Positions 1 through 64,000 of a DNA stretch of 64,000 nucleotides are shown here, one piece after another. How positions within the stretch are numbered: position 1 is the stretch's first letter; every line of letters starts with the position of its first letter. The translations under genes were made by a program, and so were the position numbers. The notes under the pieces are model-generated. The model made no database searches. It was given only the letters and a program-made list of their open reading frames with translations, and was not told the origin of the DNA. The stretch comes from an uncultured virus (IMG/VR IMGVR_UViG_3300021254_000023) (lineage: Duplodnaviria; Heunggongvirae; Uroviricota; Caudoviricetes). The DNA lies in IMG/VR virus record IMGVR_UViG_3300021254_000023. One strand, 5' to 3'.

Positions 1-351
1 ACAGTGAATGCAGCCATCAAGAAAGTCGAGACTAAAGTAGATAATCTTGATACTGCTAGTCCATTTGAATATGCTACCAACCACGAATCTACCAAGTCTA
101 CTGTATTGAAGGGTGAGAACCTGACAGCTCAAAATGAGGGTGAGGTTGCCATCGGTAAATGGAATCACTCAGAAACTGGTGCATCTGGTTCTGCTAAGAC
201 GGCATTCTCTGTTGGTAACGGTACTCAGGGTGCTCTTTCTAATGCATTTGAAGTTCGTGAAAATGGTGATATTTGGATCAATATGGGAAACAACTATCAA
301 ACACTTCAAAGCATTCTTAGTAACGAGATTGACTGGTACTACGGAGACTAA
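1..351 (+). CDS. C-terminal part of tail-fibre/adhesin-like protein (5' truncated by window)
   Basis: Frame open from base 1; AFSVGNG..SNAFEV motif seen in Bacteroidota phage fibre/adhesin ends; precedes fibre gene. Confidence 0.5.
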   Translation, partial: TVNAAIKKVETKVDNLDTASPFEYATNHESTKSTVLKGENLTAQNEGEVAIGKWNHSETGASGSAKTAFSVGNGTQGALSNAFEVRENGDIWINMGNNYQTLQSILSNEIDWYYGD

Positions 352-416
352 TCTATATATGGTGTGTAGAGGAGACTAATCCTCTCCCTACCACCTTTTC
401 TATAAAACAGTAACAA

Positions 417-2000
417 ATGGCAAGTGAACTTATTCCTAATAAATTTATATGCTACCAGACTGAGGCTGCGTTTCTCGTAGACAAAAACGCTGGTTATATC
501 TCGAATAGATCTATTGCATTTGTTCTTGACAAAGAGTATATTTACTTTAGTGGAAAGACCTTTTCTGGTGGTCTAGACCAATCTGCAGTTGAAGCACTTA
601 TTCCCTCGTCTCTACCTGATCCGAATTCATTAACGGTTCAGCAAAATGCTACCAACGTACTTACGTTCAACGGTTCCGCTGCACAGACACTTAATTTTAA
701 AGATGGTACTAATGTAACCATAACTGAGGACGCTAACGGAAATATTGTTATTTCTGCAACAGATACTACATATACTAATATGTCAGCTGACGCAGGAAAA
801 ACTGGGATCGATACTACGGGAAGACTGATTAGTGCTGCTACTTTAAAAGCTATTATTGATGATCGTGGTTATATAACTACTTCTGCTTTAAGTGGTTACC
901 TACAGAGTGGAGATGTTTCGGTTAGTAAGAGTGGACAAACCCTGACCGTCACTGTTGGTTCTACCAGTGAATCGCTTACTAATACTACCTATGATACTAT
1001 GACTACGGCGGAAGGAACAACTGGCACAGGAACATCCCCTCGTGTCATTACCCCTGCCGTTCTCAAAGCTATTATAGATGATAGAGGATTCTTAACATCC
1101 CACCAATCGTTAGCTGGTTATGCACAAGAAGCCAATCAAAGTGTTTCTAAGTCAGGACAAACACTGACAGTTAAAATAAATGGAACCACAGAGTCCTTAA
1201 CTAACACAGATACTTCCGTTACTTCTGCAGCCAATCACTACACACCATCGAAGAATAGTGATTCGACTCTTACTGCATCTGGTGGAGAAGTGGCTGGTGT
1301 AGGAACAGAGGTTCAGGTAATTACAGGAATAGAGCGTGATGCAAAAGGACACGTGACCGGTATTACAAGTGCTGGTGTAAAAAATACTAATACTGTTTAT
1401 ACTCACCCAACTTTTACAGCTATTACGGGTAGTCCTACAGCAAATCAATCTCCTGGATTCGGTGGTACATTTACTGTTAATCAGGTTAGTCGAAACACTG
1501 AAGGTCACGTATCGGGAATCACAGAACGTACTATCACCATCCCCTCTGCCACAGCTACTACCTCAGCTGCGGGTCTTATGTCTAGTGACGATAAAACAAA
1601 ACTAAACGGTATTGCTGAGGGGGCTCAAGTTAATTCGATAACTGGTGTAAAGGGTAATGCAGAATCCACTTATCGGACAGGTCAAGTCAATATAACTGCT
1701 GCTAACATAGGATTAGGTAACGTTAATAATACAAGTGACGCCAATAAGCCAGTCTCAACAGCTATGAAGGCTGCCCTCGACCTTAAAGTAGATAAAGCAA
1801 CTTTAGATATCTGGGAAGAAACAACTGCAGCAGCTATTAACGATATCCTAGCTGATCCGTTCTCTGAAGTATATAAAGCTATTGATGAATTTAAAGATAA
1901 CTACTATACTGCAGAGGATGTATATGCAGCCGGTCTTAACGATCTGAGGGCCATGATTCTAAACTTACAAGAACAAATAAATAAATTGAAAACAACATGA
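417..2000 (+). CDS. Tail fibre / virion structural protein
   Basis: Thr/Ser/Gly-rich; AAGLMSSDDKTKLNGI and IGLGNVNNTSDANKPVS fibre motifs; internal ~74-aa tandem repeat; C-terminal coiled coil. Confidence 0.75.
   Translation: MASELIPNKFICYQTEAAFLVDKNAGYISNRSIAFVLDKEYIYFSGKTFSGGLDQSAVEALIPSSLPDPNSLTVQQNATNVLTFNGSAAQTLNFKDGTNVTITEDANGNIVISATDTTYTNMSADAGKTGIDTTGRLISAATLKAIIDDRGYITTSALSGYLQSGDVSVSKSGQTLTVTVGSTSESLTNTTYDTMTTAEGTTGTGTSPRVITPAVLKAIIDDRGFLTSHQSLAGYAQEANQSVSKSGQTLTVKINGTTESLTNTDTSVTSAANHYTPSKNSDSTLTASGGEVAGVGTEVQVITGIERDAKGHVTGITSAGVKNTNTVYTHPTFTAITGSPTANQSPGFGGTFTVNQVSRNTEGHVSGITERTITIPSATATTSAAGLMSSDDKTKLNGIAEGAQVNSITGVKGNAESTYRTGQVNITAANIGLGNVNNTSDANKPVSTAMKAALDLKVDKATLDIWEETTAAAINDILADPFSEVYKAIDEFKDNYYTAEDVYAAGLNDLRAMILNLQEQINKLKTT
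765..1210 (+). repeat. Two-copy tandem repeat (~74 aa) inside tail fibre
   Basis: LKAIIDDRG...SVSKSGQTLTV...ESLTNT occurs twice; boundaries approximate. Confidence 0.85.
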
Positions 2001-2587
2001 TAAATAATTATAGAGTAGATATGTCGTCTCAGCCTCAGCCAGACGTTCTTCGTATCTCTGGAAATTCGTCCAAAACAGTTTGGAGAGTTTACTTTGATAG
2101 AGAAGAGGTTGAGTCAGAGCAGACTCGTGGTGAAGGTGAAGAGCCAGAAATTACGATCCAATATCGCGCTAAGTTTATTGAAGTTACTTTAGCCTCTAAC
2201 GTTACTCCTGTTCCTATTGATATTCTCAGAGCCGAAGTAATTAAAGAGATTAATGCATATGACGTTTCCCCCAGTGTAAACGGTTTTAAACTTAATGATG
2301 CTCTTGTTTGGCTTGATAAGGATACTCGTGTGGGTCTTATGAACTCTACGACTATTCAAAAAGCAGCTGGCTTAGAGGAAACCGTACTTTGGCTTGGGGA
2401 AACACCTCTTCGTATTAACTGTGACTTAGCTATTCAATTACTGTCTGCGCTGGAGCTTTATGCCCTGGAGTGCTTTAATAAGACAGCAGAGCATAGAAAA
2501 AATGTCCTTGCATTAGAGACCATTGACGAGATACTGGCCTACAACTATACGCAAGGATATCCTGAGATGCTCGACATGCACGTATAA
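1997..2587 (+). CDS. DUF4376-like tail fibre-associated protein
   Basis: WLDKDTRVGL...LELYALECFNKTAEH...YNYTQGYP pattern; follows fibre gene with ATGA overlap. Confidence 0.65.
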   Translation: MINNYRVDMSSQPQPDVLRISGNSSKTVWRVYFDREEVESEQTRGEGEEPEITIQYRAKFIEVTLASNVTPVPIDILRAEVIKEINAYDVSPSVNGFKLNDALVWLDKDTRVGLMNSTTIQKAAGLEETVLWLGETPLRINCDLAIQLLSALELYALECFNKTAEHRKNVLALETIDEILAYNYTQGYPEMLDMHV

Positions 2588-2589
2588 AA

Positions 2590-3099
2590 ATGATTATCGC
2601 TGTGACGTGTTCCCTATTAATCCTGGGAACTTATACTATATGGTTTTGTGTAAAGTATGGCATTCCAGAGAGTCTTTCTCAAAGCTACTACTCAATTCCT
2701 TGGAAACCTTTATGGACTCTTGTTCTAATGGCGGCTGGATTTCTCGTTCTCCCCGAGTGCATGGAAAGGGCTTCCAACGATTCAACACAAATTATTCCCT
2801 TTATTGGAATTTTTGGTTTGCTCTTAGTAGCAGCTGCACCCAGAGTAAGGGATCATGAAAGAACTATACACATAATAGGTGCCTCAGTGGCGGGAATATT
2901 CTCACAGTTATGGGTAATCTTGTATGGGAAACCGTGGACTTTATGTGTATGGTTTTTAGTGCTCGGACTATTTCTAATCGGGCACGTACAAAATAGAGAG
3001 TTAACATTTGGAGAAGTCTTGGATAAGTATAAGATAGTCTTCTGGGGAGAAGTCGCCTGTTTCTTCACATTATATATAAATCTACTATGCTTAAAATAA
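2590..3099 (+). CDS. Multi-pass membrane protein
   Basis: Several hydrophobic segments; GIPESLSQSYY motif. Confidence 0.7.
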   Translation: MIIAVTCSLLILGTYTIWFCVKYGIPESLSQSYYSIPWKPLWTLVLMAAGFLVLPECMERASNDSTQIIPFIGIFGLLLVAAAPRVRDHERTIHIIGASVAGIFSQLWVILYGKPWTLCVWFLVLGLFLIGHVQNRELTFGEVLDKYKIVFWGEVACFFTLYINLLCLK

Positions 3100-3350
3100 T
3101 TGAACGGTGGAAGGGCACGGTCGCTTATTTTCTAGTATGCTTCTTCTTATTCATGCTAGTTTTTGTATGCGTTGCTCCATTCTACCGAGAAAATCCTTGT
3201 ATTCCACGAGCATCCGGCATGATGGCCGTTATGTTTATGAGTATGTGGAAAGAACTTTGGTATGATAAAAAGTACGGTGAGAAAGTAAAGAATTCTTGGG
3301 TCGGCCTCCTTGGGGGTATGATCGGAGCTGCTTTCACGTTTATTCTCTAA
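3087..3350 (+). CDS. Small membrane protein
   Basis: Hydrophobic helices, KELWYD motif, followed by terminator. Confidence 0.55.
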   Translation: MLKIIERWKGTVAYFLVCFFLFMLVFVCVAPFYRENPCIPRASGMMAVMFMSMWKELWYDKKYGEKVKNSWVGLLGGMIGAAFTFIL

Positions 3351-3357
3351 AAATAAA

Positions 3358-3399
3358 GACTCTCTAGGGCTTGTTAAAGGCTCCAGGGAGTCCCTTTTT
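3358..3399 (+). terminator. Intrinsic terminator
   Basis: GACTCTCT/AGGGAGTC stem followed by T-run. Confidence 0.65.
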
Positions 3400-3411
3400 C
3401 TTACTAATGAT

Positions 3412-4236
3412 ATGAAAAAGATATTGATATTACCTGACATACATGGACGTATGTTTTGGAAAGAACCTGAAGTCCAAAAAGCCTGGAGAGAAGTTGATCA
3501 TGTTATATTCCTAGGAGACTACTTAGATCCATATTCATGGGAAAGAATCTCTTGGGAAAATGCTTGGAACAACTTCATAGAAATAACAGAAGCTAAAAAG
3601 AAAGAACCGAAGAAAGTTACACTTCTTCTAGGTAACCATGACTATCACTACGCGTTCTCTGAGATTCTTGGAATGAAAGGTAGTAGGTATAATTGGGAAG
3701 AAGCCCCTAAAGTAACACGCTTTTTTCTTGATAACTTGAATCTATTTCAATTTGCTTGGTCAACGACAAACTCAAAGGGTCTTATCTATCTTTTCACCCA
3801 TGCCGGTGTAGTAGGTGGCTGGATCAAGAGCAATAAACTAGTTCCTCCTGCTTCGACAAGGGTGGCGTCATGGTTAAATAATTTTGTGGCAAACCCAGAC
3901 ACACTTCTCCCTATGATGTGGGATGTTTCTAGAAATAGAGGTGGATATGCTAGATACGGTTCTCCTATTTGGGCTGACTGTGAGGAGCACCACTGGAATA
4001 CATGGAGACAGAAAAAAATATATCAGATTTTCGGACATTCTCAGGGATGTTATCACTGGATAGCTAATGAAAATACTGCCTGTCTCGATTGTAGAAGACC
4101 TTTCATCCTTCTCCCCGAAAGTGGAGTACTGGGTGAACTAGAAACAATAGAAGGTAATAGATATTGGACAAAGGTTATAGAAACATCTGGGCTCCCTACC
4201 GAGGAATGGGTAGCGGCTTGGATTAACGAGATATAA
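3412..4236 (+). CDS. Calcineurin-like metallophosphoesterase
   Basis: DIHG, GDYLD, GNHD, THAG, GHS motifs. Confidence 0.9.
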   Translation: MKKILILPDIHGRMFWKEPEVQKAWREVDHVIFLGDYLDPYSWERISWENAWNNFIEITEAKKKEPKKVTLLLGNHDYHYAFSEILGMKGSRYNWEEAPKVTRFFLDNLNLFQFAWSTTNSKGLIYLFTHAGVVGGWIKSNKLVPPASTRVASWLNNFVANPDTLLPMMWDVSRNRGGYARYGSPIWADCEEHHWNTWRQKKIYQIFGHSQGCYHWIANENTACLDCRRPFILLPESGVLGELETIEGNRYWTKVIETSGLPTEEWVAAWINEI

Positions 4237-4247
4237 AAAAAAGAGAG

Positions 4248-4724
4248 TTAAGTACAAAACTTACTCTCTTTAATTTCCCTTTCAACCTGAGAAGAAAGAA
4301 GTCCTCTATGGTATAAAACAAGGACATATGCTTTTTCTTCTCTATTCGTGTCTAGGATTGAATTTATATCATAAAGATTTACAATCTTTCCTTTTATTTT
4401 AAGAACAGACATATTTCTGTTATAAATAACACTGTCTTCTCCGATTTTATACAAAAGGTCAAATGTAGTAGGATCCCTAAGAGGGAATAGCTCATTTATT
4501 CCAATAACACGGCCTGGACTCTCTAAGAAATGTATCTCTGGGGAATAGAAAAATTTTCTTTTAAACTCGTTATCCTCAGATAGGTAATCATAAAAATCAG
4601 ACCACCCAATTAAAATATCATCCTCAGATTCTCCAATAGTCCATGGACACCCCTTATCATCTAGGTACTTAGTAAATTCGTATCCACTATCTGCTGAAGC
4701 GGCCCTGATTAATACTTTTAACAT
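4248..4724 (-). CDS. Hypothetical protein
   Basis: 158-aa ORF co-oriented with the ATP-grasp gene. Confidence 0.6.
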   Translation of the reverse strand: MLKVLIRAASADSGYEFTKYLDDKGCPWTIGESEDDILIGWSDFYDYLSEDNEFKRKFFYSPEIHFLESPGRVIGINELFPLRDPTTFDLLYKIGEDSVIYNRNMSVLKIKGKIVNLYDINSILDTNREEKAYVLVLYHRGLLSSQVEREIKESKFCT

Positions 4725-5442
4725 AGTCCCAAGCTCTTTTTAACATAAGAGGTAATTTTTGATAATCACTAAAACCATAAAGTCCGCAACTAACAAACTC
4801 ATGAGCTTCCATGACGACGGTCATAATAACACCTTCTTTATTCTTAATGACGGCAAAATCCATTGTTAAGGCAGGACAAGTTAAGCCGGATATCCTAATA
4901 GCCCTTTTTATTTTAGATGGTTCCGGGAAGACAAAAGGATCTCCTGAATACGGCTGACAAGCTATAACCTCACCTCCCCATACAAAACATCTCCACTCTG
5001 ATAAAATATTGAGAGGTAAACGGAATTGATAATCTTGATTAGGGTCAAGAGTAGATAGGTCCGTAACCACACCATTTATACTATCTTTTAAGAAAAGAGT
5101 GGACTTAACATAAAGAGGTGTTGTTGATTTAAATTTTTCAGGTAAATCAGCTACTTTACCTACCCAAGCACCACCCGTCCAAGTATCATTATCAAAGAGG
5201 GGAGTTGGAATATTAATAGGCTTAATATCTATCCCTGAGAATACTTTAACAAACTCAATAGTTCCAACAGGTATCCAATCTAAATCAATAATGTCTCGTT
5301 TAGCCTGAAGCTCCTCTAAAGACATATAGGTAATTGAAAAGGGTTCTTTGCGCCAATTCCAATACTCTTGGGCGCGTTCTAATTCAAAACAAAAATCTAA
5401 TGTAACTTTTCCGTTAATTGTTTGAATAATAAATTTCATCAT
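4687..5442 (-). CDS. ATP-grasp (R2K/DUF4343-like) protein
   Basis: IPVGTIEFV, SEWRCFV, TMDFAV, VMEAH..SCGLYG motifs; start moved to ATG at 5442 next to promoter motif. Confidence 0.75.
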   Translation of the reverse strand: MMKFIIQTINGKVTLDFCFELERAQEYWNWRKEPFSITYMSLEELQAKRDIIDLDWIPVGTIEFVKVFSGIDIKPINIPTPLFDNDTWTGGAWVGKVADLPEKFKSTTPLYVKSTLFLKDSINGVVTDLSTLDPNQDYQFRLPLNILSEWRCFVWGGEVIACQPYSGDPFVFPEPSKIKRAIRISGLTCPALTMDFAVIKNKEGVIMTVVMEAHEFVSCGLYGFSDYQKLPLMLKRAWDYVKSINQGRFSR

Positions 5443-5537
5443 ATCACCTATAAGGTTGTGAGAAAATAAAAGGAGAAAAACTTCTCCTATTTTTTTTAGT
5501 CGCCGTCCTTTCAAAGTCCGGCTCCGCTGTTCATTAC

Positions 5538-6464
5538 TCATTCACAAGAGCTGAAGAAAGGGAACACATGGTACCTGCAATCCAGGTAATCGTAATAGTC
5601 CCAGCGGTCCCAGCGACCACCACTGCCCAGGTACCAAACCGAATCGGCGCTTCGCATGGAGGATGAGTAAAACCAATAACCCCAAGGTATGTTCTCTAAG
5701 CCAAGGGCAAACCTAGTTATATTAATCTCCGCCAAAGACAGGAATGCTTCTTTAAGCTCACCAATGGCCGGTACGTATCCACCAAGCTTTCTAGCTTTCT
5801 CAAAGGCGGGGAACTCTAAGTCAGGGTTTTTAAGTAAAATATCCCTCTGATTTTCCTCACCACTCATGTCACGGTTGGCTTCTTCAAAATTCATATTCTT
5901 GGCCGTATTAATGATTCGTGAAGTACAAAATGCTACGTCCTGGAACCACTCGGTGGAGACTATGTGTTTGCCGACCTTAATACCAATCACACCTTTTCTC
6001 TTCTGACCTTCCTGAACACTTACTATGCTTTTATCCTCTAATAGTACCTCTAATGCAAACTGGGGAACAAGGGACTCTAAAGTCTTAGTGTAGAGTTGTT
6101 CTGTAGCTCGGGAAACAGCGTCTTTAGTAATATGTAATTTCCTCGCGGCTACCTGATTCAGGTCATCTTGTATCCACATTCTCGTTCCTGCTGGGATTGT
6201 GGCCTTGAAAATCTCTCCGCCAGTACCATTCCTTCTAGCTTCGACAGGATTTAGGTAAGCATGTATAGCTCCACCGTTTAAGGAAAACTTATATCCATAT
6301 TCGTCAAAGTTAGGGTCCCCGGAGGGAATAAGATCCTTTCCTAGTGTGACAGGACAACCTTGGTAAGGAGTTTTATATCCGTCTGTGCCTTTCTTTAAGA
6401 CTTTATAAACTGTTATATCTTCTTTTGTTACAAATCCGTTTTTATTTCCGATATATAAACACAT
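5538..6464 (-). CDS. Protein with C-terminal C-type-lectin/DUF1566-like domain; probable DGR target
   Basis: YVPAIGEL...YSSS...VW...RYHVFPF architecture; C-terminal codons almost all NNC/NNT (CGC, GAC, TAT, TAC, GAT, TGC). Confidence 0.65.
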   Translation of the reverse strand: MCLYIGNKNGFVTKEDITVYKVLKKGTDGYKTPYQGCPVTLGKDLIPSGDPNFDEYGYKFSLNGGAIHAYLNPVEARRNGTGGEIFKATIPAGTRMWIQDDLNQVAARKLHITKDAVSRATEQLYTKTLESLVPQFALEVLLEDKSIVSVQEGQKRKGVIGIKVGKHIVSTEWFQDVAFCTSRIINTAKNMNFEEANRDMSGEENQRDILLKNPDLEFPAFEKARKLGGYVPAIGELKEAFLSLAEINITRFALGLENIPWGYWFYSSSMRSADSVWYLGSGGRWDRWDYYDYLDCRYHVFPFFSSCE

Positions 6465-6569
6465 AATTTTTTAGTTTTGTTTGTTTCTGTTAGTAAGGCT
6501 TTGAAAAAGAAAAAGGAAGGAGAGAAAGATATTAAAATCTATTCCCTCCCCAATAATTGGGTGATAATT

Positions 6570-8507
6570 TTAAGAAACTATTTCAAAACCAGCTACTTTT
6601 CTATTCTCTTCTGGTTTCCATATTTGTATAGCTTTAGCAACAAACCATTCCGAAATATCAGTTGCCTTAGCTTTTCTATTTATAGACAACTCGCTATATA
6701 TCTGATTGAGCGTGGACTTAATATCTTTCGAAGAATATCTATATCCTAGCTCAAAAGAAGATTTAACTCTATCCCTGAGGGCCTCAGATTTAGTATCTGC
6801 AACCATTAATTCTTTTAATTCATTGTCTCTATAATGATGGGCTTTACAGGTAGTAGTTCCGAGATATCCATAATAGTCTTTAAATCTAGGATCTCTAATC
6901 TCGAATTCAAGACGTCTTGTTATGTAATCGTTTCCTGAGAAAGAATCTCTAAACTTACAATATAACTCAAGTCGGCCATCAAAAGTAGTATAACTGTTAA
7001 ATTCCTCTAAGAACAGTTCAACATACTCTTCATCTCGATGATGAAAATCCTGTTGTTCGACACTTAAACTCTCATCTTGGAGAGAGCTAATGGCTCGAGT
7101 AACACTAATTCTATCTTGGTAATCTTCTTGAGCGACTTCCCAAGCTCTCTCATGGGCAATTTCAATAAAGTTATTATAGACAGGTCTATCTAGCTTCTCG
7201 GAAATACTCATAAAGTTATCACTATATAGACTCAATCCCTTCTTCAAAAGCTTGGCGTAATACCCTTTATATAATGCGAGGTTTACTCTTCTACCGTCGT
7301 CATCCATGTTATCATAGTAATTCCTCAACAGAGTCTCAGTATCTGCTTTTCTTTGAGCTTGGAGCTTTTCGAAGTCTTCTCGGGTTATCTTATTGCCTTC
7401 TCTAAGAACTTTGTAGAAAATGACTATGTTATTTTTGAATGGATTTTCTCTATCTCTTTGTCTACCAGCTATCTGTGGGAGATCAAGGGAAATATCAACG
7501 GCTAAACACTGAAGATTAGGATCAGCAAAGATATAGGTGGATGCACACTTGCTATAGAAGTCGGCACCTATGTAACAGGTGGAGGTACAGAAAGTAAACA
7601 TCTTATTAGGTTCGTTTTCCATTGGAATCTGACCACGAGTAAAACCAACCTCCTTTAAGGCCTGGATGTTCTTCTCAGTTTCACTACAAAGGATATTGAC
7701 TTCTGAGGGATCAAAATTACCATTTCTTAAGATCCGAGTAATATCCTTGACGGAATTAAAATAGAAAACAGCCTCCTTACTCTGACAAACCTTTCCTTGA
7801 TCATTAACCGTGATAGGGAAATTTCCCTCTCGGTAGTTTTCGATAATTCTCATAGCTTCTTTAGGGAGAGACTTAACTAAACGTCTCTGTATGATCAAGG
7901 TATCAACACTTCCTGATTTACTCCAATCAAGTTGGTAATAGTCTAGGCTAGCAAATTCTGGGATTCTACTTAAGTACTTCTCAAGCATTGGAGTAGCACT
8001 GAGAAAGAGAACATTAGGACATTCGTGAATAGTCTCTAGGAAATTATTCTCAACCCCTGCTTTGAAGTAGGCGTCGACGAAAATTGACTGAAACTCATCC
8101 ACGACAAAGATAAACTGATCTAAAAGATTACGAGACTTTAAGTAATCAACAACATAATGAGTAGAGTCATAGGTAACCATAAACTTAATAGCCTGACCAG
8201 TGGTTAAGCAGGATAGGATATGATTAGCCATGATATCACTTAGTGAGTCTATATCTTTAAAATCCTTTATTTCATTCTTCAGGTAGATAATATTCTTTTC
8301 CTCTTGATGTTTTCTGGCTTTATTTTCCAAGAGCATTTTCCTAGGGGAACAAAGAACAACATGTCTGTTATTAGTCAAACATAATTCGGTGTAACCACAT
8401 CCGGTCACACCTTTATCAACAATACATTGCCCACTCGGTAATTCATAATCACTCCATTCGGAAATATATCTAGTTCCAAAGGGAACTGTCATTGGAATTA
8501 TATTCAT
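6570..8507 (-). CDS. SF2 helicase-like protein (copy 1), degenerate Walker A
   Basis: TGCGYT, VDEFQ, LSATP, FYFNSV, YIGADF, QIAGRQR motifs; basic C-terminal tail (RKAKATDISEWF). Confidence 0.75.
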   Translation of the reverse strand: MNIIPMTVPFGTRYISEWSDYELPSGQCIVDKGVTGCGYTELCLTNNRHVVLCSPRKMLLENKARKHQEEKNIIYLKNEIKDFKDIDSLSDIMANHILSCLTTGQAIKFMVTYDSTHYVVDYLKSRNLLDQFIFVVDEFQSIFVDAYFKAGVENNFLETIHECPNVLFLSATPMLEKYLSRIPEFASLDYYQLDWSKSGSVDTLIIQRRLVKSLPKEAMRIIENYREGNFPITVNDQGKVCQSKEAVFYFNSVKDITRILRNGNFDPSEVNILCSETEKNIQALKEVGFTRGQIPMENEPNKMFTFCTSTCYIGADFYSKCASTYIFADPNLQCLAVDISLDLPQIAGRQRDRENPFKNNIVIFYKVLREGNKITREDFEKLQAQRKADTETLLRNYYDNMDDDGRRVNLALYKGYYAKLLKKGLSLYSDNFMSISEKLDRPVYNNFIEIAHERAWEVAQEDYQDRISVTRAISSLQDESLSVEQQDFHHRDEEYVELFLEEFNSYTTFDGRLELYCKFRDSFSGNDYITRRLEFEIRDPRFKDYYGYLGTTTCKAHHYRDNELKELMVADTKSEALRDRVKSSFELGYRYSSKDIKSTLNQIYSELSINRKAKATDISEWFVAKAIQIWKPEENRKVAGFEIVS

Positions 8508-8706
8508 TGTATAATTTTAATTTTCTTCTCCTTTCACAGGTAAAGGTTTCAAGTCGTCCCGAGCGCAAAACTTGCATTTCACGCTCGCGCGAAGAGGGAT
8601 CTAAGCAGAGATATTTTTTCAATACCTCCGAAAAATTTTCCCAACAAACGTATTCTCTCTATATAGTATCCATTTCATAAAAAAATTCGTAGTTAAATAT
8701 ATTTTC

Positions 8707-9057
8707 TTTTCCATATTTCTTTGACATTTTGTGTATTCCCTATATATATCATCAGAATTCAGAAAAAATATGGAAAAACTTTTCTCTTCTCCGCCTCGCC
8801 TAAGCTCGGCTCCGAAAATCCCTATAGTATCCAACTGGGATTGGCCGAAGGCCTTTTCCTTTCGACATCCCGGGCGCGAGGACGAGTGATAACGAGGACG
8901 AAGTTGGCGCGGTGGGCGGGATGTCGGTACACTTGTCTTCTTTATTTCTCCTTACATCCGTCTTAGCCCCACAAAAATTAGACATCCTTGTTTCTTGGTG
9001 TCATTTTTCCATATCACCTTAGTAGGAATTAGGAATTTTGTCAAAAACGGACACCAA
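8707..9057. promoter_or_regulatory. Structured non-coding element 1 (hairpin - GC core - hairpin), origin-like
   Basis: IRs 8707-8718/8766-8777, 8863-8872/8917-8926 and 8995-9002/9050-9057; 21-mer at 8780-8800 identical (reverse complement) to 49584-49604. Confidence 0.65.
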
Positions 9058-9095
9058 ATTCCGCAAATCCCCGACATTAACCCCTTACCTATGAT

Positions 9096-10160
9096 ATGAA
9101 AGAAGAAATAAACAATAAAAATCGATTAAAGATTATTTTTCGACCGTTTTTACCAGAAACTAATTCTTCCTCTTCACATTCCCTTGTTATTACACAAGGC
9201 ACCCCTTATATCCTTCCGGGAGATCCTCTCTGGGATGTTCCGATCGATCAATTAACTGGTAAACTAAAGATTACTGGTTATGCATCATTCGGTCGTGGAT
9301 CCAATGTATATAACGGTGTTTATGCAAAGATTCAGTACACTGCAGCAGCTTTGTGCTATTGGGCAAGGAAAGAGAGAGACTCTCATGCAGGTCTTCTTCG
9401 ACTGGAGAAGATCATTAAGGATGTAACTGGTGTCCCAGGAGTAATTTGGGAATGGATCCCTGATTATTATAAACGCCTATTCACGGCCTATCAGGATCCC
9501 AACGAGTTTTTAAAGTATGGGGAAGAAGAGGAATTTGGTTGGCCCGACGTGGACCATGAAGGAACGGATCGTTTTCCTGAAGTCTTAGAGTCTGATCAGA
9601 CTATAGCAGATTTCATATTTTCTCCAACTTCTGTCCTCTATACTGGGGACGATGGAGGAGCACCTTCTGTGCAGTTTTTTGGAAGAATAGAGCCCAAAGC
9701 CATTCTTCATGTGGAAATTCCTGAACCTATTGGACGAATAGATATACCCCTTTATAAGTGGCCATGTAACGTACTTAGTGAAATAGGAGATCTTCTAGGG
9801 AAAGGGCCGCTTGATTCTGTAGTTTTTGAAAGAGGAATCAACCCGGGTGAATATACCGTTCGAACTAAGGACGCCAGAGATCGGGAACGTATTCTCTTAG
9901 ATAATCCAACTGGGAGTGGTCCAAAAGTGGAACAAGACCAAGGACGATTCTACTTCGCTGGAGTAAATTATTTTAATATTTTCACTGAATATCCAAAGGA
10001 AGAGAAATTATATTGGTTTAGTCCGGCTCTTCCAGGCTACATAGATGGTATTAGGAATGCTAATTACTCTTTATCAGATGCTATGCGAGATCATCCTGAC
10101 TTGTGGCTTGGAATACCATGGACTGTTACAATTTTAGAACTAGGAGGAATTACAGTATGA
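9096..10160 (+). CDS. TNSS-motif protein preceding radical SAM gene
   Basis: N-terminal FLPETNSSSSHSL; internal FIFSPTSVLYTGDD. Confidence 0.75.
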   Translation: MKEEINNKNRLKIIFRPFLPETNSSSSHSLVITQGTPYILPGDPLWDVPIDQLTGKLKITGYASFGRGSNVYNGVYAKIQYTAAALCYWARKERDSHAGLLRLEKIIKDVTGVPGVIWEWIPDYYKRLFTAYQDPNEFLKYGEEEEFGWPDVDHEGTDRFPEVLESDQTIADFIFSPTSVLYTGDDGGAPSVQFFGRIEPKAILHVEIPEPIGRIDIPLYKWPCNVLSEIGDLLGKGPLDSVVFERGINPGEYTVRTKDARDRERILLDNPTGSGPKVEQDQGRFYFAGVNYFNIFTEYPKEEKLYWFSPALPGYIDGIRNANYSLSDAMRDHPDLWLGIPWTVTILELGGITV

Positions 10161-11164
10161 TGCTATTTACAAGAGAGTATTATCCCGGGACTTATATAAA
10201 TGGGAATTATTATGTGACGGGAAATCCTACTACCGGGACAAGAATTAAAAGAACCCTTAGGGTGGGGGAGGATTTTAAACCTATCTTCCCAGATTCTATA
10301 GACTTAAAGATAACTGGAGTTTGTAAGAAGGGCTGTCCTTTCTGCCATGAAGATTCTAGTCCTAATGGAAAAGTAGCTAACTTAGAGAATCTTAAGGCAT
10401 TTCTAGAACCACTCCCAAAGGTTGGAATAGAGGTTGCCATTGGTGGAGGAGATATATTTACTTGTCCTGACCTGACATATGACCTAGTTAAATGGTTGAT
10501 TGGTAATTTTCAACCGCGACTAACAATATCTTATCAGAATTATGAAGAATTAGCCGATACTGTTGTGGGAGGAGTACTAAACTATACTAAATTCCCCGAA
10601 GGTTCTATTGAGGAAAAATTAGCTTATCTCCTAGAGGAAATTCCTATCGGGGTAAGTCTAAATAAGTACGTAGAAAATCCTATTCCAGATCAATTAGTAT
10701 CGTCTTCTTTCCATTTTAGTGGAGATAGGATAGTGTATCATGTTATTGTCGGGGTTATTAATCCAGAAGATCTTTGGGCTATGTGGATAAGTAAAGCCCG
10801 TTATAAGAAAATACTCGTCTTAGGATTTAAACAATTCGGTCGTGGTATATCCTATAATATTCCGGATTTAACTAGGACAAGGGAGGTTATAGAACGAATA
10901 CTTACTCGCCAAAAGAATCTTTTCACTGGGGACCTAAAGAAGGTTATCGCTTTTGATAACTTAGCCATAGAGCAACTTGGAATAAAAGACCTACTTCCTA
11001 AAGAAGAGTGGGATTTATTCTATCAGGGGGATGAATTTACTGCTTCTATGTATGTTGATGCCGTAGAAGAAACTGTAGCTCCCACCTCAAGAACCCCAAA
11101 ACCCGAAAGAATCTCCTGGAAAGATACAACAATTTTAAAGTACTTTAATGAAAACCATCGCTAA
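10157..11164 (+). CDS. Radical SAM protein 1
   Basis: CKKGCPFCHE (CxxxCxxC), EVAIGGG; ATGA overlap with upstream gene. Confidence 0.9.
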   Translation: MMLFTREYYPGTYINGNYYVTGNPTTGTRIKRTLRVGEDFKPIFPDSIDLKITGVCKKGCPFCHEDSSPNGKVANLENLKAFLEPLPKVGIEVAIGGGDIFTCPDLTYDLVKWLIGNFQPRLTISYQNYEELADTVVGGVLNYTKFPEGSIEEKLAYLLEEIPIGVSLNKYVENPIPDQLVSSSFHFSGDRIVYHVIVGVINPEDLWAMWISKARYKKILVLGFKQFGRGISYNIPDLTRTREVIERILTRQKNLFTGDLKKVIAFDNLAIEQLGIKDLLPKEEWDLFYQGDEFTASMYVDAVEETVAPTSRTPKPERISWKDTTILKYFNENHR

Positions 11165-11696
11165 AAAAGAGAAAATATTTGCTTTAGCAGGTATAAATCC
11201 TACTTGGAGATATAGGAGATTAGAACGACCTACAGGGAGAATAGGGTGGGCATACCCATATTGGATAACTGAGGAAGGTATTCCTATCATTATAGATCCC
11301 TATAGGTGTATAGTTTTTTGGCCTTCCCAATACCCTGAACCAGAGAATATTGATCCAGATCCCTATGAAAATGTTGATTGGGGAAATTGGATTATCACCA
11401 AGAAGAGTGGAGAGAAGCCTTACATACGAAATGAATATACAAGGAGTACTTGGAATTATAATGTACTGTATGAAACGGGCGTATACGAAGTTAAGGATAC
11501 TAAGTGGGGAGATACCTATGAGATTCAACTTCTCTGTTGGGATGTTGAGTATGAATTTCAAACATTTCTCAGAACCCCTCTTAAAGTAAATGCAATTATA
11601 GAATCCGAGACTTCACGCCTGGAGGATGAATTTTATAGACATATATTTAAACACAATGGAGAAAATTATAAAGTCGCTCATCTCGACCGTAAATAA
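11148..11696 (+). CDS. Hypothetical protein
   Basis: 182-aa ORF in operon. Confidence 0.65.
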   Translation: MKTIAKKEKIFALAGINPTWRYRRLERPTGRIGWAYPYWITEEGIPIIIDPYRCIVFWPSQYPEPENIDPDPYENVDWGNWIITKKSGEKPYIRNEYTRSTWNYNVLYETGVYEVKDTKWGDTYEIQLLCWDVEYEFQTFLRTPLKVNAIIESETSRLEDEFYRHIFKHNGENYKVAHLDRK

Positions 11697-12069
11697 AAAG
11701 ATGAAAGTGACCTATAAGGGAGGCGGCTGGATTGATGCTAGACGAACCCCCACTAGTGGTCAAAACATGGTTAATTCCTTGGAAGAATTTATTGATGCTG
11801 TCTTTAATCAGGAGTGTTATGACATTCCTGAACTTAGAGAGGTAGAGGAACTGTTAGGGGGTCGTCTCTTCAGTTGTACCTTAGAGGGGGAAGACGAAGC
11901 AAGACGTAGATATAAACAGGCCACTATGACTATGATTAGCCCTGAGGATATCGAGAACCCAAGTGAAGAACTCATAGAGCTCTTAGAAACCGCCAGAAAG
12001 TTCTTTGGAGGAACTAAAATCAGATTTAATAGTGTACCAACCAAAATAAGATATAGTGTAGAATGGTAG
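11656..12069 (+). CDS. Hypothetical protein
   Basis: ORF in operon; ATG at 11656. Confidence 0.6.
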   Translation: MEKIIKSLISTVNKKMKVTYKGGGWIDARRTPTSGQNMVNSLEEFIDAVFNQECYDIPELREVEELLGGRLFSCTLEGEDEARRRYKQATMTMISPEDIENPSEELIELLETARKFFGGTKIRFNSVPTKIRYSVEW

Positions 12070-13520
12070 AAAAGTGGAGATTAGTAGAGTCATGTCGACT
12101 TGTTATAAACAAGGAAGCAAAGGAAGTTACTTTCCGGCCAACTGATGTAAAGAAAGCTAGTAACGAGGGAATACTCCTTAGTGAGCCCGAGTTTGATTTA
12201 AAGTTTGATGATACTCTAATTCCATGGATTAAGTGGAAAGAAGAGTATTATATTGTAAAAAATTTCATTCCCACTAATGAAGCTAAAGGAAAACTAATCC
12301 GAGCCATGTCTGGTTTAGAGGGAACCGGGCTAGATCCAGTTTTCAGCGAAGAGGCAGGAGATGCTGTTTGGTTTGTAAAGGCTGGTACCCCTGAATATAG
12401 GGAGGCTAGTGATGAAATGATTCGTCGGCTGAATTGCAGCATGATGAAGAAAACTAGGAAATGGCAGGTTGGTCATAGATATGATAGCGAGGATAAAACA
12501 TACTACTATCTTGGAAAGTTTGTTAGTCATCGCAAGAACTACGATTCTAGTGAATTTCTCCGTGATCCAGTAGAATGTCATCTCGTCATTGAGAAGATCC
12601 CAGAAGGAGTCAAGACAATTCCTGATGTTCTTAGGACCTGTCTTTATGGAAGTACTGGGAAAGAGTTCATTCACACTCTATGGGGTAATCTTCCATTGAT
12701 GGTTGACTCTGGTCAGGCCTTGACTAATTCAGAGGAACCTTGGGATTTACAAAGTCTTTATATGGATCAACTCAAAAATGTATATGAGACTGGAGCTCCC
12801 TTGGGGAAGGCCTTAGAGATATTTACTTATACTGATAAACCAGATGACGTTTTCTTGTCTACCTCTGTTGACCTAGATCCTATTATAGGACAGGTGAAGA
12901 TTGCCATGATGAATCTGCTCATTGAGTGGTGGGCTTTGAAATATAATGGCGACACCCAGTATGTTGGGCCAGATCAGAGTGAGGAAAGAAACATAAAAGG
13001 TCTTATTGCTCTCTTCTCAGGGAATCTTGACCAAGAGAATATTTTTGGAACCCTTTATTACCCGGAACTTTTTAAATTAATTAATATTGACCTAGTTAGT
13101 ATTGCTAGGGAAGCTATAATTAATTGGGGAGGGGGCTATATGTTGAAGAGCGATTTTGACTATTATGTCAAAGTATTACCTCTCTGGAGAAAACATCATA
13201 GAGAAGTTGTTGACTTAGATCAAACGGTTTCGTCAGGAAGTACAGATAATTATATCGGAAAGAGATTTAATCCTGACCTAGCTAGTTCCTTAGAGAAACT
13301 ACTTATGTCTGCACTATCTAATGGTGGAGACGGAGTAACCTCTTGGAAAGAAATTAATCGAGGAACAGTATCTAAACCAGATATAGCGATTCAGGTTAGG
13401 GTTCTTCTTTCTGATATTTTGGATTTTGCAGAACCTAGTGAAACTCTTAAGAATGATATTATTAACTCAGGATTTCAGGAGTTAAATATTAAATTTATGA
13501 AAGATAAAGGCATAAAATGA
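12063..13520 (+). CDS. Hypothetical protein
   Basis: 485-aa ORF. Confidence 0.8.
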
Positions 13521-13798
13521 AAGAACAAGCCATAATTAAAGAAGGAATTGTTATAGAGGAACTTGGGAACTCCATGTTTAAAGTTCAACTCGATATGGTT
13601 GGAGAACCAGTTATCCTCTGTAGCATATCAGGAAAAATAAGAAAATATTATATCCGAATCTTAACTGGTGATAGGGTTAAAGTAGAGATGTCCCCCTATG
13701 ATTTAACAAAAGGACGAATAGCTACTAGACTCAAGGCTCCAGGTCAAGAGGAGGTAATAGGTAACAATAGTAATAACCAAAAAAAGAAAAAGAAATGA
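13517..13798 (+). CDS. infA: Translation initiation factor IF-1
   Basis: [17 protein letters not shown]...[32 protein letters not shown]. Confidence 0.95.
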
Positions 13799-14508
13799 GA
13801 AGACCAAAGTTGACAAACACCATGATTGGCAATGTCTATCCCTTCTTCCTGAACAATCAGGCATTGAAAACGTACTATCTTTATCAGATAGTCAGTCCAG
13901 GATCCCTTAGCGACTATACGCCGCTCCTAACGTTCCAGAAGGTATGTGAAAGAACGGGGGATAAAGACTTCAGTGCTGTAGAGAGGAAGGATTGCTGCAT
14001 GTATGGAGCAGATATCATTGCCACTCTCTTAAAAAGTCGTAAAAACATAAAAGCAGAAGCAGTCAAGTATCTCTCTGAACAGATCTTGGCTCGTGGTGAT
14101 GGCAGTTGGCAGCCTACTCTGTACGAAAATGACGTTGATTTCCCCATCTTTGAGATGGATTGGAACAACAGTGTAGCAAAAGCCCTGATAATTGGTCTGC
14201 GTGATGCTCTAAGGTGGCAGCAATATCGCTTCGCACCTGGTTGTAAGATCGATATTCTCTTGACTCCAACAAAGTTTGGTGTTTTTGAGATTAAGGGTGA
14301 TAAAGAGGCTATCTGGTTGGAGCCTGTTGGAGTATATAACAATAGTGACGTGGAGATGAAAAATCCAATCGCTGGAGTAAATATGCAAGAACTCGATTGG
14401 CCGAAGGGTAAGTACACTGGAGCTACTCGTGCGAGTGCTATGAATCGCGTACTCCGCCAGACAGAGTGGAAATCATTTGACAATACTGAAATTAAGGAGG
14501 CCAATTAA
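13795..14508 (+). CDS. Hypothetical protein
   Basis: 237-aa ORF, ATGA overlap with infA. Confidence 0.75.
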
Positions 14509-14526
14509 AGGTCTCCTCTTTTTATC

Positions 14527-14979
14527 ATGAGTACATCAATAGAAAACATAATCAGAGGATTGGTCTACTGGTCAGACCTCTTGGAAAGACAGAAAAAGAG
14601 AATAACTTGGCTAGTAAGAATTCTCTTGTTAGTGGTTATAGGTATTCTAGTCTGGTGTTGGGGATGGTATGGAGGAAGTCTCCTAAGGAAGGGAATAATT
14701 ACAGTATTTCTTCTGTCGGGTCTTGTGGCTGTATGGGGCTGGACTATTCTCTATGACATACTATCTTCATACCTTCTTGTTTCCTATAATATTTCTAAAT
14801 CTACTACTACAGAAACAGAGCTTCTTGCAGATAATATAATTCTAGAAGACATGAAAAGTGGTAAGAGAAATGAGGAAGAAATGCAATTCCTTTGGGTACA
14901 ACTTAGGACAGAGCTCGGACAGTGGATTGGTAGGAAACTGCTGTCAGATAGGGGATTTACCGTACCAGAAGAAAAATAA
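14527..14979 (+). CDS. Membrane protein
   Basis: Two predicted TM helices. Confidence 0.65.
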   Translation: MSTSIENIIRGLVYWSDLLERQKKRITWLVRILLLVVIGILVWCWGWYGGSLLRKGIITVFLLSGLVAVWGWTILYDILSSYLLVSYNISKSTTTETELLADNIILEDMKSGKRNEEEMQFLWVQLRTELGQWIGRKLLSDRGFTVPEEK

Positions 14980-15018
14980 AAAGAAACCTAGGAAATGAGA
15001 ACCTAGGTTTTTATTTTT
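14979..15018. terminator. Bidirectional intrinsic terminator
   Basis: AAACCTAGG/CCTAGGTTT stem flanked by A- and T-runs between convergent genes. Confidence 0.75.
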
Positions 15019-17724
15019 TTACACTACCACAAATGCTTTTTTAGTAGTAGGATCGTAATCTACTGTAAAATTCATTGCATCTGGGGCGTCAATCATTGCT
15101 CGTCCGACTGAGTCTGTTACCCAGCGCTCTATATTACGATTAAGTTCACGTGCGCCAAGACCAGCTGTACATTCGTCGAGAACATGGTTTTTTAGAGCAG
15201 GAGTTACTTTTATCTTTAGGTGACTCTTATTGAGTTGCTTTTTAATTTTTTCTAGCTCTAAGTTAAATACCTTGCTTAGGTCATCTCTTGTGAAATGACG
15301 AAATACAATCTGTCTTGTAAGTCGATTCCTAAATTCAGGCTTAAACTTCTTCTCGATGGCCTTCTGAACAATCTCCTTGTCTTTGCTATGGCGCTCTTCA
15401 TCAGTTGGTTGTGTAAAGCCAACTCTAAGCTGAGATGCCACTTCTTTCGTTCCTATATTAGAGGTGAAGATTATAATCGTATTAGAAAAGTCAATCAGCT
15501 CACCACTACTCAGGTTAATACGTCCTTCATCGAGAATCGGAAGGAGCACGTCATATATATGTTCATTAGCCTTTTCAATCTCATCAAAGAGGAGGACACA
15601 AGATCCACCATTTGTGTCACGAACCTTGATAAGCTCACCAGACTCGTCACTTCTAACATAACCTGGAGCTGCACCCAAAAGTCGAGTTACATCAGCTTCA
15701 GAAGTCATGCTACTCATATCGAACCTTACTAAGGCTTTTTCAGTTCCATAGAAAATTTCTGCTAATTTCTTCGCCAGGTAGGATTTACCTACACCTGTTT
15801 CACCGGAGAATAAGAGTACGCCGTATGGCTTGTTAGCTGGTTTTACTCCAAGGACAGCTCTCTGAATACAGCCCATAACTTCATCAATGGCTTCTGGCTG
15901 ACCAATCACCGTCCGTGTTAACTCTTCACGCAAGAACTTCAGCTTCTCTCTATCGTTCTGAGCTACCTTGTCATACGGAATTCGGCTTATATTAGAGACG
16001 GCCATGATAACGTCTTTGTCCTCAACTTCGGTCCAATTAGCTCTTTTACTAGCTTCTTTGGCCATGGCCTTAGTCTCTCTTTCAATAACTTCATTCAAAG
16101 CTTTTTCCTCATTCCTGAGGCGTTCTGCTTCCTCGAAGTCCTGATCCTCCATGACAGCCTTCTTCTTAAGCTCAATGACTTCTGCTAGACGTTTCTCAGC
16201 TTCTGTCACGTTCTCTTTCTTTTCCGTGATTCGTTTCAGGGATGCCAGAGAACCAGCCATGTCCATGGTGTCGACAGCCTTGTCAGGGAAGTTTTTATCG
16301 GCCATATACTTACCACTCAACTCAACACAAAGGTCAAGAATGGCAGGTGTATAACGTACACGGTGGAACTTTTCATAATTACTAGAAATTCCTTTTAGAA
16401 TCTTTAGAGTTTCTGCTTGAGTTGGTTCCTCTACCATGACCTGAGTGAAACGTCGATTCAAGGCTTTATCCTTCTCAATATATTTACGATACTCAGCAGG
16501 GGTCGTTGCACCAATCATCTGGAATTCTCCTCGTGCTAAATAAGGTTTGAGAATATTACCAGTATCGTTCTGACCACCAGCCGAACCTGATACTAAAGTA
16601 TGAAGCTCATCTAAGGCAATGATAATATCTTTGTTATTGCATACTTCTTTAATGAGTTTCTGGAGTCGCTCTTCAAATTGACCACGATACTGCGTACCAG
16701 CTACTAGGTCATTGAGGTTAAGACTACATATCCTTTTCCCCTGAAGCTTCTCTGGAACATCCCCCGAAGCAATTCTCTGAGCGAGTTTTTCTATGATGGC
16801 AGTTTTACCAGTACCAGCCTCTGAGAGAAGAGCAATATTTGGTTTACGTCTTTTCAAGAGAATCTCTATCATAGACTCTACCACGTCATCTCTGCCTATA
16901 ACTGGATCAAATTCTCCGTTTGCTGCTTTCTTTGTCAGATCTACACTATAACGATCTAGGTTTGGAGTGTCAGAATTGGGGTCTAGTTCAGTTCCATCTA
17001 TGGCTTCATGACGACCTGCCTCTTCAAATTCTTTTTCCTCATCTCCTTCGTTATTTCTTCCATTATTAGCTTGTGGAGTAGGAATAGTACCTCCTGATTT
17101 TTCTAAGATTTCTCCTATGAATTTTTCTGCTTCAGCTGGATTTCCTTCGGTTACTGTCTTCACCAAAGAATCCATAAGACCAGCTACGTTTTTAGCATCT
17201 GCTTTTCTATTAGATACCATTATTTCATATAATACTTTAGATTCAAATCCCTCCATATGAAGGTATTCAATACAATCCTCGTCTTCTCCATCTAATTTAA
17301 GTGCTGCCATGAGAACGACGTCTGTATCAAGTTCGCTCATTCTTTCAGGGAAGAGTTGTTTACTTTCCCCTAAGGCATCGTCAAAGATATCCTTCATGTT
17401 ATCACTTAACATTATCATCGTAGGATCGAACAGGTCTAAGTCGTCACTGTATGTTGGTGCGACCTCCTCTTCAGTATCTGTTAATCCTGCTAGAGCTTCT
17501 AGGATTCTCTTTTTATCAGGATCTTTTAACCCCGAAAAGAAATCCTTCACAGATTTGTTATATTTCCTGTCGGCTCCTTTCCCACTAAAATAGTAGTAGA
17601 ACAGGCTATAAATAAAATTACCGACTGTAATTTCTGCAATCTTTGCTTCTTGTGCCGCTTGGTAAGAAGCTTTTAGAATTTTTGTTAATTCTTCTGTGTT
17701 ATCAAAAAATTTCATTCTTTTCAT
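15019..17724 (-). CDS. clpC: ClpC/ClpA/ClpB-family AAA+ chaperone
   Basis: Two NBDs ([25 protein letters not shown]), DPVIGR, PDKAVD, UVR-like middle segment [10 protein letters not shown]. Confidence 0.9.
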
Positions 17725-17743
17725 ACATGTATAAGAATTTCAT

Positions 17744-18328
17744 TCATAAGATAGTGCCAAATGTAGAATATGTCACATGATAAGAAAACATGGTAATCAA
17801 GTTATCTACTCCACCAAACCAATATGGATGTTTTGGGTGGAGAGTGAAAGGGTCTTGATCCAGTCTCCCCATGATATAATCAAAGAGCCGTCCCTCTATA
17901 TTTGGGCCTGCTGCTTTGAGCTGTTCTTCTTGGATTGGGCTAGGTTTAGCTATCTTAAGCCTCGACCTAACTCCTTCCATGGCATTTTTATCGATGATCT
18001 CTATATTTCCGAAGTCCAACGAACTTACGAGGGTATTAAAGGATACGTACTTGTACTGAGGGATGGTGGGCTTAGTTCTGAGGTTGATATATCTCCTCTC
18101 TCTACCCGCCTTCCTTATTATATCCTCGTAGAATTCTGTCATCCTATAGAACTCTGGAATTAACTCTCCAGTGTTTTTATTATACGTTCTCAGCCACATC
18201 TCCCACTCTTCTCTGTTTGGGAGTAGGTCTCTAACATTATATACATTTACTAGTTTTATCCACGGCTTTTCTATTAAGATACTAAGTTGTTTGAAATCTC
18301 CGTGATTATAATTAAATGCTACTATCAT
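17744..18328 (-). CDS. Hypothetical protein
   Basis: 194-aa ORF with promoter motif upstream. Confidence 0.7.
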   Translation of the reverse strand: MIVAFNYNHGDFKQLSILIEKPWIKLVNVYNVRDLLPNREEWEMWLRTYNKNTGELIPEFYRMTEFYEDIIRKAGRERRYINLRTKPTIPQYKYVSFNTLVSSLDFGNIEIIDKNAMEGVRSRLKIAKPSPIQEEQLKAAGPNIEGRLFDYIMGRLDQDPFTLHPKHPYWFGGVDNLITMFSYHVTYSTFGTIL

Positions 18329-18387
18329 ATCTCAAAAATAAGGGATTATTCTACCCTCACAGGCAAAATAATCCGAAAATATCACCC

Positions 18388-18564
18388 TTAATAACCCCTG
18401 ACCTGTTTAAGTTCCTTTTTCAGGGCTTTATTCTCCCTTCGAAGGAATTCTATTTCTTCAGTCATTCGGTTAATCTTATTACCGAGTTTCTCTATTCTAT
18501 TGATTAGGCCCTTGATATTCTTCTCGTTACCAAGAACCTTTTTCTGAATTGCATCGTCAGTCAT
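18388..18564 (-). CDS. Small coiled-coil protein (58 aa, not in ORF track)
   Basis: MTDDAIQKKV...LKKELKQVRGY read by hand. Confidence 0.5.
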   Translation of the reverse strand: MTDDAIQKKVLGNEKNIKGLINRIEKLGNKINRMTEEIEFLRRENKALKKELKQVRGY

Positions 18565-18614
18565 GACAATTAGTTTTAAGAGACGCCGCGTGGGCTGGGT
18601 AATCGTTGATGTTT

Positions 18615-18935
18615 TTATCTTTTTCTAAACTTAAAGGTGTTATCTAAGACCAAGGTTCTCTTAGTCTGAAAATTAATTTTATATTTAGTTGTATCTGGCT
18701 GTAGTTCTATGACCAGGAAAAGTGAGTCGTCTTTTATGGACCACCAAAGTATTTCTTCGCCCTCTATTAGGTCTCCTACTTCACCCGTTCGATCCGAAGA
18801 AAAACTATAATAAACTCCACTGTTACTAGTCCAAGTACCTATAATGTCTTCTGCCCTATTATCCGGTTCTGTCTCTCTTTCTTGATGACAGCCTATGCTT
18901 ATTAATAACAGAAATAGTAGTAATAGATTTTTCAT
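18615..18935 (-). CDS. Lipoprotein, lipocalin-like
   Basis: Signal peptide with SIGC lipobox; IIGTW motif. Confidence 0.7.
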   Translation of the reverse strand: MKNLLLLFLLLISIGCHQERETEPDNRAEDIIGTWTSNSGVYYSFSSDRTGEVGDLIEGEEILWWSIKDDSLFLVIELQPDTTKYKINFQTKRTLVLDNTFKFRKR

Positions 18936-19660
18936 CTGATTTCAAATAATTCCAATTCAGGGAGACACCTATACATTAGATTTCCTATGTGTCCGGAAAA
19001 ATTTGTATGATAGTGTCCATAGATCCACCAAGAAGCATTTATATTATACAATACTTCGTCTAGATATTTCCGATCCGCTAAGACTTTGTCCCATGTCTCA
19101 TTTGTACAGTGATTAGGACGAATAGAGACAGGTTCGAAGGCAAAAGGTGCTTCATGGGAAAGAACTATATCTACTTTTATTGGATGTGGTTTTGTTGAGG
19201 GAACTATATTTTCTCCTGGCCACCAATATCTTCGAGATGACCCTAACCTAATGTTTCGGTCATTGTACCATCTCCTTGTTCTTCCTTTTCTGTCGGGAGC
19301 ATCTATGTCTATGGAAGTTGCTCCACCGATGGGATATATCTTTTTTCCACATATCTCGACAACTTCATAGTCTTTTAGAAAATGTAATCTTGGAAAATCA
19401 TGTGTTCCATCGAACCAAGCTGGATCATCATGGTTTCCCCTAATGGTCCAAATTACATTGTTGTCTCTTTCTAGGTATTTTTCTATCTTCTCATAAGAGA
19501 CCTGCATAGAATGTTTTCTACCAAAACCTGCACCAAAGTCACCGACAACAATTATGTCAGAATTTTTAAGTCCCCACTTACTTCGTATTACATTATATAC
19601 GAGGTACTTCAATTCTCCGTGAATGTCTCCACAAATAAATAATGATCTTTTTTCTTCCAT
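18932..19660 (-). CDS. Metallophosphoesterase
   Basis: GDIHG, GDFG, GNHD, SHEAP, GHYH; start moved to ATG at 19660. Confidence 0.9.
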   Translation of the reverse strand: MEEKRSLFICGDIHGELKYLVYNVIRSKWGLKNSDIIVVGDFGAGFGRKHSMQVSYEKIEKYLERDNNVIWTIRGNHDDPAWFDGTHDFPRLHFLKDYEVVEICGKKIYPIGGATSIDIDAPDRKGRTRRWYNDRNIRLGSSRRYWWPGENIVPSTKPHPIKVDIVLSHEAPFAFEPVSIRPNHCTNETWDKVLADRKYLDEVLYNINASWWIYGHYHTNFSGHIGNLMYRCLPELELFEIR

Positions 19661-19734
19661 ATCATCTATAAGGTTGTTCCAACTTAAGAATCGCATTTTT
19701 ACTAGGTGGGTAATCCTTATTAGAGAGAAAATAT

Positions 19735-20433
19735 ATGAATATGAAAAAGAAATTTGATCTAAATGATTTTAGAGGATTCTTTAAAGCAGGGAATCCCAGT
19801 ATGATGACCGCGTTCGATGATATCATGACGAAGAAAGAGGCTGTTCAAAGTCCATACATCCTAGAAGAAAGGGAGATGCATGTGACACAGATGGATATCT
19901 TTTCTCGACTTATGGGAGAACGTCAAGTCTTCTTTGCTTCAGAGGTAGATGATTATTCCGCTAGTATTACAATAGCTCAGCTTTTGTACTTGGATAGTCA
20001 GTCAGATACGGACATAACTATGTACATTATGACAGGTGGTGGTAGTTGTAGTGCTGGTTTAGGAATATGTGACACTATGAACTTTATTAAATCTGATATT
20101 AAGACTATCAATGTGTCCATGGCTGCCTCTATGGGATCACTCCTGCTTTCCTCAGGAACACGAGGTAAAAGATTTTCACTCCCCAATGCATCGTGCCTTA
20201 TTCATCAGCCCCTAATTGGAGGAGGTGGATTAAGTGGTCCGACTGCAGATATTATGATTGAAGCTAAACAGATGGAACTCCTCCGGGAGCGTCTGTTCAG
20301 ATACTTGGCTCAGAGAACGGGCCAACCTTACGAGAAGATCTTTGAGGATGCTAGACGAGATTTTTGGCTTAATGCTGAGGAATGTAAAAAGTATGGCATC
20401 ATTGATGAGATTATTGAAACTAAGATGGATTAA
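19735..20433 (+). CDS. clpP: ATP-dependent Clp protease proteolytic subunit
   Basis: PYILEERE..QMDIFSRLM (Bacteroidota-type), AASMG (Ser), HQP (His), RDFW (Asp). Confidence 0.95.
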   Translation: MNMKKKFDLNDFRGFFKAGNPSMMTAFDDIMTKKEAVQSPYILEEREMHVTQMDIFSRLMGERQVFFASEVDDYSASITIAQLLYLDSQSDTDITMYIMTGGGSCSAGLGICDTMNFIKSDIKTINVSMAASMGSLLLSSGTRGKRFSLPNASCLIHQPLIGGGGLSGPTADIMIEAKQMELLRERLFRYLAQRTGQPYEKIFEDARRDFWLNAEECKKYGIIDEIIETKMD

Positions 20434-20513
20434 TTCTGGCATTAGTTTTAGTTTGGTTTTAGGGAAAGACGGTCCGTGAGGATAGTTCTCCCTTTCTATC
20501 CTTGATTGAAATT

Positions 20514-21362
20514 ATGTACAAATATTATAAATGTAAAGATTTTGATTGGTACGGAAGCGACCAATTTAAGGTAGGTGACGATCCAGGAGATAGAAACTTC
20601 GTACTAGTAATCGGAGAAGAAAAGAGAGATTACTGGATTAAGCTGCCTGGTGATAAAACTTTCCGGCGAGTAAAGACGGAAGGTGGAGGTATATACAGTA
20701 GTGGAGATAACACATCTTCGTACGGTCTTACCTGGGCTACTGAGAAGAAATTCCTAGAAAGAGATGGCATTGGTAGATACTTTAGGAAAGGTGATAAAGT
20801 CATGTTCCAGAATAGTATTTTCCATTTCGATTTCTTTGAACCAACAGACGAGTACGACTTAGAGAAGGCACCAAAGATAGACTTTCCACAGGATGTCTAT
20901 TGGGTGACTCGCCTTCTGAAGAAAAAAGATAACTCTGGATATTTAGTATTGTACGATCAAATGTACTATGATCCAGTAGATCCAGATCCCTTCACAGATC
21001 CTAAGTTATGGACACTAGATGGGGCAGTAGAGCTTGACCTGGCTTGTTCAAAGGTCACTAAGACCTATAAGGTTGAGAATTACAGCACCTGCAAGGACGG
21101 TGGTACTATAGTAGTTGACCTAGTGGACCCAGAGAATGGTAAAAAGACTGAACTACTCAGTCCCAACCGCCTAGGGAATTCAGCAGAAAACGGCACTGCC
21201 ACAGTAGATGGCGAGGAGATTTTCCTAAGAATTAGGATGGGAGATGAAGAGTACTTTCCTACTCTGAAAAAGATAGAGAAAGTGCTTGGAATTAAGTTTT
21301 ATAGTGAGGAAGAGTATTATGAACATGAACAATTGTCACGAAAGTACAGAACCGGAATATAA
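20514..21362 (+). CDS. Hypothetical protein
   Basis: Long ORF. Confidence 0.75.
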   Translation: MYKYYKCKDFDWYGSDQFKVGDDPGDRNFVLVIGEEKRDYWIKLPGDKTFRRVKTEGGGIYSSGDNTSSYGLTWATEKKFLERDGIGRYFRKGDKVMFQNSIFHFDFFEPTDEYDLEKAPKIDFPQDVYWVTRLLKKKDNSGYLVLYDQMYYDPVDPDPFTDPKLWTLDGAVELDLACSKVTKTYKVENYSTCKDGGTIVVDLVDPENGKKTELLSPNRLGNSAENGTATVDGEEIFLRIRMGDEEYFPTLKKIEKVLGIKFYSEEEYYEHEQLSRKYRTGI

Positions 21363-21702
21363 TCCGAGAAGTCCAGATCGCCAAATGGCTTATAGGACGA
21401 AGAGTATTCGTCTCTGGGGTGATCAGGTGGACAAAGAGCTAGCAGAACTTGAGAACGCTATTAGTGAAATCCTAAAAGAAAATCCTAGTTTGACTAGAGA
21501 GAATATTTCTCTTAGCACGGAAGCAGAGCCAGAGGAGTATGAGGATTGGTATAATGGAGTACTATCTCTTAGCTACTACACCCCTGAAACAGATGAAGAG
21601 TGGAAGTGGAGACTAGAGAATATGGATCACGAAGTTAAAGAGCTCCGTAGACTCATGGCTCTTCATCCAGAGGAGGTAGAAAAATTTAAAAGTAGGACGT
21701 AA
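21319..21702 (+). CDS. Hypothetical protein
   Basis: ORF with ETDEEW motif, overlaps upstream gene. Confidence 0.65.
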   Translation: MNMNNCHESTEPEYNPRSPDRQMAYRTKSIRLWGDQVDKELAELENAISEILKENPSLTRENISLSTEAEPEEYEDWYNGVLSLSYYTPETDEEWKWRLENMDHEVKELRRLMALHPEEVEKFKSRT

Positions 21703-21706
21703 AATC

Positions 21707-22249
21707 CTACTTCTTTTTTGTTTCTTTGTCTAAGATCTTTAACATCTTAGGGAGCCTATATTCACCGGCCATACTTTTAACCAAGGTAGCAACACCTTTT
21801 TGATCTCTCATTGCTTGTACATAGAGAGGTTTTTCACTAGTTCCTCTTATAACCAACTCTGAAATCTCATCCGTCCTACAGAAGTTTGTCTTTGCTACAC
21901 ACCAGATATTTAGGTCAGGGTGTAGTAGACCTTTCCCTCGAAGGTCATTCATTAAGTGTTCCCCGAGACCAGACCACTCTACTCCATAATCCCCCTTCAG
22001 CCTATAGAAACTGTCGAGGATAATAGTATCAAACTCGGCTAGGTTAATTTGGGCCAAGCAGTCTAGAATGCATGGAAGTTCTCTCTTATAGAATAGTCCT
22101 GGTTGATATGGCTCAAACTCCGTCGACCAGACTGTAACTATTCGGGAAGGGGCTTCGTCAGAGAAGTTATTGAAGATAACTCCTACTGTCCGAGCTTTTT
22201 CCTCCCCAAAGTAGTATGTATCGATGGCTATTTTATACATAACCTTCAA
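21707..22249 (-). CDS. nfi: Endonuclease V-like protein
   Basis: AIDTYY, PYQPGLFYKRELPC, IILDS, GLGEHL, VAKT, RGTSEKPLYV, YRLP. Confidence 0.85.
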   Translation of the reverse strand: MKVMYKIAIDTYYFGEEKARTVGVIFNNFSDEAPSRIVTVWSTEFEPYQPGLFYKRELPCILDCLAQINLAEFDTIILDSFYRLKGDYGVEWSGLGEHLMNDLRGKGLLHPDLNIWCVAKTNFCRTDEISELVIRGTSEKPLYVQAMRDQKGVATLVKSMAGEYRLPKMLKILDKETKKK

Positions 22250-22586
22250 TTACCTTCGCCTCAGTCAGGTCATATTCCTTTCCTTCGTAGGTAACTGATT
22301 TCTGGTCTTCGTCGATCTCAATGATGTCCATGATTGTCATGTAAGCAATTCCACCACAATCATCTTCGTCGTCCCAATCGTCTCCCTCCGAGTAGTCGTC
22401 ATCCCAATCATCCTCATCAGAATCATAGTCACACTCGTCATCGTCCCAGTCTACGGGATCTGCCTGGAAGTGATCAGGAAACTCATCTCTTACAAAATAG
22501 CCAAACTCAGTATCGTCTGGCTCATGATCACACTTAAAGACATAAATGTCTCGTGTTTTGTCACTTTCTGCGATTACTGCGTACAT
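22233..22586 (-). CDS. Highly acidic small protein
   Basis: D/E-rich tract with DWDDD repeats. Confidence 0.7.
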   Translation of the reverse strand: MYAVIAESDKTRDIYVFKCDHEPDDTEFGYFVRDEFPDHFQADPVDWDDDECDYDSDEDDWDDDYSEGDDWDDEDDCGGIAYMTIMDIIEIDEDQKSVTYEGKEYDLTEAKVIEGYV

Positions 22587-22592
22587 TGTTGT

Positions 22593-23390
22593 TTAATTAT
22601 TTAAGTTTATTATCGAAGCGGACTCTGTATTAACAGAACCAGTGCCCATCAAGTCAATTAACTTAAGATCACCAATCTCAGGAACTTCATAATAGTCCTC
22701 CTCAGTTTCAGAGATCATTATATTAATAGCTTGTTCGCCCTTCGTATCATAGAGCATAAGTCGCCAATTTTCTTTGTAGTCATGGCTAAGCTTAAGCTGA
22801 CCAATCCTGAACAAGAATAATCTCCCAGTATCGTTGTAGGTATCGGGATCCTCTTCATCTCGAACAGTTTCACGAATGGCTGCTACTATATTCTTGCCAT
22901 ACTGCAAGAGCTGTCTTTGGTCTTTACCAGAGCTCTCGCTGATAGCTTTAATAGCACCAAATGGGAGAGTCTTAGTTTCATCCCAGAGAGAGTCAACTCT
23001 TCCGAAGAACTTCTCTTCCTCAACAACGGCACAGTGTAAAGAATACGGCATAAACCTGTTCATTGTATTCTGAATACCCTGTCCCATGATATCAAAAGTA
23101 AATCCTTCAGGGATAATAATCTCTTCAATCTCCGTCTTATCCTCTTTTCCTTCCTCATTCTCGCTAAGGTAGTACTTGATGGTGTAAGTCATTGTGGCGG
23201 GATTATAATCATAGATATCTATGATGTGAGCCGTAGCAAAGGAGTTCATCCAAGTACCATCCTCCTTTTTTGTGTAGTGGATTCGAATAACTTCTCCTCC
23301 AATGTACTTAAGGAGATCTCCTCCTGTTGGCAACCACTTAGTGTCACCGCTGTTGTAGGAATACTGTTTTTTAAATTGTTCTACTTTCAT
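22593..23390 (-). CDS. Hypothetical protein
   Basis: 265-aa ORF. Confidence 0.75.
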   Translation of the reverse strand: MKVEQFKKQYSYNSGDTKWLPTGGDLLKYIGGEVIRIHYTKKEDGTWMNSFATAHIIDIYDYNPATMTYTIKYYLSENEEGKEDKTEIEEIIIPEGFTFDIMGQGIQNTMNRFMPYSLHCAVVEEEKFFGRVDSLWDETKTLPFGAIKAISESSGKDQRQLLQYGKNIVAAIRETVRDEEDPDTYNDTGRLFLFRIGQLKLSHDYKENWRLMLYDTKGEQAINIMISETEEDYYEVPEIGDLKLIDLMGTGSVNTESASIINLNN

Positions 23391-23767
23391 ATTAAACCTC
23401 GTTTACTAAGTTGTACTTCAACCTGTTCCCAATCAATGTAAGGTTTCTCTGACAGATCTGGATTATACGTCAGAGGCGCTCCAAGTGCTGCATCGTCTAT
23501 ATAAAGATTTGCATACACTTTTCTGGATTGTGTCCACCTAAACTGAGTTGGGTTGTTATTAATCGCATACAAAGGAATTTCATTCAGCTCAAACCACTTT
23601 TTGGCTGCTTCCTCGGTAGGTCCTGATCTCATTGTATGAAGGATAAGTTTATGTCCTTTCTCAACGAGTCGCTTAAGAATAGGAACGGCTCCTATGTCTT
23701 GTCCTATTCTAGGATACTCATGCGTTACACAAGTACCGTCAAAATCAATTGCTATAAACATATTCAC
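23387..23767 (-). CDS. HAD-superfamily (BT0820-like) phosphatase
   Basis: IAIDFDGT, ILHTMR, RKVYANLYIDD. Confidence 0.85.
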   Translation of the reverse strand: MNMFIAIDFDGTCVTHEYPRIGQDIGAVPILKRLVEKGHKLILHTMRSGPTEEAAKKWFELNEIPLYAINNNPTQFRWTQSRKVYANLYIDDAALGAPLTYNPDLSEKPYIDWEQVEVQLSKRGLI

Positions 23768-24027
23768 CTATAAGGATGAGAAGGGCCAAAAAACGCAAAA
23801 CCCCTGAAAATCTTAAGTATGATATGAACAGAGTTTTTTGTATAAATGAAATTGTTAATGGAATTTTATACAGGACTCGAGAGAATAAGATAGGAAAAGC
23901 TTTTGTAGTTTAATAATGTACAAAACACGAAATACAATTTCGGAAACTGATCCAAACTCAGTCAAGAGCACGACGAACCTCAACCACAGTGAGGCTAAGT
24001 CATCTAACAACATTAATGTTTTATAAG

Positions 24028-25083
24028 ATGAACAAATTTCTGATCTACACCTCGAACCCGAAGATCATGCCTAAGTCAATGGCTGATATCGTGGAGTTTG
24101 CTAAGAATGAGCCTAAGTTTCGCATCGCGAATGTAGAGCTGAACACTCACCTGGCAAACGTTAAGGCTGGTGACCACATTGTGACCACCAAGGGTAACAA
24201 CCTGTATGTCATCAAGGCATACCAGGATTCTCTCGAGAACCTTTCAGAAGAAGAGCGTACGTACATTGACACGCTTACGCGTGAGTACGCCATGAAGAAG
24301 GTCAATATCACTGGTGTATCGAATGTTATCAAGTTCGAGAACTGGTGCAAAAGTGCTAAACCATTAATCAAGACAACAGAAAAAGAAGACAAGATGAACA
24401 AGACGAATTCTATCAAGGGCTATGCTGCCCGCATCAAGGAGATGTTCATGCCTACTGAGGCTAAGGACATCCGCGTAGCAACCGACGGTAACCTGTGTGT
24501 TGCCACCAGTAATGGTTATGTGGCTATTGACGCCGCCAACAACCTGCTCTCGTATCCCGAGGAGTTCACTATCGACCTGCCTGTGTATATTATCAGCAAG
24601 CCGAAGGAGCAGCTCAAGCCCGGTGATGTGATCGCACTGGATCGCAGCTACGCCAAGGTCGTTAAGATCGAGGGTGATAAGATCTCTGGTATCAGTTACA
24701 CTGGTTCTGGCAAGACTATCCACCTGATCAAGGACGTTCTGTTCAACCAGGCTATGGTCCGCGTGGCTGTATCTCTCACCGGCTCTATCGGTGGTCAGAT
24801 CAACCCCATGCTGCTGATGGCCTTGAATGACGACGACAAGAAGGATTCGCTCCTGCCTCTGCTCCTCATGAACCAGCAGGGTGGCGCTGTCGGCATGAAC
24901 CCCATGCTGATGCTCGCTCTGGCAGGTAAGGAGGACGGCAAGTCTTCTCTTAAGGACCTGCTGATGATGTCTGCACTGACTGGCAATAACCTCTTCGGAG
25001 GCGCCGCATTCGGTGTTCAGGCACCTGCACAGGTTGTAACAGAGGCTCCTGCCGAAACCAACGAGGCTCCGGCTGCCGAGTAA
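24028..25083 (+). CDS. Conserved phage protein, strongly codon-biased
   Basis: NPMLLMAL repeats at C-terminus; C-ending codon bias; start uncertain. Confidence 0.75.
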   Translation: MNKFLIYTSNPKIMPKSMADIVEFAKNEPKFRIANVELNTHLANVKAGDHIVTTKGNNLYVIKAYQDSLENLSEEERTYIDTLTREYAMKKVNITGVSNVIKFENWCKSAKPLIKTTEKEDKMNKTNSIKGYAARIKEMFMPTEAKDIRVATDGNLCVATSNGYVAIDAANNLLSYPEEFTIDLPVYIISKPKEQLKPGDVIALDRSYAKVVKIEGDKISGISYTGSGKTIHLIKDVLFNQAMVRVAVSLTGSIGGQINPMLLMALNDDDKKDSLLPLLLMNQQGGAVGMNPMLMLALAGKEDGKSSLKDLLMMSALTGNNLFGGAAFGVQAPAQVVTEAPAETNEAPAAE

Positions 25084-25153
25084 AAACTGAACGAGGGTAC
25101 TCTTACTGTGGTTAAGGGTACTCTTTTACTTTTAAAATAAAACCAAACTATAT

Positions 25154-25942
25154 ATGGACAATACGTTTAGTTTTCTAAATCTTTGTAGTATTTATAAGAC
25201 AGAGGGATACGCCAACTATGAATTGGGTACTTATCCCTGTTTCGCAAGAACTCTCAATAGGTGGGGAAACCATAGAGTTGACAACGTTCGGCAGGTACAC
25301 TATGAAATCTACCTGATGAAGGGTTTAGATGCAATTAAAACTAAGAGGAATAATGCATGTCTCCTGAACAAGAAGGAGATTGAGGGTTGGCTCAAAATAG
25401 CTAAAACTTACCATCCGTTTAAGTATAAACTGGAAAACAGTTCGTATAAACTGGAAGGTAAAGAATGCGAAGCTTGGAAACTACATATCGATATGGTGGG
25501 TAATTATACTCAACATAAATGGATCTTGACATCTCTACGTGGATTCTATGAGTATCCATTCAATATGTGGTTTATCGATGCACATCGCCTAAGAGCAACG
25601 GATCCTCAAAAATTCCGTGGGGAGTCTATTCTCAATATTATGGAGACTATTATTTCATCGTTCCCCAACAGCTATCAGTCAGATCAGTCGTTGTTACTAC
25701 CTAACCGTCAATTCCATAGTAAAAACTATGTGAAAAAGAAGATTGGAGAAGGTATTCAATATATCACAAAAATTTACGACGAAAAGACAACGGGGGATTT
25801 TAAGCGAATCGCTGAACCCGGAGCTAGTTGCCTACTCTCCTTTGATTGGTGGATGAATGAGAAGTCCTTTGCAGAGCGAGCAAAGATTTATCATGAGAAT
25901 TATGATAAAATTAAAGAACAAACGAAGCCAGAAGTAGTATGA
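25154..25942 (+). CDS. Hypothetical protein (first gene of amidoligase cluster)
   Basis: 262-aa ORF; ATGA overlap with next gene. Confidence 0.75.
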   Translation: MDNTFSFLNLCSIYKTEGYANYELGTYPCFARTLNRWGNHRVDNVRQVHYEIYLMKGLDAIKTKRNNACLLNKKEIEGWLKIAKTYHPFKYKLENSSYKLEGKECEAWKLHIDMVGNYTQHKWILTSLRGFYEYPFNMWFIDAHRLRATDPQKFRGESILNIMETIISSFPNSYQSDQSLLLPNRQFHSKNYVKKKIGEGIQYITKIYDEKTTGDFKRIAEPGASCLLSFDWWMNEKSFAERAKIYHENYDKIKEQTKPEVV

Positions 25943-26559
25943 AAGTATTTGTAGTAGGACCTAGTATTGGGTATTCAAGATTTATTGAAGACCTAGAACT
26001 GGTCGATGACATGAAGGACGCACAGGTAGTCCTTTTCACTGGAGGCGAAGATATCAATCCAGAATTGTATGGATGTAAAAAGCATCAGTCTACTTGGTTT
26101 AATGCCAAGCGTGATCAATTCGAGGTTGAATCATTCAAGAAAGTCGCCTTAGACCAACTTTGCGTGGGTATATGCCGTGGATTTCAATTATTCTCAGCCA
26201 TGTATGGCGGGAAATTAGCTCAAAACGTATCAGGTCACTGGTGCGGACGGAGTCACAGCATAACCAACGGGAAGATAACTTATGAGATTACATCTCTTCA
26301 TCATCAGATGGTATATCCATTTAACCTGGATCAGAAGGATTTTGAGATTCTCTACTGGGCTGAAGGAATAAGCCACTGCTATGAGGGAGATGGAATTGAT
26401 CCTAAGTTTTATAGTATGTTTGGTGAACCTGAGATAGGTCTCTTCCATAGGGAAGGGTTGCCAACATGTCTCGGTGTACAAGGTCATCCTGAGATGATGG
26501 CAGGTTCACCAGTTGCAAAGATGATTAATGATTTAATTCGTCAAAATATAAAGAGATGA
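25939..26559 (+). CDS. Class I glutamine amidotransferase (peptidase C26-like)
   Basis: FTGGEDI, GICRGFQ, SLHHQ, GVQGHPE. Confidence 0.9.
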   Translation: MKVFVVGPSIGYSRFIEDLELVDDMKDAQVVLFTGGEDINPELYGCKKHQSTWFNAKRDQFEVESFKKVALDQLCVGICRGFQLFSAMYGGKLAQNVSGHWCGRSHSITNGKITYEITSLHHQMVYPFNLDQKDFEILYWAEGISHCYEGDGIDPKFYSMFGEPEIGLFHREGLPTCLGVQGHPEMMAGSPVAKMINDLIRQNIKR

Positions 26560-27149
26560 CTATAAGAGATATAACAATTGGAGCAGATCCCGAACTGTTT
26601 ATCATAAACAAGAAAACGGGAAAAGTCGTATCATCCATAGGATTAATTCCCGGTGAAAAGGGAAATCCTTGGGTAGGTGAAGACATGCCTACAGGATTTG
26701 GCTTGGAGATTGATAATATCTTGGCAGAATTCAATATACCTCCTGCTGTAGATGGACTTAGTTTCGTCAACAACGTCGAGTATATGAAGAAGTATATTGA
26801 AAGATTTGTAAGTGAAAAGAATCCAGACCTTGGAATTCTTTGCGCCGCAAGTCAATCAGTGCCATCAGATCAACTTCAGTCAGATGAGGCAAAACAGTTC
26901 GGCTGTAGCGTCGACTACAATGCCTATACTGGTGGTCCTAACCCTAAGCCAAAGGGTGAGACAACGAATCTCCGCTCGGCCGGATTCCACATTCACATAG
27001 GTTATAAAAACTATAATGCAGATACCTCTATCCAGTTGGTCAAATATCTGGATCAGTATCTCGGAATCCCATCGATTATTCGAGACCAGGACAAAAAGAG
27101 AAGATCTCTATACGGTAAAGCCGGTTGTTTCCGGTTAACCGGTTATGGT
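26556..27149 (+). CDS. phiEco32-like COOH.NH2 ligase type 2, exon 1
   Basis: IGADPELF, DNILAEFN, FGCSVD, RSAGFHIHIG, RRSLYGKAGCFR..YG; continues after intron. Confidence 0.9.
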
Positions 27150-27421
27150 TGACTTAAAATAAAAACACCATAGATTGAGTTCAGAAAACTAAACACAAAT
27201 AACAGTTGGACTTAATCTATGTCGATGCATGTACATAAGTACAGTTTAGCCTGTGCTATCAGAAATGGTAGTAATCAAGAATCCCCCAAAGTCGGTGAAC
27301 CAGCATCAGGAATACCGAGCCAAGCTGCTAACTCAGCAGAAGGTGTAACGACTTGACGAGGGACCCTCAGCACGTAAAGGTGGAGGTGAAGGTAAAGTCT
27401 ATCTAGGAGTGAACCTAGATG
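27150..27421 (+). ncRNA. Group I intron, ORF-less, 272 nt
   Basis: Exon ends in U, intron ends in G; splicing restores YG|VEYRVLS; P1 GGU|UGA:UUAGCC with U.G; GTCGGTGAA..AATACCGAGCCAAG core; P7 GACTT 27350/AAGTC 27395; terminal ATCTAGG/CCTAGAT hairpin. Confidence 0.9.
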
Positions 27422-27616
27422 GTTGAATATAGAGTTCTCTCAAGCGCCCTCATGAAAGATGAGGAGAGCCTGGATTTCGTATGGCAGAAAACAATGCGCG
27501 CCATTCAAATGCATAATGAAGGTGCAGGTCTTTTGCCAGGTGAAGTCGTGCAAGATATTATTAACAATACGAAAGTTAAGACCGCTGAACAGGTCATTGC
27601 CGACTACAATCTCTAG
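27422..27616 (+). CDS. COOH.NH2 ligase type 2, exon 2 (spliced product 262 aa)
   Basis: Begins VEYRVLSS, the expected continuation of the family motif YGVEYR. Confidence 0.9.
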   Translation, partial: VEYRVLSSALMKDEESLDFVWQKTMRAIQMHNEGAGLLPGEVVQDIINNTKVKTAEQVIADYNL

Positions 27617-27721
27617 AGATATACCCGCTGCGAGGAGAGTTTCTGCACTTAATTGTGTGGGCTCTCATTCAGCGGTGATAAAGAAATAAATCATTAAATT
27701 AATAAAAAAAATTAGCAGCGG

Positions 27722-29203
27722 ATGTGTGGAATATTTTCGATAATTAACTCGAAACCACGTAAATTTGACTATACGACCTTCTGCGTATTAGGAGTTAACA
27801 ATGACTCTCGCGGAGGTGATAGTTGTGGAGTATTCATTGACGGACTTTGGGAAGTTGGAGTAGATAAGAAAAAAGAATTCCGAGACTTTTTTAAAGAAAG
27901 TTCTGTCTTGAATCGTATAAAAGGTAAGAATGTAAGTATTGCCCTTGGACATTGCCGAAAGGCATCTGTCGGTGGCATATCAGATAAGACGGCTCAGCCG
28001 GTTGTCTTAACAGATAAAGCTGGAAATGCTAAATTCGTAATGATTCATAATGGTACTATTCATAATTATGAAGAGCTAGCCAAAAAGTACATTCCGAAGG
28101 TAGACATTAAAGGCTTAACTGATTCTCAGGTTATGGCCAGAATATTCTATTACAAAGGATATGATTGTCTGGCTGAATATAACGGTGGATCAGTATTTCT
28201 GATCGTAGATTATAGACAACCAGAGCCAAAAATCCTCATTTTCAGAGGAGCTAGTAAGAAGTATTCAACTTCTACAACAATTGAGGAAGAAAGACCATTC
28301 TATTTCATTCAGAACAAGAATGAGTTTGTCTGCTCATCAATCGACAAGTACCTAGAGGTATTACGTCCAGACGACGAAGTATTTACCGTTGAGGATAATG
28401 TACTAATTCAAGTACTTCCAGGCGATATTGTAAATATTAAGTCTTATGATCGAAGCAATTGCCAGCAAAGCAAAGTTTATGCAAGCAGTAGCAGTTCTTC
28501 TTCTTATGGAACTGTTTGGCAAGGCAATCAAGGCGGTAGTACGTATGGTGGTACCTACTATCAGGGTGGTGGATATCGTGGTAATGTTGGTGTTGGACAC
28601 ACAACTCCAGCGGTAGGTTCAGAAACTAGTAAAGGAGGCACGTCAACGGGGAGCTCTATTGACAGAGTTACTTCAGTTGGGCCCAAGTTTCTCAGACCAG
28701 ACAAAAAAACCAACATCTACTTCACAGACAAAGCCAAGACAATCCCCGCCCACGGGCAGCTCTCAATCAACGACTTCGGCCGGATGTACACAGGAGAAGC
28801 TTCCAAAGAGGAATCCTCACATACGGTCAAAGAAATCTGGTTTTTTAATGGGGTTGCTCTCCTGGATGTTGAGTACTTTAGATTCCTCGAGTTCGCATTA
28901 AAGAAATCAAAGATGGATAAGGACGAGTTTATGAAAAAGTACCAGAATCTGATTAGATTCGTGAGTCTTGATAAGCTCTACCCCGCGAACGGATCATTCC
29001 ATCTTGCGACAGGTTTCTCTTCTCATAGACCATTCACTGGTGAATTCCAGATGATAGGCGATTCGTTCGTTAGTGAGTTTAAGGACGGTCAAACTTCATG
29101 TTATCGAAACATAAAGAATTATGACCATCCACTAGACCTCTTAGGAACCAAAGGAATAAGTGTAACCAAACTCTATAAACGATGCAAGTCATTGATGAAG
29201 TAA
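27722..29203 (+). CDS. Class II (Ntn) glutamine amidotransferase
   Basis: N-terminal MCGI, RGGDSCG, GHCRKAS, HNGTI, DSQ. Confidence 0.9.
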   Translation: MCGIFSIINSKPRKFDYTTFCVLGVNNDSRGGDSCGVFIDGLWEVGVDKKKEFRDFFKESSVLNRIKGKNVSIALGHCRKASVGGISDKTAQPVVLTDKAGNAKFVMIHNGTIHNYEELAKKYIPKVDIKGLTDSQVMARIFYYKGYDCLAEYNGGSVFLIVDYRQPEPKILIFRGASKKYSTSTTIEEERPFYFIQNKNEFVCSSIDKYLEVLRPDDEVFTVEDNVLIQVLPGDIVNIKSYDRSNCQQSKVYASSSSSSSYGTVWQGNQGGSTYGGTYYQGGGYRGNVGVGHTTPAVGSETSKGGTSTGSSIDRVTSVGPKFLRPDKKTNIYFTDKAKTIPAHGQLSINDFGRMYTGEASKEESSHTVKEIWFFNGVALLDVEYFRFLEFALKKSKMDKDEFMKKYQNLIRFVSLDKLYPANGSFHLATGFSSHRPFTGEFQMIGDSFVSEFKDGQTSCYRNIKNYDHPLDLLGTKGISVTKLYKRCKSLMK

Positions 29204-30441
29204 CAAGAAATGAAGTCAACTCCAAGAACTGCAAACGAATAATCGTTGGCTGGGAGAAAGAAGGAGGTTGGATAGAAGGATATACCTCTCATGTAGATAA
29301 GTGTATTTCAGCATGTATTCGATATAAAGATGGAAGAACCGAGGAACGTCTAATTTTAGGTGATTCTGAGGCTGGTAAGAATGTATTCTTCAGTAATCTC
29401 AATGGATACTACATGTGTCGGTTGGGAATGGATAACGAAACCTACATAAGAGAGAGATATACTAGAGGTCATGGTGGATTTCCGTATCACTTTGAAAGAA
29501 GATACGAAGCCGTGGAGAATTTCAGTCTTTTTAATCGAAAACAAAAGGTTATTGAGACAAAGAAGACGAAATATCCTATCTCTAAACACTTGAAGTATAC
29601 ATTCGGTCTAGAGTTTGAGACCAGCGAAGGTTATATTCCAGAGGATCTCTGTTTTAGAGACGGATTGATTCCTCTTAGGGATGGTTCTATTAGTGGCCTT
29701 GAATACTCGACGGTCGTTCTAGAAGGGAATAAGGGTATATCTCTGCTTCATCAAAGTCTTCATGACTTGAGAAAGTTTACTGGTTTTAACAAGGAATGTT
29801 CTTTACATATTCATATGGGAGGATATCCACTTGAACCAGATAAGATATATGCCCTCTACGTGACGTGTTTTCGCCTCCAATCAGCCCTTCAGAATATCTT
29901 ACCTGCTCTCACATTTCGCACAAGCAAATACAAAGCGAGTGGAAAAGACTATTGCAACTTAATGCCAGCGTTCTATAGCTTTGATGAATTATTTCAAGGA
30001 CTAGTAGGACGTAGGTATATGGGATCGTTGGTACAGCCACACCCCAATGATCTAGAAAGAAAAAGAAAGTGGCAAATAACTACACGCTATTACTGGTTGA
30101 ACTTGATCAACATGATCTGTTATGACATTAACAAAACGGTTGAATTCAGGTTCCTTAGACCTACTTACAATTTTAGAAAGATAGTGACGTGGATCTATAT
30201 ATTCAATGGTATCCTTAAGTTCTGTGAGGAAAATTGGAGATTTATAAGTCACGACTTAAGCAAGCCTCTGTCTCTAGTAGATGTCATGAGGCGAGCATAT
30301 CCAAGAGAAGTTGCTGATAAGATTGAAGGCGAGATTGTAAAGTTGTCTATTCTCGTACAGAATCAGCACAAAAATGGTGATAATATTGGCCAGGATATTT
30401 CCTTTGAGGAAGAGTTGTTCCCTGAGGATATCCTACTATAG
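29182..30441 (+). CDS. Putative amidoligase
   Basis: FGLEFET, RDGSI..LEY, CSLHIHMG, RYYWLN, TVEFR. Confidence 0.85.
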   Translation: MQVIDEVTRNEVNSKNCKRIIVGWEKEGGWIEGYTSHVDKCISACIRYKDGRTEERLILGDSEAGKNVFFSNLNGYYMCRLGMDNETYIRERYTRGHGGFPYHFERRYEAVENFSLFNRKQKVIETKKTKYPISKHLKYTFGLEFETSEGYIPEDLCFRDGLIPLRDGSISGLEYSTVVLEGNKGISLLHQSLHDLRKFTGFNKECSLHIHMGGYPLEPDKIYALYVTCFRLQSALQNILPALTFRTSKYKASGKDYCNLMPAFYSFDELFQGLVGRRYMGSLVQPHPNDLERKRKWQITTRYYWLNLINMICYDINKTVEFRFLRPTYNFRKIVTWIYIFNGILKFCEENWRFISHDLSKPLSLVDVMRRAYPREVADKIEGEIVKLSILVQNQHKNGDNIGQDISFEEELFPEDILL

Positions 30442-30459
30442 AAAAGAAAAAGAAACGGT

Positions 30460-30723
30460 TTAGCACACCGTTTTCTTTTCGAATGGATTTTCCAGAATCA
30501 TATAGGCTTGAGGGATATGGAGAACATCGTCTCCTTCCTCAGCATACATATCGGCGGCTTCACTAGTAGTAGTTTTAATAGCCATGGAGATCTCTGGAAC
30601 AATCGTTCCTCCTATAATTATATCCTGCTCAGCATGAAGAAGCATTGTACCTACTGGGATACTTTCCCAGTCTTTTTTATACTCATTCGGATTACTATAA
30701 TCACTTAGTCTTACCCATTCCAT
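30460..30723 (-). CDS. Hypothetical protein
   Basis: Short ORF; start uncertain. Confidence 0.55.
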   Translation of the reverse strand: MEWVRLSDYSNPNEYKKDWESIPVGTMLLHAEQDIIIGGTIVPEISMAIKTTTSEAADMYAEEGDDVLHIPQAYMILENPFEKKTVC

Positions 30724-30994
30724 ATTCCTTAAGTCTTTCTTTAAGTCGTTCAATTTTTCTAATCTTTTCCTTGTTAAAATCGGACTCTACATTAAATGCA
30801 ACGAGCATTTGTTCTAGCATTATACTAACATCTGCAAGTTCTGTTACAATATCAGGAATTTGAACTCTCCCTCGTCTGTACTTACAGATTGCATTAGCTA
30901 GTTCGCTCATCTCCTCTAGGAGCATAAACACTTGATCTTCAATGCCCCACTTAGTTAGGGCCTCTACATAAACTTTCTTATTCTCTTCTTTCAA
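30701..30994 (-). CDS. MazG-like nucleotide pyrophosphohydrolase
   Basis: EEMSEL...ELADV motif. Confidence 0.8.
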   Translation of the reverse strand: MKEENKKVYVEALTKWGIEDQVFMLLEEMSELANAICKYRRGRVQIPDIVTELADVSIMLEQMLVAFNVESDFNKEKIRKIERLKERLKEYGMGKTK

Positions 30995-30996
30995 TT

Positions 30997-31206
30997 TTAA
31001 TTAAGTTTATAAATTCTACCGCACTTAGGACATTGATATGTCGAGATACCAAATCCTTCTTCATCAACTTCTTGTGAGATTAAATCACAAACAGCTTTAC
31101 ATTCATCACATATGACAATGTCTCTACCATTGCCACTTGCGAGAACAGCAGCAAAAGCTAGGATTACTACTGCTCCGATTACTGCTAATACTAATGTAAT
31201 AATCAT
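30997..31206 (-). CDS. Membrane-anchored zinc-ribbon protein
   Basis: N-terminal TM, CDEC...CPKC. Confidence 0.6.
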   Translation of the reverse strand: MIITLVLAVIGAVVILAFAAVLASGNGRDIVICDECKAVCDLISQEVDEEGFGISTYQCPKCGRIYKLN

Positions 31207-31259
31207 AAGTTTTAAGTTTAATCATAAATAAGGACCTGGGACTTCCTTAATAGTGAAAT

Positions 31260-31808
31260 ATGAAAAAGATAATAGCAAAATTAATTTTAACAGTATTACG
31301 TTGGAAAATTATAGACAATGTTAAACCTACTAATCCAAGTGTAATTCTATTTGCACCACATACGTCATTTGCAGATGGATTCTTAGGAAAACTTTTCTTC
31401 TGGGCTTTAGGTATAAAACACAAGTTAATCATGACCGAAAAATACTTCTACTGGTGGTCAGCTCCTATTCTTAGACTCTTTGGATTTGTACCCGTTGGAA
31501 ATAAGAGTAGTAGAAATGCAATTATAGATGCAGCAAAATCGATCAGAGAAGATGGAAATTCAATTTTAATATGTCCAGAAGGTCACCTACGAGCAGTAGA
31601 AGATTGGAACCCCGGAGTATACCTGATAGCAAAGAAGGCTGAATGTCCTATAGTATTTGCTGTCCTAGATTATAAAAATAAAAAGGGTGGTCTACTTGAC
31701 GTCATGAAATATGAAGAACTAACTTGGGATGGAATAAAAGAAAAATCATGGGAATTATATTCCCCAATTCAAGCAAAACATCCAGAAAAATTTCTTCTCC
31801 CTAAATAA
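31260..31808 (+). CDS. PlsC-like acyltransferase
   Basis: APHTSFAD (HxxxxD) and CPEG motifs. Confidence 0.85.
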   Translation: MKKIIAKLILTVLRWKIIDNVKPTNPSVILFAPHTSFADGFLGKLFFWALGIKHKLIMTEKYFYWWSAPILRLFGFVPVGNKSSRNAIIDAAKSIREDGNSILICPEGHLRAVEDWNPGVYLIAKKAECPIVFAVLDYKNKKGGLLDVMKYEELTWDGIKEKSWELYSPIQAKHPEKFLLPK

Positions 31809-31818
31809 AAAGAGAACC

Positions 31819-32334
31819 TTATTGGCTCTCTTCTTTTTTACTCTCTTCAATCATCTTTAGGAATTGTTTTCTACCTTCCATTCCTTTCTGACCAAAAGAT
31901 CCTATATATTCTTCCCCGTTTTCCATGTTTATGGATTCAAATTTTTGTGAAATTCCTCTAAAACCGGGCCAGTCATCCCATAAGGCTACTGGATATATAG
32001 CTCTATGTTCTTCAGAGTACTTGTCGAGTTGGTCTAAGAGATTTTGTTGAATATCCCTAGGCTCCGTATCATATTCGCTCTGATATTCAGTATACATCTC
32101 TGACCAGAGTATTAACTCTTTGACAACCCCTAAGAAATCAGACCAAGCTTTATGAACAACATCTATTGGGTGTTGTTTAATGGGTTCTGGGTCTAAGTTC
32201 CACCCTTTATCTATTGTCCTAAATTTAATTGGTTCAACAGCTTTTAGGGCTTTCTTTAGGAGTTCTTCATATTCTCTACACCATTCCTCTTCATCGAACA
32301 GTTCACCATCCAGTGCCTGCCAAACCTGTTTCAT
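31819..32334 (-). CDS. Hypothetical protein
   Basis: N-terminal ALDGELFDEEEWCREYE phage motif. Confidence 0.7.
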   Translation of the reverse strand: MKQVWQALDGELFDEEEWCREYEELLKKALKAVEPIKFRTIDKGWNLDPEPIKQHPIDVVHKAWSDFLGVVKELILWSEMYTEYQSEYDTEPRDIQQNLLDQLDKYSEEHRAIYPVALWDDWPGFRGISQKFESINMENGEEYIGSFGQKGMEGRKQFLKMIEESKKEESQ

Positions 32335-32825
32335 ACAGCATCTTTTCTTTTATTATACTGATACTTAATGAATTGCCACCAAAGATATTTAATGTCTTCC
32401 TGTAACTCTCTGGCTACTTTAAGTTGATAGTTGTCAGGGCCGTAGTTTATTATAGTCTCCTTGTTCTCCTCAAATTTTGTTTTATCAAGTAAGCCTTCGC
32501 GGAGAAGAGACATACATGTTGTAAGATATTTTTTACCATTCCCTGTTACCATTAACTGTTCAATCCATTCCCATACCATTTGGGCTAGACCACTTGTTTT
32601 TACAGCTTTTACGTATCTAATCTCTAGGTATTCTTCTGGACATCCCCAAAGCTTAATTTTACTATAATATTGATTTTCACTCGGAGCTACACATTTCCTT
32701 GACCGTTGACCAACCGTTGAGCACCATTTAGTCCATAGTGCACAGTGGCGACACTTTTTCTTTGTATCTTTGGCTTCTAGTAATTCAGTATTCTCCGTTA
32801 AGTTTTCCAAGATGTTTGTTGACAT
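32331..32825 (-). CDS. Hypothetical protein
   Basis: 164-aa ORF. Confidence 0.6.
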   Translation of the reverse strand: MSTNILENLTENTELLEAKDTKKKCRHCALWTKWCSTVGQRSRKCVAPSENQYYSKIKLWGCPEEYLEIRYVKAVKTSGLAQMVWEWIEQLMVTGNGKKYLTTCMSLLREGLLDKTKFEENKETIINYGPDNYQLKVARELQEDIKYLWWQFIKYQYNKRKDAV

Positions 32826-32832
32826 TATTCCT

Positions 32833-33096
32833 TTATGCTTTTTTATGAATTGTTACTCGTCTGATCTTTAAATTAGCATCCCACTCACATTGTGGACACT
32901 CAAGTTTAATCGTACCTTCAATTACTTCAACATCTTGAAGCTGCTCTAATTTCTGGATCTGCTCATCGCTAAGATCTGAGTTTAGAGTAATGTGGATAGG
33001 ATGACCACAAGCTGGACAATGATCTTTATCCTGGTCGTCAAAAATACGCCCATCCTTAGTAGTTCCTTTAATTCGTAATAGATCTTTAATTTCCAT
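32833..33096 (-). CDS. Zinc-ribbon protein
   Basis: CPAC...CPQC. Confidence 0.65.
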   Translation of the reverse strand: MEIKDLLRIKGTTKDGRIFDDQDKDHCPACGHPIHITLNSDLSDEQIQKLEQLQDVEVIEGTIKLECPQCEWDANLKIRRVTIHKKA

Positions 33097-35008
33097 ATTC
33101 TTTTAATTGTTTAAACCATTCATATTGATTAGCATCACTTGGCATTCTCCAATCTCCTCTTGGACTTAATGAGATTGAACCGATCTTAGGTCCGTCTGGA
33201 AGACAACTCCTCTTGAACTGTTGACTAAAGAATCTATTGATGAATACCTGTAGCCATTGCTTAAGATCGGCCCTTGTATATTCTTTACTCCAGCCCTCCT
33301 TAGTATGTTCAGCTATGTACATAATCTTGGCAGGACCGTAACCATGACGAAGCATATTGTATAGGAAAAAGTCGTGAAGCTCATAGGGACCGATTTTATC
33401 TTCCGTTACCTGAGCATCTTTTCCATCTGCACCAGATCCAGTAAGTTCTGGACTAACTGGAGTATCTAGGATATCTTCAAGTGTATTATAAAGCTCTCTA
33501 TTAGATACCATGATCCAGCTGGCATACCATCCAATAAGCTTCTTAATAAGAGTCTTTGGAACGCTAGCGTTAACGCCATACATACTCATGTGATCGGCAT
33601 TATAAGTACACCAACCTAAGGCAAGTTCTGACAAATCACCAGTACCAATAACCAATCCTTTTTCTTGATTAGATAGGTTCATGAGAATTTGTGTTCTACT
33701 ACGTGCCTGTACATTTTCATATGTAACATCTTGTGTATCCAAGTCATGACCAAGAGCCCTAAGCTCGGCTGTAGCCATATCAACGATACTTACCTCTCTA
33801 GCATCTATTCCAAACGCCTTCATGAGAGTCCAAGAATTCTTCTTTGTTCTTTCACTGGTTGCAAATCCAGGCATGGTTACACCAATTATATCAGATACTG
33901 GATTTTTAAGCATCTTCATTGCCTCTACCGCTACAATTAAAGCCCAAGTAGAGTCTGAACCGCCTGAAATTCCAATAACCGGCTTCATGCCAGTATGATA
34001 CAACCTTTTAGCAAGGGCGGCAGACTGCATGATAAGTATGTCTTTACATCTTTCATCTAGTTCTTTACCCATTGGTACAAACGGCTTGGGATTCCACTTT
34101 CTTACTGTATCACCTTCCCCGAGGATAGCTCCAGGAATCTGACATTTTGTCACATCTTTTGGATTATGCTCGGAGCGGAACTGACGGAATGTCGTATTGA
34201 TAGCACGCTCATTTCTAATAGACTCTAGGTCAATGTCGTTTATTACAATCTGACCGCCAGTATTAACAATCAAGTTTCTATTATTTTGAGCCAAGAGCTT
34301 GCCATTCTCAAAGATTAATGCATTTCCTTGATAGGATAGGTCTTGGGTAGATTCTCCAAAACCAGAACTAGCATATACATAACCACAAATATGATCCGCA
34401 CTTCTTTGACGAAGCATGGACATTAGATATTGATGTTTTCCAATAAGTTCATTACTTGTTGAAAGGTTAAATATGACCTCAGCTCCAGCCTGTACTAGTG
34501 TTGTACATGGAGGACAGGGAGACCAAACATCTTCACAAATTTCTACTCCAAACCTTACACCATCCTCAGTTTCAAAAATTCGAGGAGGAAGATTATCACA
34601 ACTAAACCATCTAGGTTCATAAAACTCTTTATAGCCGGGAAGATTCCGTTTTCCAACGGCTTTGATTACCTCTCCTTTGTGGATAACTAGTGCTGTGTTG
34701 AAAATAGGCTCATTATTATCTGCTCGAGCTGGGGCGCCAATTATGATAACCTGTCTATGATTTTTGGTATAATCACAAATATCTGCAATACCTTTTTCAG
34801 CGGCCTCTAAAAGGCACTCTTGGAAAAATAGGTCTCCACACGAATAGCCAGTTACACAAAGCTCTGGAAAAACGATTACATCAACTCCCTGGTCTTCTGA
34901 CCTATCAAGGAGTTCTTTTATTTTACTAATATTGTAGGATACATTTCCTACGGTTACTTCTGGAATAGCTGCCGCTACTCTTAACAGTTTTGCTTGTTTT
35001 CTGTTCAT
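33086..35008 (-). CDS. nadE: Glutamine-dependent NAD+ synthetase
   Basis: Nitrilase domain (FPEL, EICED) plus GISGGSDST, ENVQAR, GTGDLSE, SQQFKRSCLPDGPK. Confidence 0.95.
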   Translation of the reverse strand: MNRKQAKLLRVAAAIPEVTVGNVSYNISKIKELLDRSEDQGVDVIVFPELCVTGYSCGDLFFQECLLEAAEKGIADICDYTKNHRQVIIIGAPARADNNEPIFNTALVIHKGEVIKAVGKRNLPGYKEFYEPRWFSCDNLPPRIFETEDGVRFGVEICEDVWSPCPPCTTLVQAGAEVIFNLSTSNELIGKHQYLMSMLRQRSADHICGYVYASSGFGESTQDLSYQGNALIFENGKLLAQNNRNLIVNTGGQIVINDIDLESIRNERAINTTFRQFRSEHNPKDVTKCQIPGAILGEGDTVRKWNPKPFVPMGKELDERCKDILIMQSAALAKRLYHTGMKPVIGISGGSDSTWALIVAVEAMKMLKNPVSDIIGVTMPGFATSERTKKNSWTLMKAFGIDAREVSIVDMATAELRALGHDLDTQDVTYENVQARSRTQILMNLSNQEKGLVIGTGDLSELALGWCTYNADHMSMYGVNASVPKTLIKKLIGWYASWIMVSNRELYNTLEDILDTPVSPELTGSGADGKDAQVTEDKIGPYELHDFFLYNMLRHGYGPAKIMYIAEHTKEGWSKEYTRADLKQWLQVFINRFFSQQFKRSCLPDGPKIGSISLSPRGDWRMPSDANQYEWFKQLKEYGN

Positions 35009-35059
35009 GTTCGTTTCGTTTAATGATAATCACCAATAAGGCTTACACCTTAATGATGT

Positions 35060-35446
35060 ATGAAAGAAAAATTAGTACTTTTATCAAAAAAATTTATACC
35101 ATCTTTCGATACACTAGATAAGCTAATTTCTAACCTTGGATGGAAAAGTAAAATCGTAGAAGACATCACTAAACGTATGGGAAGAGATGTTTTCGATGAA
35201 GAGATTTTAAAAACCATGCCCATCTACCTCTATCGTTATGGATGTGGAGAATGGGTAAATTCTTTATCTAGTCAAGCTTTTGATATTGGCGGGGCCGTAT
35301 TCAGAGTAGGTAACGTGCTGTTCACCTTGAATAGACTCTTTGGACCAAATAAAAAACCAATATACGACGTCATAGAGAATAATGAGAAATTAGCGATAGG
35401 TATAGAAGGAGATATTGTTAGAAAGAAAATAAAAAAGAGAGAATAA
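35060..35446 (+). CDS. Hypothetical protein
   Basis: ORF with promoter motif abutting ATG. Confidence 0.65.
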   Translation: MKEKLVLLSKKFIPSFDTLDKLISNLGWKSKIVEDITKRMGRDVFDEEILKTMPIYLYRYGCGEWVNSLSSQAFDIGGAVFRVGNVLFTLNRLFGPNKKPIYDVIENNEKLAIGIEGDIVRKKIKKRE

Positions 35447-35459
35447 CTCTCTTTCTTTT

Positions 35460-35792
35460 TTACCACGATTCAATAAAAGTATAGACGTAAGCCGGATTGC
35501 TGTTATCATCAGATCCGAAAATATCATCTACGTAATATGATTTCTTTGGAACATATCCGGAGTCCATTGGCTCAATTCTGTATCCAATTAGATGGTTTCC
35601 TCGAACTACTTCAACTAGACGAAATCCTTTTGGTAATCTAATTATTGCCCTTTGTCTAGCATCTTTTGTAGGCTCTGCTGTATAATCTTCCAGTGCTACA
35701 GTACTTTCCCTAACTTCTGTGTTACCGCTACAGCTCGCGCTAAGGACTAGCACTAGAACTAGACTACCAACTTTCAATAATTTCTTTAACAT
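35460..35792 (-). CDS. Lipoprotein (paralog A)
   Basis: SASC lipobox; EDYT..IRLPKGFR..MDSGYVPKKS..IESW shared with neighbour. Confidence 0.75.
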   Translation of the reverse strand: MLKKLLKVGSLVLVLVLSASCSGNTEVRESTVALEDYTAEPTKDARQRAIIRLPKGFRLVEVVRGNHLIGYRIEPMDSGYVPKKSYYVDDIFGSDDNSNPAYVYTFIESW

Positions 35793-36078
35793 ATGTATGC
35801 TCTGTATCATTGTACCTTTGATATATTATACTTTTCTTAGGGACATAACCGGAATCCATTTCTGTCATAGCAATAATGATGGCACTTCCACTTTCTTTGC
35901 TAAATCCAGAGAACCGGAATCCTTTAGGAAGACGTATAGTTTCTTTTTCACAGCTCCCCGGTGGCGTATTTCCAGTATAATCTTCTATTATTGTTTCAGT
36001 TTGTTTGGGTACGTCATTAGGTTCATAACACCCAACAAATAATGTTGCTATTAAAATTGCAAATACTGTTTTCTTCAT
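35764..36078 (-). CDS. Lipoprotein (paralog B)
   Basis: FVGC lipobox; same shared motifs as neighbour. Confidence 0.75.
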   Translation of the reverse strand: MKKTVFAILIATLFVGCYEPNDVPKQTETIIEDYTGNTPPGSCEKETIRLPKGFRFSGFSKESGSAIIIAMTEMDSGYVPKKSIIYQRYNDTEHTYVKEIIESW

Positions 36079-36128
36079 ATCATAAGTAAGGTATTCCTTA
36101 TTCATGATAAAACAAAAGGAAGAAGATT

Positions 36129-36767
36129 ATGAAATACATTAGTGCAAGTGGCTATCAAAGATTCATAGGATTATGTAGTAAAAAAGGCCACAAATTTAAA
36201 ACAAATCGTTTCGGAGTAACTTGGTGTGTCAGATGTGGAGCTATAGGTCCTTGGACTGTTGATGATCCAATTAAAGAAGAGGATCGTTTTATAGTAGTTC
36301 CAGATGAGGATCCTCGATTGAATATTATTCCTGGTCGAGTAGTTGGTGTAGATGTAGATGCAACTATATTTCAGGACGAATTCCCTCAATGCGGTGATCC
36401 TGTACCCGGAGCTCTCGAGGTTCTTAGGGAACTTCAGAAGTATCATCAAAAACTCCTTCTCCATACTATGCGAGAACATGCGCCATTCGGGAATTGTCCG
36501 GATGTCTTGCAGGTAGCTTTAGATAGATTAGAGGCAGAGGGAATTGAGATATATGCAATAAACGAGTTCCCGCGAGAAGATAATCCCTACTACCCAAGCA
36601 GGAAGACATATGCTGATGTATATATAGACGATCATAACGTGGGAATACCACTCATCGACTATGTCAACTCTAAAGGTGAACACTCTCCTTACGTAGATTG
36701 GAGAGCTATTGATAAGTGGTTTGTTGATAATAAATATTATCCGACTCATGTTTTGGAAACCAGATAA
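36129..36767 (+). CDS. HAD-superfamily (BT0820-like) protein with N-terminal Cys/His extension
   Basis: GVDVDAT, LHTMR, RKTYADVYIDD; paralog of 23387-23767. Confidence 0.8.
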   Translation: MKYISASGYQRFIGLCSKKGHKFKTNRFGVTWCVRCGAIGPWTVDDPIKEEDRFIVVPDEDPRLNIIPGRVVGVDVDATIFQDEFPQCGDPVPGALEVLRELQKYHQKLLLHTMREHAPFGNCPDVLQVALDRLEAEGIEIYAINEFPREDNPYYPSRKTYADVYIDDHNVGIPLIDYVNSKGEHSPYVDWRAIDKWFVDNKYYPTHVLETR

Positions 36768-37281
36768 TAACTACTTCTTATGGTTCTTATTACACAATGA
36801 CTTTTTAGGTGGATGGACATATTATTATCTTTTCCCGACCTACCTTTTACTCCCTGAGGATAAAAGTATTCTCGACATTCCTCATTTTCTGACTAAAGAA
36901 AACGTAGAACTTGTTAAGAGTTGGGGAAAAGGGACACAAGAAATACCGGTTTGGCTTGAAGCACACGGAATAACTACATTTGAAAAGAAAAGAAAAAAGT
37001 GGACACCGAAACTAGAAAATATTCTTAAGAATATAAATTATGAATATAGATGTTCCGTAGTAAGATCTAGACAATCTTTAAGTCCTGACTTATGTCTTAA
37101 AATAGTAAGTGAAGAAATAAATCTTTTACGAGGACACGGTGGAGACTATGTTATTAGTTGCGGTAAAATAAAAGCCCCAGATGATTGGAAGTATGTAGAG
37201 ATGGTAGAAGATCCAGAACATAATTGTAATGATTACTTACAATACCTATTAAGAGATGGAGAGAGATATAGAAAAGTTTAA
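36709..37281 (+). CDS. Hypothetical protein
   Basis: ORF in operon; start uncertain. Confidence 0.6.
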   Translation: MISGLLIINIIRLMFWKPDNNYFLWFLLHNDFLGGWTYYYLFPTYLLLPEDKSILDIPHFLTKENVELVKSWGKGTQEIPVWLEAHGITTFEKKRKKWTPKLENILKNINYEYRCSVVRSRQSLSPDLCLKIVSEEINLLRGHGGDYVISCGKIKAPDDWKYVEMVEDPEHNCNDYLQYLLRDGERYRKV

Positions 37282-37525
37282 ACTTAGGGTAACCTATGCA
37301 ATGTGGCGTGAATACGCCAAGAAGATAACAAACCTAACCAAAGATATAGAACAGAAGAAATTAGCCTCCAGTAATAAAGAAGGACTTGTACTTAAGGAAG
37401 CCAGAAAAGAGATTAGGCATCTCAAGGAAGTTCGTGCTCATTATGGGAGGAGAGCTAAAAAATATAAAAAGGATTTTAGATCCAAGAATAGGACCTATTC
37501 AATGAAAAAGAAAGGAGAGAATTAA
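37256..37525 (+). CDS. Basic hypothetical protein
   Basis: 89-aa Lys/Arg-rich ORF. Confidence 0.55.
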   Translation: MERDIEKFKLRVTYAMWREYAKKITNLTKDIEQKKLASSNKEGLVLKEARKEIRHLKEVRAHYGRRAKKYKKDFRSKNRTYSMKKKGEN

Positions 37526-37558
37526 CTCTCCCTTTTTTATTTCGGAACCTCATGGGTT

Positions 37559-38053
37559 TTACTTTATTATAAACTCTCCTTTTCCGTTTAGCCACTTATT
37601 GCGATAGTTTTTCTTGTAGCGAAGACATTTAATAACCTCTTTAAAATGACCTAATTCCTCTGTCGGAAACTTAACACGTATGCTTAGACTGGACCTAGTA
37701 AGCATCATCTTCACGTCATCACCAAGAGTATAATACTGTCTCATCTTGGCTGCCTTTTCATTCCTCCCAGAGCGAGTAGCAGTCAATCCAATGACATCAC
37801 CATCTAGTTCATTAATATCATCAAATCCGTGCCCAATCAAATAAGATGAGATCTCTTTCTGCGCCTCCTCAGATCTTACATGAATAGTAATTACACACAA
37901 GTTGGAATCCAAAGATAATTGAAATAGCCGTTTAAGATCCCTCTGATTGATGTCTTGATCATTTTGATAATGTAAGAATGGGTAAACCTCAATGAGGCCG
38001 AATTCTTGTTTTTCTCCGTTACTCGGATTGTCGATTTTTAATAAGTTCTCCAT
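37559..38053 (-). CDS. Hypothetical protein
   Basis: 164-aa ORF with promoter motif. Confidence 0.7.
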   Translation of the reverse strand: MENLLKIDNPSNGEKQEFGLIEVYPFLHYQNDQDINQRDLKRLFQLSLDSNLCVITIHVRSEEAQKEISSYLIGHGFDDINELDGDVIGLTATRSGRNEKAAKMRQYYTLGDDVKMMLTRSSLSIRVKFPTEELGHFKEVIKCLRYKKNYRNKWLNGKGEFIIK

Positions 38054-38146
38054 GTCTTTTTAAATAATTAATGTTTGTACATACATAAGAATTTCACAAA
38101 ACTCTTATTAATGTCATAGGACTAATTCCTTTGATTAATTAAAATT

Positions 38147-38620
38147 ATGATTAGTAACAAAATTGATGAATTAATTTCGGAAGCACGTAGTTCTGGAAAC
38201 AAGGAACTACTGAAGGTATTAACCTTGATTAAGGCGGAACTTCAGAAGACAAAAACCGCCAAGAATAGGAAAACTACTGGTGAACTAACAGAGGTGGAGG
38301 AAGCAAGAACCCTAATCGCTATGGTAGAACAGAGAAAAGGTTCTATCGACGAATACGTAAAAGGTAAGCGAGAAGATTTAGCAGAAGCTGAACAAAAAGA
38401 GATTGATATTATTCAGCCGTACATCCCAGAGTCTCCCACCGAAGAAGAGCTTAAAGAGTACATTGCTGGAGCGATAACTGCCTATAAGACGACAAAAGAG
38501 GATGGTTATGCATTAAGCATGAGGGATATGAAACCTCTGATTGAAATCGTTCAGGCTAAATATCCGACAGCTCCAGGTAAGCTAATCAGTAGTACGCTTC
38601 AGGGTATCTTAAGAGGATGA
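38147..38620 (+). CDS. GatB/YqeY domain protein
   Basis: LIKAEL, QRKGSIDEY..GKREDLAEAEQKEIDIIQPYIP, MRDMK. Confidence 0.85.
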   Translation: MISNKIDELISEARSSGNKELLKVLTLIKAELQKTKTAKNRKTTGELTEVEEARTLIAMVEQRKGSIDEYVKGKREDLAEAEQKEIDIIQPYIPESPTEEELKEYIAGAITAYKTTKEDGYALSMRDMKPLIEIVQAKYPTAPGKLISSTLQGILRG

Positions 38621-39159
38621 AACCGCTTATTGCTAATCAGTATTGCCCGGAGTTCCTAGAAAAGTGGGAATCTCTTCGAGGGTGGATTAATCAGGCTCGT
38701 TCCAAAACATGGCAAGGATTCTTCTTTGGCCTAGATTTAATCGGGACGGTTGTGTTTACCGTGATAAGTACGGTTGGTGTTTTTGGTGTCTTCGGAGAGC
38801 CTCTTAAGTGGTTTGGTATTCTTAACCTCCTTCGGGTGACGATAAGTCTGATAATGATTGGTATAGTATCAAGTCAGGTACTAGATCGAGGACGAATACC
38901 TCTCGCACAAGGACCAAGTAATGTCACACAAGTGCTATATTGGATTTTATATGCGTCGTCTCATGCCGCAATTATAATAATTGCTAATGGAGATTCGCAA
39001 ATGTCAATAGGAGCTAGGTGGCTTATCTTTGGACTATTCTGGTCTAAAATAATAAATCTGAATCATAAAAAAGATTTCGACCTACAGGATGCTTTTATAG
39101 GAGCGCCAAAATTCCTCTTAAAGGATATTCCTAAATGGATTAAAAACCGGGTTTCATAA
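38617..39159 (+). CDS. Membrane protein
   Basis: About four hydrophobic segments. Confidence 0.65.
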   Translation: MKPLIANQYCPEFLEKWESLRGWINQARSKTWQGFFFGLDLIGTVVFTVISTVGVFGVFGEPLKWFGILNLLRVTISLIMIGIVSSQVLDRGRIPLAQGPSNVTQVLYWILYASSHAAIIIIANGDSQMSIGARWLIFGLFWSKIINLNHKKDFDLQDAFIGAPKFLLKDIPKWIKNRVS

Positions 39160-39197
39160 AACTCGGCTTTTTATTTTTGAACCCCTTATTAACAGAT

Positions 39198-39545
39198 ATG
39201 AATGAAATAAAACTACATGAACTAGTAGCAAATGTATTTAAAGATTATCCATACAGCGCATGTTTGTATATAGGAAAATATAGGTTTAAAACAGAAGGGG
39301 ATACTGTTCCTGAAGTAGATGTATGTTTCCCGTGGGAAGCAACTGATATAGAAGATATACCTTTTTCTGTTTATAGTAGAGGACCAATTATCACGACTAA
39401 GCCAAAAGAGAGTATAGATAAATTACTTATGTTCTTCTTGGATGATAGTCCAACGAATTATTTTACGATGGTCCACAGAGAAGCCGGTAAAGATTATTAT
39501 ATGTACATAAATAGACATTCAGATATATACATAACAAAAGGATGA
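39198..39545 (+). CDS. Hypothetical protein
   Basis: ORF with promoter motif upstream. Confidence 0.65.
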   Translation: MNEIKLHELVANVFKDYPYSACLYIGKYRFKTEGDTVPEVDVCFPWEATDIEDIPFSVYSRGPIITTKPKESIDKLLMFFLDDSPTNYFTMVHREAGKDYYMYINRHSDIYITKG

Positions 39546-40111
39546 TTAAAGTAAAAAGTATCACTGACGTTATTACTAATTCAAGTACGGAGGTATTTGT
39601 TTTGAAATTAACAAGCAAAGAAGCAGAGTGGCTCGAGAATGTAAGAATAACTTCCGCAAGAAAAGCTTTGAAAGCCAATAAGGAAAACAAACAATGGCTT
39701 AGACGTTTAAATGAGGAAGATAGGAAGGACTATACTTCATTAGATTTTCTAATGGATGAAGTAAGTGATTGTACAGTCATTCTAGCGCCATGTTTTACTA
39801 GAGAGGGCCTCTTGTGGGGATTATCCAGTAAAGAGGATAAGAAAAATCTTTGGGTTAATAGTGACTGGGAATATATCAGAAAAATTATAGGCGGTAAAGC
39901 CATCGAAGAGACAGACGAGGATCCACACTTTAGGCCATTTAATAAGTGGCTAGCAGACAATATTGATTGGATCTCTGAAAAGATGAAAGATGTCTGGTTA
40001 ATGGAGGTTAATAACTATGATGAAAAGATTTATGAAAAGTTAGACCTCTATGCTCACATAGATAACATACCGCACGATAAAAAAGTTCTATTTTATGAAT
40101 GTAGGCATTAA
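39542..40111 (+). CDS. TNSS-motif protein A
   Basis: N-terminal KSITDVITNSSTEVF; C-terminal YECRH. Confidence 0.8.
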   Translation: MIKVKSITDVITNSSTEVFVLKLTSKEAEWLENVRITSARKALKANKENKQWLRRLNEEDRKDYTSLDFLMDEVSDCTVILAPCFTREGLLWGLSSKEDKKNLWVNSDWEYIRKIIGGKAIEETDEDPHFRPFNKWLADNIDWISEKMKDVWLMEVNNYDEKIYEKLDLYAHIDNIPHDKKVLFYECRH

Positions 40112-40514
40112 AAGCATTACCGACGTCATAACCAACTCTAGTACAGAAGTATTCGTAGTTAGAAAGAAAGGTAAACAAGTAGCTGAAAATGGTTACTTTT
40201 CTGGAATAAATACGCCACAGTCTGTTAACTGGGAACCCAAGGAGATAACTTGGAAGTGGTTAAGATCAAATCAGGGGAAGTCTGAATGGATGATGATATG
40301 TGACCTAGTCGATAAGCCATATACTGAGCTATCAACTTCCGGAGAGGAGCCCAGTTGGGGTAGATGGAATGATTGGATTACTATTCACAAACATAGAATT
40401 CAGGACAGAGCTATTGGGTTATGGTTCTTAACTATTCGAGACGGATTCGGTGGATTCCTAGATATGGTGAAGGATATAAAAGATTACATTGTCTGGCATG
40501 AATGTAGGCATTAA
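40095..40514 (+). CDS. TNSS-motif protein B
   Basis: N-terminal KSITDVITNSSTEVF; C-terminal HECRH. Confidence 0.8.
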   Translation: MNVGIKSITDVITNSSTEVFVVRKKGKQVAENGYFSGINTPQSVNWEPKEITWKWLRSNQGKSEWMMICDLVDKPYTELSTSGEEPSWGRWNDWITIHKHRIQDRAIGLWFLTIRDGFGGFLDMVKDIKDYIVWHECRH

Positions 40515-40791
40515 GAGTAAGACAGATATCATAACCAATTCTAGTACGGAGGTTTATGAAATTGTTGTTAATGGTTCCCCGAAAAGAATTGAAGGAATAC
40601 TTCAGGGGATCTTAGATACTCTTGATTGGGTTGGACATGATATAGCTACAATGACGGTCAAAGAGAATATTATAACTTTGACTGGTTGTGAGGACAATTC
40701 TATCCCACTTCCCTTGATAGACTTATTAGAGAAAGGAAAGTTTAAAGAGTGGTTTAGTGAAATTAGTGAAATTAAAAATAAAAGAATATGA
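40498..40791 (+). CDS. TNSS-motif protein C
   Basis: N-terminal KSKTDIITNSSTEVY; EDNSIP motif; ATG at 40498. Confidence 0.8.
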   Translation: MNVGIKSKTDIITNSSTEVYEIVVNGSPKRIEGILQGILDTLDWVGHDIATMTVKENIITLTGCEDNSIPLPLIDLLEKGKFKEWFSEISEIKNKRI

Positions 40792-41906
40792 AAAATTTTA
40801 CAGGCTGGGGAACAAAAATTAGAAGAGACCTTAGCAAGAATTACTATGCCATATGGCAAAATCTAGTAACAACACGACTTGACCTAGGGGATGATATTGC
40901 CCTAGAACCAGAGAAATCTGAGTTCATGGATGTTGGAATAACTTCTAGGTGTAATGCATGTTGTCCGTTCTGCTATGTCAGTGCAAGCGATAAAGGTCTT
41001 GATTACAAGAACATTGCCAAGACATGGAAAAAGTGGATGGCAACAATGCCCGCTGATAGACCAATTGATCCGAATCTTCTTTCCGAGGACGACCCTTTAA
41101 AGGAAGTTTTTGACGATAAAAGAACTCCGAAAGAACTGCTCTTAGATATAGCAGAGATTGGAGCTGGAAAAAAGAAGACTAATGATGCAGGAGAAGGAAT
41201 AGATGACCTAGAATTAATTCTTAAGATCAAATCCTTTACTGCGTTAGGACTTCCACTGGTAGAAACATTTAGGCCTTATCAGATAGCTTGTGGTTCGATT
41301 GGTGAACCTACAATTCATCCAGAATTTGTAGAATTTTTACAAGCTGTTTTTGAAACTGGCGTAGTTCCAAATTATACAACAAATGGAATTGTACTATCAG
41401 ATTATAGAACACAGGAATGTAAAGATCTTTTAGAAGCAACTAAGCAATTCTGTGGTGGTGTGGCGGTTAGTTTTGGTAATAAGAAACTTCACCCACATGC
41501 AAGAGTAGCTATAGAGAACTTAATCCTATACGGGGAGTGCAAAGTAGTCATACATCATCTCATAAGCGACAAAGCTAGTGTGGACGACATGATTAACCTA
41601 GCCAAAGAGTATAAAGACCGACTCCATTATCACGTCCTATTGCCGCTTATGGCACATGGTCGCAGTAAGGAAGGTTTACAGGAAGGCGTTTTCGAGTATA
41701 TGTATGAAAGATGTGAAGAGGAAGATGTGACAAACCTAGCTTTCGGTGCTAACTTTGCTCCACAGCTAAAAGCACATCCAGACCTTTTCCCAGTCTATGA
41801 GTATCCTCGGGAGATTTATAGTAAAAACGTACTTCTCCAGGAAAACAAAGTCATAATAACACCAAGTAGTTTTAACTTAAAGCCATGCAAGACGATAGAG
41901 TTGTAG
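40788..41906 (+). CDS. Radical SAM protein 2
   Basis: CNACCPFCY (CxxxCxxC), GEPTIHP, YTTNG; ATGA overlap with TNSS protein C. Confidence 0.9.
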   Translation: MKNFTGWGTKIRRDLSKNYYAIWQNLVTTRLDLGDDIALEPEKSEFMDVGITSRCNACCPFCYVSASDKGLDYKNIAKTWKKWMATMPADRPIDPNLLSEDDPLKEVFDDKRTPKELLLDIAEIGAGKKKTNDAGEGIDDLELILKIKSFTALGLPLVETFRPYQIACGSIGEPTIHPEFVEFLQAVFETGVVPNYTTNGIVLSDYRTQECKDLLEATKQFCGGVAVSFGNKKLHPHARVAIENLILYGECKVVIHHLISDKASVDDMINLAKEYKDRLHYHVLLPLMAHGRSKEGLQEGVFEYMYERCEEEDVTNLAFGANFAPQLKAHPDLFPVYEYPREIYSKNVLLQENKVIITPSSFNLKPCKTIEL

Positions 41907-42032
41907 ATTTTACCACGTGTGCCGGAATTGTAGATTTTTATAGTTCTTGCCGAGCACCAACCGAGAGAGAAAAACTTAAGAGAAGTCTTAAAATGGATAA
42001 CGATACTTGGGAAATATATGAAGCTTGGTTAG

Positions 42033-42551
42033 ATGGAAAGAGTGACGACTGGCTTATCCTGTCCTGAAGAGATTTTCAAAGCATACTCAGGACTGGTCAT
42101 CTCTTGGGATAGCGTTAGGAGATCTGTTAAGGATCTCTATGGCCTATCCCTTCAATTTATAAGTCAAAAGTTCAAGGAATGGTTGAACGATAAGACCGTT
42201 GATGGGAACGTGGTCCTAAGGATTCTTGAAACGGCTAGAAAATCTTCACATAGAGATTTCATAGTAGGATCTTATGATCTTAAGATGTGGACGGCTGGTG
42301 AAGGTAAGGACAATGGCTGGATTAATGTTGGAGGGTTGGTTTTCGAGAATGGTAGGTTTCCAGGATTTATTATGAGAGGTACAGATTACGGTACATATTG
42401 TACTATTAAACCTCCATATCTAATGACTAAACGTCAGTACTTGCTGAACAATAGTTATGAAAGATCAATGAGGCGAAAATGTAAAGAATTCGCTGAGAAA
42501 GTGCTCGAAGAACAAAGAGCCAAACCTAGACTTCAAATGGTATATTGGTAA
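42033..42551 (+). CDS. Hypothetical protein
   Basis: 172-aa ORF. Confidence 0.65.
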   Translation: MERVTTGLSCPEEIFKAYSGLVISWDSVRRSVKDLYGLSLQFISQKFKEWLNDKTVDGNVVLRILETARKSSHRDFIVGSYDLKMWTAGEGKDNGWINVGGLVFENGRFPGFIMRGTDYGTYCTIKPPYLMTKRQYLLNNSYERSMRRKCKEFAEKVLEEQRAKPRLQMVYW

Positions 42552-43357
42552 TGGCACTTTTTGGTCACACAAAGCAATTCAAAGAAGTCGTAAAAGAACC
42601 AAAGAAGGTTGAGACAAAATCTCTTATAGAGGATTTACAATTTGTAAGCGACTGCTACAGAACCTTCTTCAGGACAAACGTTAATGACTCTTGGCGGAAT
42701 ATCTTCAGAGAATTCTTCAAACAGCTAAAGTTCCACTTCAAAGACAAACGATTCCTCCTAGTTAGAAGGTCTGATTTTATATCAATGGCTGAGAGACAGG
42801 GGATTCTAGAGTTCACCAGAGAAGAGGATAAAACAGGAAGGATGAAATCCTTCAAGTCGAGAGCTCTATTCAACTGCAGCTTAGGATATGTCTATGACTT
42901 CATTAGGACAGTTCCAAGTGTTACCCTGAAGAATGGTATTTCTGAGGGGAACCTAATGTTTCAGGTTAACCAGGCTGTCATCGATAGAGGCGGCAGAAAA
43001 TTAGTAACTATTCACCAAGAGACTCCAGAAGAAATTACAGTCCGAACCATCTTCAGTGCTCTCTGGGGATTGGTAACAGAGTCGAGGAGAAATGTAATAG
43101 GCACTCCCATGGAATTGGTTACAACAAGTGCAACTAAAGACTCAGTACCGGATTGTCGTTACATTATGAGTAACGAAACTTATGTTGGGGCTAGTAAATA
43201 CGTAGTCCCAGAAGACAGTATCATGGTAGGGCGAGACTCTGGGAGTAAGAAAGAGATTAAGTTTACACCAACACCATTTGGTTACATAATCTGGTTAAAT
43301 CCAGACGCTGATGGAGGAATAGTAGAGAAAGTAGGGTGGTTATACTCAAGGGTATAA
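42545..43357 (+). CDS. Hypothetical protein
   Basis: 270-aa ORF. Confidence 0.7.
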   Translation: MVMALFGHTKQFKEVVKEPKKVETKSLIEDLQFVSDCYRTFFRTNVNDSWRNIFREFFKQLKFHFKDKRFLLVRRSDFISMAERQGILEFTREEDKTGRMKSFKSRALFNCSLGYVYDFIRTVPSVTLKNGISEGNLMFQVNQAVIDRGGRKLVTIHQETPEEITVRTIFSALWGLVTESRRNVIGTPMELVTTSATKDSVPDCRYIMSNETYVGASKYVVPEDSIMVGRDSGSKKEIKFTPTPFGYIIWLNPDADGGIVEKVGWLYSRV

Positions 43358-43415
43358 AATCCCCACTTCTCTTTTCCTTATTCATGATTAATATGAACAA
43401 CAAACTTTTTAAACA

Positions 43416-45611
43416 ATGGAAGCAATAAGAAAATTATTACAAGAACAGTTTAAGAATCTCCTAGCAACCGGACACCTATTCCGGTCTAACATTGAGGGAG
43501 ATTTGTTGTGGATGGCTTACATCGAGGGATTCAATAACGATCCCATCTTCCGTGCAACAAATAGTTCAGTACATAACTGTAACTACTGTCACAACTTTGT
43601 ACGCCATTACGGACCTATCGTAGCGATTAATCAAAACTATGAGCTAATTTCTTTGTTCGATATAGAAAATGATAAGATCCCTGACGAATATAAGAAATCT
43701 ATCAAGGATATGCATGATTTGATCCATGCACAGGGAAAGGTAAAAGATATTTTCATAGAATCTTTTGCCCATCTCTCTGATCCACGTATCCCTTACGAGG
43801 AGAATCCGAAAAATAATCAACCCACTTATCGAATCGGTGTCGAACATAATATTAAGAGATATCTGGCAGAAGATGTGGCTAGATGGCCGAATTCAGGAAT
43901 CCAGGTAGGTCACGTTGAGACATTCCGTCACTTCTACTTAGACTTACCACGTGAATACGTTAACTTTGGTTCAGAATCCAGAGAAGAAATAATGTCCATT
44001 AAGAGAAGTACGAAGGAGGCATTTCAGCGTATTCTGAACGAAGTTAGTCCCGACGTCATGCAGCTCGTTATAGAGTTGGAAGAACAGGGGAGCTTACTCA
44101 ATGCAGCACAATATATGCCTTCTCTCAAGAAGTGTCTGGAAGTAGCTGAACAATATCAATCACTTGGAAGCAAGCAGCAAGACAACTTTGTATGGATTCA
44201 GAGTCTGGAAAATCGTGGTGCAGTCATTAAGGCTAGTAGCGCCATGGGTAAATTGCTTGAAGCCCTCGCTGATGGAGAAACCAGCCTAGAGAAAGCATGT
44301 GAGGACTATAACTATAGAGTTGATCCTGCTAACTATCGTCGAGCAACTGCTCCTGTCTCAAAAAGCGCCATCCTGAAAGCACAGGAGTTCATTGAGAAGA
44401 ATGGATTTGAAGAGTCCTTCATTCGTAGATGTGCAACTATCGAGGATATTCAAGCTGACTTGGTTCTCTTCAGTAACCAGACTGAGACACAGACCAAGAC
44501 AAAAGTATCGATTTTCGATAACCTGAAACCGACGGCTGTTGCCAAGACAAATAACATGGCCAAAGGATTTGACAAGCTGAAGAAAGTTCCTATTGATGCA
44601 TTCATGGCTGACTTCTTGCCGAGATGTGAGAATGTAGAGGTTTATTTGGACAATATTCACAAGAATAATTTCATGACCCTCCTCACCTCGAACAACAAGG
44701 ATAGCAAGAGGATCTTCAAGTGGATGAACAACTTTAGCTGGTCCTATGTTGGTGGCAATGCAGGTAAGTCTATGATCAAGACGGCCGTTAAACAGGCTGG
44801 TGGTAATGTAGAAGCACCGTTCAGATTCTCTATCATGTGGAATGAAGATTGGCAGACGAATCCCGTCACAGTGGATTTTGATGCCCATGCTATCGAGCCC
44901 AATGGTGTAGAGATATTCTACTCAACTCCCTATCGAAAAGATAGAGGTAATCAGATGACTCCATGTTCAGGACAGCTGGATATCGACATGATCAATCCTC
45001 CAAGGACTGGCGTTGAGAATATCTACTGGACCAATACTGCCCGACTGAAGGACGGTAAGTATGTACTATTTATCAATAACTTTGGTGGTACAAACCGTGG
45101 ATGTAAAGCTGAGATATTCATCGATGGCGTGACCTACCAATATCATGTTACCAAGGCCTTCAGAAACAAGGAGAACCAGACCATAGCAGAGGTTTGGATC
45201 AAGGATGGACATCTCCAGAAGATCGACCACTCTCAGTGGCTGGTTAAGGAAGAAACAAAACGGGAAACTGTATACGGACTGGATACATGTCAGTTCCATC
45301 CCGTTAGCCTAGTTTGCGTAAGTCCTAACTACTGGCAAGAGCAAGGAGTAGGTAATAAGCATTACTTCTTCATGCTGAAGGGCGCTAAGGCCCCGGAGAA
45401 GATTCGTTCCATCTACAACGAATTCTTGATCCCAGAACTCTATAACTACCGAAAGGTGTTGGAAGTTCTTGGTAATCAGCTGAAGGTAGACTCTACACCA
45501 AACCAGTTGTCTGGTCTTGGCTTCAACGCTACTGTACGAGACGAAGTTGTTGTTCGCTTAACGGGCGACTTCGAAAATAATAAACAAAAACTCATTAAAG
45601 TAACATTCTAA
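43416..45611 (+). CDS. Large conserved phage protein with HNCNYC motif and YfaP/DUF2135-like domain
   Basis: HNCNYCHNF; DFDAH...GQLDIDM...VENIYW; GNKHYFF; LSGLGF. Confidence 0.75.
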   Translation: MEAIRKLLQEQFKNLLATGHLFRSNIEGDLLWMAYIEGFNNDPIFRATNSSVHNCNYCHNFVRHYGPIVAINQNYELISLFDIENDKIPDEYKKSIKDMHDLIHAQGKVKDIFIESFAHLSDPRIPYEENPKNNQPTYRIGVEHNIKRYLAEDVARWPNSGIQVGHVETFRHFYLDLPREYVNFGSESREEIMSIKRSTKEAFQRILNEVSPDVMQLVIELEEQGSLLNAAQYMPSLKKCLEVAEQYQSLGSKQQDNFVWIQSLENRGAVIKASSAMGKLLEALADGETSLEKACEDYNYRVDPANYRRATAPVSKSAILKAQEFIEKNGFEESFIRRCATIEDIQADLVLFSNQTETQTKTKVSIFDNLKPTAVAKTNNMAKGFDKLKKVPIDAFMADFLPRCENVEVYLDNIHKNNFMTLLTSNNKDSKRIFKWMNNFSWSYVGGNAGKSMIKTAVKQAGGNVEAPFRFSIMWNEDWQTNPVTVDFDAHAIEPNGVEIFYSTPYRKDRGNQMTPCSGQLDIDMINPPRTGVENIYWTNTARLKDGKYVLFINNFGGTNRGCKAEIFIDGVTYQYHVTKAFRNKENQTIAEVWIKDGHLQKIDHSQWLVKEETKRETVYGLDTCQFHPVSLVCVSPNYWQEQGVGNKHYFFMLKGAKAPEKIRSIYNEFLIPELYNYRKVLEVLGNQLKVDSTPNQLSGLGFNATVRDEVVVRLTGDFENNKQKLIKVTF

Positions 45612-46024
45612 TGTACAAAAAAGCAACACGACTGAAGCTCCGCTTCAATGTAGGAAATGGCCCCCTGACTGTTGATCAGCTTTGGGACATCAACATGAAT
45701 AGCCTGAAAAAGGTTGTAGAAGTAACTCACAAGCAGCTCAAGGAACTGTCCCAGGCCAATGACGACGATGATCTCGCCTTCCTCGAGTCTGAAACTCCCG
45801 TCGAGAACAAGGAGTTGGATCTGGCTAAACTCCGTTTCGAGATTGCCAAGGACGTCTATGTGACTCGCCGTGATGAGCGTACAGCTGCCAGCGAAGACGC
45901 TAAAACTGCCGCTGAGATCCAGCATCTGGAGGAAGTTCTGGCTCGTCGAAAGGAACAGGAATTGGAGAATCTCAGCTCAGAAGAACTCGAGAAGAAGATT
46001 GCTGCTCTTCGTGAGAAAAAGTAA
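45611..46024 (+). CDS. Conserved phage coiled-coil protein
   Basis: MYKKATRLKLRF..GPLTVDQLWD; follows previous gene. Confidence 0.75.
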   Translation: MYKKATRLKLRFNVGNGPLTVDQLWDINMNSLKKVVEVTHKQLKELSQANDDDDLAFLESETPVENKELDLAKLRFEIAKDVYVTRRDERTAASEDAKTAAEIQHLEEVLARRKEQELENLSSEELEKKIAALREKK

Positions 46025-46067
46025 AAAGAAAAGAGAACCCTAGAGAATTAACTCTAGAGTTTTCTTT

Positions 46068-46349
46068 TTATAGGTTCTTGGCGATAGCTTCTTTAAGCTC
46101 ATTATAAACTAACTGAAGTTCAGTCAAATTAAGAAGACTGGTTGCTATTCTTTTTTCTGAGCTTTCCACATATAAAATTCTATCCTCACCTAACACCAAG
46201 TTTCGATAAGGATATGCATTGATAGGGAACACAGTTAGATTAATGTTCACCATCCAGTCAACCATCGTTTCGATAATCTTACTTCTTAAATTTTTAGATT
46301 CTTCTTGAATCTCTTCGATTTGTTTACTGAACTTAATTTTATCTATCAT
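46068..46349 (-). CDS. Hypothetical protein
   Basis: 93-aa ORF. Confidence 0.6.
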   Translation of the reverse strand: MIDKIKFSKQIEEIQEESKNLRSKIIETMVDWMVNINLTVFPINAYPYRNLVLGEDRILYVESSEKRIATSLLNLTELQLVYNELKEAIAKNL

Positions 46350-46645
46350 AAACCAAAGCCTTCCTTCTTTATTCGATTTCTGTCATACACCGGAAGATTT
46401 TTAAGCCATTCAGATACCCACTCATTGTTTCTATTCTGATAGGATACACGAATGCCCTCTTCTCTAGCGTCTTTGAATTCTGGAGTCATGGAGGTAATGG
46501 ATACTACCTTCAAAATTAGTCCTCTTGGGAATTCAATATTGACAAGATGCTTCTTTGTGTAAACTTGTTCATCACTATCTAAGACGTCTGTTTTCTTTGT
46601 CGTCTCACAATTATTCAATAAATATTGTAATATCTGTTTCATCAT
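46346..46645 (-). CDS. Hypothetical protein
   Basis: 99-aa ORF; promoter motif abuts ATG. Confidence 0.65.
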   Translation of the reverse strand: MMKQILQYLLNNCETTKKTDVLDSDEQVYTKKHLVNIEFPRGLILKVVSITSMTPEFKDAREEGIRVSYQNRNNEWVSEWLKNLPVYDRNRIKKEGFGL

Positions 46646-46763
46646 ATATAAGGCTTTTCACGGAAAATATGACATCAAAGCCTTATAAGTGAATAATAAA
46701 CGTGACACGAGTTTCCTTCTTTTAAGGCTAGACTTGTTGTCACTTAATTTTAATAAATTTATT

Positions 46764-47258
46764 ATGGAAGAGAAAAGCTATTACGAATTATGGCCAGTAT
46801 TGCCATATGAGAAAAACGAAAAGTACGAGTATGAAATGTACAATAGTTGTATGTTTAATAGAAGCGATAATAGAAATCAACTGAGGTTTACTCTCTCATT
46901 CGAAAGTATAGAAGAATGGTTCCTAGGTATGTCCTACCTTATAGGACGAGGTTGGTACAATAGCATGAAATTTGCGTACAGTCTAATTCCGACCCTCAAA
47001 AAAGAAGACGGAACACCTGCTTACCATTGGGTAGAAGCAAGAAAACAGAAGGTGAGAGAAAGAACCCGTGATATAACAGTAGACAACTTTAAACAGGTTG
47101 TTGATTTTGACGGAAGACTAGTTATAGATATAGTGATTAACTATAACAAACTAGAAGAATTCAGGAATTCTCTGAAAGAATGGCCTGGATTTTCAACTAT
47201 GTGGCTAAGCCCAGATTGTAAATGGAGTAGCCAAGACAATAATTATTTTATTAAATGA
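46764..47258 (+). CDS. Hypothetical protein
   Basis: ORF; ATG at 46764. Confidence 0.65.
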   Translation: MEEKSYYELWPVLPYEKNEKYEYEMYNSCMFNRSDNRNQLRFTLSFESIEEWFLGMSYLIGRGWYNSMKFAYSLIPTLKKEDGTPAYHWVEARKQKVRERTRDITVDNFKQVVDFDGRLVIDIVINYNKLEEFRNSLKEWPGFSTMWLSPDCKWSSQDNNYFIK

Positions 47259-47932
47259 TTATCTTACGAAAGAAGAATGTAGTAGAAGAACGAACATTCT
47301 CGAAGCCTGATTATTTGTTTGGAACAAACCATATTGTCGGTGTTATTCAACAATTAGTCAAGCTAATGAACATCCGCACAGGAAGAGATGCGGAGGACAA
47401 TTTTAGTCACTGGATTGCTAACTTACAGGGAGCATTTATTCGCCAAATCTTAGCATCAGTGGCATCTACAAACAATCTTATAGGTGGATATCAATCAATG
47501 CTTATTTTAAACGAAGATAAGGATAGGATTATTTCCGACCCTAAGATTAGAAAAGTCTTTGGTGATGAGCTTGCAAACGACGTTAGTAGTGGAAGACTCA
47601 AGTGTGGTGATGAGCTCATTATAGAAGGTATTAAAAGTGCTGAAGGTGATGGAGGTATGAAGTATAAAAGTCACTTTACAAAGTTAGAAAAAGATAAAGA
47701 ATTTATTGCAAATCTCCGAACACTCCTTAGGCATATTGCACTTCGTTTATCTGGACAACTTGGTCCGAACGACGACTATTGGGACTCTACGTGGAAAGAA
47801 GTAGACTATACTCGTCGATCGAGCGTTAAGTATACAGAGAAACAAGTAAGAGAAATTATGATTCAAAGTCTCATTAAATATTTTGAAGCTATGGGCTTAG
47901 AGTATAGTGAGGCACTGCATGAATACGAGTAA
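47255..47932 (+). CDS. Hypothetical protein
   Basis: 225-aa ORF followed by GGGGAG/CTCCCC terminator. Confidence 0.7.
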   Translation: MIILRKKNVVEERTFSKPDYLFGTNHIVGVIQQLVKLMNIRTGRDAEDNFSHWIANLQGAFIRQILASVASTNNLIGGYQSMLILNEDKDRIISDPKIRKVFGDELANDVSSGRLKCGDELIIEGIKSAEGDGGMKYKSHFTKLEKDKEFIANLRTLLRHIALRLSGQLGPNDDYWDSTWKEVDYTRRSSVKYTEKQVREIMIQSLIKYFEAMGLEYSEALHEYE

Positions 47933-48012
47933 ATTTCTCAGGGGAGCCTAAACCACTCCCCGTTTTTTTTTCTGGACCAAAATAAAAGAGAGGATTTCTC
48001 CTCCCTTCTTTT

Positions 48013-49200
48013 TTAACCTTTCAGAACAGCTATTGGACTGAGATGAACCAATGGCTTAACCAAGTCCTTCTCATTCTCCAGGACCTCTTCAATGTTCTTA
48101 TAGGCAGAACCAGCCTCTTCAAGGTCCCTCCTACTTCGAATAGCATGGATAATTCCCTTCTCCTCCATCATAGCACATTCTTTATCAAAATCAATCGTAT
48201 TGACGGCCTCAGTTCTAGACATCTTACGACCTGCTCCATGTGAGCAAGACTCATAAGAATCAGGGTTCCCTAAGCCCTCAACAATGAAGCTACCACTACT
48301 CTGGCTACCGGGGATAATACCAATCTCACCGAGTCCAGCACGAGTGGCTCCCTTACGGTGGACAATACACTTAATGCCAAAGTGTTCCTCATATGCTGCA
48401 TAGTTGTGATGAATATCAATGGGCTCTTCATGAGTCATATCAGGACATACATCCCCAATGACTTGGAGAATACGATCCATCATAAGCTTTCGATTAGCAC
48501 GGGCCCATTCTAAGGCAAATTCCATTTCATGCCAGTAGGCATCGAATTCTGGTGTACCTTCGGGGAGGAATGCTAAACGAGCTTCAGGGTCTACAGCCGA
48601 GAAATACTTCTTATTCAGGTCTTTGGCTATGGCCTCGTACTCTGAGAACAATCGACCACCAACACCACGAGAACCCGAATGAACCATGAGCCAAAGGTTA
48701 TCGTTGTCATCCTTTTGAAACTCGATAAAGTGATTGCCGGCCCCGAGTGTACCAAGTTGTTTTCTGACCAGCTTATTCCAACCATTTCCCTTTGTAATCA
48801 TAGGAAGTGTAGCAGGATCCCAACCTTGTGGGAGGAGTTCCTCATCTTGAAGAGTCTTCTGCGGCTCATCTCCTATCACGACAACTTTGCGTGTGCCACG
48901 CATAAAGCCCTTACGAATCACTTCTGGTGTGAGAGTGGAGGCCTTAATGTTTGTCTTGACAGCACGCATGCCACAGCCGCAATCTGAGCCAATTGCAATA
49001 GGGACAACAACACCTAACAGTGGCATAACTGCGCCGATACTAACTGATGCGCCGGCATGCATGTCAGGCATATAAGCAATTCCTTCGGGGTGAATGAAGG
49101 GAAGTTTAGAAGCGTTTTCTACTTCAACCCAAGCACGGGCATCTGCTGATGTTGCCCAAATTTTAATTTTAGTTCCGTTTAATGTTACAGATTTCATCAT
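48013..49200 (-). CDS. rtcB: RtcB-family RNA ligase
   Basis: MPDMHAG, DCGCGM, GTLGAGNHFIE, HSGSRG, HHNY, HRKGAT, SHGAGR, AYK. Confidence 0.95.
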   Translation of the reverse strand: MMKSVTLNGTKIKIWATSADARAWVEVENASKLPFIHPEGIAYMPDMHAGASVSIGAVMPLLGVVVPIAIGSDCGCGMRAVKTNIKASTLTPEVIRKGFMRGTRKVVVIGDEPQKTLQDEELLPQGWDPATLPMITKGNGWNKLVRKQLGTLGAGNHFIEFQKDDNDNLWLMVHSGSRGVGGRLFSEYEAIAKDLNKKYFSAVDPEARLAFLPEGTPEFDAYWHEMEFALEWARANRKLMMDRILQVIGDVCPDMTHEEPIDIHHNYAAYEEHFGIKCIVHRKGATRAGLGEIGIIPGSQSSGSFIVEGLGNPDSYESCSHGAGRKMSRTEAVNTIDFDKECAMMEEKGIIHAIRSRRDLEEAGSAYKNIEEVLENEKDLVKPLVHLSPIAVLKG

Positions 49201-49238
49201 ACAGTTTTATAAATTTTAATCTTCACACTTATAAGGTG

Positions 49239-49686
49239 AAGGTGTAATTTCAATGACATTTTTTGGCAAAATACTATTATAGGGTTTTCTGGATAAAAAA
49301 TTACACCTTAAATAGGGCGCACAAAGGAGTGAGCGAAGCGATTCCCACATAGACAAGCAATAACAAAACCAGCACCCGCTCGGCCAAAGATTCTTTACGC
49401 TCCACTTCCCTTCTCTAAAAGAGAAGTTCGTTCCACTAAACTTTGTCCTCGCGGGCCTCTGGGTTACGACCCCTCTTCGTCTTCGACAACAAGGTCTCCG
49501 ACTCATCGGCCGCTTCGCGGAAGGTCGAACCTTGAGGTGAATATTATGTACTGTTTTTCGGAGCTGAGCACGAGCATAGCAAGGGCGAGGCGGAGAAGAG
49601 AAAAGAGAGAATTTTTTAGGTACCACTTTTAATGACATTTTTTGGCAAAAACCTATAATAGTCTCTTCCACACAAAAAAGTGGTAC
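49239..49686. promoter_or_regulatory. Structured non-coding element 2 (hairpin - GC core - hairpin), origin-like
   Basis: IRs 49239-49250/49298-49309 and 49620-49630/49676-49686, both enclosing AATGACATTTTTTGGCAAAA..CTATWATAG; core homologous to element 1. Confidence 0.7.
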
Positions 49687-49752
49687 TTTGGAGGACTCCC
49701 TGTGGGAGGCTCCTAGGTCAAGAAAAGAAAGGGACCGAAGTCCCCGAAGAAA

Positions 49753-51804
49753 TTACTTCTTCTTAATGATGTTTACTCCATGATCTCTATTTATTCTGGT
49801 ATGTTTAGTTTCAAACCATTCAGTAAGATCAGAAGCTTTAGCTTTTCTAGACAAACCTAATTCCGAATAGATGTCACTTAAGATTTCTTTCGCTTTAGTG
49901 TTTGTTATTCTATCCCCTACAGAGAATTCTGAATAGATTCTCTCTTTCAGATCATTTTCGTCAAAGTAATCTGGATTTAAGAGCCGATTAAGTCTCGTGA
50001 TATGATATCCATTAGCCATAATCACATCTCTTCCCAAGCTCAGGTAGCCACGAATCTTACTATCCATCTGGTTTTCGACTATGTCTCTAACCTCCGGTGT
50101 CATGTTCGATTCGCATAACCATCTCAGTTTATCTACTAACGTCGTCTGGCGTTCAATTGAGAGAAGCGCTACCTTAACATCAAGCGCTGTTTGGCTCTCT
50201 TTCCCACTAAAAACCTCGTCGATCGTACTAAAGACAGTGAATCTATCCTTGTAGTCGATCTGTTGAATATCGAATGCTCTTTGTTCTGCAATAAGCACTA
50301 AGTTGTTCATGACAGGAAGTTTATTTCTCCCTGCATGTTTATTAATGCCTACGTAGTCGTCTTTGTAGTTTCTATCTCTACACCTATCCTCCAGCTGTTT
50401 AACAGCTACGTCCTTATTGGGGGCTGCTTGATAGTTCTCCAAGGCTGCTTCACTAAAACGAATTTTGATCTCGATCTTTCTTTCGTAATCTTCTCGAGTC
50501 ATCTTTCTATTAGTTTCCTCGTCCCTGAGAGTTTTGTAGTAGAATTCGGCGGAATTCTTCCATGGATTCTCTTCTAGTCTTTGTCTACCAAGAATCTGAG
50601 GGAGATCCAAGCTTATATCTACTGCCAAGCAGTCCACATTAGCGTCACTTAAGATAAATGTCCTAGCATTATCACTATAGAAATCAGCCCCAAGGTATAC
50701 TGTTCTTGTGCAGATCGTAAACATCTTTCTAGGTTCATCCTTCAGAGGAACTTTTCCGATGATATACTTCTTCGAACCTAGGCCCTTGTTAAATTTGGCC
50801 TGATTGTCTGGGGTATTACTACAAAGGATATTCACTTCCTCCGGTTGAATACCACACTTCTTTATGATCTGAATGATATTCTTTACGGAGTTAACGAAGA
50901 TCATAGCTTCCCTACTCTCTATGGTCCTGATTTGACCGGTATCTTTATCTACCTCCCTGAAAGTTTCAAACTTACCTCTCCTATATTCCCTTACTATTCT
51001 CTTAATAGGTTCATAGATAGAGTCGATTATCCTAACCTTCAGGTTTGGTTTTCTTGTTCTCCCAGGATCAGCTGTCTCCCAATCCAGTTCATAGTAAGGA
51101 AGATTAGCAAACTCTGGGATTCTCTGGAGGTATGTCCTCATCATCGGGGTAGCACTCAGGTAGCAAACCTTGTCTATTCCTTGGAGGACGTTAACGAATT
51201 CCAGTTCCGTATCACTTTTAAATCTACTATCGACGAAAATTGACTGAAATTCATCAACTATCACTTGGAATGAGTCTAATAAGCCAAACTCGATCAGTAC
51301 ATCTTTGAGTTGGCGAAAAGAGTCGTAGGTTACGATAATCTTTAAGGGTAAGCTCTTCCTAGCCATATCGGCTTGATAGGTCCTCAGTTCCCTACGAAGT
51401 TTCTCTCTGAAGGAATTGTCAGCCTTAGCTGTATCCTCAGCCAGTTTCCGGAGGAACTCCTCTACGTCGATTCCTTCATCTCTGGCTTTGTCTTCTTCAC
51501 TTCGATCCATTCCAGTTTTATCAATATCTTTATCGATATTGAGGTCATAATCTCTAGAGTCGTTGACTACTCTATAGACCGTGTCCGGATGCTGTTCCCA
51601 TTTATTCTGAATCAGCATGTTTCTCGGACTGCATAGGACAACGTTATCCTGATTTGTGAGACACCATTCAGTGAAACCACACCCAGGGATCTGTTTGTCC
51701 ATGATGTGGGGAATCCTAGGAAAATTCTCGTAGAATTCTTTCCAATCTCCAATGTACCTGATTCCAGGAGGTACAATTAATGTTGTTACATTATTATTTT
51801 TCAT
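49753..51804 (-). CDS. SF2 helicase-like protein (copy 2), degenerate Walker A
   Basis: PGCGFT, VDEFQSIF, LSATP, IFVNSV, YLGADF, QILGRQR; RKAKASDLTEWF tail; clear paralog of 6570-8507. Confidence 0.8.
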   Translation of the reverse strand: MKNNNVTTLIVPPGIRYIGDWKEFYENFPRIPHIMDKQIPGCGFTEWCLTNQDNVVLCSPRNMLIQNKWEQHPDTVYRVVNDSRDYDLNIDKDIDKTGMDRSEEDKARDEGIDVEEFLRKLAEDTAKADNSFREKLRRELRTYQADMARKSLPLKIIVTYDSFRQLKDVLIEFGLLDSFQVIVDEFQSIFVDSRFKSDTELEFVNVLQGIDKVCYLSATPMMRTYLQRIPEFANLPYYELDWETADPGRTRKPNLKVRIIDSIYEPIKRIVREYRRGKFETFREVDKDTGQIRTIESREAMIFVNSVKNIIQIIKKCGIQPEEVNILCSNTPDNQAKFNKGLGSKKYIIGKVPLKDEPRKMFTICTRTVYLGADFYSDNARTFILSDANVDCLAVDISLDLPQILGRQRLEENPWKNSAEFYYKTLRDEETNRKMTREDYERKIEIKIRFSEAALENYQAAPNKDVAVKQLEDRCRDRNYKDDYVGINKHAGRNKLPVMNNLVLIAEQRAFDIQQIDYKDRFTVFSTIDEVFSGKESQTALDVKVALLSIERQTTLVDKLRWLCESNMTPEVRDIVENQMDSKIRGYLSLGRDVIMANGYHITRLNRLLNPDYFDENDLKERIYSEFSVGDRITNTKAKEILSDIYSELGLSRKAKASDLTEWFETKHTRINRDHGVNIIKKK

Positions 51805-51922
51805 ACTAAAATGTTTAACTAACAAATGAAATAGACCCCACTGTTTTTAAACTAAAACAATGAGATCTTTATTATCCATATATAAGGGTTTCATGGTATC
51901 TGAGGCGGACAAAAAGAAAAGG

Positions 51923-52153
51923 CTACTTAGTAGCAGCCTGCTTTCCTTCTTCTTCGTATTTATCTGTTTTGTTCCAAAGCCATACAACGGCTGGACCACA
52001 GACAATTATCATTATTTTACCGAAAATCTTCTCGGCCTCACACATTTCATCTTTGAAGTCTGCAAAACTTGCGACCTCGAATAGTGTTACTAACATTATG
52101 AGGACCATGCCTAAGAAGCATGCAATCCACTTTGCAATAGTTAATTTTTTCAT
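51923..52153 (-). CDS. Small membrane protein
   Basis: Two TM segments. Confidence 0.6.
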   Translation of the reverse strand: MKKLTIAKWIACFLGMVLIMLVTLFEVASFADFKDEMCEAEKIFGKIMIIVCGPAVVWLWNKTDKYEEEGKQAATK

Positions 52154-52421
52154 GTCTTTATTTGTTTTAGTTTATTCTTTCCTTTAATTAAAAATAACCG
52201 AACTACTTTCTCGCTGTTCGGTCTCTAGGTAGAGAATAATTCATCTCTTTCTCTACATATATAAGGTTTTTACCCCTTTCCTAGACGGTCATTTTTTAAG
52301 GACCTTCTTGAGGATCAGGTAGATGATATACATTCCTAATGCCCCAGCGCACCAAATTCCTAAATCGATTAAGTCTTTTGGATCAATGTAAATCATATTC
52401 ACTAGTAAGGAAAAGAAAAGG

Positions 52422-52778
52422 CTATTCTTTTTTAGCCTCTTCCTCTTTCTTTAACCACTCGACGGAACCTACTACATCACATATGTTGTCTAGGGTCGCC
52501 AGGAGTTCGTAATTCTGCATCTTTTCCAAGTCCTCTTTGGATTGGATAGGGATGTATGTGATTCTCCGTCTCTCCTTAATAGCCTCTTGTGTGAATCGGT
52601 CCATTACCTCGTTGTAGAGGTCAAGTGACATGTAACGTTCTTTATCATTTAGTTTTTCCCATACTTTATCAATCAGGTACTTTCTTCCCCGACGATATGC
52701 TTTCTTACATAGAATTGGTGTTCCAATAAGAACTGTTAGTATTCCAAGTAAGATTAATCCGTTTGATTTTGTTTTCAT
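52422..52778 (-). CDS. Hypothetical protein with N-terminal TM
   Basis: 118-aa ORF with own promoter motif. Confidence 0.65.
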   Translation of the reverse strand: MKTKSNGLILLGILTVLIGTPILCKKAYRRGRKYLIDKVWEKLNDKERYMSLDLYNEVMDRFTQEAIKERRRITYIPIQSKEDLEKMQNYELLATLDNICDVVGSVEWLKKEEEAKKE

Positions 52779-52847
52779 TTTTAATAGGTTTATTTCTTCA
52801 TATATAAGGCGTTGAATACTGTTTCAGGCGGTAAAAGAAAAGGGAAC

Positions 52848-53024
52848 CTACTTCCCCTTCCTTGGTAATTCATAGACGGCAATCCCTCGTAAGTTCTTGC
52901 TAATGGCTTTCTTTACACCTTTCGTAAAGGCCCAGCCCACTAAGTAAGCACCTATTACTGTCAAGACTGCTTTAGCTGTTTCATTAAGCAGCCAATCTAC
53001 TGTTTCTTCTTGCTCTTTTGTCAT
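52848..53024 (-). CDS. Small protein (58 aa, not in ORF track)
   Basis: MTKEQEETVDWLL... read by hand; abuts upstream gene. Confidence 0.45.
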   Translation of the reverse strand: MTKEQEETVDWLLNETAKAVLTVIGAYLVGWAFTKGVKKAISKNLRGIAVYELPRKGK

Positions 53025-53025
53025 T

Positions 53026-53535
53026 TTACTCTACCTTATTGAAGTTATTATAATTATAGTAAGTGCTCATCTCAAACCTATGAGTCACGTCCTGTTCGAC
53101 TTGAACTCTCATGTATCTTTCATTGGCTATCTTAAGAGCAGCTTCTTCATTGGGAGCTCTGAAGTGGAAAGTCCATCCATGACTATTAACGTAGAAAACG
53201 TCATTGATTACATTGAATGAGTCTGATGCATAATAGTAGTCATCTCCTTGACTTTCATCAATTTCCCCAAGACATCGAGCGCTCCAGTAGGCTTTACCTT
53301 TTTCAATGTCTCTCCTTTCTCCACAATTAATTGATCTGTGGACATACCAACCGAATACCCAGTCTTGATTTTCCTTACCAATTACGTACTCCTCAACGTC
53401 TGCTTTTCCATCATAGGAGCTGTCGCTGATGGATTCTTTGTACTCCTCAGCCCTCTTCTTGTCTAAGAATACTCTACAAATGTGATATTCACTGTAACTT
53501 CCTTTTGTTACTACATAAACTTTTTGTTCTTCCAT
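53026..53535 (-). CDS. Hypothetical protein
   Basis: KVYVVTKGSYSEYHICRVF phage N-terminal motif. Confidence 0.7.
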   Translation of the reverse strand: MEEQKVYVVTKGSYSEYHICRVFLDKKRAEEYKESISDSSYDGKADVEEYVIGKENQDWVFGWYVHRSINCGERRDIEKGKAYWSARCLGEIDESQGDDYYYASDSFNVINDVFYVNSHGWTFHFRAPNEEAALKIANERYMRVQVEQDVTHRFEMSTYYNYNNFNKVE

Positions 53536-53598
53536 CTATTATTCTTTTATTATTCACCTATAAGGCATAGACAAACAATAAACACCTTATGATTGAAT

Positions 53599-54216
53599 AT
53601 GAAAAATGAAATTAAGAAATTAGGATTATTACTTGGTACATTTGATCCTATACACATAGGACACATTGAATTAGTAACTAGAGTACTTGGTGAGGGACTT
53701 GTAGATAAAGTTTATATTGTTCCTACTCCAGGTAATCCCTGGAAAGATCACAAACCGGCTTCTTTCGAACTGAGATGTTATATGATAAGACATCTCATCA
53801 AGAAAGAAATTATGGATGCTGGTTTACAAGATAAAGTAGGATTTATAACAGGTGCTTTCTGTGAATATAATCCAATTGACCTAGCGGATCCGGAAGACGG
53901 TAAATATTATTCTTACTTACAGTTGGCTAGAGTTAAGGATGAACTGGGGCCTATGAATGAGTACTATATTATAGGTGGCACTGATGTTGCCGAGAGTGTA
54001 AAGGGATGGAAAAAGAGCGAGGAGATACTCAAAGAATTCCACCTCCTAGGAATGGACCGAGCCGGATATGTAGATTTTCCTGAAGGGGGACCTTCCATAA
54101 AGGTTTCTTCAACGAATATTAGGGAGATGATTATGGCTGGTAAGTCTACATTCCCTTGGCTCATGCCTAGCACCATTGATATAATTCATAAATACAGACT
54201 ATATGAACGAAAGTAA
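53599..54216 (+). CDS. nadD: Nicotinate/nicotinamide-nucleotide adenylyltransferase
   Basis: GTFDPIHIGH, NPWK, IIGGTD..WK, VSSTNIR. Confidence 0.9.
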   Translation: MKNEIKKLGLLLGTFDPIHIGHIELVTRVLGEGLVDKVYIVPTPGNPWKDHKPASFELRCYMIRHLIKKEIMDAGLQDKVGFITGAFCEYNPIDLADPEDGKYYSYLQLARVKDELGPMNEYYIIGGTDVAESVKGWKKSEEILKEFHLLGMDRAGYVDFPEGGPSIKVSSTNIREMIMAGKSTFPWLMPSTIDIIHKYRLYERK

Positions 54217-54943
54217 TTCTAAATTTCAGAAAAATCCTTTCCCTTGGTTGGCTTTAATGACAGTTTGGTCTGTCTTGCTGGCCTGTTTATGTGGCTATAT
54301 TGGAGGTTGTACACAGCGAGGAAAGGTAGAAGATCGTTTGCATGATGATCGACTTGAAGCTAAATTAAAACTCCAGGCTGCTTCTGAACTTGAAGCTAAA
54401 TCTATGATGGAGTTGCGAAAGCTCCGGGAAGAACAAAAAGTATTTGAAGAGAAGCAAGCCAAATTCAGAGCAGAACAGAATAAGAAAGCAAACGAAGCTG
54501 TGGCGAAAAGAGATTCTTTTATGAAGGCACAGGCACGACAAGTACCCGCCGATTCGTCTGCTACACCAGGCCGTATTATTCTGAAGGGCAATCTTCTGAA
54601 AGTGAAAGATACTGGAAGATCTATTTTTGATCTTGATGGTGCTAAAAACGACAGATGGCATAATTGGTTTGCCAGATTTCATTACGTCTTGGAAAGCGGT
54701 GAACTTAAAACTATTTCCGTGTCGGTTGGTGAACTATCTGTTATTAAGTCTGATGAAAGGATAGTCTCTGTAGAGACAGGAGGTAACCCTGATGTAGAGG
54801 GTGTCTTAAGGGCTCTTAACTATGACAGCCCAGGTAAACGTGCTGATAGGAAAAACGGAGATCAAAACAGGTCTGCACAGGTTTATGTACATATTCCTTT
54901 CGAGGAGTTTAATAAATATGTTGAACTTTATTACAACGATTAA
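54203..54943 (+). CDS. Membrane-anchored protein 1 of tandem array
   Basis: N-terminal TM then coiled coil and beta-rich domain. Confidence 0.7.
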   Translation: MNESNSKFQKNPFPWLALMTVWSVLLACLCGYIGGCTQRGKVEDRLHDDRLEAKLKLQAASELEAKSMMELRKLREEQKVFEEKQAKFRAEQNKKANEAVAKRDSFMKAQARQVPADSSATPGRIILKGNLLKVKDTGRSIFDLDGAKNDRWHNWFARFHYVLESGELKTISVSVGELSVIKSDERIVSVETGGNPDVEGVLRALNYDSPGKRADRKNGDQNRSAQVYVHIPFEEFNKYVELYYND

Positions 54944-54946
54944 TAT

Positions 54947-55474
54947 ATGAATACCGGAAAAGAAAGAACAGCTGACCTAAATGTTGGCTCTAGACTACAA
55001 GAAGTTGTCATGTTTCTAGCAATAGTAGCATTCTTTTGTGTTGTCTTATACGGAATATATCGTTTAGTAAAAGCTGGGGAAAGCGACAATAAACCAGCTA
55101 AGACTGAGATAGTTCAGTTAGGTATCCCACAAAGAATTGGAGATGGCACACTTAACTTAAGGGCCCTCTTAGGGGATCGTGAAGTAGCTGTTAAAAATCA
55201 GATTACCTATTCTATCTGTACGAAGACCGTGGATGGATCTATACATTTTATAGACATTCGAGCCATAGATCTTAAGTTTATTGATGCAAAAGGTATTCGA
55301 TTAGAAGCAGAGGTTAAAGAGCCTCTCGGCCTGGATGTTTTTGACTATATTGAGAAGAATATGGGCCGTGTTCAATATAGTTGGTCTAAGCCCAATGATA
55401 AAGTTAGTGTCAGACTGTGTTGCCCAATGGATAGTGTTGAATTTTACTTGAAACGTGGCAATGGAACAAAGTAG
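54947..55474 (+). CDS. Membrane-anchored protein 2 of tandem array
   Basis: N-terminal TM. Confidence 0.7.
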   Translation: MNTGKERTADLNVGSRLQEVVMFLAIVAFFCVVLYGIYRLVKAGESDNKPAKTEIVQLGIPQRIGDGTLNLRALLGDREVAVKNQITYSICTKTVDGSIHFIDIRAIDLKFIDAKGIRLEAEVKEPLGLDVFDYIEKNMGRVQYSWSKPNDKVSVRLCCPMDSVEFYLKRGNGTK

Positions 55475-56123
55475 AGGGAAGAGGCCAAATAAAATATTGC
55501 GTAGGTTTCGAGAGTCCGAAGCTTGGAAAGACTGGATGTATCTAACTAAGTTTTGGTATGGTGGCAATTGGGTTCTAGTCTTTATCATCCTTGGATTCTT
55601 AGTTTTCAGTGTAACAGCTGGAATTAAATGTTGTCAAGACTCTAACTGGGCTGCTGATGAGTCAAATCGAGAGTTTAAGGTTGGAGACCTTGTACCTAAT
55701 TATTCTAGTGCAGAGGGCTTAAATATTGATAATTTCAATTTTAATATCTTATGTGATAGAAGAACTTTTACCATGAGGATTAAGACAGACCCTGGATCAC
55801 TTAACATAGAATTCTTATCAATCTGTCCGGTGGATATTGTTCGTTTTGTAGATTCTCCCAAAGAACATTCGCTTTGGGTTTATACTACTGAGAGAGGGGC
55901 AAGAATGGTTAGAGAGACAGAGAAAGATGGAACTCATCATCCACATTGGATAACTATTATTCATGTGCATGGTCAAGATGAGGCCAAGAATGTGCCTCTA
56001 GCTAAAGAAATTTCACGAGTTGAGGTTAGAATGCCAAAGAAAGACATCCCTAAGTACATAGGAATAATTGATAATGGAACAGAGTCAAAGCAAGAAGACG
56101 CCAAAGTGGAAAATAAAAACTAA
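55455..56123 (+). CDS. Membrane-anchored protein 3 of tandem array
   Basis: TM; C-terminal KKDIPKYI. Confidence 0.7.
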   Translation: MAMEQSRGKRPNKILRRFRESEAWKDWMYLTKFWYGGNWVLVFIILGFLVFSVTAGIKCCQDSNWAADESNREFKVGDLVPNYSSAEGLNIDNFNFNILCDRRTFTMRIKTDPGSLNIEFLSICPVDIVRFVDSPKEHSLWVYTTERGARMVRETEKDGTHHPHWITIIHVHGQDEAKNVPLAKEISRVEVRMPKKDIPKYIGIIDNGTESKQEDAKVENKN

Positions 56124-56697
56124 AGAGATTTTCTCTAAGATCTTCCATGGCTTAGGAAGATTTCTTGAATTCTTAATAGACCTCGGTGATGATACTGACG
56201 GAGCCAGTTGGTTTGTTATATTCTGTATAGTAGCTGCTTTCATACTCTTCTCACCTGTTAAGAGTTGTATAAATAGGAAGAGCGATTGGATTGATCAGAA
56301 TCGTGTTACTAAACTAGCCGACCTATCTCAATTACCGTCGACAGTGGCTCCCTGGGATATTGATACCTTGGACGTTGAGAAAGAGGATAATCAGGGAATT
56401 GTGTTTGTTATGAGAGGTTCTACGAATAAGAAGTCTTATAACCTAACCACTTTTAAAGTTCCCTACCCTAAGAGAGTTATCTTTACTAAAACCACGTCTA
56501 CTACACCGTCGTTGTGGATTCGCTTGACGAGAGACAATGCTGATAATCTTTTCTATAAAAAGGATAAAGGTATATCTAAGTTTATCGAACACATAGAACA
56601 CTCAGAGGATACTATCGAGATTCAGATTAGGAAGGAAGATATTCCAAAGTATATAATGATTAAATATGGAAACAGGAGCAAGCAAGAAGACGTTTAA
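56074..56697 (+). CDS. Membrane-anchored protein 4 of tandem array
   Basis: TM; C-terminal KEDIPKYIMIK. Confidence 0.7.
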   Translation: MEQSQSKKTPKWKIKTKEIFSKIFHGLGRFLEFLIDLGDDTDGASWFVIFCIVAAFILFSPVKSCINRKSDWIDQNRVTKLADLSQLPSTVAPWDIDTLDVEKEDNQGIVFVMRGSTNKKSYNLTTFKVPYPKRVIFTKTTSTTPSLWIRLTRDNADNLFYKKDKGISKFIEHIEHSEDTIEIQIRKEDIPKYIMIKYGNRSKQEDV

Positions 56698-57298
56698 ACA
56701 AAGAATAGCCTGGCTAGGCGACGTGATCAGTAATATATTCAAGTCTGCTAGGTCCCTAATAAAAACTCTAATATCTATCGCCATCGTTGGAGCAATCCTA
56801 TTCTTTGGTGGTAGGTGGGGTTGGAACACTTGGAATGAATGGCAAGAGTCGACAGCTAAAGAGGATGCCTGGGTTCTTAAGAATCATATCTTTGAGGTTG
56901 GTGAACTTATGGTCCTAGGAGAAGATGAACTGGGAACATCATTTGACCAAATCATCAAAGACCTAGAAACTAATCCCGGAGATTTTGTGGCGGTTATGAC
57001 TATTAGATCAAAGAAAGAGGGTCATATTACCCGAGTCACTATTCCACTAGATCACCTTTACTTAGGACAGCAACCTCAAGGGAAGATTGCCCCAGTCGTG
57101 AAACTTAAAAGCACTCACTACGCAGAAGCTTCATATGAAGGGGATGTGGAGAAAAGTAACTTAATAGAGTACGTTAAGTCACATTTCGGAGAGCCTGGTA
57201 TTAGTAAGTTTCATGATGGTGGTAAGAATGATATTTTATATGTCTATATAGATCGTGAATTATGTCAATCATATATTATGATTAAGAAGAGAGATTAA
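56666..57298 (+). CDS. Membrane-anchored protein 5 of tandem array
   Basis: TM; C-terminal QSYIMIKK. Confidence 0.7.
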   Translation: METGASKKTFKQRIAWLGDVISNIFKSARSLIKTLISIAIVGAILFFGGRWGWNTWNEWQESTAKEDAWVLKNHIFEVGELMVLGEDELGTSFDQIIKDLETNPGDFVAVMTIRSKKEGHITRVTIPLDHLYLGQQPQGKIAPVVKLKSTHYAEASYEGDVEKSNLIEYVKSHFGEPGISKFHDGGKNDILYVYIDRELCQSYIMIKKRD

Positions 57299-57387
57299 TG
57301 TCTCTCTTTTTTTTTAATGCAGAATCCGCTTAAAAAATAAAAGGCCTCGACTTTAGTCTTAGCCTCCTTTTTATATAGAATCGGTAC

Positions 57388-58491
57388 CTAGTATAAAAGT
57401 TCTCCTCTATACATTCCACCATTTTTCTGAACACCACTTATAATAAAGCGACGTTCCAATTCACCGTACCTGCTATACAGCCACCCATCCTTATCCTCTT
57501 TGAAGATTTCTCCAAAGTTTTCTGTTCGGGTACCTACATGCAGTTTAGTTCCTTTTACACGAATTGTATCCGTGTATAGGCCGAACTTAGTAGCTAAGTA
57601 ATCATCAACCCAGTGATTTGGTTCTTCAGCCTTTGTTTCTGTAGTTCCTCCATCTGGTTCACAGATTTCTGAATCTGAACTGACGGGTGCGGGATCTTCT
57701 TTAATCTTACCCTTCCCGATGGAGATTGAATTTATTACTTTTCCTATTACAGCATTGAGTTTACCTCCGGAGGGTTTCTTAACTGGATCTCTTTCTTCTT
57801 CCTCTGCATCGTTTTCGTGATACCAATCGTATTCTGGATCAGTACGACGATCCCATTTACTGTAGAGCCATGAAGAAAGTTTATCTTTTCGTCCGTATCT
57901 CTTGATATAGGTTTTAGCCTCATTGAATTTCTTTTCAAACTCATCTATATCCTCTCGTCCAGCTACGTAGTCCATGTATAGGACGCTTACATAGTTTGTA
58001 CGAACCTGGATATTCAGACAATTGTCGTCTTCAATTCGGCCATGGATATTAGCTTCATCAACAATAGATTTAAGCGTATCGATGGTACTAACCTCCAGAG
58101 AGTTAACAAGTTCCATAACGTCTGCTCGGACTTCTTTAACTTCAAGGTTCTCATCAACATATTGATTGATAGCTTTAGCAGAAATATTGCTGAACGTCTT
58201 GATATACTTAATACGACCGGGTCGGCCTACCAAGTTCTCATTAATATTCAGAGTATTCGTGGTCAAGATATAGAGTTTTCTGCTCTTATTCATGACACCA
58301 TCAATCATTTTGAGGAGTGCTTGGCTTGCATTAGGGTCATCGTTCCGGAAGACCTTTTCAGCTTCATCTAAGAAGATGACACACTCAAACTCCAGCATCT
58401 GTACAAACTCAATCATACCAGGAGTATACTGGTTAATGATGATGATAGGGATGTTAATCTCGTTGCAGAGAATTTTGGCACTAATGGTTTT
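57388..58491 (-). CDS. AAA+ ATPase, exon 2 (spliced product 466 aa)
   Basis: Starts KTISAKILCN, completing Walker A; IFLDEAEK (Walker B), LTTN, RPGRI. Confidence 0.9.
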   Translation of the reverse strand, partial: KTISAKILCNEINIPIIIINQYTPGMIEFVQMLEFECVIFLDEAEKVFRNDDPNASQALLKMIDGVMNKSRKLYILTTNTLNINENLVGRPGRIKYIKTFSNISAKAINQYVDENLEVKEVRADVMELVNSLEVSTIDTLKSIVDEANIHGRIEDDNCLNIQVRTNYVSVLYMDYVAGREDIDEFEKKFNEAKTYIKRYGRKDKLSSWLYSKWDRRTDPEYDWYHENDAEEEERDPVKKPSGGKLNAVIGKVINSISIGKGKIKEDPAPVSSDSEICEPDGGTTETKAEEPNHWVDDYLATKFGLYTDTIRVKGTKLHVGTRTENFGEIFKEDKDGWLYSRYGELERRFIISGVQKNGGMYRGELLY

Positions 58492-58753
58492 CAGTTATGT
58501 TACCCTATAGGCTTTTTATCCTATAGTTCAGATAGGTTCTTTGTTCCCTACTGCTCAGCATATATTTTCATCCTTTCTTTTTTGGATGGCGAACGCTCGT
58601 GGAGAGATTATATTCAGTTCTCTGTTTCACTCTCTATGCGTTACACTACTTAGGATTCTTTAAGTCCTAAGTTAGCACGGTATTATCATCACAGACTTCA
58701 CCGTTTTCGCTCGCTAATGATTTAATCGATTTCTCGACTAAACGGCCGTTTTG
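58492..58753 (-). ncRNA. Group I intron, ORF-less, 262 nt
   Basis: Exon ends GGU, intron ends G; P1 GGU|C..GGCC with U.G; AAAACGGTGAA..AATACCGTGCTAAC core; P3 GCGAGCG/CGTTCGC; P7 GCATA/TATGC; CTATAGG/CCTATAG terminal hairpin. Confidence 0.9.
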
Positions 58754-59050
58754 ACCAGTTCCTTTAATGCCGTTAAAGATTATACCCAGGTTCTGGTTAC
58801 GTGAAATTACGTACTCACTATTCCAGGTCTTCTTTATTTTCTCAATGAATTCGTCAATTCCCAGATCATATACTTTGAATGGGAATTCGAACTTTTCTGC
58901 AACCTTCTGGAGTCCAAGTCGTTGACTCATTGGGTTTGGATCTTGAACCAAGTTAAATATACCTGGTCCTGGGGAAGGGTAGACTTTAAAGTCTGCTGAG
59001 ATTGGAAAGAATATTCCATGCTCAGGAATCCATTTGATTTGATTACTCAT
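58754..59050 (-). CDS. AAA+ ATPase, exon 1
   Basis: Ends NLGIIFNGIKGTG; splicing gives GIKGTG|KT. Confidence 0.9.
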
Positions 59051-59918
59051 ATTCGTATTTACCAGCTAATAAATTATACATATCAATGTAGTCAATTCCA
59101 CAGGCATGGGCAGCATCAGCATCTTTACTACTGAGACCCCACCTGCCGGAGTTGATTCCTATGTAGACCATATCTTCTTTGTTCCTCCAATCACGAACCG
59201 CCCCATAGACGATTCTTTCTTTTGGAGAACCTTCTACTTGCTGTTTCAGGATAAACACAGAGTCTTTCCTGATTCTCAAATACGTACTTATACATACTTT
59301 GATATATTCCAAGGTTAGGTTTGCTACCCCAGGATTACCAAATGCCGGTACTATATCATTGGCAGGAAAGATTACATATAGTCTAGTGGGATTGAAACTA
59401 GCTATCTTATCCCATACGTCGAACTTTGGTTTTAGATCGAAGAGGGCTCTTGGCATGATGTTTGGTCTGCCATTACTCTCCCACGATTCATACAAACAGT
59501 CTAGGACGTCACAAATGACTACTTTCTTTCTGTTTCCAAGACCTCCGGTTGGTGTGACTTTAGGTTCTTCTTTCTTTGGTTGTCCAAAAGAACCACTTCC
59601 TGACCAACCACTGCCTGCTGACCATCCGCCGCTGTTTCCCCATGAGGGAGTTGTATCCTTCTTTTCCCAAGGAGCTCCCCCACTTCTAGAGGAGCCGAAT
59701 GGGCTATTTCCGTTATCAAAAGGAGTGCTGTTACTCATAGGCACCCAATGCCTCCTTTCTTCGAACTCGCTATCGAGTCTACTATTGAGTTCTTCTTGTT
59801 CATCAAGTAGTTTTTCTATTTTAATATCATCCTCGTCTATCATTTCCTCCAGAGGATCATCATCTTCTCTGGGGTAATCTGTGTAGTCGGGTGGAATATA
59901 TTGTCTGTTATCGTTCAT
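59043..59918 (-). CDS. Protein with low-complexity N-terminus and HAD/PNK-phosphatase-like C-terminus
   Basis: VICDVLDCL (degenerate DxDxT), MVYIG, DADAAHACGIDYID. Confidence 0.55.
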   Translation of the reverse strand: MNDNRQYIPPDYTDYPREDDDPLEEMIDEDDIKIEKLLDEQEELNSRLDSEFEERRHWVPMSNSTPFDNGNSPFGSSRSGGAPWEKKDTTPSWGNSGGWSAGSGWSGSGSFGQPKKEEPKVTPTGGLGNRKKVVICDVLDCLYESWESNGRPNIMPRALFDLKPKFDVWDKIASFNPTRLYVIFPANDIVPAFGNPGVANLTLEYIKVCISTYLRIRKDSVFILKQQVEGSPKERIVYGAVRDWRNKEDMVYIGINSGRWGLSSKDADAAHACGIDYIDMYNLLAGKYEYE

Positions 59919-60469
59919 GGCTGTGGAGCCCCTGTCCCATTAGAAGCATCGTCACCGCTACTGAGCGTTGCATCTTCAGCTTCGTGTTTTGCAGCAAGTT
60001 CAGCTTCAATGTTAGGATTGTAATGACAACTCTTCAAGAGACTGTGCAGCATACACGATCCATTGCTCGGTGAACATGCAGAATGACAGTCATTATATAA
60101 GCCACATACACCATCACACACAGCATCTATTACATTTGTCATGCGAACATAACCGTTTTCCTTGATAATATTCTGATACACATCTTCATATTCTGGGAAA
60201 ACCTGTTCGATAGTTCCTTCTACAGGAACATAATCCTTATAGTCCTTATTCTCTTCGTCGTCAATGATTCCGAGATTACCGCAGAAATCTAGGAATGATT
60301 TTTCTGGGTTTTCAGGATCTCTAGGATCACGGAGCGATGCACAGATCTTAGGCCCGTATGGACATACACTGAGACATGAAATCTCATCGTGAGGGTCTAA
60401 GACGGGTCTGAATACTAGGTAGCGATCACCATCACTAGTAACCACTTTGATTCTTTTAATTTTTTCCAT
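59915..60469 (-). CDS. Cys-rich hypothetical protein
   Basis: Two Cys clusters (CLSVCPY..C..C; CDGVC..C..C..C). Confidence 0.65.
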   Translation of the reverse strand: MEKIKRIKVVTSDGDRYLVFRPVLDPHDEISCLSVCPYGPKICASLRDPRDPENPEKSFLDFCGNLGIIDDEENKDYKDYVPVEGTIEQVFPEYEDVYQNIIKENGYVRMTNVIDAVCDGVCGLYNDCHSACSPSNGSCMLHSLLKSCHYNPNIEAELAAKHEAEDATLSSGDDASNGTGAPQP

Positions 60470-60546
60470 ATTCTATATTAAAATGTTATTTGTCTTTAAT
60501 AAGGTTAAGAAGTCCCAGGCCAATTTTAGCCCAGGACCGTTTTATA

Positions 60547-60702
60547 TTAGTGTTCATTATTTTCAGATATCCATTTCTCTAGTCGACTTCTGTCGGCAGG
60601 GAGAACGTGATTTCTGATACTGTCGATCTGAATACTGAACATCGTTTGTATTTGCTTCTTTGTGTAGGAAGCGCCATTATCAAGTGTTATTGTTACCGGC
60701 AT
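60547..60702 (-). CDS. Small protein (51 aa, not in ORF track)
   Basis: MPVTITLDNGASYTKKQ... read by hand. Confidence 0.4.
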   Translation of the reverse strand: MPVTITLDNGASYTKKQIQTMFSIQIDSIRNHVLPADRSRLEKWISENNEH

Positions 60703-60931
60703 ATTTTTCTTTGTATTTTTTATCACTGATTATTGTTAAGGTTCCATCTACTGGATCTTTCATGATCCAATCTCCTTCCACAAGCCTTTTATCCTCTATA
60801 TTGCAGTGAAACTTGTGATAGGGCATTCTGGAAGCACATGTGAAGTTTTTTGCACGATTTTCTGTGTATAGGATAACTTCAGCTATGTTCTCCCTCGTAA
60901 ATTGAATTGCAAGTGGCTCAGACTCTAACAT
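60680..60931 (-). CDS. Hypothetical protein
   Basis: AIQFT...EGDWIMK phage motif. Confidence 0.6.
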   Translation of the reverse strand: MLESEPLAIQFTRENIAEVILYTENRAKNFTCASRMPYHKFHCNIEDKRLVEGDWIMKDPVDGTLTIISDKKYKEKYAGNNNT

Positions 60932-62474
60932 TAATTTCTTTAAATTTCCAAGAAATTTCTACACCCTTGAGCGTTAAACCACTAAGTTCTATCTTCTTCG
61001 TGGTTTGGGCTGCTGACGGACGATACTTGTCTGCAAATTTAGCTGTCTTGCTAGCAATCAGCTTGAAGGTATTCTCACGGATGATGCTCTGAGAGTTCTT
61101 CTCAATGGCCTCCCAATAGGACTTGTTTTTACTAGTCCGCTTGATATATCCAAGGATCCTAATCAGGTTCTCTGCCTTAATGCCGCCACGGCTGATTTGT
61201 CCATGCTCAACATAGTCAGTCAGGGCATTAGTGATGGCAGTGGAATCTGAGAAAAGGCCCTTCATAGTGGACTGTAGTTCAACAGTCTTATAGGAACCGT
61301 GGCTCTGAACGGGAATCTCTCGTGTGGGATAGTAATGATCACCATAGATACCAATTCCCCGGAGGAACTGTTCTGCGCTGCTAACCTGAGTACGATGTTG
61401 ACGGTTCTGAGAGTTTTGCTCAGTGGCCTTAGCTTCCATTATCGTCAGGTATTCCTGAGCAACCTTGGCAATATACAGCCTTGCCTCTGCGTCTGCCAGT
61501 ACGTATGATGGCATAGCCTTTACGTTGTTTCTGCATACAATAGGAATCTTTTTAAGGTTCACTAAGTAGAGATTGTCGTAGGCTTCATTCATCTCTATAC
61601 AACCAACCGCTCTTAGACGACGAGCGAGGCTGCTACTTACCTTCACTCCAAGGAGAGGCATATTGAGACGACCATCTCGAATTATGTTTATGGTCTTCAG
61701 GCAGGTCAATCCTTCACGACGACCGGGCTCTACGCCGAATTCGTTCTCAGGGACGTCCACACTAACGAGAGCTTTATACTGTAGGCTCAAGTTAGCTCGA
61801 GTTTTATTACCGACAATTGCTGTGACGGGAACGAGCTGATTCATTATATACTCGACTCCCTCTGGTTTCCGGGTAGATGATGCCGTAATTCTTTCATATC
61901 GACCTACTAACTCTGGATCGATTAGTATTTTAGCACTATCTTCTACCAAGTCATTAACAAGTTCGAAAACACTATACCTACGACCCTTCTTATAGAGTCT
62001 TGGACAGGTCATGATGTTAAGCTCTTGATTAATGTTTGGTCTCCAACTAGCACTCTCGTACATTTCTCCGGCAAGATTTTCTAATGTATTTAGACCTGTT
62101 TCACCATAGACAGAGTAAAACTGATCGATGAGTTTAGAATCTCGAGTGGCAAGTACCAGATCCTCAATGGTATCCATATAGACTTTTGGAGTACCAATGA
62201 TCATCACTAGAATCTCACGAAGATCATTGATTTCGTAATCCTGGAGAGGATTCTTAGTTGTGGTCTTAAGGATCACGTAAGCATGAGTTCCTTGTACTTC
62301 AACCTCCCCCAATCCGTAGGTTTGATAACACCTGATAGAGTTTGATACAACATCGAGAGTCACTATAAATTGTGCTCTCTGTTGGGATTTATTCGTTAAA
62401 CGAACTTTCCCGTTTTCAATTGTTTGTGGGGTAATCTTAATTCTTGCTCCACTAATTAGTACTTCGTTGTTCAT
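60918..62474 (-). CDS. Hypothetical protein, possibly related to phage vWA-associated proteins
   Basis: 518-aa ORF; RANLSL and IIRDGRLN motifs; family call weak. Confidence 0.6.
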   Translation of the reverse strand: MNNEVLISGARIKITPQTIENGKVRLTNKSQQRAQFIVTLDVVSNSIRCYQTYGLGEVEVQGTHAYVILKTTTKNPLQDYEINDLREILVMIIGTPKVYMDTIEDLVLATRDSKLIDQFYSVYGETGLNTLENLAGEMYESASWRPNINQELNIMTCPRLYKKGRRYSVFELVNDLVEDSAKILIDPELVGRYERITASSTRKPEGVEYIMNQLVPVTAIVGNKTRANLSLQYKALVSVDVPENEFGVEPGRREGLTCLKTINIIRDGRLNMPLLGVKVSSSLARRLRAVGCIEMNEAYDNLYLVNLKKIPIVCRNNVKAMPSYVLADAEARLYIAKVAQEYLTIMEAKATEQNSQNRQHRTQVSSAEQFLRGIGIYGDHYYPTREIPVQSHGSYKTVELQSTMKGLFSDSTAITNALTDYVEHGQISRGGIKAENLIRILGYIKRTSKNKSYWEAIEKNSQSIIRENTFKLIASKTAKFADKYRPSAAQTTKKIELSGLTLKGVEISWKFKEINVRV

Positions 62475-62545
62475 ACTTTTTTGTAGTTTATGTATGTTTT
62501 GTATTCATATATAAGAATTTAACCATTAATATCCTTATTAGTGAT

Positions 62546-63187
62546 ATGAAAAATAAAATCGGTAAATGGAATGAAGTAACTTACGAAACAATGTCAGACA
62601 TTTTTCGTAGATTCTTAGAAATGGAAGACTGGACTAAGGACATGGTTCTGGAGATTCAGGACCCTATTGCCATAGCGGCTGGGGATCATGAACGGCGCAT
62701 GTATCTTGGCAATAGAATAGGTATCGATGGTTGGGAGAAATATGACGAGCCTTATCTCGATTGTATAAAAGCGGTTACAGAAACTAAAGGTGTAGACAGC
62801 TCAATCATGTTCGATAAGGATTATATAATCCTATGTATGCTCGAAAGCAAAAATCCAACAATAGTGCCAATTTTTACAACTGATGAAAAAATGAGCAGGG
62901 CACTATTAACGGCTTTCTTTGGAGATCCATCCATTGATGGTAGTTCCTTTTCAGACCTTATTGACACAAGTTCTCCTAAGTGGTATACCGTAGGGGATGA
63001 TGGTAAAAGATATGTTCACCTCGGAGAGAAAGCATATGAAAAGTTCTCTGTAGAAGAAAAATTTATTAGAATAAGAACAATAGATTATGAAACCTGGAAA
63101 AACGATATTACCGGATTCTTAGAGGATGACCAACCTCTTCAGTATACTGACTTAGATCTACAAAATATAACCCTCCTTAACCCATAG
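62546..63187 (+). CDS. Hypothetical protein
   Basis: 213-aa ORF; promoter motif abuts ATG. Confidence 0.7.
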   Translation: MKNKIGKWNEVTYETMSDIFRRFLEMEDWTKDMVLEIQDPIAIAAGDHERRMYLGNRIGIDGWEKYDEPYLDCIKAVTETKGVDSSIMFDKDYIILCMLESKNPTIVPIFTTDEKMSRALLTAFFGDPSIDGSSFSDLIDTSSPKWYTVGDDGKRYVHLGEKAYEKFSVEEKFIRIRTIDYETWKNDITGFLEDDQPLQYTDLDLQNITLLNP

Positions 63188-63261
63188 GAGGGATTTTTTA
63201 TTTTTGCGTTTAGGGACCCAGGAAAGCCCTATATGTGTATAACAATTAATAAAAATAAACA

Positions 63262-64000
63262 ATGAATAAAGATGCAGTTTATGTAGTAAAACAACCAATA
63301 CATTCAATTGTATCAATTGTTGTCGTAGACGAGGCAAAAACACCGCTTCATCCATCGGCCCATTCGAACCTAGATCAGCTGGTGGATATGACAGATGTGA
63401 TTTTTGTTTTCTCGGATAGATTTTCAGTGTCTGGTTTTATGCCAGATAAATTTACTAGTCTATATAGAGGTTGTGCATATATTTATGGAAGTGGTAATGT
63501 TTTAGGACGACCTATTTTCCAAGCAATGTTATATGCACAAGAAATCTTTAGACGTCATGCTGCTTATGTAGTGACTGACCTAGAGAGAATTGGAAAATTA
63601 AGATTTCAAAATAAAGAACTCTTACAAACTCTAGCAGCTAGTGCTATTGCAAAACCTATCTTGAGAATTAAAAGACTTAGTCCAGAAGAACTTTATTCGA
63701 TATATCTCCCAGAGAAACAGGATGAAGAAGAAAAAGTTCCATGGTGGAAGTTTTGGGAAACTAAGTCTACTACAACACCAGAAGGAGATAGGATCAATAG
63801 TAGATATTGTTCTGACTCTAACTTAATGTTCTTTAAACAGACATTAGTGAAGATTCTCCTGAAAAATTACGAAGATAAGAAATTTATGAAGTATGTTAAT
63901 ACGTTCTCAGAAGATGATCCTAGTTATTTATTTGCCTCGTATATCAGGGAGCTCGGCATAGATAACATTGATTCATCTCCAGAAGAACTGACTAATGTTG
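63262..64000 (+). CDS. Hypothetical protein (3' truncated by window)
   Basis: ATG at 63262, frame open to window end (MNKDAVYVVKQP...). Confidence 0.7.
   Translation, partial: MNKDAVYVVKQPIHSIVSIVVVDEAKTPLHPSAHSNLDQLVDMTDVIFVFSDRFSVSGFMPDKFTSLYRGCAYIYGSGNVLGRPIFQAMLYAQEIFRRHAAYVVTDLERIGKLRFQNKELLQTLAASAIAKPILRIKRLSPEELYSIYLPEKQDEEEKVPWWKFWETKSTTTPEGDRINSRYCSDSNLMFFKQTLVKILLKNYEDKKFMKYVNTFSEDDPSYLFASYIRELGIDNIDSSPEELTNV

What the first reader, a model, noticed from the sequence alone, without database searches (positions are those of the whole stretch)
9096..11164. TNSS-motif protein translationally coupled to a radical SAM enzyme (locus 1)
Seen: the 354-aa protein has ETNSSSSHS near its N-terminus and overlaps (ATGA) the radical SAM gene. 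The same pairing recurs independently at 39.5-41.9 kb with a divergent radical SAM. Inference: the TNSS segment may be the modification site or recognition tag for the radical SAM enzyme, giving a phage protein-maturation system. I know of no characterised function for it.
Basis: partly seen in the sequence, partly recalled or inferred. Interest (0 to 1): 0.75.

Follow-up and report, generated by a model that had tools for sequence, protein, structure and literature searches.

The report
Phage radical-SAM enzyme with tagged proteins
A large gut phage carries two iron-sulfur "radical SAM" enzymes, each beside proteins that begin with a short serine-rich tag specific to that enzyme; the tag is predicted to dock into the enzyme's active site, which points to an undescribed system in which one enzyme chemically modifies many unrelated proteins.

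Summary
Observation confirmed. ETNSSSSHS is at residues 21-29 of the 354-aa protein, and the gene overlaps the radical SAM gene by ATGA. Locus 2 has three tagged genes, not one.

The pairing is far beyond chance. 78 of 80 loci of enzyme family 1 and 79 of 80 of family 2 carry tagged genes, each family with its own tag dialect and no cross-pairing. Salmonella phage Arash fuses the two. Related phages keep 8-11 tagged genes scattered over the genome with one cognate enzyme. A third dialect in Clostridia sits beside SPASM-bearing relatives (5 of 5 genomes with a true tag).

The enzyme folds like SkfB/SuiB but lacks auxiliary-cluster cysteines. A predicted complex scores 0.81 (best control 0.02): the tag's first strand extends the enzyme's N-terminal sheet, like a RiPP leader, and the tag region contacts barrel-lining residues.

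Best reading (0.62): leader-guided radical modification of the N-S-S loop on many unrelated proteins; the chemistry is not shown. Main rival (0.22): swappable non-covalent subunits. My paper searches found no description. This scan noted the same system earlier on other DNA.

The parts
9096..10160 (+). Tagged protein, dialect 1 (354 aa): N-terminal tag, a conserved ~190-aa domain (FG-W/R, K..Y, IDH, F.F...S, G-N/D-D; phrog_28997-like family) and a C-terminal extension
   Evidence: AF2 model pLDDT 83.6 with residues 1-30 at 50-72; no PDB fold match, best Z 3.3
9126..9182 (+). The tag, residues 11-29: docking strand L11-R16, then P-F-L-P-E21-T-N-S-S-S-S-H28-S
   Evidence: R16, N23, S24, S25, S26, H28 invariant in 150 of 150 aligned homologues; residues 7-34 form the main predicted interface
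10142..10160 (+). Shine-Dalgarno AGGAGG and ATGA stop/start overlap (translational coupling inferred)
10157..11164 (+). Radical SAM enzyme family 1 (335 aa; phrog_16999): N-terminal three-stranded sheet, partial TIM barrel, cysteine-free C-terminal hairpin in place of SPASM/twitch
10193..10255 (+). N-terminal three-stranded sheet (residues 13-33), RRE-wing-like; strand 3 pairs with the tag strand in the predicted complex
10322..10345 (+). C56xxxC60xxC63 [4Fe-4S]/SAM motif
   Evidence: invariant in 64 of 64
39542..40111 (+). Tagged protein, dialect 2 (189 aa; S-I-T-D-V-I-T-N-S-S-T-E)
40095..40514 (+). Tagged protein, dialect 2 (139 aa)
40498..40791 (+). Tagged protein, dialect 2 (97 aa from the ATG at 40498); ATGA overlap with the enzyme gene
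40788..41906 (+). Radical SAM enzyme family 2 (372 aa, C55xxxC59xxC62, ~60-aa insertion after the cluster motif, no SPASM cysteines)

Best explanation
A one-enzyme, many-clients protein-modification system of large phages. The radical SAM enzyme recognises a ~20-residue N-terminal tag. The tag's first strand adds to the enzyme's N-terminal three-stranded sheet, as a RiPP leader adds to an RRE, and the invariant T-N-S-S-S loop is threaded into the barrel. There the 5'-deoxyadenosyl radical abstracts a hydrogen, most likely from a serine of N-S-S, and installs a covalent change. Each enzyme clade reads its own tag dialect, and clients can be encoded anywhere in the genome. SHOWN (computed): gene linkage, dialect specificity, fusion, dispersal, fold. 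PREDICTED: binding and its geometry. INFERRED: catalysis on the tag. Chemistry, all inferred and given modification: redox-neutral serine elimination or backbone cleavage that frees a new N-terminus (about 0.4; favoured because the phage enzymes lost the auxiliary clusters that oxidative enzymes use); Ser-to-formylglycine oxidation (0.2); side-chain cross-link (0.2); epimerisation (0.1; no invariant extra cysteine); other (0.1). The likely purpose is to activate or arm a diversifying set of small phage proteins in host takeover or counter-defence (inference).
For: Linkage: dialect-1 tags within 3 kb at 78 of 80 family-1 loci, dialect-2 tags at 79 of 80 family-2 loci, no cross-pairing. By enzyme clusters at 70% identity among enzyme-selected loci: 29 of 32 and 10 of 11. 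In reverse, 48 of 49 tag-selected loci hold the enzyme; the exception is a 2-kb contig. All 112 tags in 56 representative loci are on the enzyme's strand. Annotated phages: the tag-domain query hits 25 records, all among the 26 hit by the enzyme; Arash gp146 is a tag-domain/enzyme fusion. Genome level, 43 viral records: true dialect-1 tags in 24 of 24 records with enzyme 1 and 0 of 19 without (the one pattern hit, in G029, has in-frame stops). Among 23 records not chosen for enzyme 2: both 4, tag only 1, neither 18. Dispersal: G003 has one enzyme 2 and 11 tagged genes, 8 of them over 30 kb away; G019 has one enzyme 1 and 8 tag matches, 6 distant. In dialect 2 only the tag is shared (mean column identity 12%; T-N-S-S invariant in 72 of 72). 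Third dialect: all 5 Clostridia genomes with a true tag have a related enzyme directly adjacent, 4 of the 5 over the Pfam SPASM cut-off. Fold: best matches SkfB (Z 18.0, rmsd 3.8, 265 aligned) and SuiB (Z 17.6, rmsd 3.9, 280 aligned). Complex: ipSAE 0.81 against best control 0.02; runs share at least 69% of contacts; partner pLDDT at least 64; that mark was reached by 116 of 157 solved and 2 of 215 mismatched pairs, counts that hold only roughly here. The interface is enriched in conserved enzyme residues (28 of 81 against 41 of 254, p 8e-4). Leader-on-strand-3 binding is known for CteB (PMC6231123 passages).
Against: No modification is shown. The complex gives no distance from any tag residue to SAM, and it may partly echo solved leader-RRE complexes. 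A docked loop fits a subunit or an inhibitor plug as well. A permanent fusion (Arash gp146) is odd for an enzyme-substrate pair. Dialect-1 type-A proteins have further near-invariant residues (Y81, D153-H154, N-D-N) that may mark a function of their own. G007 (92% complete) has two dialect-2 tagged genes and no enzyme 2 found. The loci are related phages, so the counts are not independent and the Fisher p of 5.6e-4 overstates support. The enzyme lacks the RRE helices and the SPASM/twitch cysteines of its best structural matches.
Confidence: 0.62

Rival explanations
1. The tagged proteins are interchangeable, unmodified partner subunits. The tag completes the open barrel, and the variable bodies choose or deliver the true substrate (a host protein, or a nucleotide as in viperin).
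For: A fusion exists. The predicted interface is large and includes the partner's C-terminal extension (residues 203-263). Viperin is the third structural match (Z 14.8). The published analogue Avap2 binds a third protein, Avs2 (PMC11564622 passages). The bodies are folded and diverse.
Against: The tag region contacts residues on the barrel strands that line the substrate cavity (47-51, 92-96, 121-123, 193-195, 266-269), leaving little room for another substrate (inference). The enzymes score far below the viperin cut-off (22.8 against 180 bits for enzyme 2, no hit for enzyme 1). Strict invariance of N-S-S across three dialects suits a reacting site.
Confidence: 0.22
2. The tag is a pseudo-substrate plug that keeps a toxic or host-directed radical SAM enzyme silent (an antitoxin-like regulator).
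For: Tight translational coupling of partner and enzyme. In the analogous Avap1-Avap2-Avs2 operon, Avap2 could not be deleted (PMC11564622 passage).
Against: Up to 11 tagged genes with unrelated bodies per enzyme, many far away, are more than an inhibitor needs. Some enzymes have no tagged neighbour within 6 kb (L078, L137).
Confidence: 0.08
3. The tag only docks the client (a true leader), and the radical chemistry falls elsewhere in the client, for example on the conserved C-terminal ends (N-D-N-H, Y-K-G-N, G-Y-D-G, E-x-R-H, Y-H-L-G).
For: Sub-families have conserved C-terminal ends. RiPP leaders are usually not the modified part (established knowledge).
Against: The C-terminal motifs differ between sub-families that share one enzyme. 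Residues 180-190 of the window protein are not among the confident contacts (unnamed residues are uncertain).
Confidence: 0.06
4. Chance adjacency of a low-complexity serine run and a radical SAM gene.
For: Short serine-rich motifs are common: a 5-codon pattern matched as often as its reversed control in four cell genomes.
Against: 78 of 80 and 79 of 80 linkage, dialect specificity, a fusion, and reversed-pattern controls of 0-1 per genome.
Confidence: 0.01

Closest known systems
RRE-bearing radical SAM SPASM/twitch RiPP maturases SkfB (PDB 6efn), SuiB (5v1q) and CteB (5wgg)
   Same: [quoted passage not shown] Predicted partner binding by extending strand 3 of the N-terminal sheet, as CteA does on CteB.
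   Different: Only the three strands are present, without the RRE helices. No auxiliary-cluster cysteines in the two phage clades. The partners are folded 90-670-aa proteins with unrelated bodies, not short precursor peptides. No other gene family recurs in more than 10 of 56 neighbourhood clusters.
Anaerobic sulfatase-maturating enzyme anSME/AtsB (PDB 4k36)
   Same: Radical SAM enzyme acting on a short N-terminal Ser/Cys motif of whole proteins, one enzyme for several clients (established knowledge); fold match Z 13.4.
   Different: The motif is not C/S-x-P-x-R (recalled); no two-cluster SPASM domain in the phage enzymes; the clients are not sulfatases.
Avap1 (radical SAM) and Avap2 (DUF6375, PF19902) of the KpAvs2 anti-phage operon (Bechon et al. 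2024, PMC11564622)
   Same: A radical SAM enzyme of unknown chemistry coupled to a small partner; no viperin-type product was found (passages).
   Different: Host defence operon with an Avs2 NTPase and a single partner. DUF6375 was not hit by the window proteins or by alignment A6. I could not obtain Avap1 for a direct comparison.
phrog_16999 'Fe-S oxidoreductase' (Microcystis phage Ma-LMM01 gp128) and phrog_28997 (unknown function)
   Same: Enzyme 1 belongs to phrog_16999 (E 1.6e-37). 30 of 37 dialect-1 domain sequences hit phrog_28997. gp130, two genes upstream of gp128, carries the tag.
   Different: These are sequence clusters without a described function or link. The window's 354-aa protein itself does not hit phrog_28997, and enzyme 2 and dialect 2 have no matching PHROG.
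Viperin / prokaryotic viperins
   Same: Single-cluster radical SAM enzyme of the same structural group (Z 14.8).
   Different: Far below family cut-offs; here the enzyme comes with tagged protein partners, whose tag is predicted to contact the cavity.

Membership tests
Radical SAM superfamily | CxxxCxxC motif after strand 1 | tested here: met
   C56/C60/C63 invariant in 64 of 64; C55/C59/C62 in 47 of 47
Radical SAM superfamily | Partial TIM barrel fold with GG(G/E) SAM-binding motif | tested here: met
   Model pLDDT 90; the 17 best structural matches are all radical SAM enzymes; G96-G97-G98 invariant
Radical SAM superfamily | Reductive SAM cleavage | not testable with these tools
   needs anaerobic biochemistry
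RRE-radical SAM SPASM/twitch RiPP maturases | SPASM/twitch auxiliary-cluster cysteines | tested here: not met
   0 Cys in the last 110 aa of enzyme 1 and 2 in enzyme 2, against 9-10 in the five Clostridia relatives; no conserved C-terminal Cys column
RRE-radical SAM SPASM/twitch RiPP maturases | Complete RRE (three strands plus three helices) | tested here: not met
   The model has strands 13-15, 18-22, 29-33 and no helix before barrel strand 47-51; definition from PMC6231123
RRE-radical SAM SPASM/twitch RiPP maturases | Substrate N-terminus binds as an extra strand on strand 3 of the sheet | tested here: met
   Predicted only: enzyme residues 28-36 pair antiparallel with partner residues 11-16, expected error 0.6-0.9 A
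RRE-radical SAM SPASM/twitch RiPP maturases | Short precursor peptide with dedicated processing or export genes | tested here: not met
   Partners are 90-670 aa; no other family in more than 10 of 56 clusters
Anaerobic sulfatase maturases (anSME) | TIGR03942/NF010321 score over cut-off; C/S-x-P-x-R substrate motif (recalled) | tested here: not met
   No hit at E 0.05 for either window enzyme; the tag is T-N-S-S-S
Viperin family | NF038283 over 180 bits | tested here: not met
   Enzyme 2 22.8 bits; enzyme 1 no hit; PADLOC pVip only a 45-aa stretch of enzyme 2
Avap1-Avap2-Avs2 operon | Partner belongs to DUF6375 (PF19902) | tested here: not met
   No hit for the four window tagged proteins at E 0.05 or the 150 members of A6 at E 0.01; not among the first 25 of 34 families listed for the 72 members of A7
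Avap1-Avap2-Avs2 operon | Enzyme is an Avap1 homologue | tested here: inconclusive
   PF19902 searches in 301 and 401 genomes found nothing and rang in no control, so no Avap1 locus was obtained
phrog_16999 | Full-length profile match | tested here: met
   Enzyme 1 E 1.6e-37, profile positions 5-286 of 288; enzyme 2 only a 30-aa stretch

The most novel reading that the evidence does not exclude
A portable ~20-residue N-terminal tag, read by orthogonal radical SAM enzymes (at least three enzyme/tag dialects), installs a new post-translational modification at N-S-S, for example radical cleavage that leaves a reactive N-terminal group or an unprecedented serine-derived cofactor. It does so on thousands of unrelated phage and bacterial proteins and switches on an expanding arsenal of phage effectors: a general tag-and-activate system outside RiPP biosynthesis.
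Probability: 0.35. Interest if true: 0.9.

Novelty: new variant of a known kind. Interest (0 to 1): 0.7.

Why it matters
The dialect-1 domain profile alone finds 8,364 protein clusters at 50% identity (E up to 0.001). They occur in Lak megaphages, Microcystis phage Ma-LMM01, a Salmonella phage and other large gut phages, and carry no Pfam or NCBIfam name. If the enzyme modifies the tag, this is a widespread phage protein modification of unknown chemistry. It would explain a large block of 'hypothetical' small phage proteins, and it would offer orthogonal, portable enzyme/tag pairs for site-specific protein chemistry. It is directly testable with two genes. Homologous enzymes carry inteins, a hint that the gene is conserved and under selection.

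Tried and rejected
No whole genome is held for the window, so relatives stood in for it. Single-protein scans of viral contigs found nothing for enzyme 1 and one locus each for the tagged protein and enzyme 2; alignments were needed. tblastn of enzyme 2 against annotated phages gave no match. The ESM Atlas gave only unnamed viral clusters at 0.81-0.84, leads only. The tagged protein has no PDB relative by sequence or by fold (best Z 3.3); the C-terminal half was barely tested, so a new fold is not shown. A profile comparison of dialect-1 sub-types failed internally and was not repeated.

The phrog_1735 gene (43416-45611), near the enzyme here and in Arash, recurs in only 3 of 56 clusters and was rejected as a component; its internal 'TNSSVH' is not an N-terminal tag. 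The downstream genes 11148-14508 are syntenic only in one phage clade (at most 10 of 56 clusters) and were rejected.

The enzyme tree (quick method, careful search unfinished) splits the three enzyme groups. Labels d1/d2 were assigned from the enzyme profiles, so the tree is not a test of tag co-evolution. Enzyme 1 was found in 1 of 300 scored Clostridia genomes (the seed itself; one genome not scored). Of 7 genomes matching the dialect-3 pattern, I dropped 2: G319 (internal, antisense-like ORF) and G277 (does not encode the tag; judged from the matched letters, not fetched). In the RNA data X1 has almost no cover of the two genes; contigs cannot show strand, level or a single transcript. Plasmid tblastn gave one full-length hit, in Deferribacter, not followed up.

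Literature searches with no description of this system: 0 papers; 0. The library lacks most subscription papers, and I read no supplements; family lists in the supplements of PMC7824862 or PMC10288494 could mention these proteins.
Full report
OBSERVATION. The ORF at 9096-10160 encodes 354 aa with E21-T-N-S-S-S-S-H28-S. Its stop overlaps the ATG at 10157 (ATGA), nine bases after an AGGAGG. The downstream protein is 335 aa with C56xxxC60xxC63 and matches phrog_16999 at E 1.6e-37. At the second locus three overlapping ORFs (39542-40111, 40095-40514, 40498-40791) begin with D-[VI]-I-T-N-S-S-T-E and precede a second radical SAM gene, 40788-41906. The two enzymes are distant homologues (hhalign 96%, 18% identity). 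The window is a large phage (ClpB-like ATPase, RtcB, amidoligase operon). Its close relative is a 218-kb IMG/VR record. Contigs from gut metatranscriptomes cover both locus-1 genes in runs X2 and X6, one X2 contig spans the junction (9602-10314), and the upstream intergenic bin has no cover in 4 of 4 runs. Contigs cannot prove transcription or co-transcription.

LINKAGE. Enzyme 1 has 436 relatives and enzyme 2 has 675 in the protein search. In annotated phages, enzyme 1 hits 26 records (Microcystis Ma-LMM01 group, Lak, Salmonella Arash, Thermus YS40). The Ma-LMM01 tag protein gp130 hits 25 records, all among those 26. Lak-B1 and Lak-C1 have 4 and 5 tandem tagged genes after the enzyme. Arash gp146 fuses the tag domain to the enzyme, and YS40_162 carries a variant tag and overlaps the enzyme gene. 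In viral contigs (best 80 of 156 and best 80 of 227 confirmed loci), 78 of 80 enzyme-1 loci have a dialect-1 tag (R-x4-E-T-N-S-S-S-x-H) within 3 kb. 79 of 80 enzyme-2 loci have a dialect-2 tag (S-x-x-D-[IV]-I-T-N-S-S-[ST]-E). There is no cross-pairing. Collapsed to enzyme clusters at 70% identity, the enzyme-selected counts are 29 of 32 and 10 of 11. The four exceptions are YS40 (variant tag), a locus cut by its contig end (L081), and L078 and L137, whose genomes hold cognate tags elsewhere. In reverse, 48 of 49 tag-selected loci hold enzyme 1 (in three the tag gene is broken by a frameshift or stop). The genome-collection hits that I could read lie in phage-like gene contexts (part of that output was cut).

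ONE ENZYME, MANY CLIENTS. Of 50 handles given, 43 records were held. True dialect-1 tags occur in 24 of 24 records with enzyme 1 and 0 of 19 without (23 of the 24 were chosen for enzyme 1 or its tag). Dialect-2 tags occur in 20 of 20 records chosen for enzyme 2. Among the other 23 records, four have both, one has tags only (G007, 92% complete) and 18 have neither. These records are related, so the Fisher p of 5.6e-4 is an overstatement. G003, the window's close relative, has one enzyme 2 and 11 tagged genes in four clusters; eight lie 31-88 kb from the enzyme with no family-1 or family-2 enzyme in their 10-kb flanks. G019 has one enzyme 1 and eight tag matches, six of them distant and confirmed as N-terminal. 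In G002 and G006 the dialect-2 genes lie about 100 and 200 kb from the enzyme. Among 72 dialect-2 proteins only T-N-S-S is invariant and the mean column identity is 12%. The bodies fall into several unrelated sub-families.

A THIRD DIALECT. I tested a recalled motif, F-V-[ST]-N-S-S-S-S-S-F, in 301 Clostridia genomes. Seven matched and two were spurious. In all five true cases the tag is N-terminal (M-K-x-R/K-x-D-F-V-T-N-S-S-S) on bodies of 131-669 aa, and a related radical SAM gene is directly adjacent. These enzymes have 9-10 C-terminal cysteines, and four pass the Pfam SPASM cut-off. None reaches the cut-off of a named NCBIfam enzyme family. All three clades share D49, E/Q92, T123, S167, H195 and S311 (enzyme-1 numbering). 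The phage enzymes are therefore best read as SPASM-lineage enzymes that lost their auxiliary clusters; the direction of change is inferred, as the tree has no root.

STRUCTURE. The enzyme-1 model (pLDDT 90) matches SkfB (Z 18.0, rmsd 3.8, 265 aligned) and SuiB (Z 17.6, rmsd 3.9, 280 aligned), ahead of viperin (14.8), CteB (14.2) and anSME (13.4). It begins with three strands but lacks the RRE helices. The tagged protein folds confidently from about residue 30 on; its first 30 residues score 50-72 alone, and it has no PDB match. In the predicted complex with SAM and a 4Fe-4S cluster the partner scores 0.81 in the median of three runs against a best control of 0.02. The runs share at least 69% of contacts and partner pLDDT is at least 64. 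The mark was reached by 116 of 157 solved and 2 of 215 mismatched pairs, counts that hold only roughly here. Partner residues 11-16 pair antiparallel with enzyme strand 28-36, the geometry described for CteA on CteB (PMC6231123, passages). Partner residues 7-34 are in the interface, as are enzyme residues on the barrel strands, including D49, K51, E92, T123, H195, D267, N268, Y299 and S311. The interface is enriched in conserved positions (28 of 81 against 41 of 254). The output gives no distance to SAM, and likeness to solved leader complexes may have helped the score.

MECHANISM. I commit to leader-guided radical modification of the N-S-S loop (0.62). Linkage, specificity, fusion and dispersal are computed; binding is predicted; catalysis is inferred. 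Loss of the auxiliary clusters favours redox-neutral chemistry (elimination or backbone cleavage) over anSME-type oxidation. The absence of an invariant extra cysteine (42% in family 1, at most 72% in family 2) argues against an EpeE-type epimerase. The main rival is swappable unmodified subunits (0.22), which the fusion and the large interface also fit. An inhibitor plug (0.08) and a pure leader with modification elsewhere (0.06) remain open. The biological purpose is unknown; a diversifying set of host-directed small proteins is my inference from copy number and dispersal.

COMPARISON AND NOVELTY. It works like RRE-guided RiPP maturases and like anSME, but it fails membership of both (no auxiliary clusters, no full RRE, no precursor peptide, different motif). 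The nearest published pairing of this shape is Avap1-Avap2 of KpAvs2 (PMC11564622, passages). The partners here do not match DUF6375, and I could not compare Avap1 directly. Ten paper searches found no description of the tag. Papers seen as passages only: PMC5584929 (names gp128 only as an Fe/S oxidoreductase in a co-expressed cluster), PMC12880540, PMC6231123, PMC10288494, PMC7159879, PMC7824862, bioRxiv 2025.09.30.679545 (138) and PMC11564622. No supplements were read. Earlier notes of this scan describe the same system on other DNA; they are not independent evidence. This window adds two orthogonal dialects in one genome and a genome-level test of cognate pairing. Verdict: a real, undescribed new variant of radical SAM protein modification systems, interest 0.7.

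Noticed in passing
L122:3629-5704 and L103:6422-8563: Enzyme-1 homologues interrupted by inteins with LAGLIDADG domains, inserted just before the GGG SAM-binding motif.
   Followed up: partly
L078:3876-5042: A SAM synthetase-like gene (read from its sequence motifs, not scanned) two genes upstream of an enzyme-1 gene that has no adjacent tagged gene.
   Followed up: no
window 25154-30441: Phage glutamine amidotransferase, COOH-NH2 ligase, Ntn amidotransferase and amidoligase operon: a second peptide/protein-modifying cluster between the two radical SAM loci.
   Followed up: no
window 4687-5541 (-): phrog_7313 protein that looks like an R2K-type ATP-grasp ligase (label recalled), 3.5 kb upstream of locus 1.
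   Followed up: no
window 53593-57298: Six tandem, overlapping + strand ORFs of 175-246 aa without PHROG hits; possibly a paralogue array.
   Followed up: no
window 6570-8507 (-) and 49753-51825 (-): Two orphan 645- and 690-aa proteins; the first has a helicase-like DEF box, and similar C-terminal ends recur elsewhere in related phages.
   Followed up: no
window 13517-13798, 15019-17724, 33086-35008, 48013-49200: Phage-borne IF-1-like protein (label from sequence), ClpB-like ATPase, NAD synthetase and RtcB.
   Followed up: no
L283, L284, L285, L286 (Clostridia dialect-3 enzymes): Four of the five dialect-3 enzymes lack a canonical CxxxCxxC near the N-terminus; the two read in full have widened cysteine spacing.
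   Followed up: no
P0368: A 395-aa protein with two tandem tagged domains, the second tag internal; it may be a fusion or a missed stop.
   Followed up: no
G008:C1:17368-18741: Enzyme-2 gene in two open frames about 470 bp apart, perhaps an intron or insertion.
   Followed up: no
NC_013940.1:138373-139188: Deferribacter desulfuricans megaplasmid holds a near full-length enzyme-1 relative.
   Followed up: no
BFVD A0A6J5LQS4: A 461-aa 'Radical_SAM domain' phage protein is a weak fold hit (E 0.09) of the tagged protein; possibly another fusion.
   Followed up: no

Follow-up and report, generated by a model that had tools for sequence, protein, structure and literature searches.

A phage operon of three tagged small proteins and a radical SAM enzyme, probably a protein-maturation module

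Why do three adjacent phage genes begin with nearly the same 15 residues and run directly into a gene for a radical SAM enzyme? The question is raised by an operon at positions 39542-41906 of a 64,000-nucleotide stretch from an uncultured Caudoviricetes virus (IMG/VR IMGVR_UViG_3300021254_000023), referred to here in its full length as the window. All four genes lie on the + strand and encode tagged protein A (189 aa, 39542..40111), tagged protein B (139 aa, 40095..40514), tagged protein C (40498..40791; 97 aa from an ATG, or 100 aa if an upstream TTG is used) and radical SAM enzyme 2 (372 aa, 40788..41906), with successive overlaps of 17, 17 and 4 bp. The original prediction had described three tandem tagged genes overlapping into a CxxxCxxC enzyme, and its coordinates, lengths and overlaps were all confirmed. 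The 17 bp shared by A and B (40095..40111, + strand) end A with ExRH-stop and, in another frame, open B with M-x-x-G-I-K, a dual coding that is repeated in the B/C overlap (40498-40514, + strand). An untagged ORF of 122 aa from a TTG (39177..39545, + strand) overlaps A by 4 bp and is probably the first gene of the transcription unit holding A; directly upstream of it lies a terminator-like hairpin (39147-39166). A single contig from an RNA run covers 39210-42379. Promoter-like sites were not enriched (11 observed versus 16.1 in shuffles).

The tags occupy 39554..39598 in A, 40110..40154 in B and 40513..40557 in C (all + strand), with the motif TNSS at 39575-39586, 40131-40142 and 40534-40545, respectively. 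The near-identity of the N-termini was borne out: A and B agree in 15 of 15 tag residues, and C matches 12 of 15. Yet 11 of the 15 codons differ between A and B, so the tag is kept at the protein level and does not stem from a recent DNA duplication. Across two sets of aligned relatives, T13-N14-S15-S16 was invariant (103/103 and 97/97). The residues upstream of TNSS (K-S-x-x-D-V/I-I) are conserved too and vary by tag class in step with the clade of the enzyme. A carries a class I tag (Asn13); the asparagine stands at residue 10 in 156 of 159 class III proteins and at residue 12-13 in 125 of 131 class II proteins. A degenerate tag pattern matched at least 134 stretches in IMG/VR, and when a related pattern was run on a close relative genome it matched 11 times, its reversed control not at all, so that, judged from sequence, the recurrence of the tag is far beyond chance. 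The pattern occurred in only four stretches from 185,579 prokaryote genomes. As these matches are few and all on short MAG contigs (2.8-19 kb), we do not count the tag as a cellular system. A loose serine pattern was dropped as a search tool for being too unspecific.

The window itself carries two matched pairs of tag and enzyme. Besides the class I operon, a tagged protein of 354 aa with a class II tag (ETNSSSSHS; 9096..10160, + strand) is coupled to radical SAM enzyme 1 (335 aa, 10157..11164, + strand), a member of the class II clade. The same association was found in other phages: 80 loci of each class were compared with 80 control loci, mostly from unrelated viruses and not from matched large gut phages, and a gene of the enzyme family was found within 3 kb in 56 (class I), 61 (class II), 32 (class III) and 0 (controls) of them. 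Counted by lineage group, an enzyme neighbour is present in 17/22 class I, 39/54 class II and 28/46 class III groups; in 4 of the 5 class I groups lacking one, the enzyme occurs elsewhere in a member's record (group L073 lay outside the enzyme search). The enzyme is also the top recurrent neighbour, with 78 distinct clusters, followed by a family with 12. In an enzyme tree of 62 rows the tag classes separate with two changes (mean of shuffled labels 25.4; 0 of 200 as low), and enzymes 1 and 2 each group in the clade that matches the neighbouring tag. This was a quick tree, with a support of 71 for class III and with rows gathered by a profile from class I relatives, and since it holds only three classes, two changes represent few independent events.

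One enzyme may be accompanied by many tags. A genome or locus may hold anything between 1 and 11 tagged proteins, and a close relative (G001) has 11 class I tags in four clusters and a single class I enzyme. Among 85 loci, five hold one each of the HLG, YxC, RH, LPY and long subfamilies, and many others hold subsets. In Salmonella phage Arash, gp146c fuses tag-domain and enzyme in one protein. A reverse test starting from the enzyme found tags in 4 of 5 named phage regions; in the Lw1 region there was no tag within 3 kb of the enzyme. In one genome that is 37% complete (G004), class I tags are present and only a class II-type enzyme was found, and the enzyme search gave none in another that is 20% complete (G011). 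Two pseudo-T-even records had seemed to be counter-examples, because they have tags but a Pfam search found only a short NrdG-sized enzyme, and they were rejected as such when a direct protein search located a class III enzyme about 20 kb off in both. PHROG 28997 corresponds to class II tagged proteins and PHROG 7397 to class III (RB16p111), neither with an assigned function; they share with A, B and C the same kind of N-terminal T/S-N-S-S-S tag and the pairing with related enzymes, but are not matched by these class I proteins.

Enzyme 2 (+ strand) belongs to the class I clade and has the cluster motif C55-x3-C59-x2-C62 (CxxxCxxC, 40950-40973), whose cysteines are conserved in at least 90% of 69 aligned relatives. 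A short N-terminal extension precedes the motif and an insert of about 70 aa follows it. Because this insert breaks the match, the PF04055 score remains below the cut-off (23.5 versus 29.5 bits, E 6.8e-5), which 8 of 13 relatives scanned pass. No SPASM match was obtained for enzyme 2 in Pfam or NCBIfam, and SPASM-like cysteines are absent. Class I and II enzymes are mostly without auxiliary-cluster cysteines, which oxidative peptide maturases normally use: C-terminal cysteines number none in 12 of 17 class I rows and 6-9 in 11 of 12 class III rows, and P0141 carries a Pfam SPASM domain. Pfam and NCBIfam gave no PqqD/RRE match for enzyme 2. The best NCBIfam maturase model reached 28.7 bits against a cut-off of 380, and the prokaryotic viperin model NF038283 22.8 bits against 180. 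A PDB search with the enzyme profile returned 5V1Q (E 3.1e-6), SkfB 6EFN (E 0.0026) and PqqE 6C8V (E 0.0057); these matches are confined to the core (profile positions about 25-142), and the best ones include non-peptide enzymes such as GDGT synthase and viperins. The class I enzyme had no match among 50,697 GenBank phage records.

It had been proposed that A, B and C share only the tag. This holds for A against B in pairwise alignment and for the family profiles of B and C, in which only the tag aligns, but the bodies of B and C fall in conserved phage subfamilies. Without its tag, B scored 38 bits on the profile of the RH subfamily and C 10 bits on that of the HLG/DNSIP subfamily (0 of 200 shuffles as high in either case). 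Deeper profiles raised this to 68 and 24 bits (0 of 500 shuffles each), the deeper RH profile including a close relative of B at 44% and the 38-bit profile being free of such a row. The body of A matched the RH profile weakly (5.7 bits; 10 of 500 shuffles as high), and A is probably a divergent member of this subfamily, as far as sequence comparison can tell. A, B, C and the class I relatives scanned belong to no named family in Pfam, NCBIfam or PHROGs, and for class II and III examples Pfam and NCBIfam yielded no informative name.

Structure models of B and C gave confident ferredoxin-like folds behind a low-confidence tag of 14 residues, with pLDDT below 50 for residues 1-14 in B and 1-15 in C. 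The modelled tag thus seems to be conserved but unfolded, as expected of a docking peptide. Among the fold matches were PII for B (8wm7_E; Z 6.4, rmsd 3.7, 76 aligned) and, for C, a designed ferredoxin fold (6nuk_B; Z 8.2, rmsd 3.4, 80 aligned). Most of the 50 matches listed per model are ferredoxin-like domains, with PII and ACT regulatory or assembly modules among the top ones. Both models share the beta-alpha-beta-beta-alpha-beta order of small ferredoxin-like domains, and their scores are in the range of this common arrangement only and name neither a family nor a function. A PDB sequence search with the B and C family profiles gave nothing below E 0.4, and an AcrIIA4 match (E 0.46) was rejected as chance. 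Foldseek found no match for either model in BFVD at E ≤0.001, and the ESM Atlas returned unnamed viral clusters only, under 0.9.

We also considered the C-termini, since the original prediction had drawn attention to the ending ECRH. The DNA encoding ECRH also reads M-N-V-G-I-K in the frame of the next gene; close relatives end in ESRH or ENRH, and the cysteine occurs in 1 of 95 His-ending RH-family rows and on this sequence evidence cannot be a conserved ligand. The final histidine is a family feature (92% of 103 rows) and is kept in 10 of 12 distant cases where the next gene begins at or after the stop. The view of ECRH as purely an artefact of the overlap was therefore rejected in part. In B, the conserved residues are Asp116 (98%; 40440-40442, + strand) and the C-terminal His139 (92%; 40509-40511, + strand), and in C, Asn67 and Pro70, which are conserved in its family (DNSIP at 40693-40707). 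By ferredoxin topology, these residues should adjoin the TNSS end. The suggestion that a site around TNSS is completed by the C-terminus or EDNSIP is thus consistent with the conserved residues, the cysteine excepted, and is compatible with the idea of a maturase. C is without the terminal HLG of its family and B has RDG where its family has EDH, and these copies may be degenerate or divergent.

Taken together, the operon is probably a phage-encoded protein-maturation module, part of one widespread among phages. On balance we lean, with slightly better than even confidence, towards a single radical SAM maturase that modifies T-N-S-S on many folded proteins, beside the conserved Asp and the C-terminal His. 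The enzyme, probably by means of the extension at its own N-terminus, would recognise the tag and take a hydrogen from one of the residues of T-N-S-S, the invariant stretch where strand 1 begins. The product could be, for example, an oxidised or cross-linked Ser or Asn, or a backbone cut giving a new reactive N-terminus. The working site would lie at one edge of the sheet, where the altered residue meets the Asp or Asn that follows strand 3, specific to each subfamily, and the conserved C-terminal residue that follows strand 4, and one enzyme could serve many tagged proteins, including some encoded far off in the genome. We hold a broader proposal tentatively, as possible and no better than that: large phages may make enzymes whose catalytic centre is built after translation. 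A single radical SAM enzyme would turn the T-N-S-S of numerous small ferredoxin-like proteins into a reactive terminus or a new protein-derived cofactor, to which each protein would add its own C-terminal residue, and orthogonal tag/enzyme pairs would exist side by side in one genome. Our guess is that the tagged proteins act in the cytoplasm as enzymes of host takeover or counter-defence and differ in their targets.

A reading that we consider rather unlikely agrees equally well with the co-occurrence, the clade matching and the fusion: the tag would be only a docking handle, and the tagged proteins, themselves unmodified, would serve as exchangeable adaptor or specificity subunits through which the enzyme meets a third substrate (a host protein, a tRNA or a nucleotide). 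Arash gp146c, the operons that often hold one each of several subfamilies, and the PII and ACT modules among the top fold matches are all in keeping with adaptors. The predicted complex of enzyme 2 with B, which suits this reading and the maturase reading alike, scored 0.51 against 0.01 for the best of three controls. The mark was attained by 116 of the 157 solved pairs and 2 of the 215 mismatched ones, and scores from the mark up to 0.60 comprise 18 of these solved pairs and both mismatches. The runs had at least 40% of contacts in common and a partner pLDDT of at least 57. Overall, the prediction lends weak support to binding of B by enzyme 2. However, docking alone would not require four small polar residues to stay invariant and at a set distance from the N-terminus, the tails with a terminal His, Cys, Asn or Gly, each specific to a subfamily, resemble active-site ends, and the varying number of tagged proteins also argues against adaptor subunits.

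It is improbable that the tag serves as a catalytic or self-processing site independent of the radical enzyme, with the domain cutting itself at Asn-Ser or Ser-Ser, or binding metal or phosphate together with the Asp and terminal His, while the enzyme merely acts in the same pathway. Ntn-hydrolases and pyruvoyl enzymes provide the analogy for self-cutting at Ser, and in the models the serines open strand 1, preceded by a disordered pro-piece; the conservation of Asp116 and His139 would also suit such a site. This reading nevertheless leaves unexplained the conserved, class-specific residues upstream of TNSS that track the enzyme clade. The 50 fold matches listed for each model include neither an Ntn nor a pyruvoyl enzyme.

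A classical RiPP cluster, in which the tag would be a leader and the rest a variable core, set free as a small peptide after modification and cleavage, is very improbable: it would account for a common N-terminus on tandem genes beside a maturase-type enzyme and for the SPASM-like cysteines of class III enzymes, but the bodies are conserved folded domains of 80-270 aa and not short, variable and unstructured, and their most conserved residues continue from the tag directly into strand 1. The N-terminal sequences of the 28 neighbour clusters that recur most often within 3 kb revealed no protease or transporter family, although such functions could be supplied in trans. Of the RiPP logic originally suggested, one maturase with several substrates thus agrees with the co-occurrence, the clade match, the single enzyme for many tags, the fusion and the weak complex, and the leader on variable cores is not supported.

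The preferred maturase reading has partial parallels in known systems. SPASM/twitch maturases likewise combine a radical SAM core with a conserved N-terminal peptide on the substrate, and class III relatives keep SPASM-like cysteines; unlike theirs, the putative substrates here are folded domains, and the class I enzyme is without auxiliary cysteines. Anaerobic sulfatase-maturating enzymes, which convert Ser or Cys to formylglycine, and glycyl-radical activating enzymes use radical SAM chemistry to make a catalytic residue at a short conserved motif. Their motifs and folds are absent in the window's proteins, which matched no such family in Pfam, NCBIfam or PHROGs. In the HXS antiphage system, the radical SAM enzymes HxsB and HxsC mature the effector HxsA (PMC13128918). 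HXS is a bacterial defence encoded in a single locus, with a helper protein, HxsD, and one periplasmic effector with HxS repeats and a peptidoglycan-binding domain (PMC13128918). Common to both systems would be radical SAM enzymes that modify a protein at a short motif with Ser, N-terminal processing and a setting of phage-bacterium conflict, the phage side being our proposal. The phage operon is set apart by its one enzyme and three small TNSS proteins, and no peptidoglycan-binding (HxsA-type) Pfam domain was found at it.

A literature search, supplements being outside its scope, found no description of the tag/enzyme module, and a term search of PMC7824862, 10.64898/2026.10.24.761521 and PMC5780444 gave no mention of radical SAM or gp128-130. 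If the maturase reading is correct, the module would extend radical SAM protein modification by a branch encoded in phages, whose chemistry on Asn/Ser is probably new, and would give a common role to many 'hypothetical' proteins in gut phages, Lak megaphages, cyanophage Ma-LMM01, Thermus phage phiYS40 and pseudo-T-even coliphages. The tag, portable and some 15 residues long, could together with its three apparently orthogonal enzymes also become a protein-engineering tool. The module is directly testable, because the cultured E. coli phage RB16 has class III tags and a matching record carries the enzyme.

In agreement with the original prediction, four overlapping open reading frames were found: three tandem tagged proteins, A (39542-40111, 189 aa), B (40095-40514, 139 aa) and C (40498-40791, 97 aa), followed by a CxxxCxxC protein, radical SAM 2 (enzyme 2; 40788-41906, 372 aa). 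The overlaps are 17 bp for A/B, 17 bp for B/C, and 4 bp for C/enzyme 2. The near-identical N-terminus of ~15 residues was likewise confirmed, with 15/15 residues equal between A and B, and 12/15 matched by C. The tags of A and B are the same peptide, yet 11 of their 15 codons differ, so selection acts on the peptide. The same operon occurs on the closest IMG/VR record, a 218-kb viral contig (enzyme identity 96%), and on three metagenome contigs. Gut RNA libraries from several studies contained near-identical DNA; in one RNA run, a single 3170-base contig spanned 39210-42379 with zero differences and ended near a terminator-like hairpin (39147-39166). This is compatible with a single transcription unit but is no proof of one, because contigs from RNA runs can derive from DNA. 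In three RNA runs, a short region around a 164-aa minus-strand open reading frame (37533-38068) was assembled as a separate contig of greater depth.

A degenerate tag pattern matched at least 134 stretches in IMG/VR and only 4 stretches in 185,579 prokaryote genomes, all on short MAG contigs. We scanned three tag classes: I (A/B/C type), II (ETNSSSxH), and III (FVSNSSSSSF), the patterns of II and III following, in part or in whole, motifs known beforehand. The window itself also holds a class II tagged protein (9096-10160, 354 aa, tag ETNSSSSHS) coupled to radical SAM 1 (enzyme 1; 10157-11164). This is the longest tagged protein seen; class II proteins otherwise have 92-277 aa. When 80 flanked loci per scan were tested with a profile of the enzyme family, matches were obtained at 56/80 class I loci (53 at 100 bits or more), 61/80 class II loci, and 32/80 class III loci, compared to 0/80 for an unrelated P-loop pattern, a control whose viruses were poorly matched. 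Merging loci with a tagged protein common at 70% identity into lineage groups left an enzyme neighbour in 17/22, 39/54, and 28/46 groups, respectively. Five class I groups lacked this neighbour; each of the four that were searched had the enzyme elsewhere in a member's record. It lay 2 kb past the locus edge in record G003 and ~200 kb away in G005; in G004, which is 37% complete, only a class II-type enzyme was found.

The enzyme was the top recurrent neighbour of the tags, with 78 distinct clusters versus 12 for the runner-up. In a close relative (G001), four clusters together hold 11 class I tags (reversed control 0), and the genome has one class I enzyme and a class II pair. The tag asparagine falls at residue 10 in 156/159 class III and at residues 12-13 in 125/131 class II proteins, and more loosely at 10-27 in class I. 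The reverse approach from the enzyme recovered tags in 4/5 named phage regions (Ma-LMM01, 1; Vibrio D479, 5; Lak-A1, 5; phiYS40, 1, a variant), while the Lw1 enzyme region had no tag within 3 kb. Among 50,697 GenBank phage records, matches to the class III protein (175) and enzyme (172), which are totals and not record pairs, showed near-equal genus counts, mostly in one clade. In gp146c of Salmonella phage Arash, an N-terminal TNSSSSHS-tagged domain is fused to the enzyme. In some class III tagged proteins (loci L266-L345), Cys pairs directly follow the tag (S-x-I-C-D-x-C), which points to a body that binds zinc and differs from that of class I.

The enzyme family comprised 673 representatives matched at E ≤0.001. 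No curated family fits enzyme 2, the best score being 28.7 bits where the cut-off is 380, and solved structures matched the core only, with both peptide maturases and non-peptide enzymes among them. C-terminal cysteines number 6-9 in 11/12 class III rows and are absent from 12/17 class I and 20/33 class II rows. We infer that the enzyme descends from SPASM/twitch enzymes and lost the auxiliary cluster. Intein or LAGLIDADG inserts in 6 of 14 longer relatives all recur at the same site, which hints at steady selection on the enzyme gene. Enzyme 2 has a ~70-aa acidic insert (41050-41260, ~residues 88-158) between its cluster motif and PYQIA motif, close to the intein site of the relatives.

For a quick maximum-likelihood tree, 109 full-length rows were thinned at 85% identity to 62 enzymes; rows that lacked CxxxCxxC or had a length beyond 230-480 aa were left out. 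The three tag classes needed 2 changes on this tree, compared to a shuffled mean of 25.4 (0/200 shuffles). Support values were 99 (class I), 100 (II), and 71 (III). Enzyme 2 fell in clade I and enzyme 1 in clade II. Three classes represent few events and kin share labels, but two matched pairs within one genome argue for more than phage ancestry behind the match.

The protein bodies had been described as otherwise divergent. This holds for the RH and HLG profiles, between which the tag alone can be aligned, but the bodies are not random. With the tag and next strand cut away, 98 of 102 representatives retained enough length for comparison and sorted into recurring subfamilies, each with its own C-terminal tail (HLG, YxC, LPY, RH). 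Using profiles built without the query, B was assigned to RH (38 bits) and C to HLG/DNSIP (10 bits; 0/200 shuffles each); with deeper profiles the scores were 68 and 24 bits (0/500 shuffles each; one 44% relative of B included). C ends just short of the HLG tail, and A matched RH weakly, with 10/500 shuffles scoring as high.

The ECRH ends predicted for two of the proteins are an other-frame reading of the following gene's start, M-N-V-G-I-K; in relatives whose following gene begins MKVGIK or MKIGIK, the ending is ESRH or ENRH. Of this ending, the histidine stands and the cysteine does not: His139 is kept in 92% and Asp116 in 98% of 103 aligned RH rows, and 10/12 more distant RH-type genes have the following frame beginning at or after the stop, whereas the Cys occurs in 1/95 His-ending rows, B itself. 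The terminal His thus truly belongs to the family, and the Cys is incidental. In record G002 (locus L541, ~1101-1123), a second RH-type stop region doubles as the G-I of the next tagged gene's start.

B and C were modelled with AlphaFold2 (pLDDT 86 and 74, respectively); in both models, a beta-alpha-beta-beta-alpha-beta arrangement begins at residue 17 and runs to the C-terminus. The best fold matches (Z 6.4, rmsd 3.7, 76 aligned; Z 8.2, rmsd 3.4, 80 aligned) were generic ferredoxin-like domains and named no family. Residues 1-14/15 have pLDDT <50; despite this, T-N-S-S is invariant in 103/103 and 97/97 rows. In the ferredoxin-like topology, the start of strand 1 adjoins the ends of strands 3 and 4, so TNSS, Asp116 or DNS, and the terminal His would fall at neighbouring strand ends. 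The single site envisaged in the original prediction is thus plausible in its placement, without the Cys.

We lean towards a mechanism in which the enzyme binds the unfolded tag and alters the T-N-S-S within it. The altered residues, a neighbouring Asp/Asn, and a C-terminal residue of each folded protein would then make up the working site, and a single enzyme would serve many tagged proteins. When enzyme 2 was predicted in complex with B, cluster, and SAM, the score was 0.51 (individual runs 0.51, 0.43, 0.71; best control 0.01), with runs agreeing in at least 40% of contacts and a partner pLDDT of at least 57. The mark was reached by 116/157 solved and 2/215 mismatched pairs, of which only 18 solved pairs and both mismatches scored ≤0.60, and the prediction weakly supports the pairing. 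It is unlikely, in our view, that the tagged proteins are instead unmodified adaptor subunits, and rather improbable that they self-process or form a stand-alone site. A classical RiPP cluster is highly improbable: the proposed RiPP logic survives in that the module would work like leader-directed radical SAM maturation, but membership fails because the bodies are folded and conserved.

SPASM-maturase membership fails because class I enzymes lack auxiliary cysteines, and the module belongs neither to the viperins nor to the HXS system. The latter, whose radical SAM enzymes mature an effector protein at a motif containing Ser (PMC13128918), is the nearest precedent among those tested. A literature search by listings and by terms within individual papers found no description of the module, which we consider real, widespread, and apparently undescribed in the literature searched. 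New here are the class I tag, conserved folded subfamilies with conserved C-termini, and a tag class matched to an enzyme clade inside one genome.

The same phage encodes further peptide- or protein-ligation enzymes: a class II glutamine amidotransferase and an Amidoligase_2 in neighbouring genes, and an R2K ATP-grasp enzyme at a separate place (27722-30438 and 4690-5541, respectively). Phage copies of glutamine-dependent NAD synthetase (33086-35008), RtcB (48016-49200), a ClpB/C-type ATPase (15019-17724), and YqeY (38147-38620) were also present. Contigs of a gene pair at 43416-46024 (731-aa phrog_1735 and 137-aa phrog_2018) were among the highest depths in 3/4 RNA runs, a measure that cannot rank genes. 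On the minus strand, 35460-36105 encodes a tandem pair of small paralogues (116 and 113 aa), which have lipoprotein-like N-termini and share the ending ESW.

Follow-up and report, generated by a model that had tools for sequence, protein, structure and literature searches.

The window (the whole 64,000-nucleotide stretch of DNA analysed here) comes from a 139-kb linear virus record (G000) that is estimated to be 38% complete, so the phage is probably a jumbo phage of ~360 kb. An AAA+ ATPase gene lies on its minus strand in two exons. Exon 1 (58754..59050, 99 codons) ends at the last glycine codon (GGT) of the Walker A motif and is 92% identical at the nucleotide level to an intron-less allele (L007); exon 2 (57388..58491, 367 codons) begins at the Walker A Lys-Thr and contains Walker B and the arginine-finger region (Pfam AAA, E 1e-7; intact homologues). 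The two are separated by a 262-nt, IA-like group I intron without an open reading frame (ORF) (58492..58753, terminal G at 58492), which is supported by a boundary test, its fold, a joint in RNA, and covariation. The record that holds the intron-less allele (G001) is collinear with G000, covering 93% of it at ~75–93% identity. Metagenome runs containing the stretch were labelled gut, sheep gut, and bovine gut, and assembly names of Bacteroidales or Bacteroidaceae on 3 of 120 ATPase homologues (among the matches listed) suggest, but do not show, a Bacteroidota host.

Elsewhere, the window encodes an ATP-grasp R2K gene (4687–5541), a ClpB-like protein (15019–17724), ClpP (19735–20433), a phiEco32-like cluster of COOH-NH2 ligase, glutamine amidotransferase, and amidoligase (23989–30441), an NAD synthase (33086–35008), and a cytidylyltransferase (53593–54216). 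A block of ~2.6 kb including an RtcB gene (46689–49200) is present in G000 but not in G001; the second of the two RtcB genes in G000 is at L006:4363-5841. Two tandem groups of small genes (window 39542–40791 and G000 136997–138967) have in common an N-terminal motif like TDVITNSSTEVF.

The first-pass annotation had placed a group I intron inside the Walker A motif, and its coordinates proved exact: once 58492–58753 (262 nt, minus strand) is cut out, a 466-aa ORF remains that contains GIKGTG|KTISAK, and the boundaries are canonical, with T as the last base of the 5' exon and G as the last intron base. When boundary shifts of up to 6 nt were tried, only 58492–58753 left G-x4-GKT unchanged with T at -1 and G last. 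Once the ATPase is spliced, Walker A, Walker B, and the arginine-finger region fall in a single frame (PF00004, phrog_2376), and an intact homologue likewise matches the phrog_2376 ATPase. The unspliced frame reaches a stop 28 codons into the intron, upstream of the Walker A lysine. As the annotation had also stated, the intron holds no endonuclease gene (longest open stretch 28 codons).

The spliced junction proposed there as a check was recovered from RNA. A joint of 58491 to 58754 was found in 3/3 RNA runs (X3, X4, and X5, from two studies), as an exact skip of 262 bases with no extra letters, and was absent from the matched DNA run X1 (same sample as X3; 0/1 DNA runs). This evidence consists of contigs, not reads, and contigs give neither strand nor level; the X5 contig spans the joint with >1,000 bases on each side, and the short side is only 30 bases in X3 and X4. 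No joint of an intron circle was listed for these runs, although contigs are unsuited to proving absence. Because the sole intron-less DNA allele found, of the L007 type, has other flanks (GGA|AAG), spliced mRNA is the best interpretation of a joined form whose flanks are of window type. P0002 and P0009 resemble uninterrupted proteins encoded by the window gene and by L008 but were left out of the intron-less alleles, as they may derive from assemblies of spliced RNA. In gut RNA data, the intron is exactly removed from the ATPase mRNA.

The intron folds stably (z = -5.23, with 0/200 shuffles equally stable), and the core pairings reported by the annotation are all present: P1 with its U.G pair, P2–P9, a P7 of GCATA/TATGC, and the terminal G (coordinates below are on the minus strand). 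In P1 (58743..58757), the exon end and first intron base are predicted to pair with an internal guide (intron nt 7–11), placing U.G at the 5' splice site (duplex -7.2 kcal/mol). It is followed by the P2 hairpin (58721..58742; 72–86% of alignment cells paired), the 5' strand of P3 (58708..58714, partner 58589–58595; 98.8% paired, with both-side changes in 7/7 pairs), and the P4-P5-P6-P6a domain (58645..58704; 91.7% paired for P4-P5 and 90% for P6-P6a). The 5' strand of P7 (58635..58641; A, bulged C, GCATA), the predicted guanosine-binding site, is 100% paired in 24 sequences, with 2/6 pairs compensatory, and its 3' strand reads TATGCT (58557..58562). Between these strands lie P7.1 with a small P7.1a (58602..58634; 98.3% paired), an extra helix that marks class IA, and the P8 hairpin (58569..58588; 94% paired). 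P9 and P9.1 (58505..58553) complete the structure; P9.1 is 100% paired, whereas P9, which aligned poorly, is 59.5% paired. The P9.1 stretch is the conserved 3' motif of the intron's family, and is common to a second intron copy in the same samples.

Covariation among 24 hand-picked family members backed the P3/P7 pseudoknot core (P3, P4, P6, P7, and P8). Overall, 89% of cells were paired and 50/65 pairs had both-side changes, compared with 32–45% paired when the partners were slid, although the structure model was drawn from the window sequence and so has an advantage over this control. A G-C pair in P7 was found in 24/24 members, and the A-U pair with a bulged C is replaced by G-C with a bulged A in 3/24; we take the G-C pair beside the bulged base to be the guanosine-binding site. 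As read from the sequence, the start of exon 2 is unable to pair with intron nt 1–7 or the P1 loop, and P10 is therefore absent. Pairing of P10 with the 3' exon is common in group I introns but not universal. Given the presence of P7.1, we place the intron as class IA-like, following features of the class that are in part set out in PMC3984707. The Rfam model RF00028 (Intron_gpI) had no match at the gathering threshold in the window, nor locally at E <= 5, and the whole record gave only a sub-threshold match on a second intron; Rfam is consequently unusable for counting introns here.

That second ORF-less intron (27150..27421, plus strand, 272 nt) is predicted from sequence in the COOH-NH2 ligase gene (GYG|VEY), after GGT, with P7 GACTT/AAGTC (RF00028 E 4e-4, below the cut-off), and G001 has an intron-less allele of this site. 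Independent origins had been proposed for the two window introns from their differing P7 helices, and they are indeed no more alike than shuffles (121 matches versus a shuffled mean of 131). Insertion after GGT, however, does not hold as a rule, given that a third ORF-less intron follows CAT and that 12/67 intact AAA homologues also end in GGT. This third intron (G000 4668–4849, in L002; 182 nt, P7 GACTA/TAGTC) lies in the tail-tube gene, where splicing restores the C-terminus seen in G001 and G002. Beside it is a gene for a free-standing 489-aa endonuclease (G000 L002:4995-6464; phrog_559, E 1e-28). Both the intron and the adjoining endonuclease are absent from G001, and the two are arranged as in collaborative homing. 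In the tail-tube genes of two relatives of 360+ kb (G003 and G004; L373–L377), the coding sequence is in two to three pieces, likely reflecting further introns.

A fourth intron is inferred from depth. A 32-nt stretch of the window intron (58498–58529) is at double depth in the DNA run, and a 52-kb contig is at matching depth, implying a second family copy in the unassembled part of the genome. A loose end in RNA reads K-T-Q-T-I (translated by eye), so exon 2 of this copy appears to begin at another Walker A motif; its host gene was not found in G000, G001, or the viral contigs. The suggestion that the genome holds many minimal introns was thus partly borne out, with a third and a fourth added, but the number is modest, at three in 139 kb. 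The ligase gene has introns at differing sites: G001 carries its own family intron at another site (SAG|FHI; L378) than the GYG|VEY site of G000 (window 26556–27615), each site being flanked by 14–15 consecutive synonymously recoded codons, and in G002 a third position in this gene is occupied by a family intron (L382). Separately, the RtcB gene of G001 (~128906–129806; L389) has an 899-nt insert, absent from G000, with a LAGLIDADG ORF and an intron-like 5' part.

From its sequence, the ATPase intron is assigned to a family common among phages, marked by P7 GCRTA/TAYGC and undetected by Rfam. A search with a 3'-motif pattern that is silent on P7 returned 100 viral loci, and among 81 distinct 3' ends P7 was GCATA in 53, GCGTA in 20, GACTA in two, GCACA in one, and unparsed in five. 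The family matches 21 GenBank phage records; a profile HMM added none in G000 and a single one in G001. Two automatic callers of 5' splice sites mis-called even the window intron, and their junctions were dropped except for L263, which was rechecked. Lys-Thr/Ser codons directly follow 19/116 distinct family 3' ends (pattern loci and further loci), and a G-x4-G exon end was found by eye for 12 of those 19. The proteins split at these 12 Walker A sites are presumably AAA, DnaB-like, ClpX-like, helicase, and FtsK-like, as labelled from motifs, and 5/12 of the introns have a LAGLIDADG motif in the P1 loop. At the site occupied in the window, L008 has an ORF-less intron 76% identical to the window intron, with compensatory changes in P7, and a related ATPase (L333) has a 1,173-nt intron with a LAGLIDADG ORF (PF14528, E 1.7e-9). 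In a tree of 61 cores (from 98 parsed, with near-copies dropped), a single Walker A clade was rejected (p-AU 0.004; the bootstrap did not settle). The window intron grouped with L008 and L396, all ORF-less and at the same site, and the endonuclease-bearing L333 intron was placed elsewhere. Two family introns occur close together in one region at L226/L307, L283, L285, L300, L316, L320, and L337, the second in L226 beginning a few codons past the first. Because Rfam misses the family, ATPases, helicases, and terminases end up wrongly annotated as split genes.

We examined how the intron is distributed among alleles of the ATPase. Of 75 homologous loci, Walker A was intact in 67, held this intron in one, and was unparsed in seven. 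Intron-less alleles had been called for, and L007 is one, in a close relative. L396 is a strain of the L007 lineage, its exons being of L007 type at 206/233 informative sites outside -18..+15 (exon 2 has a 1-nt deletion), yet its intron is 257/261 (98.5%) identical to that of the window and its flanks are of window type at 10/10 informative sites from -16 to +11. With a near-identical intron and window-type flanks in an otherwise L007-type gene, intron and flanks moved as one DNA block, and this transfer was most likely recent. The unit moved between strains, comprising the intron and exon bases -16 to +11 (58481..58769, minus strand), has the form of a co-conversion tract; it rests on one contig, and its limits were read after the fact. 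Against distant L008 alone, the flanks were uninformative (24 versus 22 of 30). Homing copies flanking exon sequence, whereas reverse splicing gives no co-conversion, according to the part of PMC2504315 available, and the co-converted flanks therefore favour homing at the DNA level over reverse splicing.

Our main reading, to which we give a probability of about three in four, is that a group IA-like intron is exactly removed from the ATPase mRNA, with its own ribozyme the likely catalyst, and is likely spreading between strains as DNA, by homing with an endonuclease from outside the intron. Following established group I chemistry, guanosine bound in P7 would attack the U.G site in P1, and exon 1 would then attack after the terminal G, restoring the Walker A lysine that the ATPase requires. 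During co-infection, a nuclease would cut the intron-less Walker A codons, and repair would copy the intron together with about 27–33 nt of exon. Trans homing of this kind has examples in F-CphI/psbA and mobE/I-TevIII. The nuclease could be free-standing, or be supplied by a family intron that bears an endonuclease gene, for instance the LAGLIDADG one in L333 or its counterpart in crAssphage cr6_1; the L333 intron, at the same site, indicates that nucleases for such Walker A sites exist. Mobilisation in trans, as the first-pass annotation had suggested, fits the co-conversion tract, but the L333 endonuclease had no match in G000 (38% complete) or four related records, and a motif scan detected no LAGLIDADG motif in G000. 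The sole endonuclease found in this incomplete record is 114 kb from the window intron, beside another intron. The nearest relatives of the intron (L396 and L008) are also ORF-less and the L333 intron lies elsewhere in the tree, so the tree lends no support to a recent loss of an endonuclease gene.

The main rival to homing needs no nuclease: an old, vertically inherited intron was lost by L007 through gene conversion from a distant intron-less allele, the divergent tract being that of L007. The failure to find a candidate nuclease in G000 or the four related records is compatible with this, as is the ORF-less state of the closest relative outside the near-copies (L008, 76%, same site), and the direction of change is not directly readable from three alleles. 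However, the window and L396 introns differ at 4/261 positions, whereas their exons differ at >=212 (at least 212) of ~1,530 aligned sites, and loops vary freely across the family. Third positions in the tract are also identical at 10/10, against a genome-wide synonymous difference of 32% between the lineages. We consider vertical inheritance with loss in L007 unlikely.

Coding sequence beside most of the intron sites is unusually divergent at synonymous positions. Between G000 and G001, 31.6% of same-residue codons differ (10,308/32,644), and a peak in synonymous difference was found at 3/4 sites where an intron is present in one record and absent from the other. The ATPase site had 14/20 differing same-residue codons and the two ligase sites 15/20 and 14/20, values matched by only 0.4–1.3% of 26,129 windows of codons; the tail-tube site had no peak (5/20). 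Runs of 15 and 14 consecutive differing codons at the ligase sites are unlikely even at saturation (P 0.001 and 0.005), and the run at the ATPase site was not significant (P 0.11). Such runs suggest selection to differ, for example through escape from a nuclease. Variation raised beside mobile introns is known from yeast mitochondria, as described in the part of PMC5378118 consulted.

Another route, which had been offered alongside mobilisation in trans, is that reverse splicing into mRNA, with reverse transcription and recombination to follow, brought the intron to the ATPase site and takes it to new genes. Occurrence of the family in many unrelated genes is consistent with this, as are Walker A members that do not form one clade (p-AU 0.004), and one RNA contig bears on it. 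In X3, a contig of 635 nt (depth 9, no other letters) contains the whole intron and then its terminal G joined to G000 127661 downward on the minus strand (L006:3661), without microhomology at the joint. The junction lies directly after GGT in a phosphatase-like ORF, at an HCKAGKSR loop, 7 kb from the intron. Pairing with the guide is -8.1 kcal/mol at this site, compared with -7.2 kcal/mol at the natural site; a guide score as good occurs at 245 of 139,136 minus-strand positions of G000, in which 1,487 positions follow GGT. The chimera is possibly a half-finished reverse-splicing event, the product expected of the first step, or it may stem from ligation or ribozyme activity during library preparation. 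It was found in 1/4 RNA runs, no matching 5' junction was seen in the RNA contigs, and no such join was present in the DNA run; X4 and X5 read unbroken through the site, in a slightly different allele.

As an account of how the ATPase site was reached, reverse splicing fares poorly: flanking exon bases travelled along with the intron, and in the known intron-less allele the codon before the site is GGA, giving A instead of U at -1 and hence no U for P1. A motif scan also found no clear reverse transcriptase (two four-letter matches only). We regard this full pathway as improbable, slightly more so than vertical inheritance, and it lacks direct experimental support according to the part of PMC3984707 available. 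It is a tentative but less remote proposal that the excised intron stays active in natural infections, attacking guide-matching sites in other phage mRNAs, which is the first step of reverse splicing. If true, the chimera would offer a view, from nature, of the RNA route long proposed to carry ORF-less group I introns into new genes, and could explain the repeated colonisation of Walker A motifs in unrelated NTPases by the P7-variant family; endonuclease homing would then spread new insertions, leaving fully recoded scars of 40–45 nt in intron-less alleles. No publication on reverse-splicing chimeras in metatranscriptomes was found, in a search that most subscription papers lay outside, and, given a guide-matched chimera, raw metatranscriptome reads can serve to test whether reverse splicing occurs in nature.

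The missing P10 and the lack of an Rfam match (at the gathering score in the window or locally at E <= 5) might raise the suspicion that the insertion is degenerate, or an assembly artefact, and disrupts the ATPase gene, but the exact skip in RNA contigs, the same insert in independent assemblies (L396–L398), and strong covariation in the core make this reading extremely improbable, and the RNA joint already refutes it unless the joint contigs come from intron-less DNA.

Well-known class IA introns of phages include those of T4 td/nrdB/nrdD and Twort orf142. Among GenBank phages, relatives of the window intron are in crAssphage cr6_1 (NC_055894.1), Bacillus phage PJN02 (OM634653.1), and phiCD211, which hold unannotated family members with cores 67–68% identical to it. 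In cr6_1, a related ATPase has the intron at the identical Walker A position, with an annotated endonuclease, and the PJN02 intron is at the Walker A motif of a RecD-like helicase. In both, an endonuclease ORF sits in the P1 loop, unlike in the ORF-less window intron, and in the records the ORF has an annotation and the intron RNA has none. In the tape measure gene of phiCD211 (L400), the family member, itself unannotated, sits a short way upstream of an annotated Intron_gpI. We found no publication on the P7 GCRTA/TAYGC variant, or on group I introns at Walker A of phage AAA ATPases, in a search that covered few subscription papers; the Jug tables S8/S12, the Bastillevirinae supplement, and the GISSD IA2/IA3 alignments lay beyond it, and the family may already be there.

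Jug phages are the nearest published parallel. The consulted part of PMC12880540 counts 2,513 group I introns, most of them short, in 136/139 of these phages, and describes stand-alone endonucleases, and splicing support for 37/76. Like the probable jumbo phage of G000, they are gut phages with large genomes and short ORF-less introns (mean ~206 nt in Jug phages) and splicing support from metatranscriptomes. However, the samples behind G000 are of ruminant-gut type, and the phage is a relative at most, likened only by its AAA and tube proteins, which are ~55% and 65–72% identical to homologues in contigs of 360–400 kb. It also has three introns in 139 kb, compared with 18.5 per Jug genome of 360–402 kb, and the intron-bearing genes named in the accessible text of PMC12880540 are terL, nrdD, and DNA polymerase, with neither an AAA ATPase nor co-conversion mentioned there. 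Collaborative or trans homing, as outlined in the available part of PMC3984707, resembles the window intron in its ORF-less state, conserved site, co-conversion of flanks, and requirement for an outside endonuclease; in G000, the layout with an adjacent nuclease occurs only at the tail-tube intron.

The introns of Bastillevirinae (PMC11878797) and of Bacillus cereus group prophages (PMC2504315), as far as the portions consulted describe them, are likewise of class IA with P7.1 and interrupt conserved coding motifs after a U. Versions with and without an endonuclease ORF occur side by side, and P1 is retargeted between related introns, as here. The window intron has a P7 of GCRTA/TAYGC, against the GACT-type of the other two G000 introns and the IA3.1 example, and it also departs from these phage class IA introns in having no P10 and no Rfam match. 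In the parts consulted, PMC11835236 gives IA2 as dominant in viruses and PMC11878797 describes a diversity of phage introns that exceeds the current subgroups. ORF-less group I introns in phage genes, including those of gut jumbo phages, are already published, and minimal introns with stand-alone endonucleases are known for Jug phages (PMC12880540). The present case is of value for how completely natural data document a single locus, with exact splicing in RNA, an allele lacking the intron, a recipient strain whose sharp co-conversion tract spans ~30 nt, and relatives that bear an endonuclease at the same codon.
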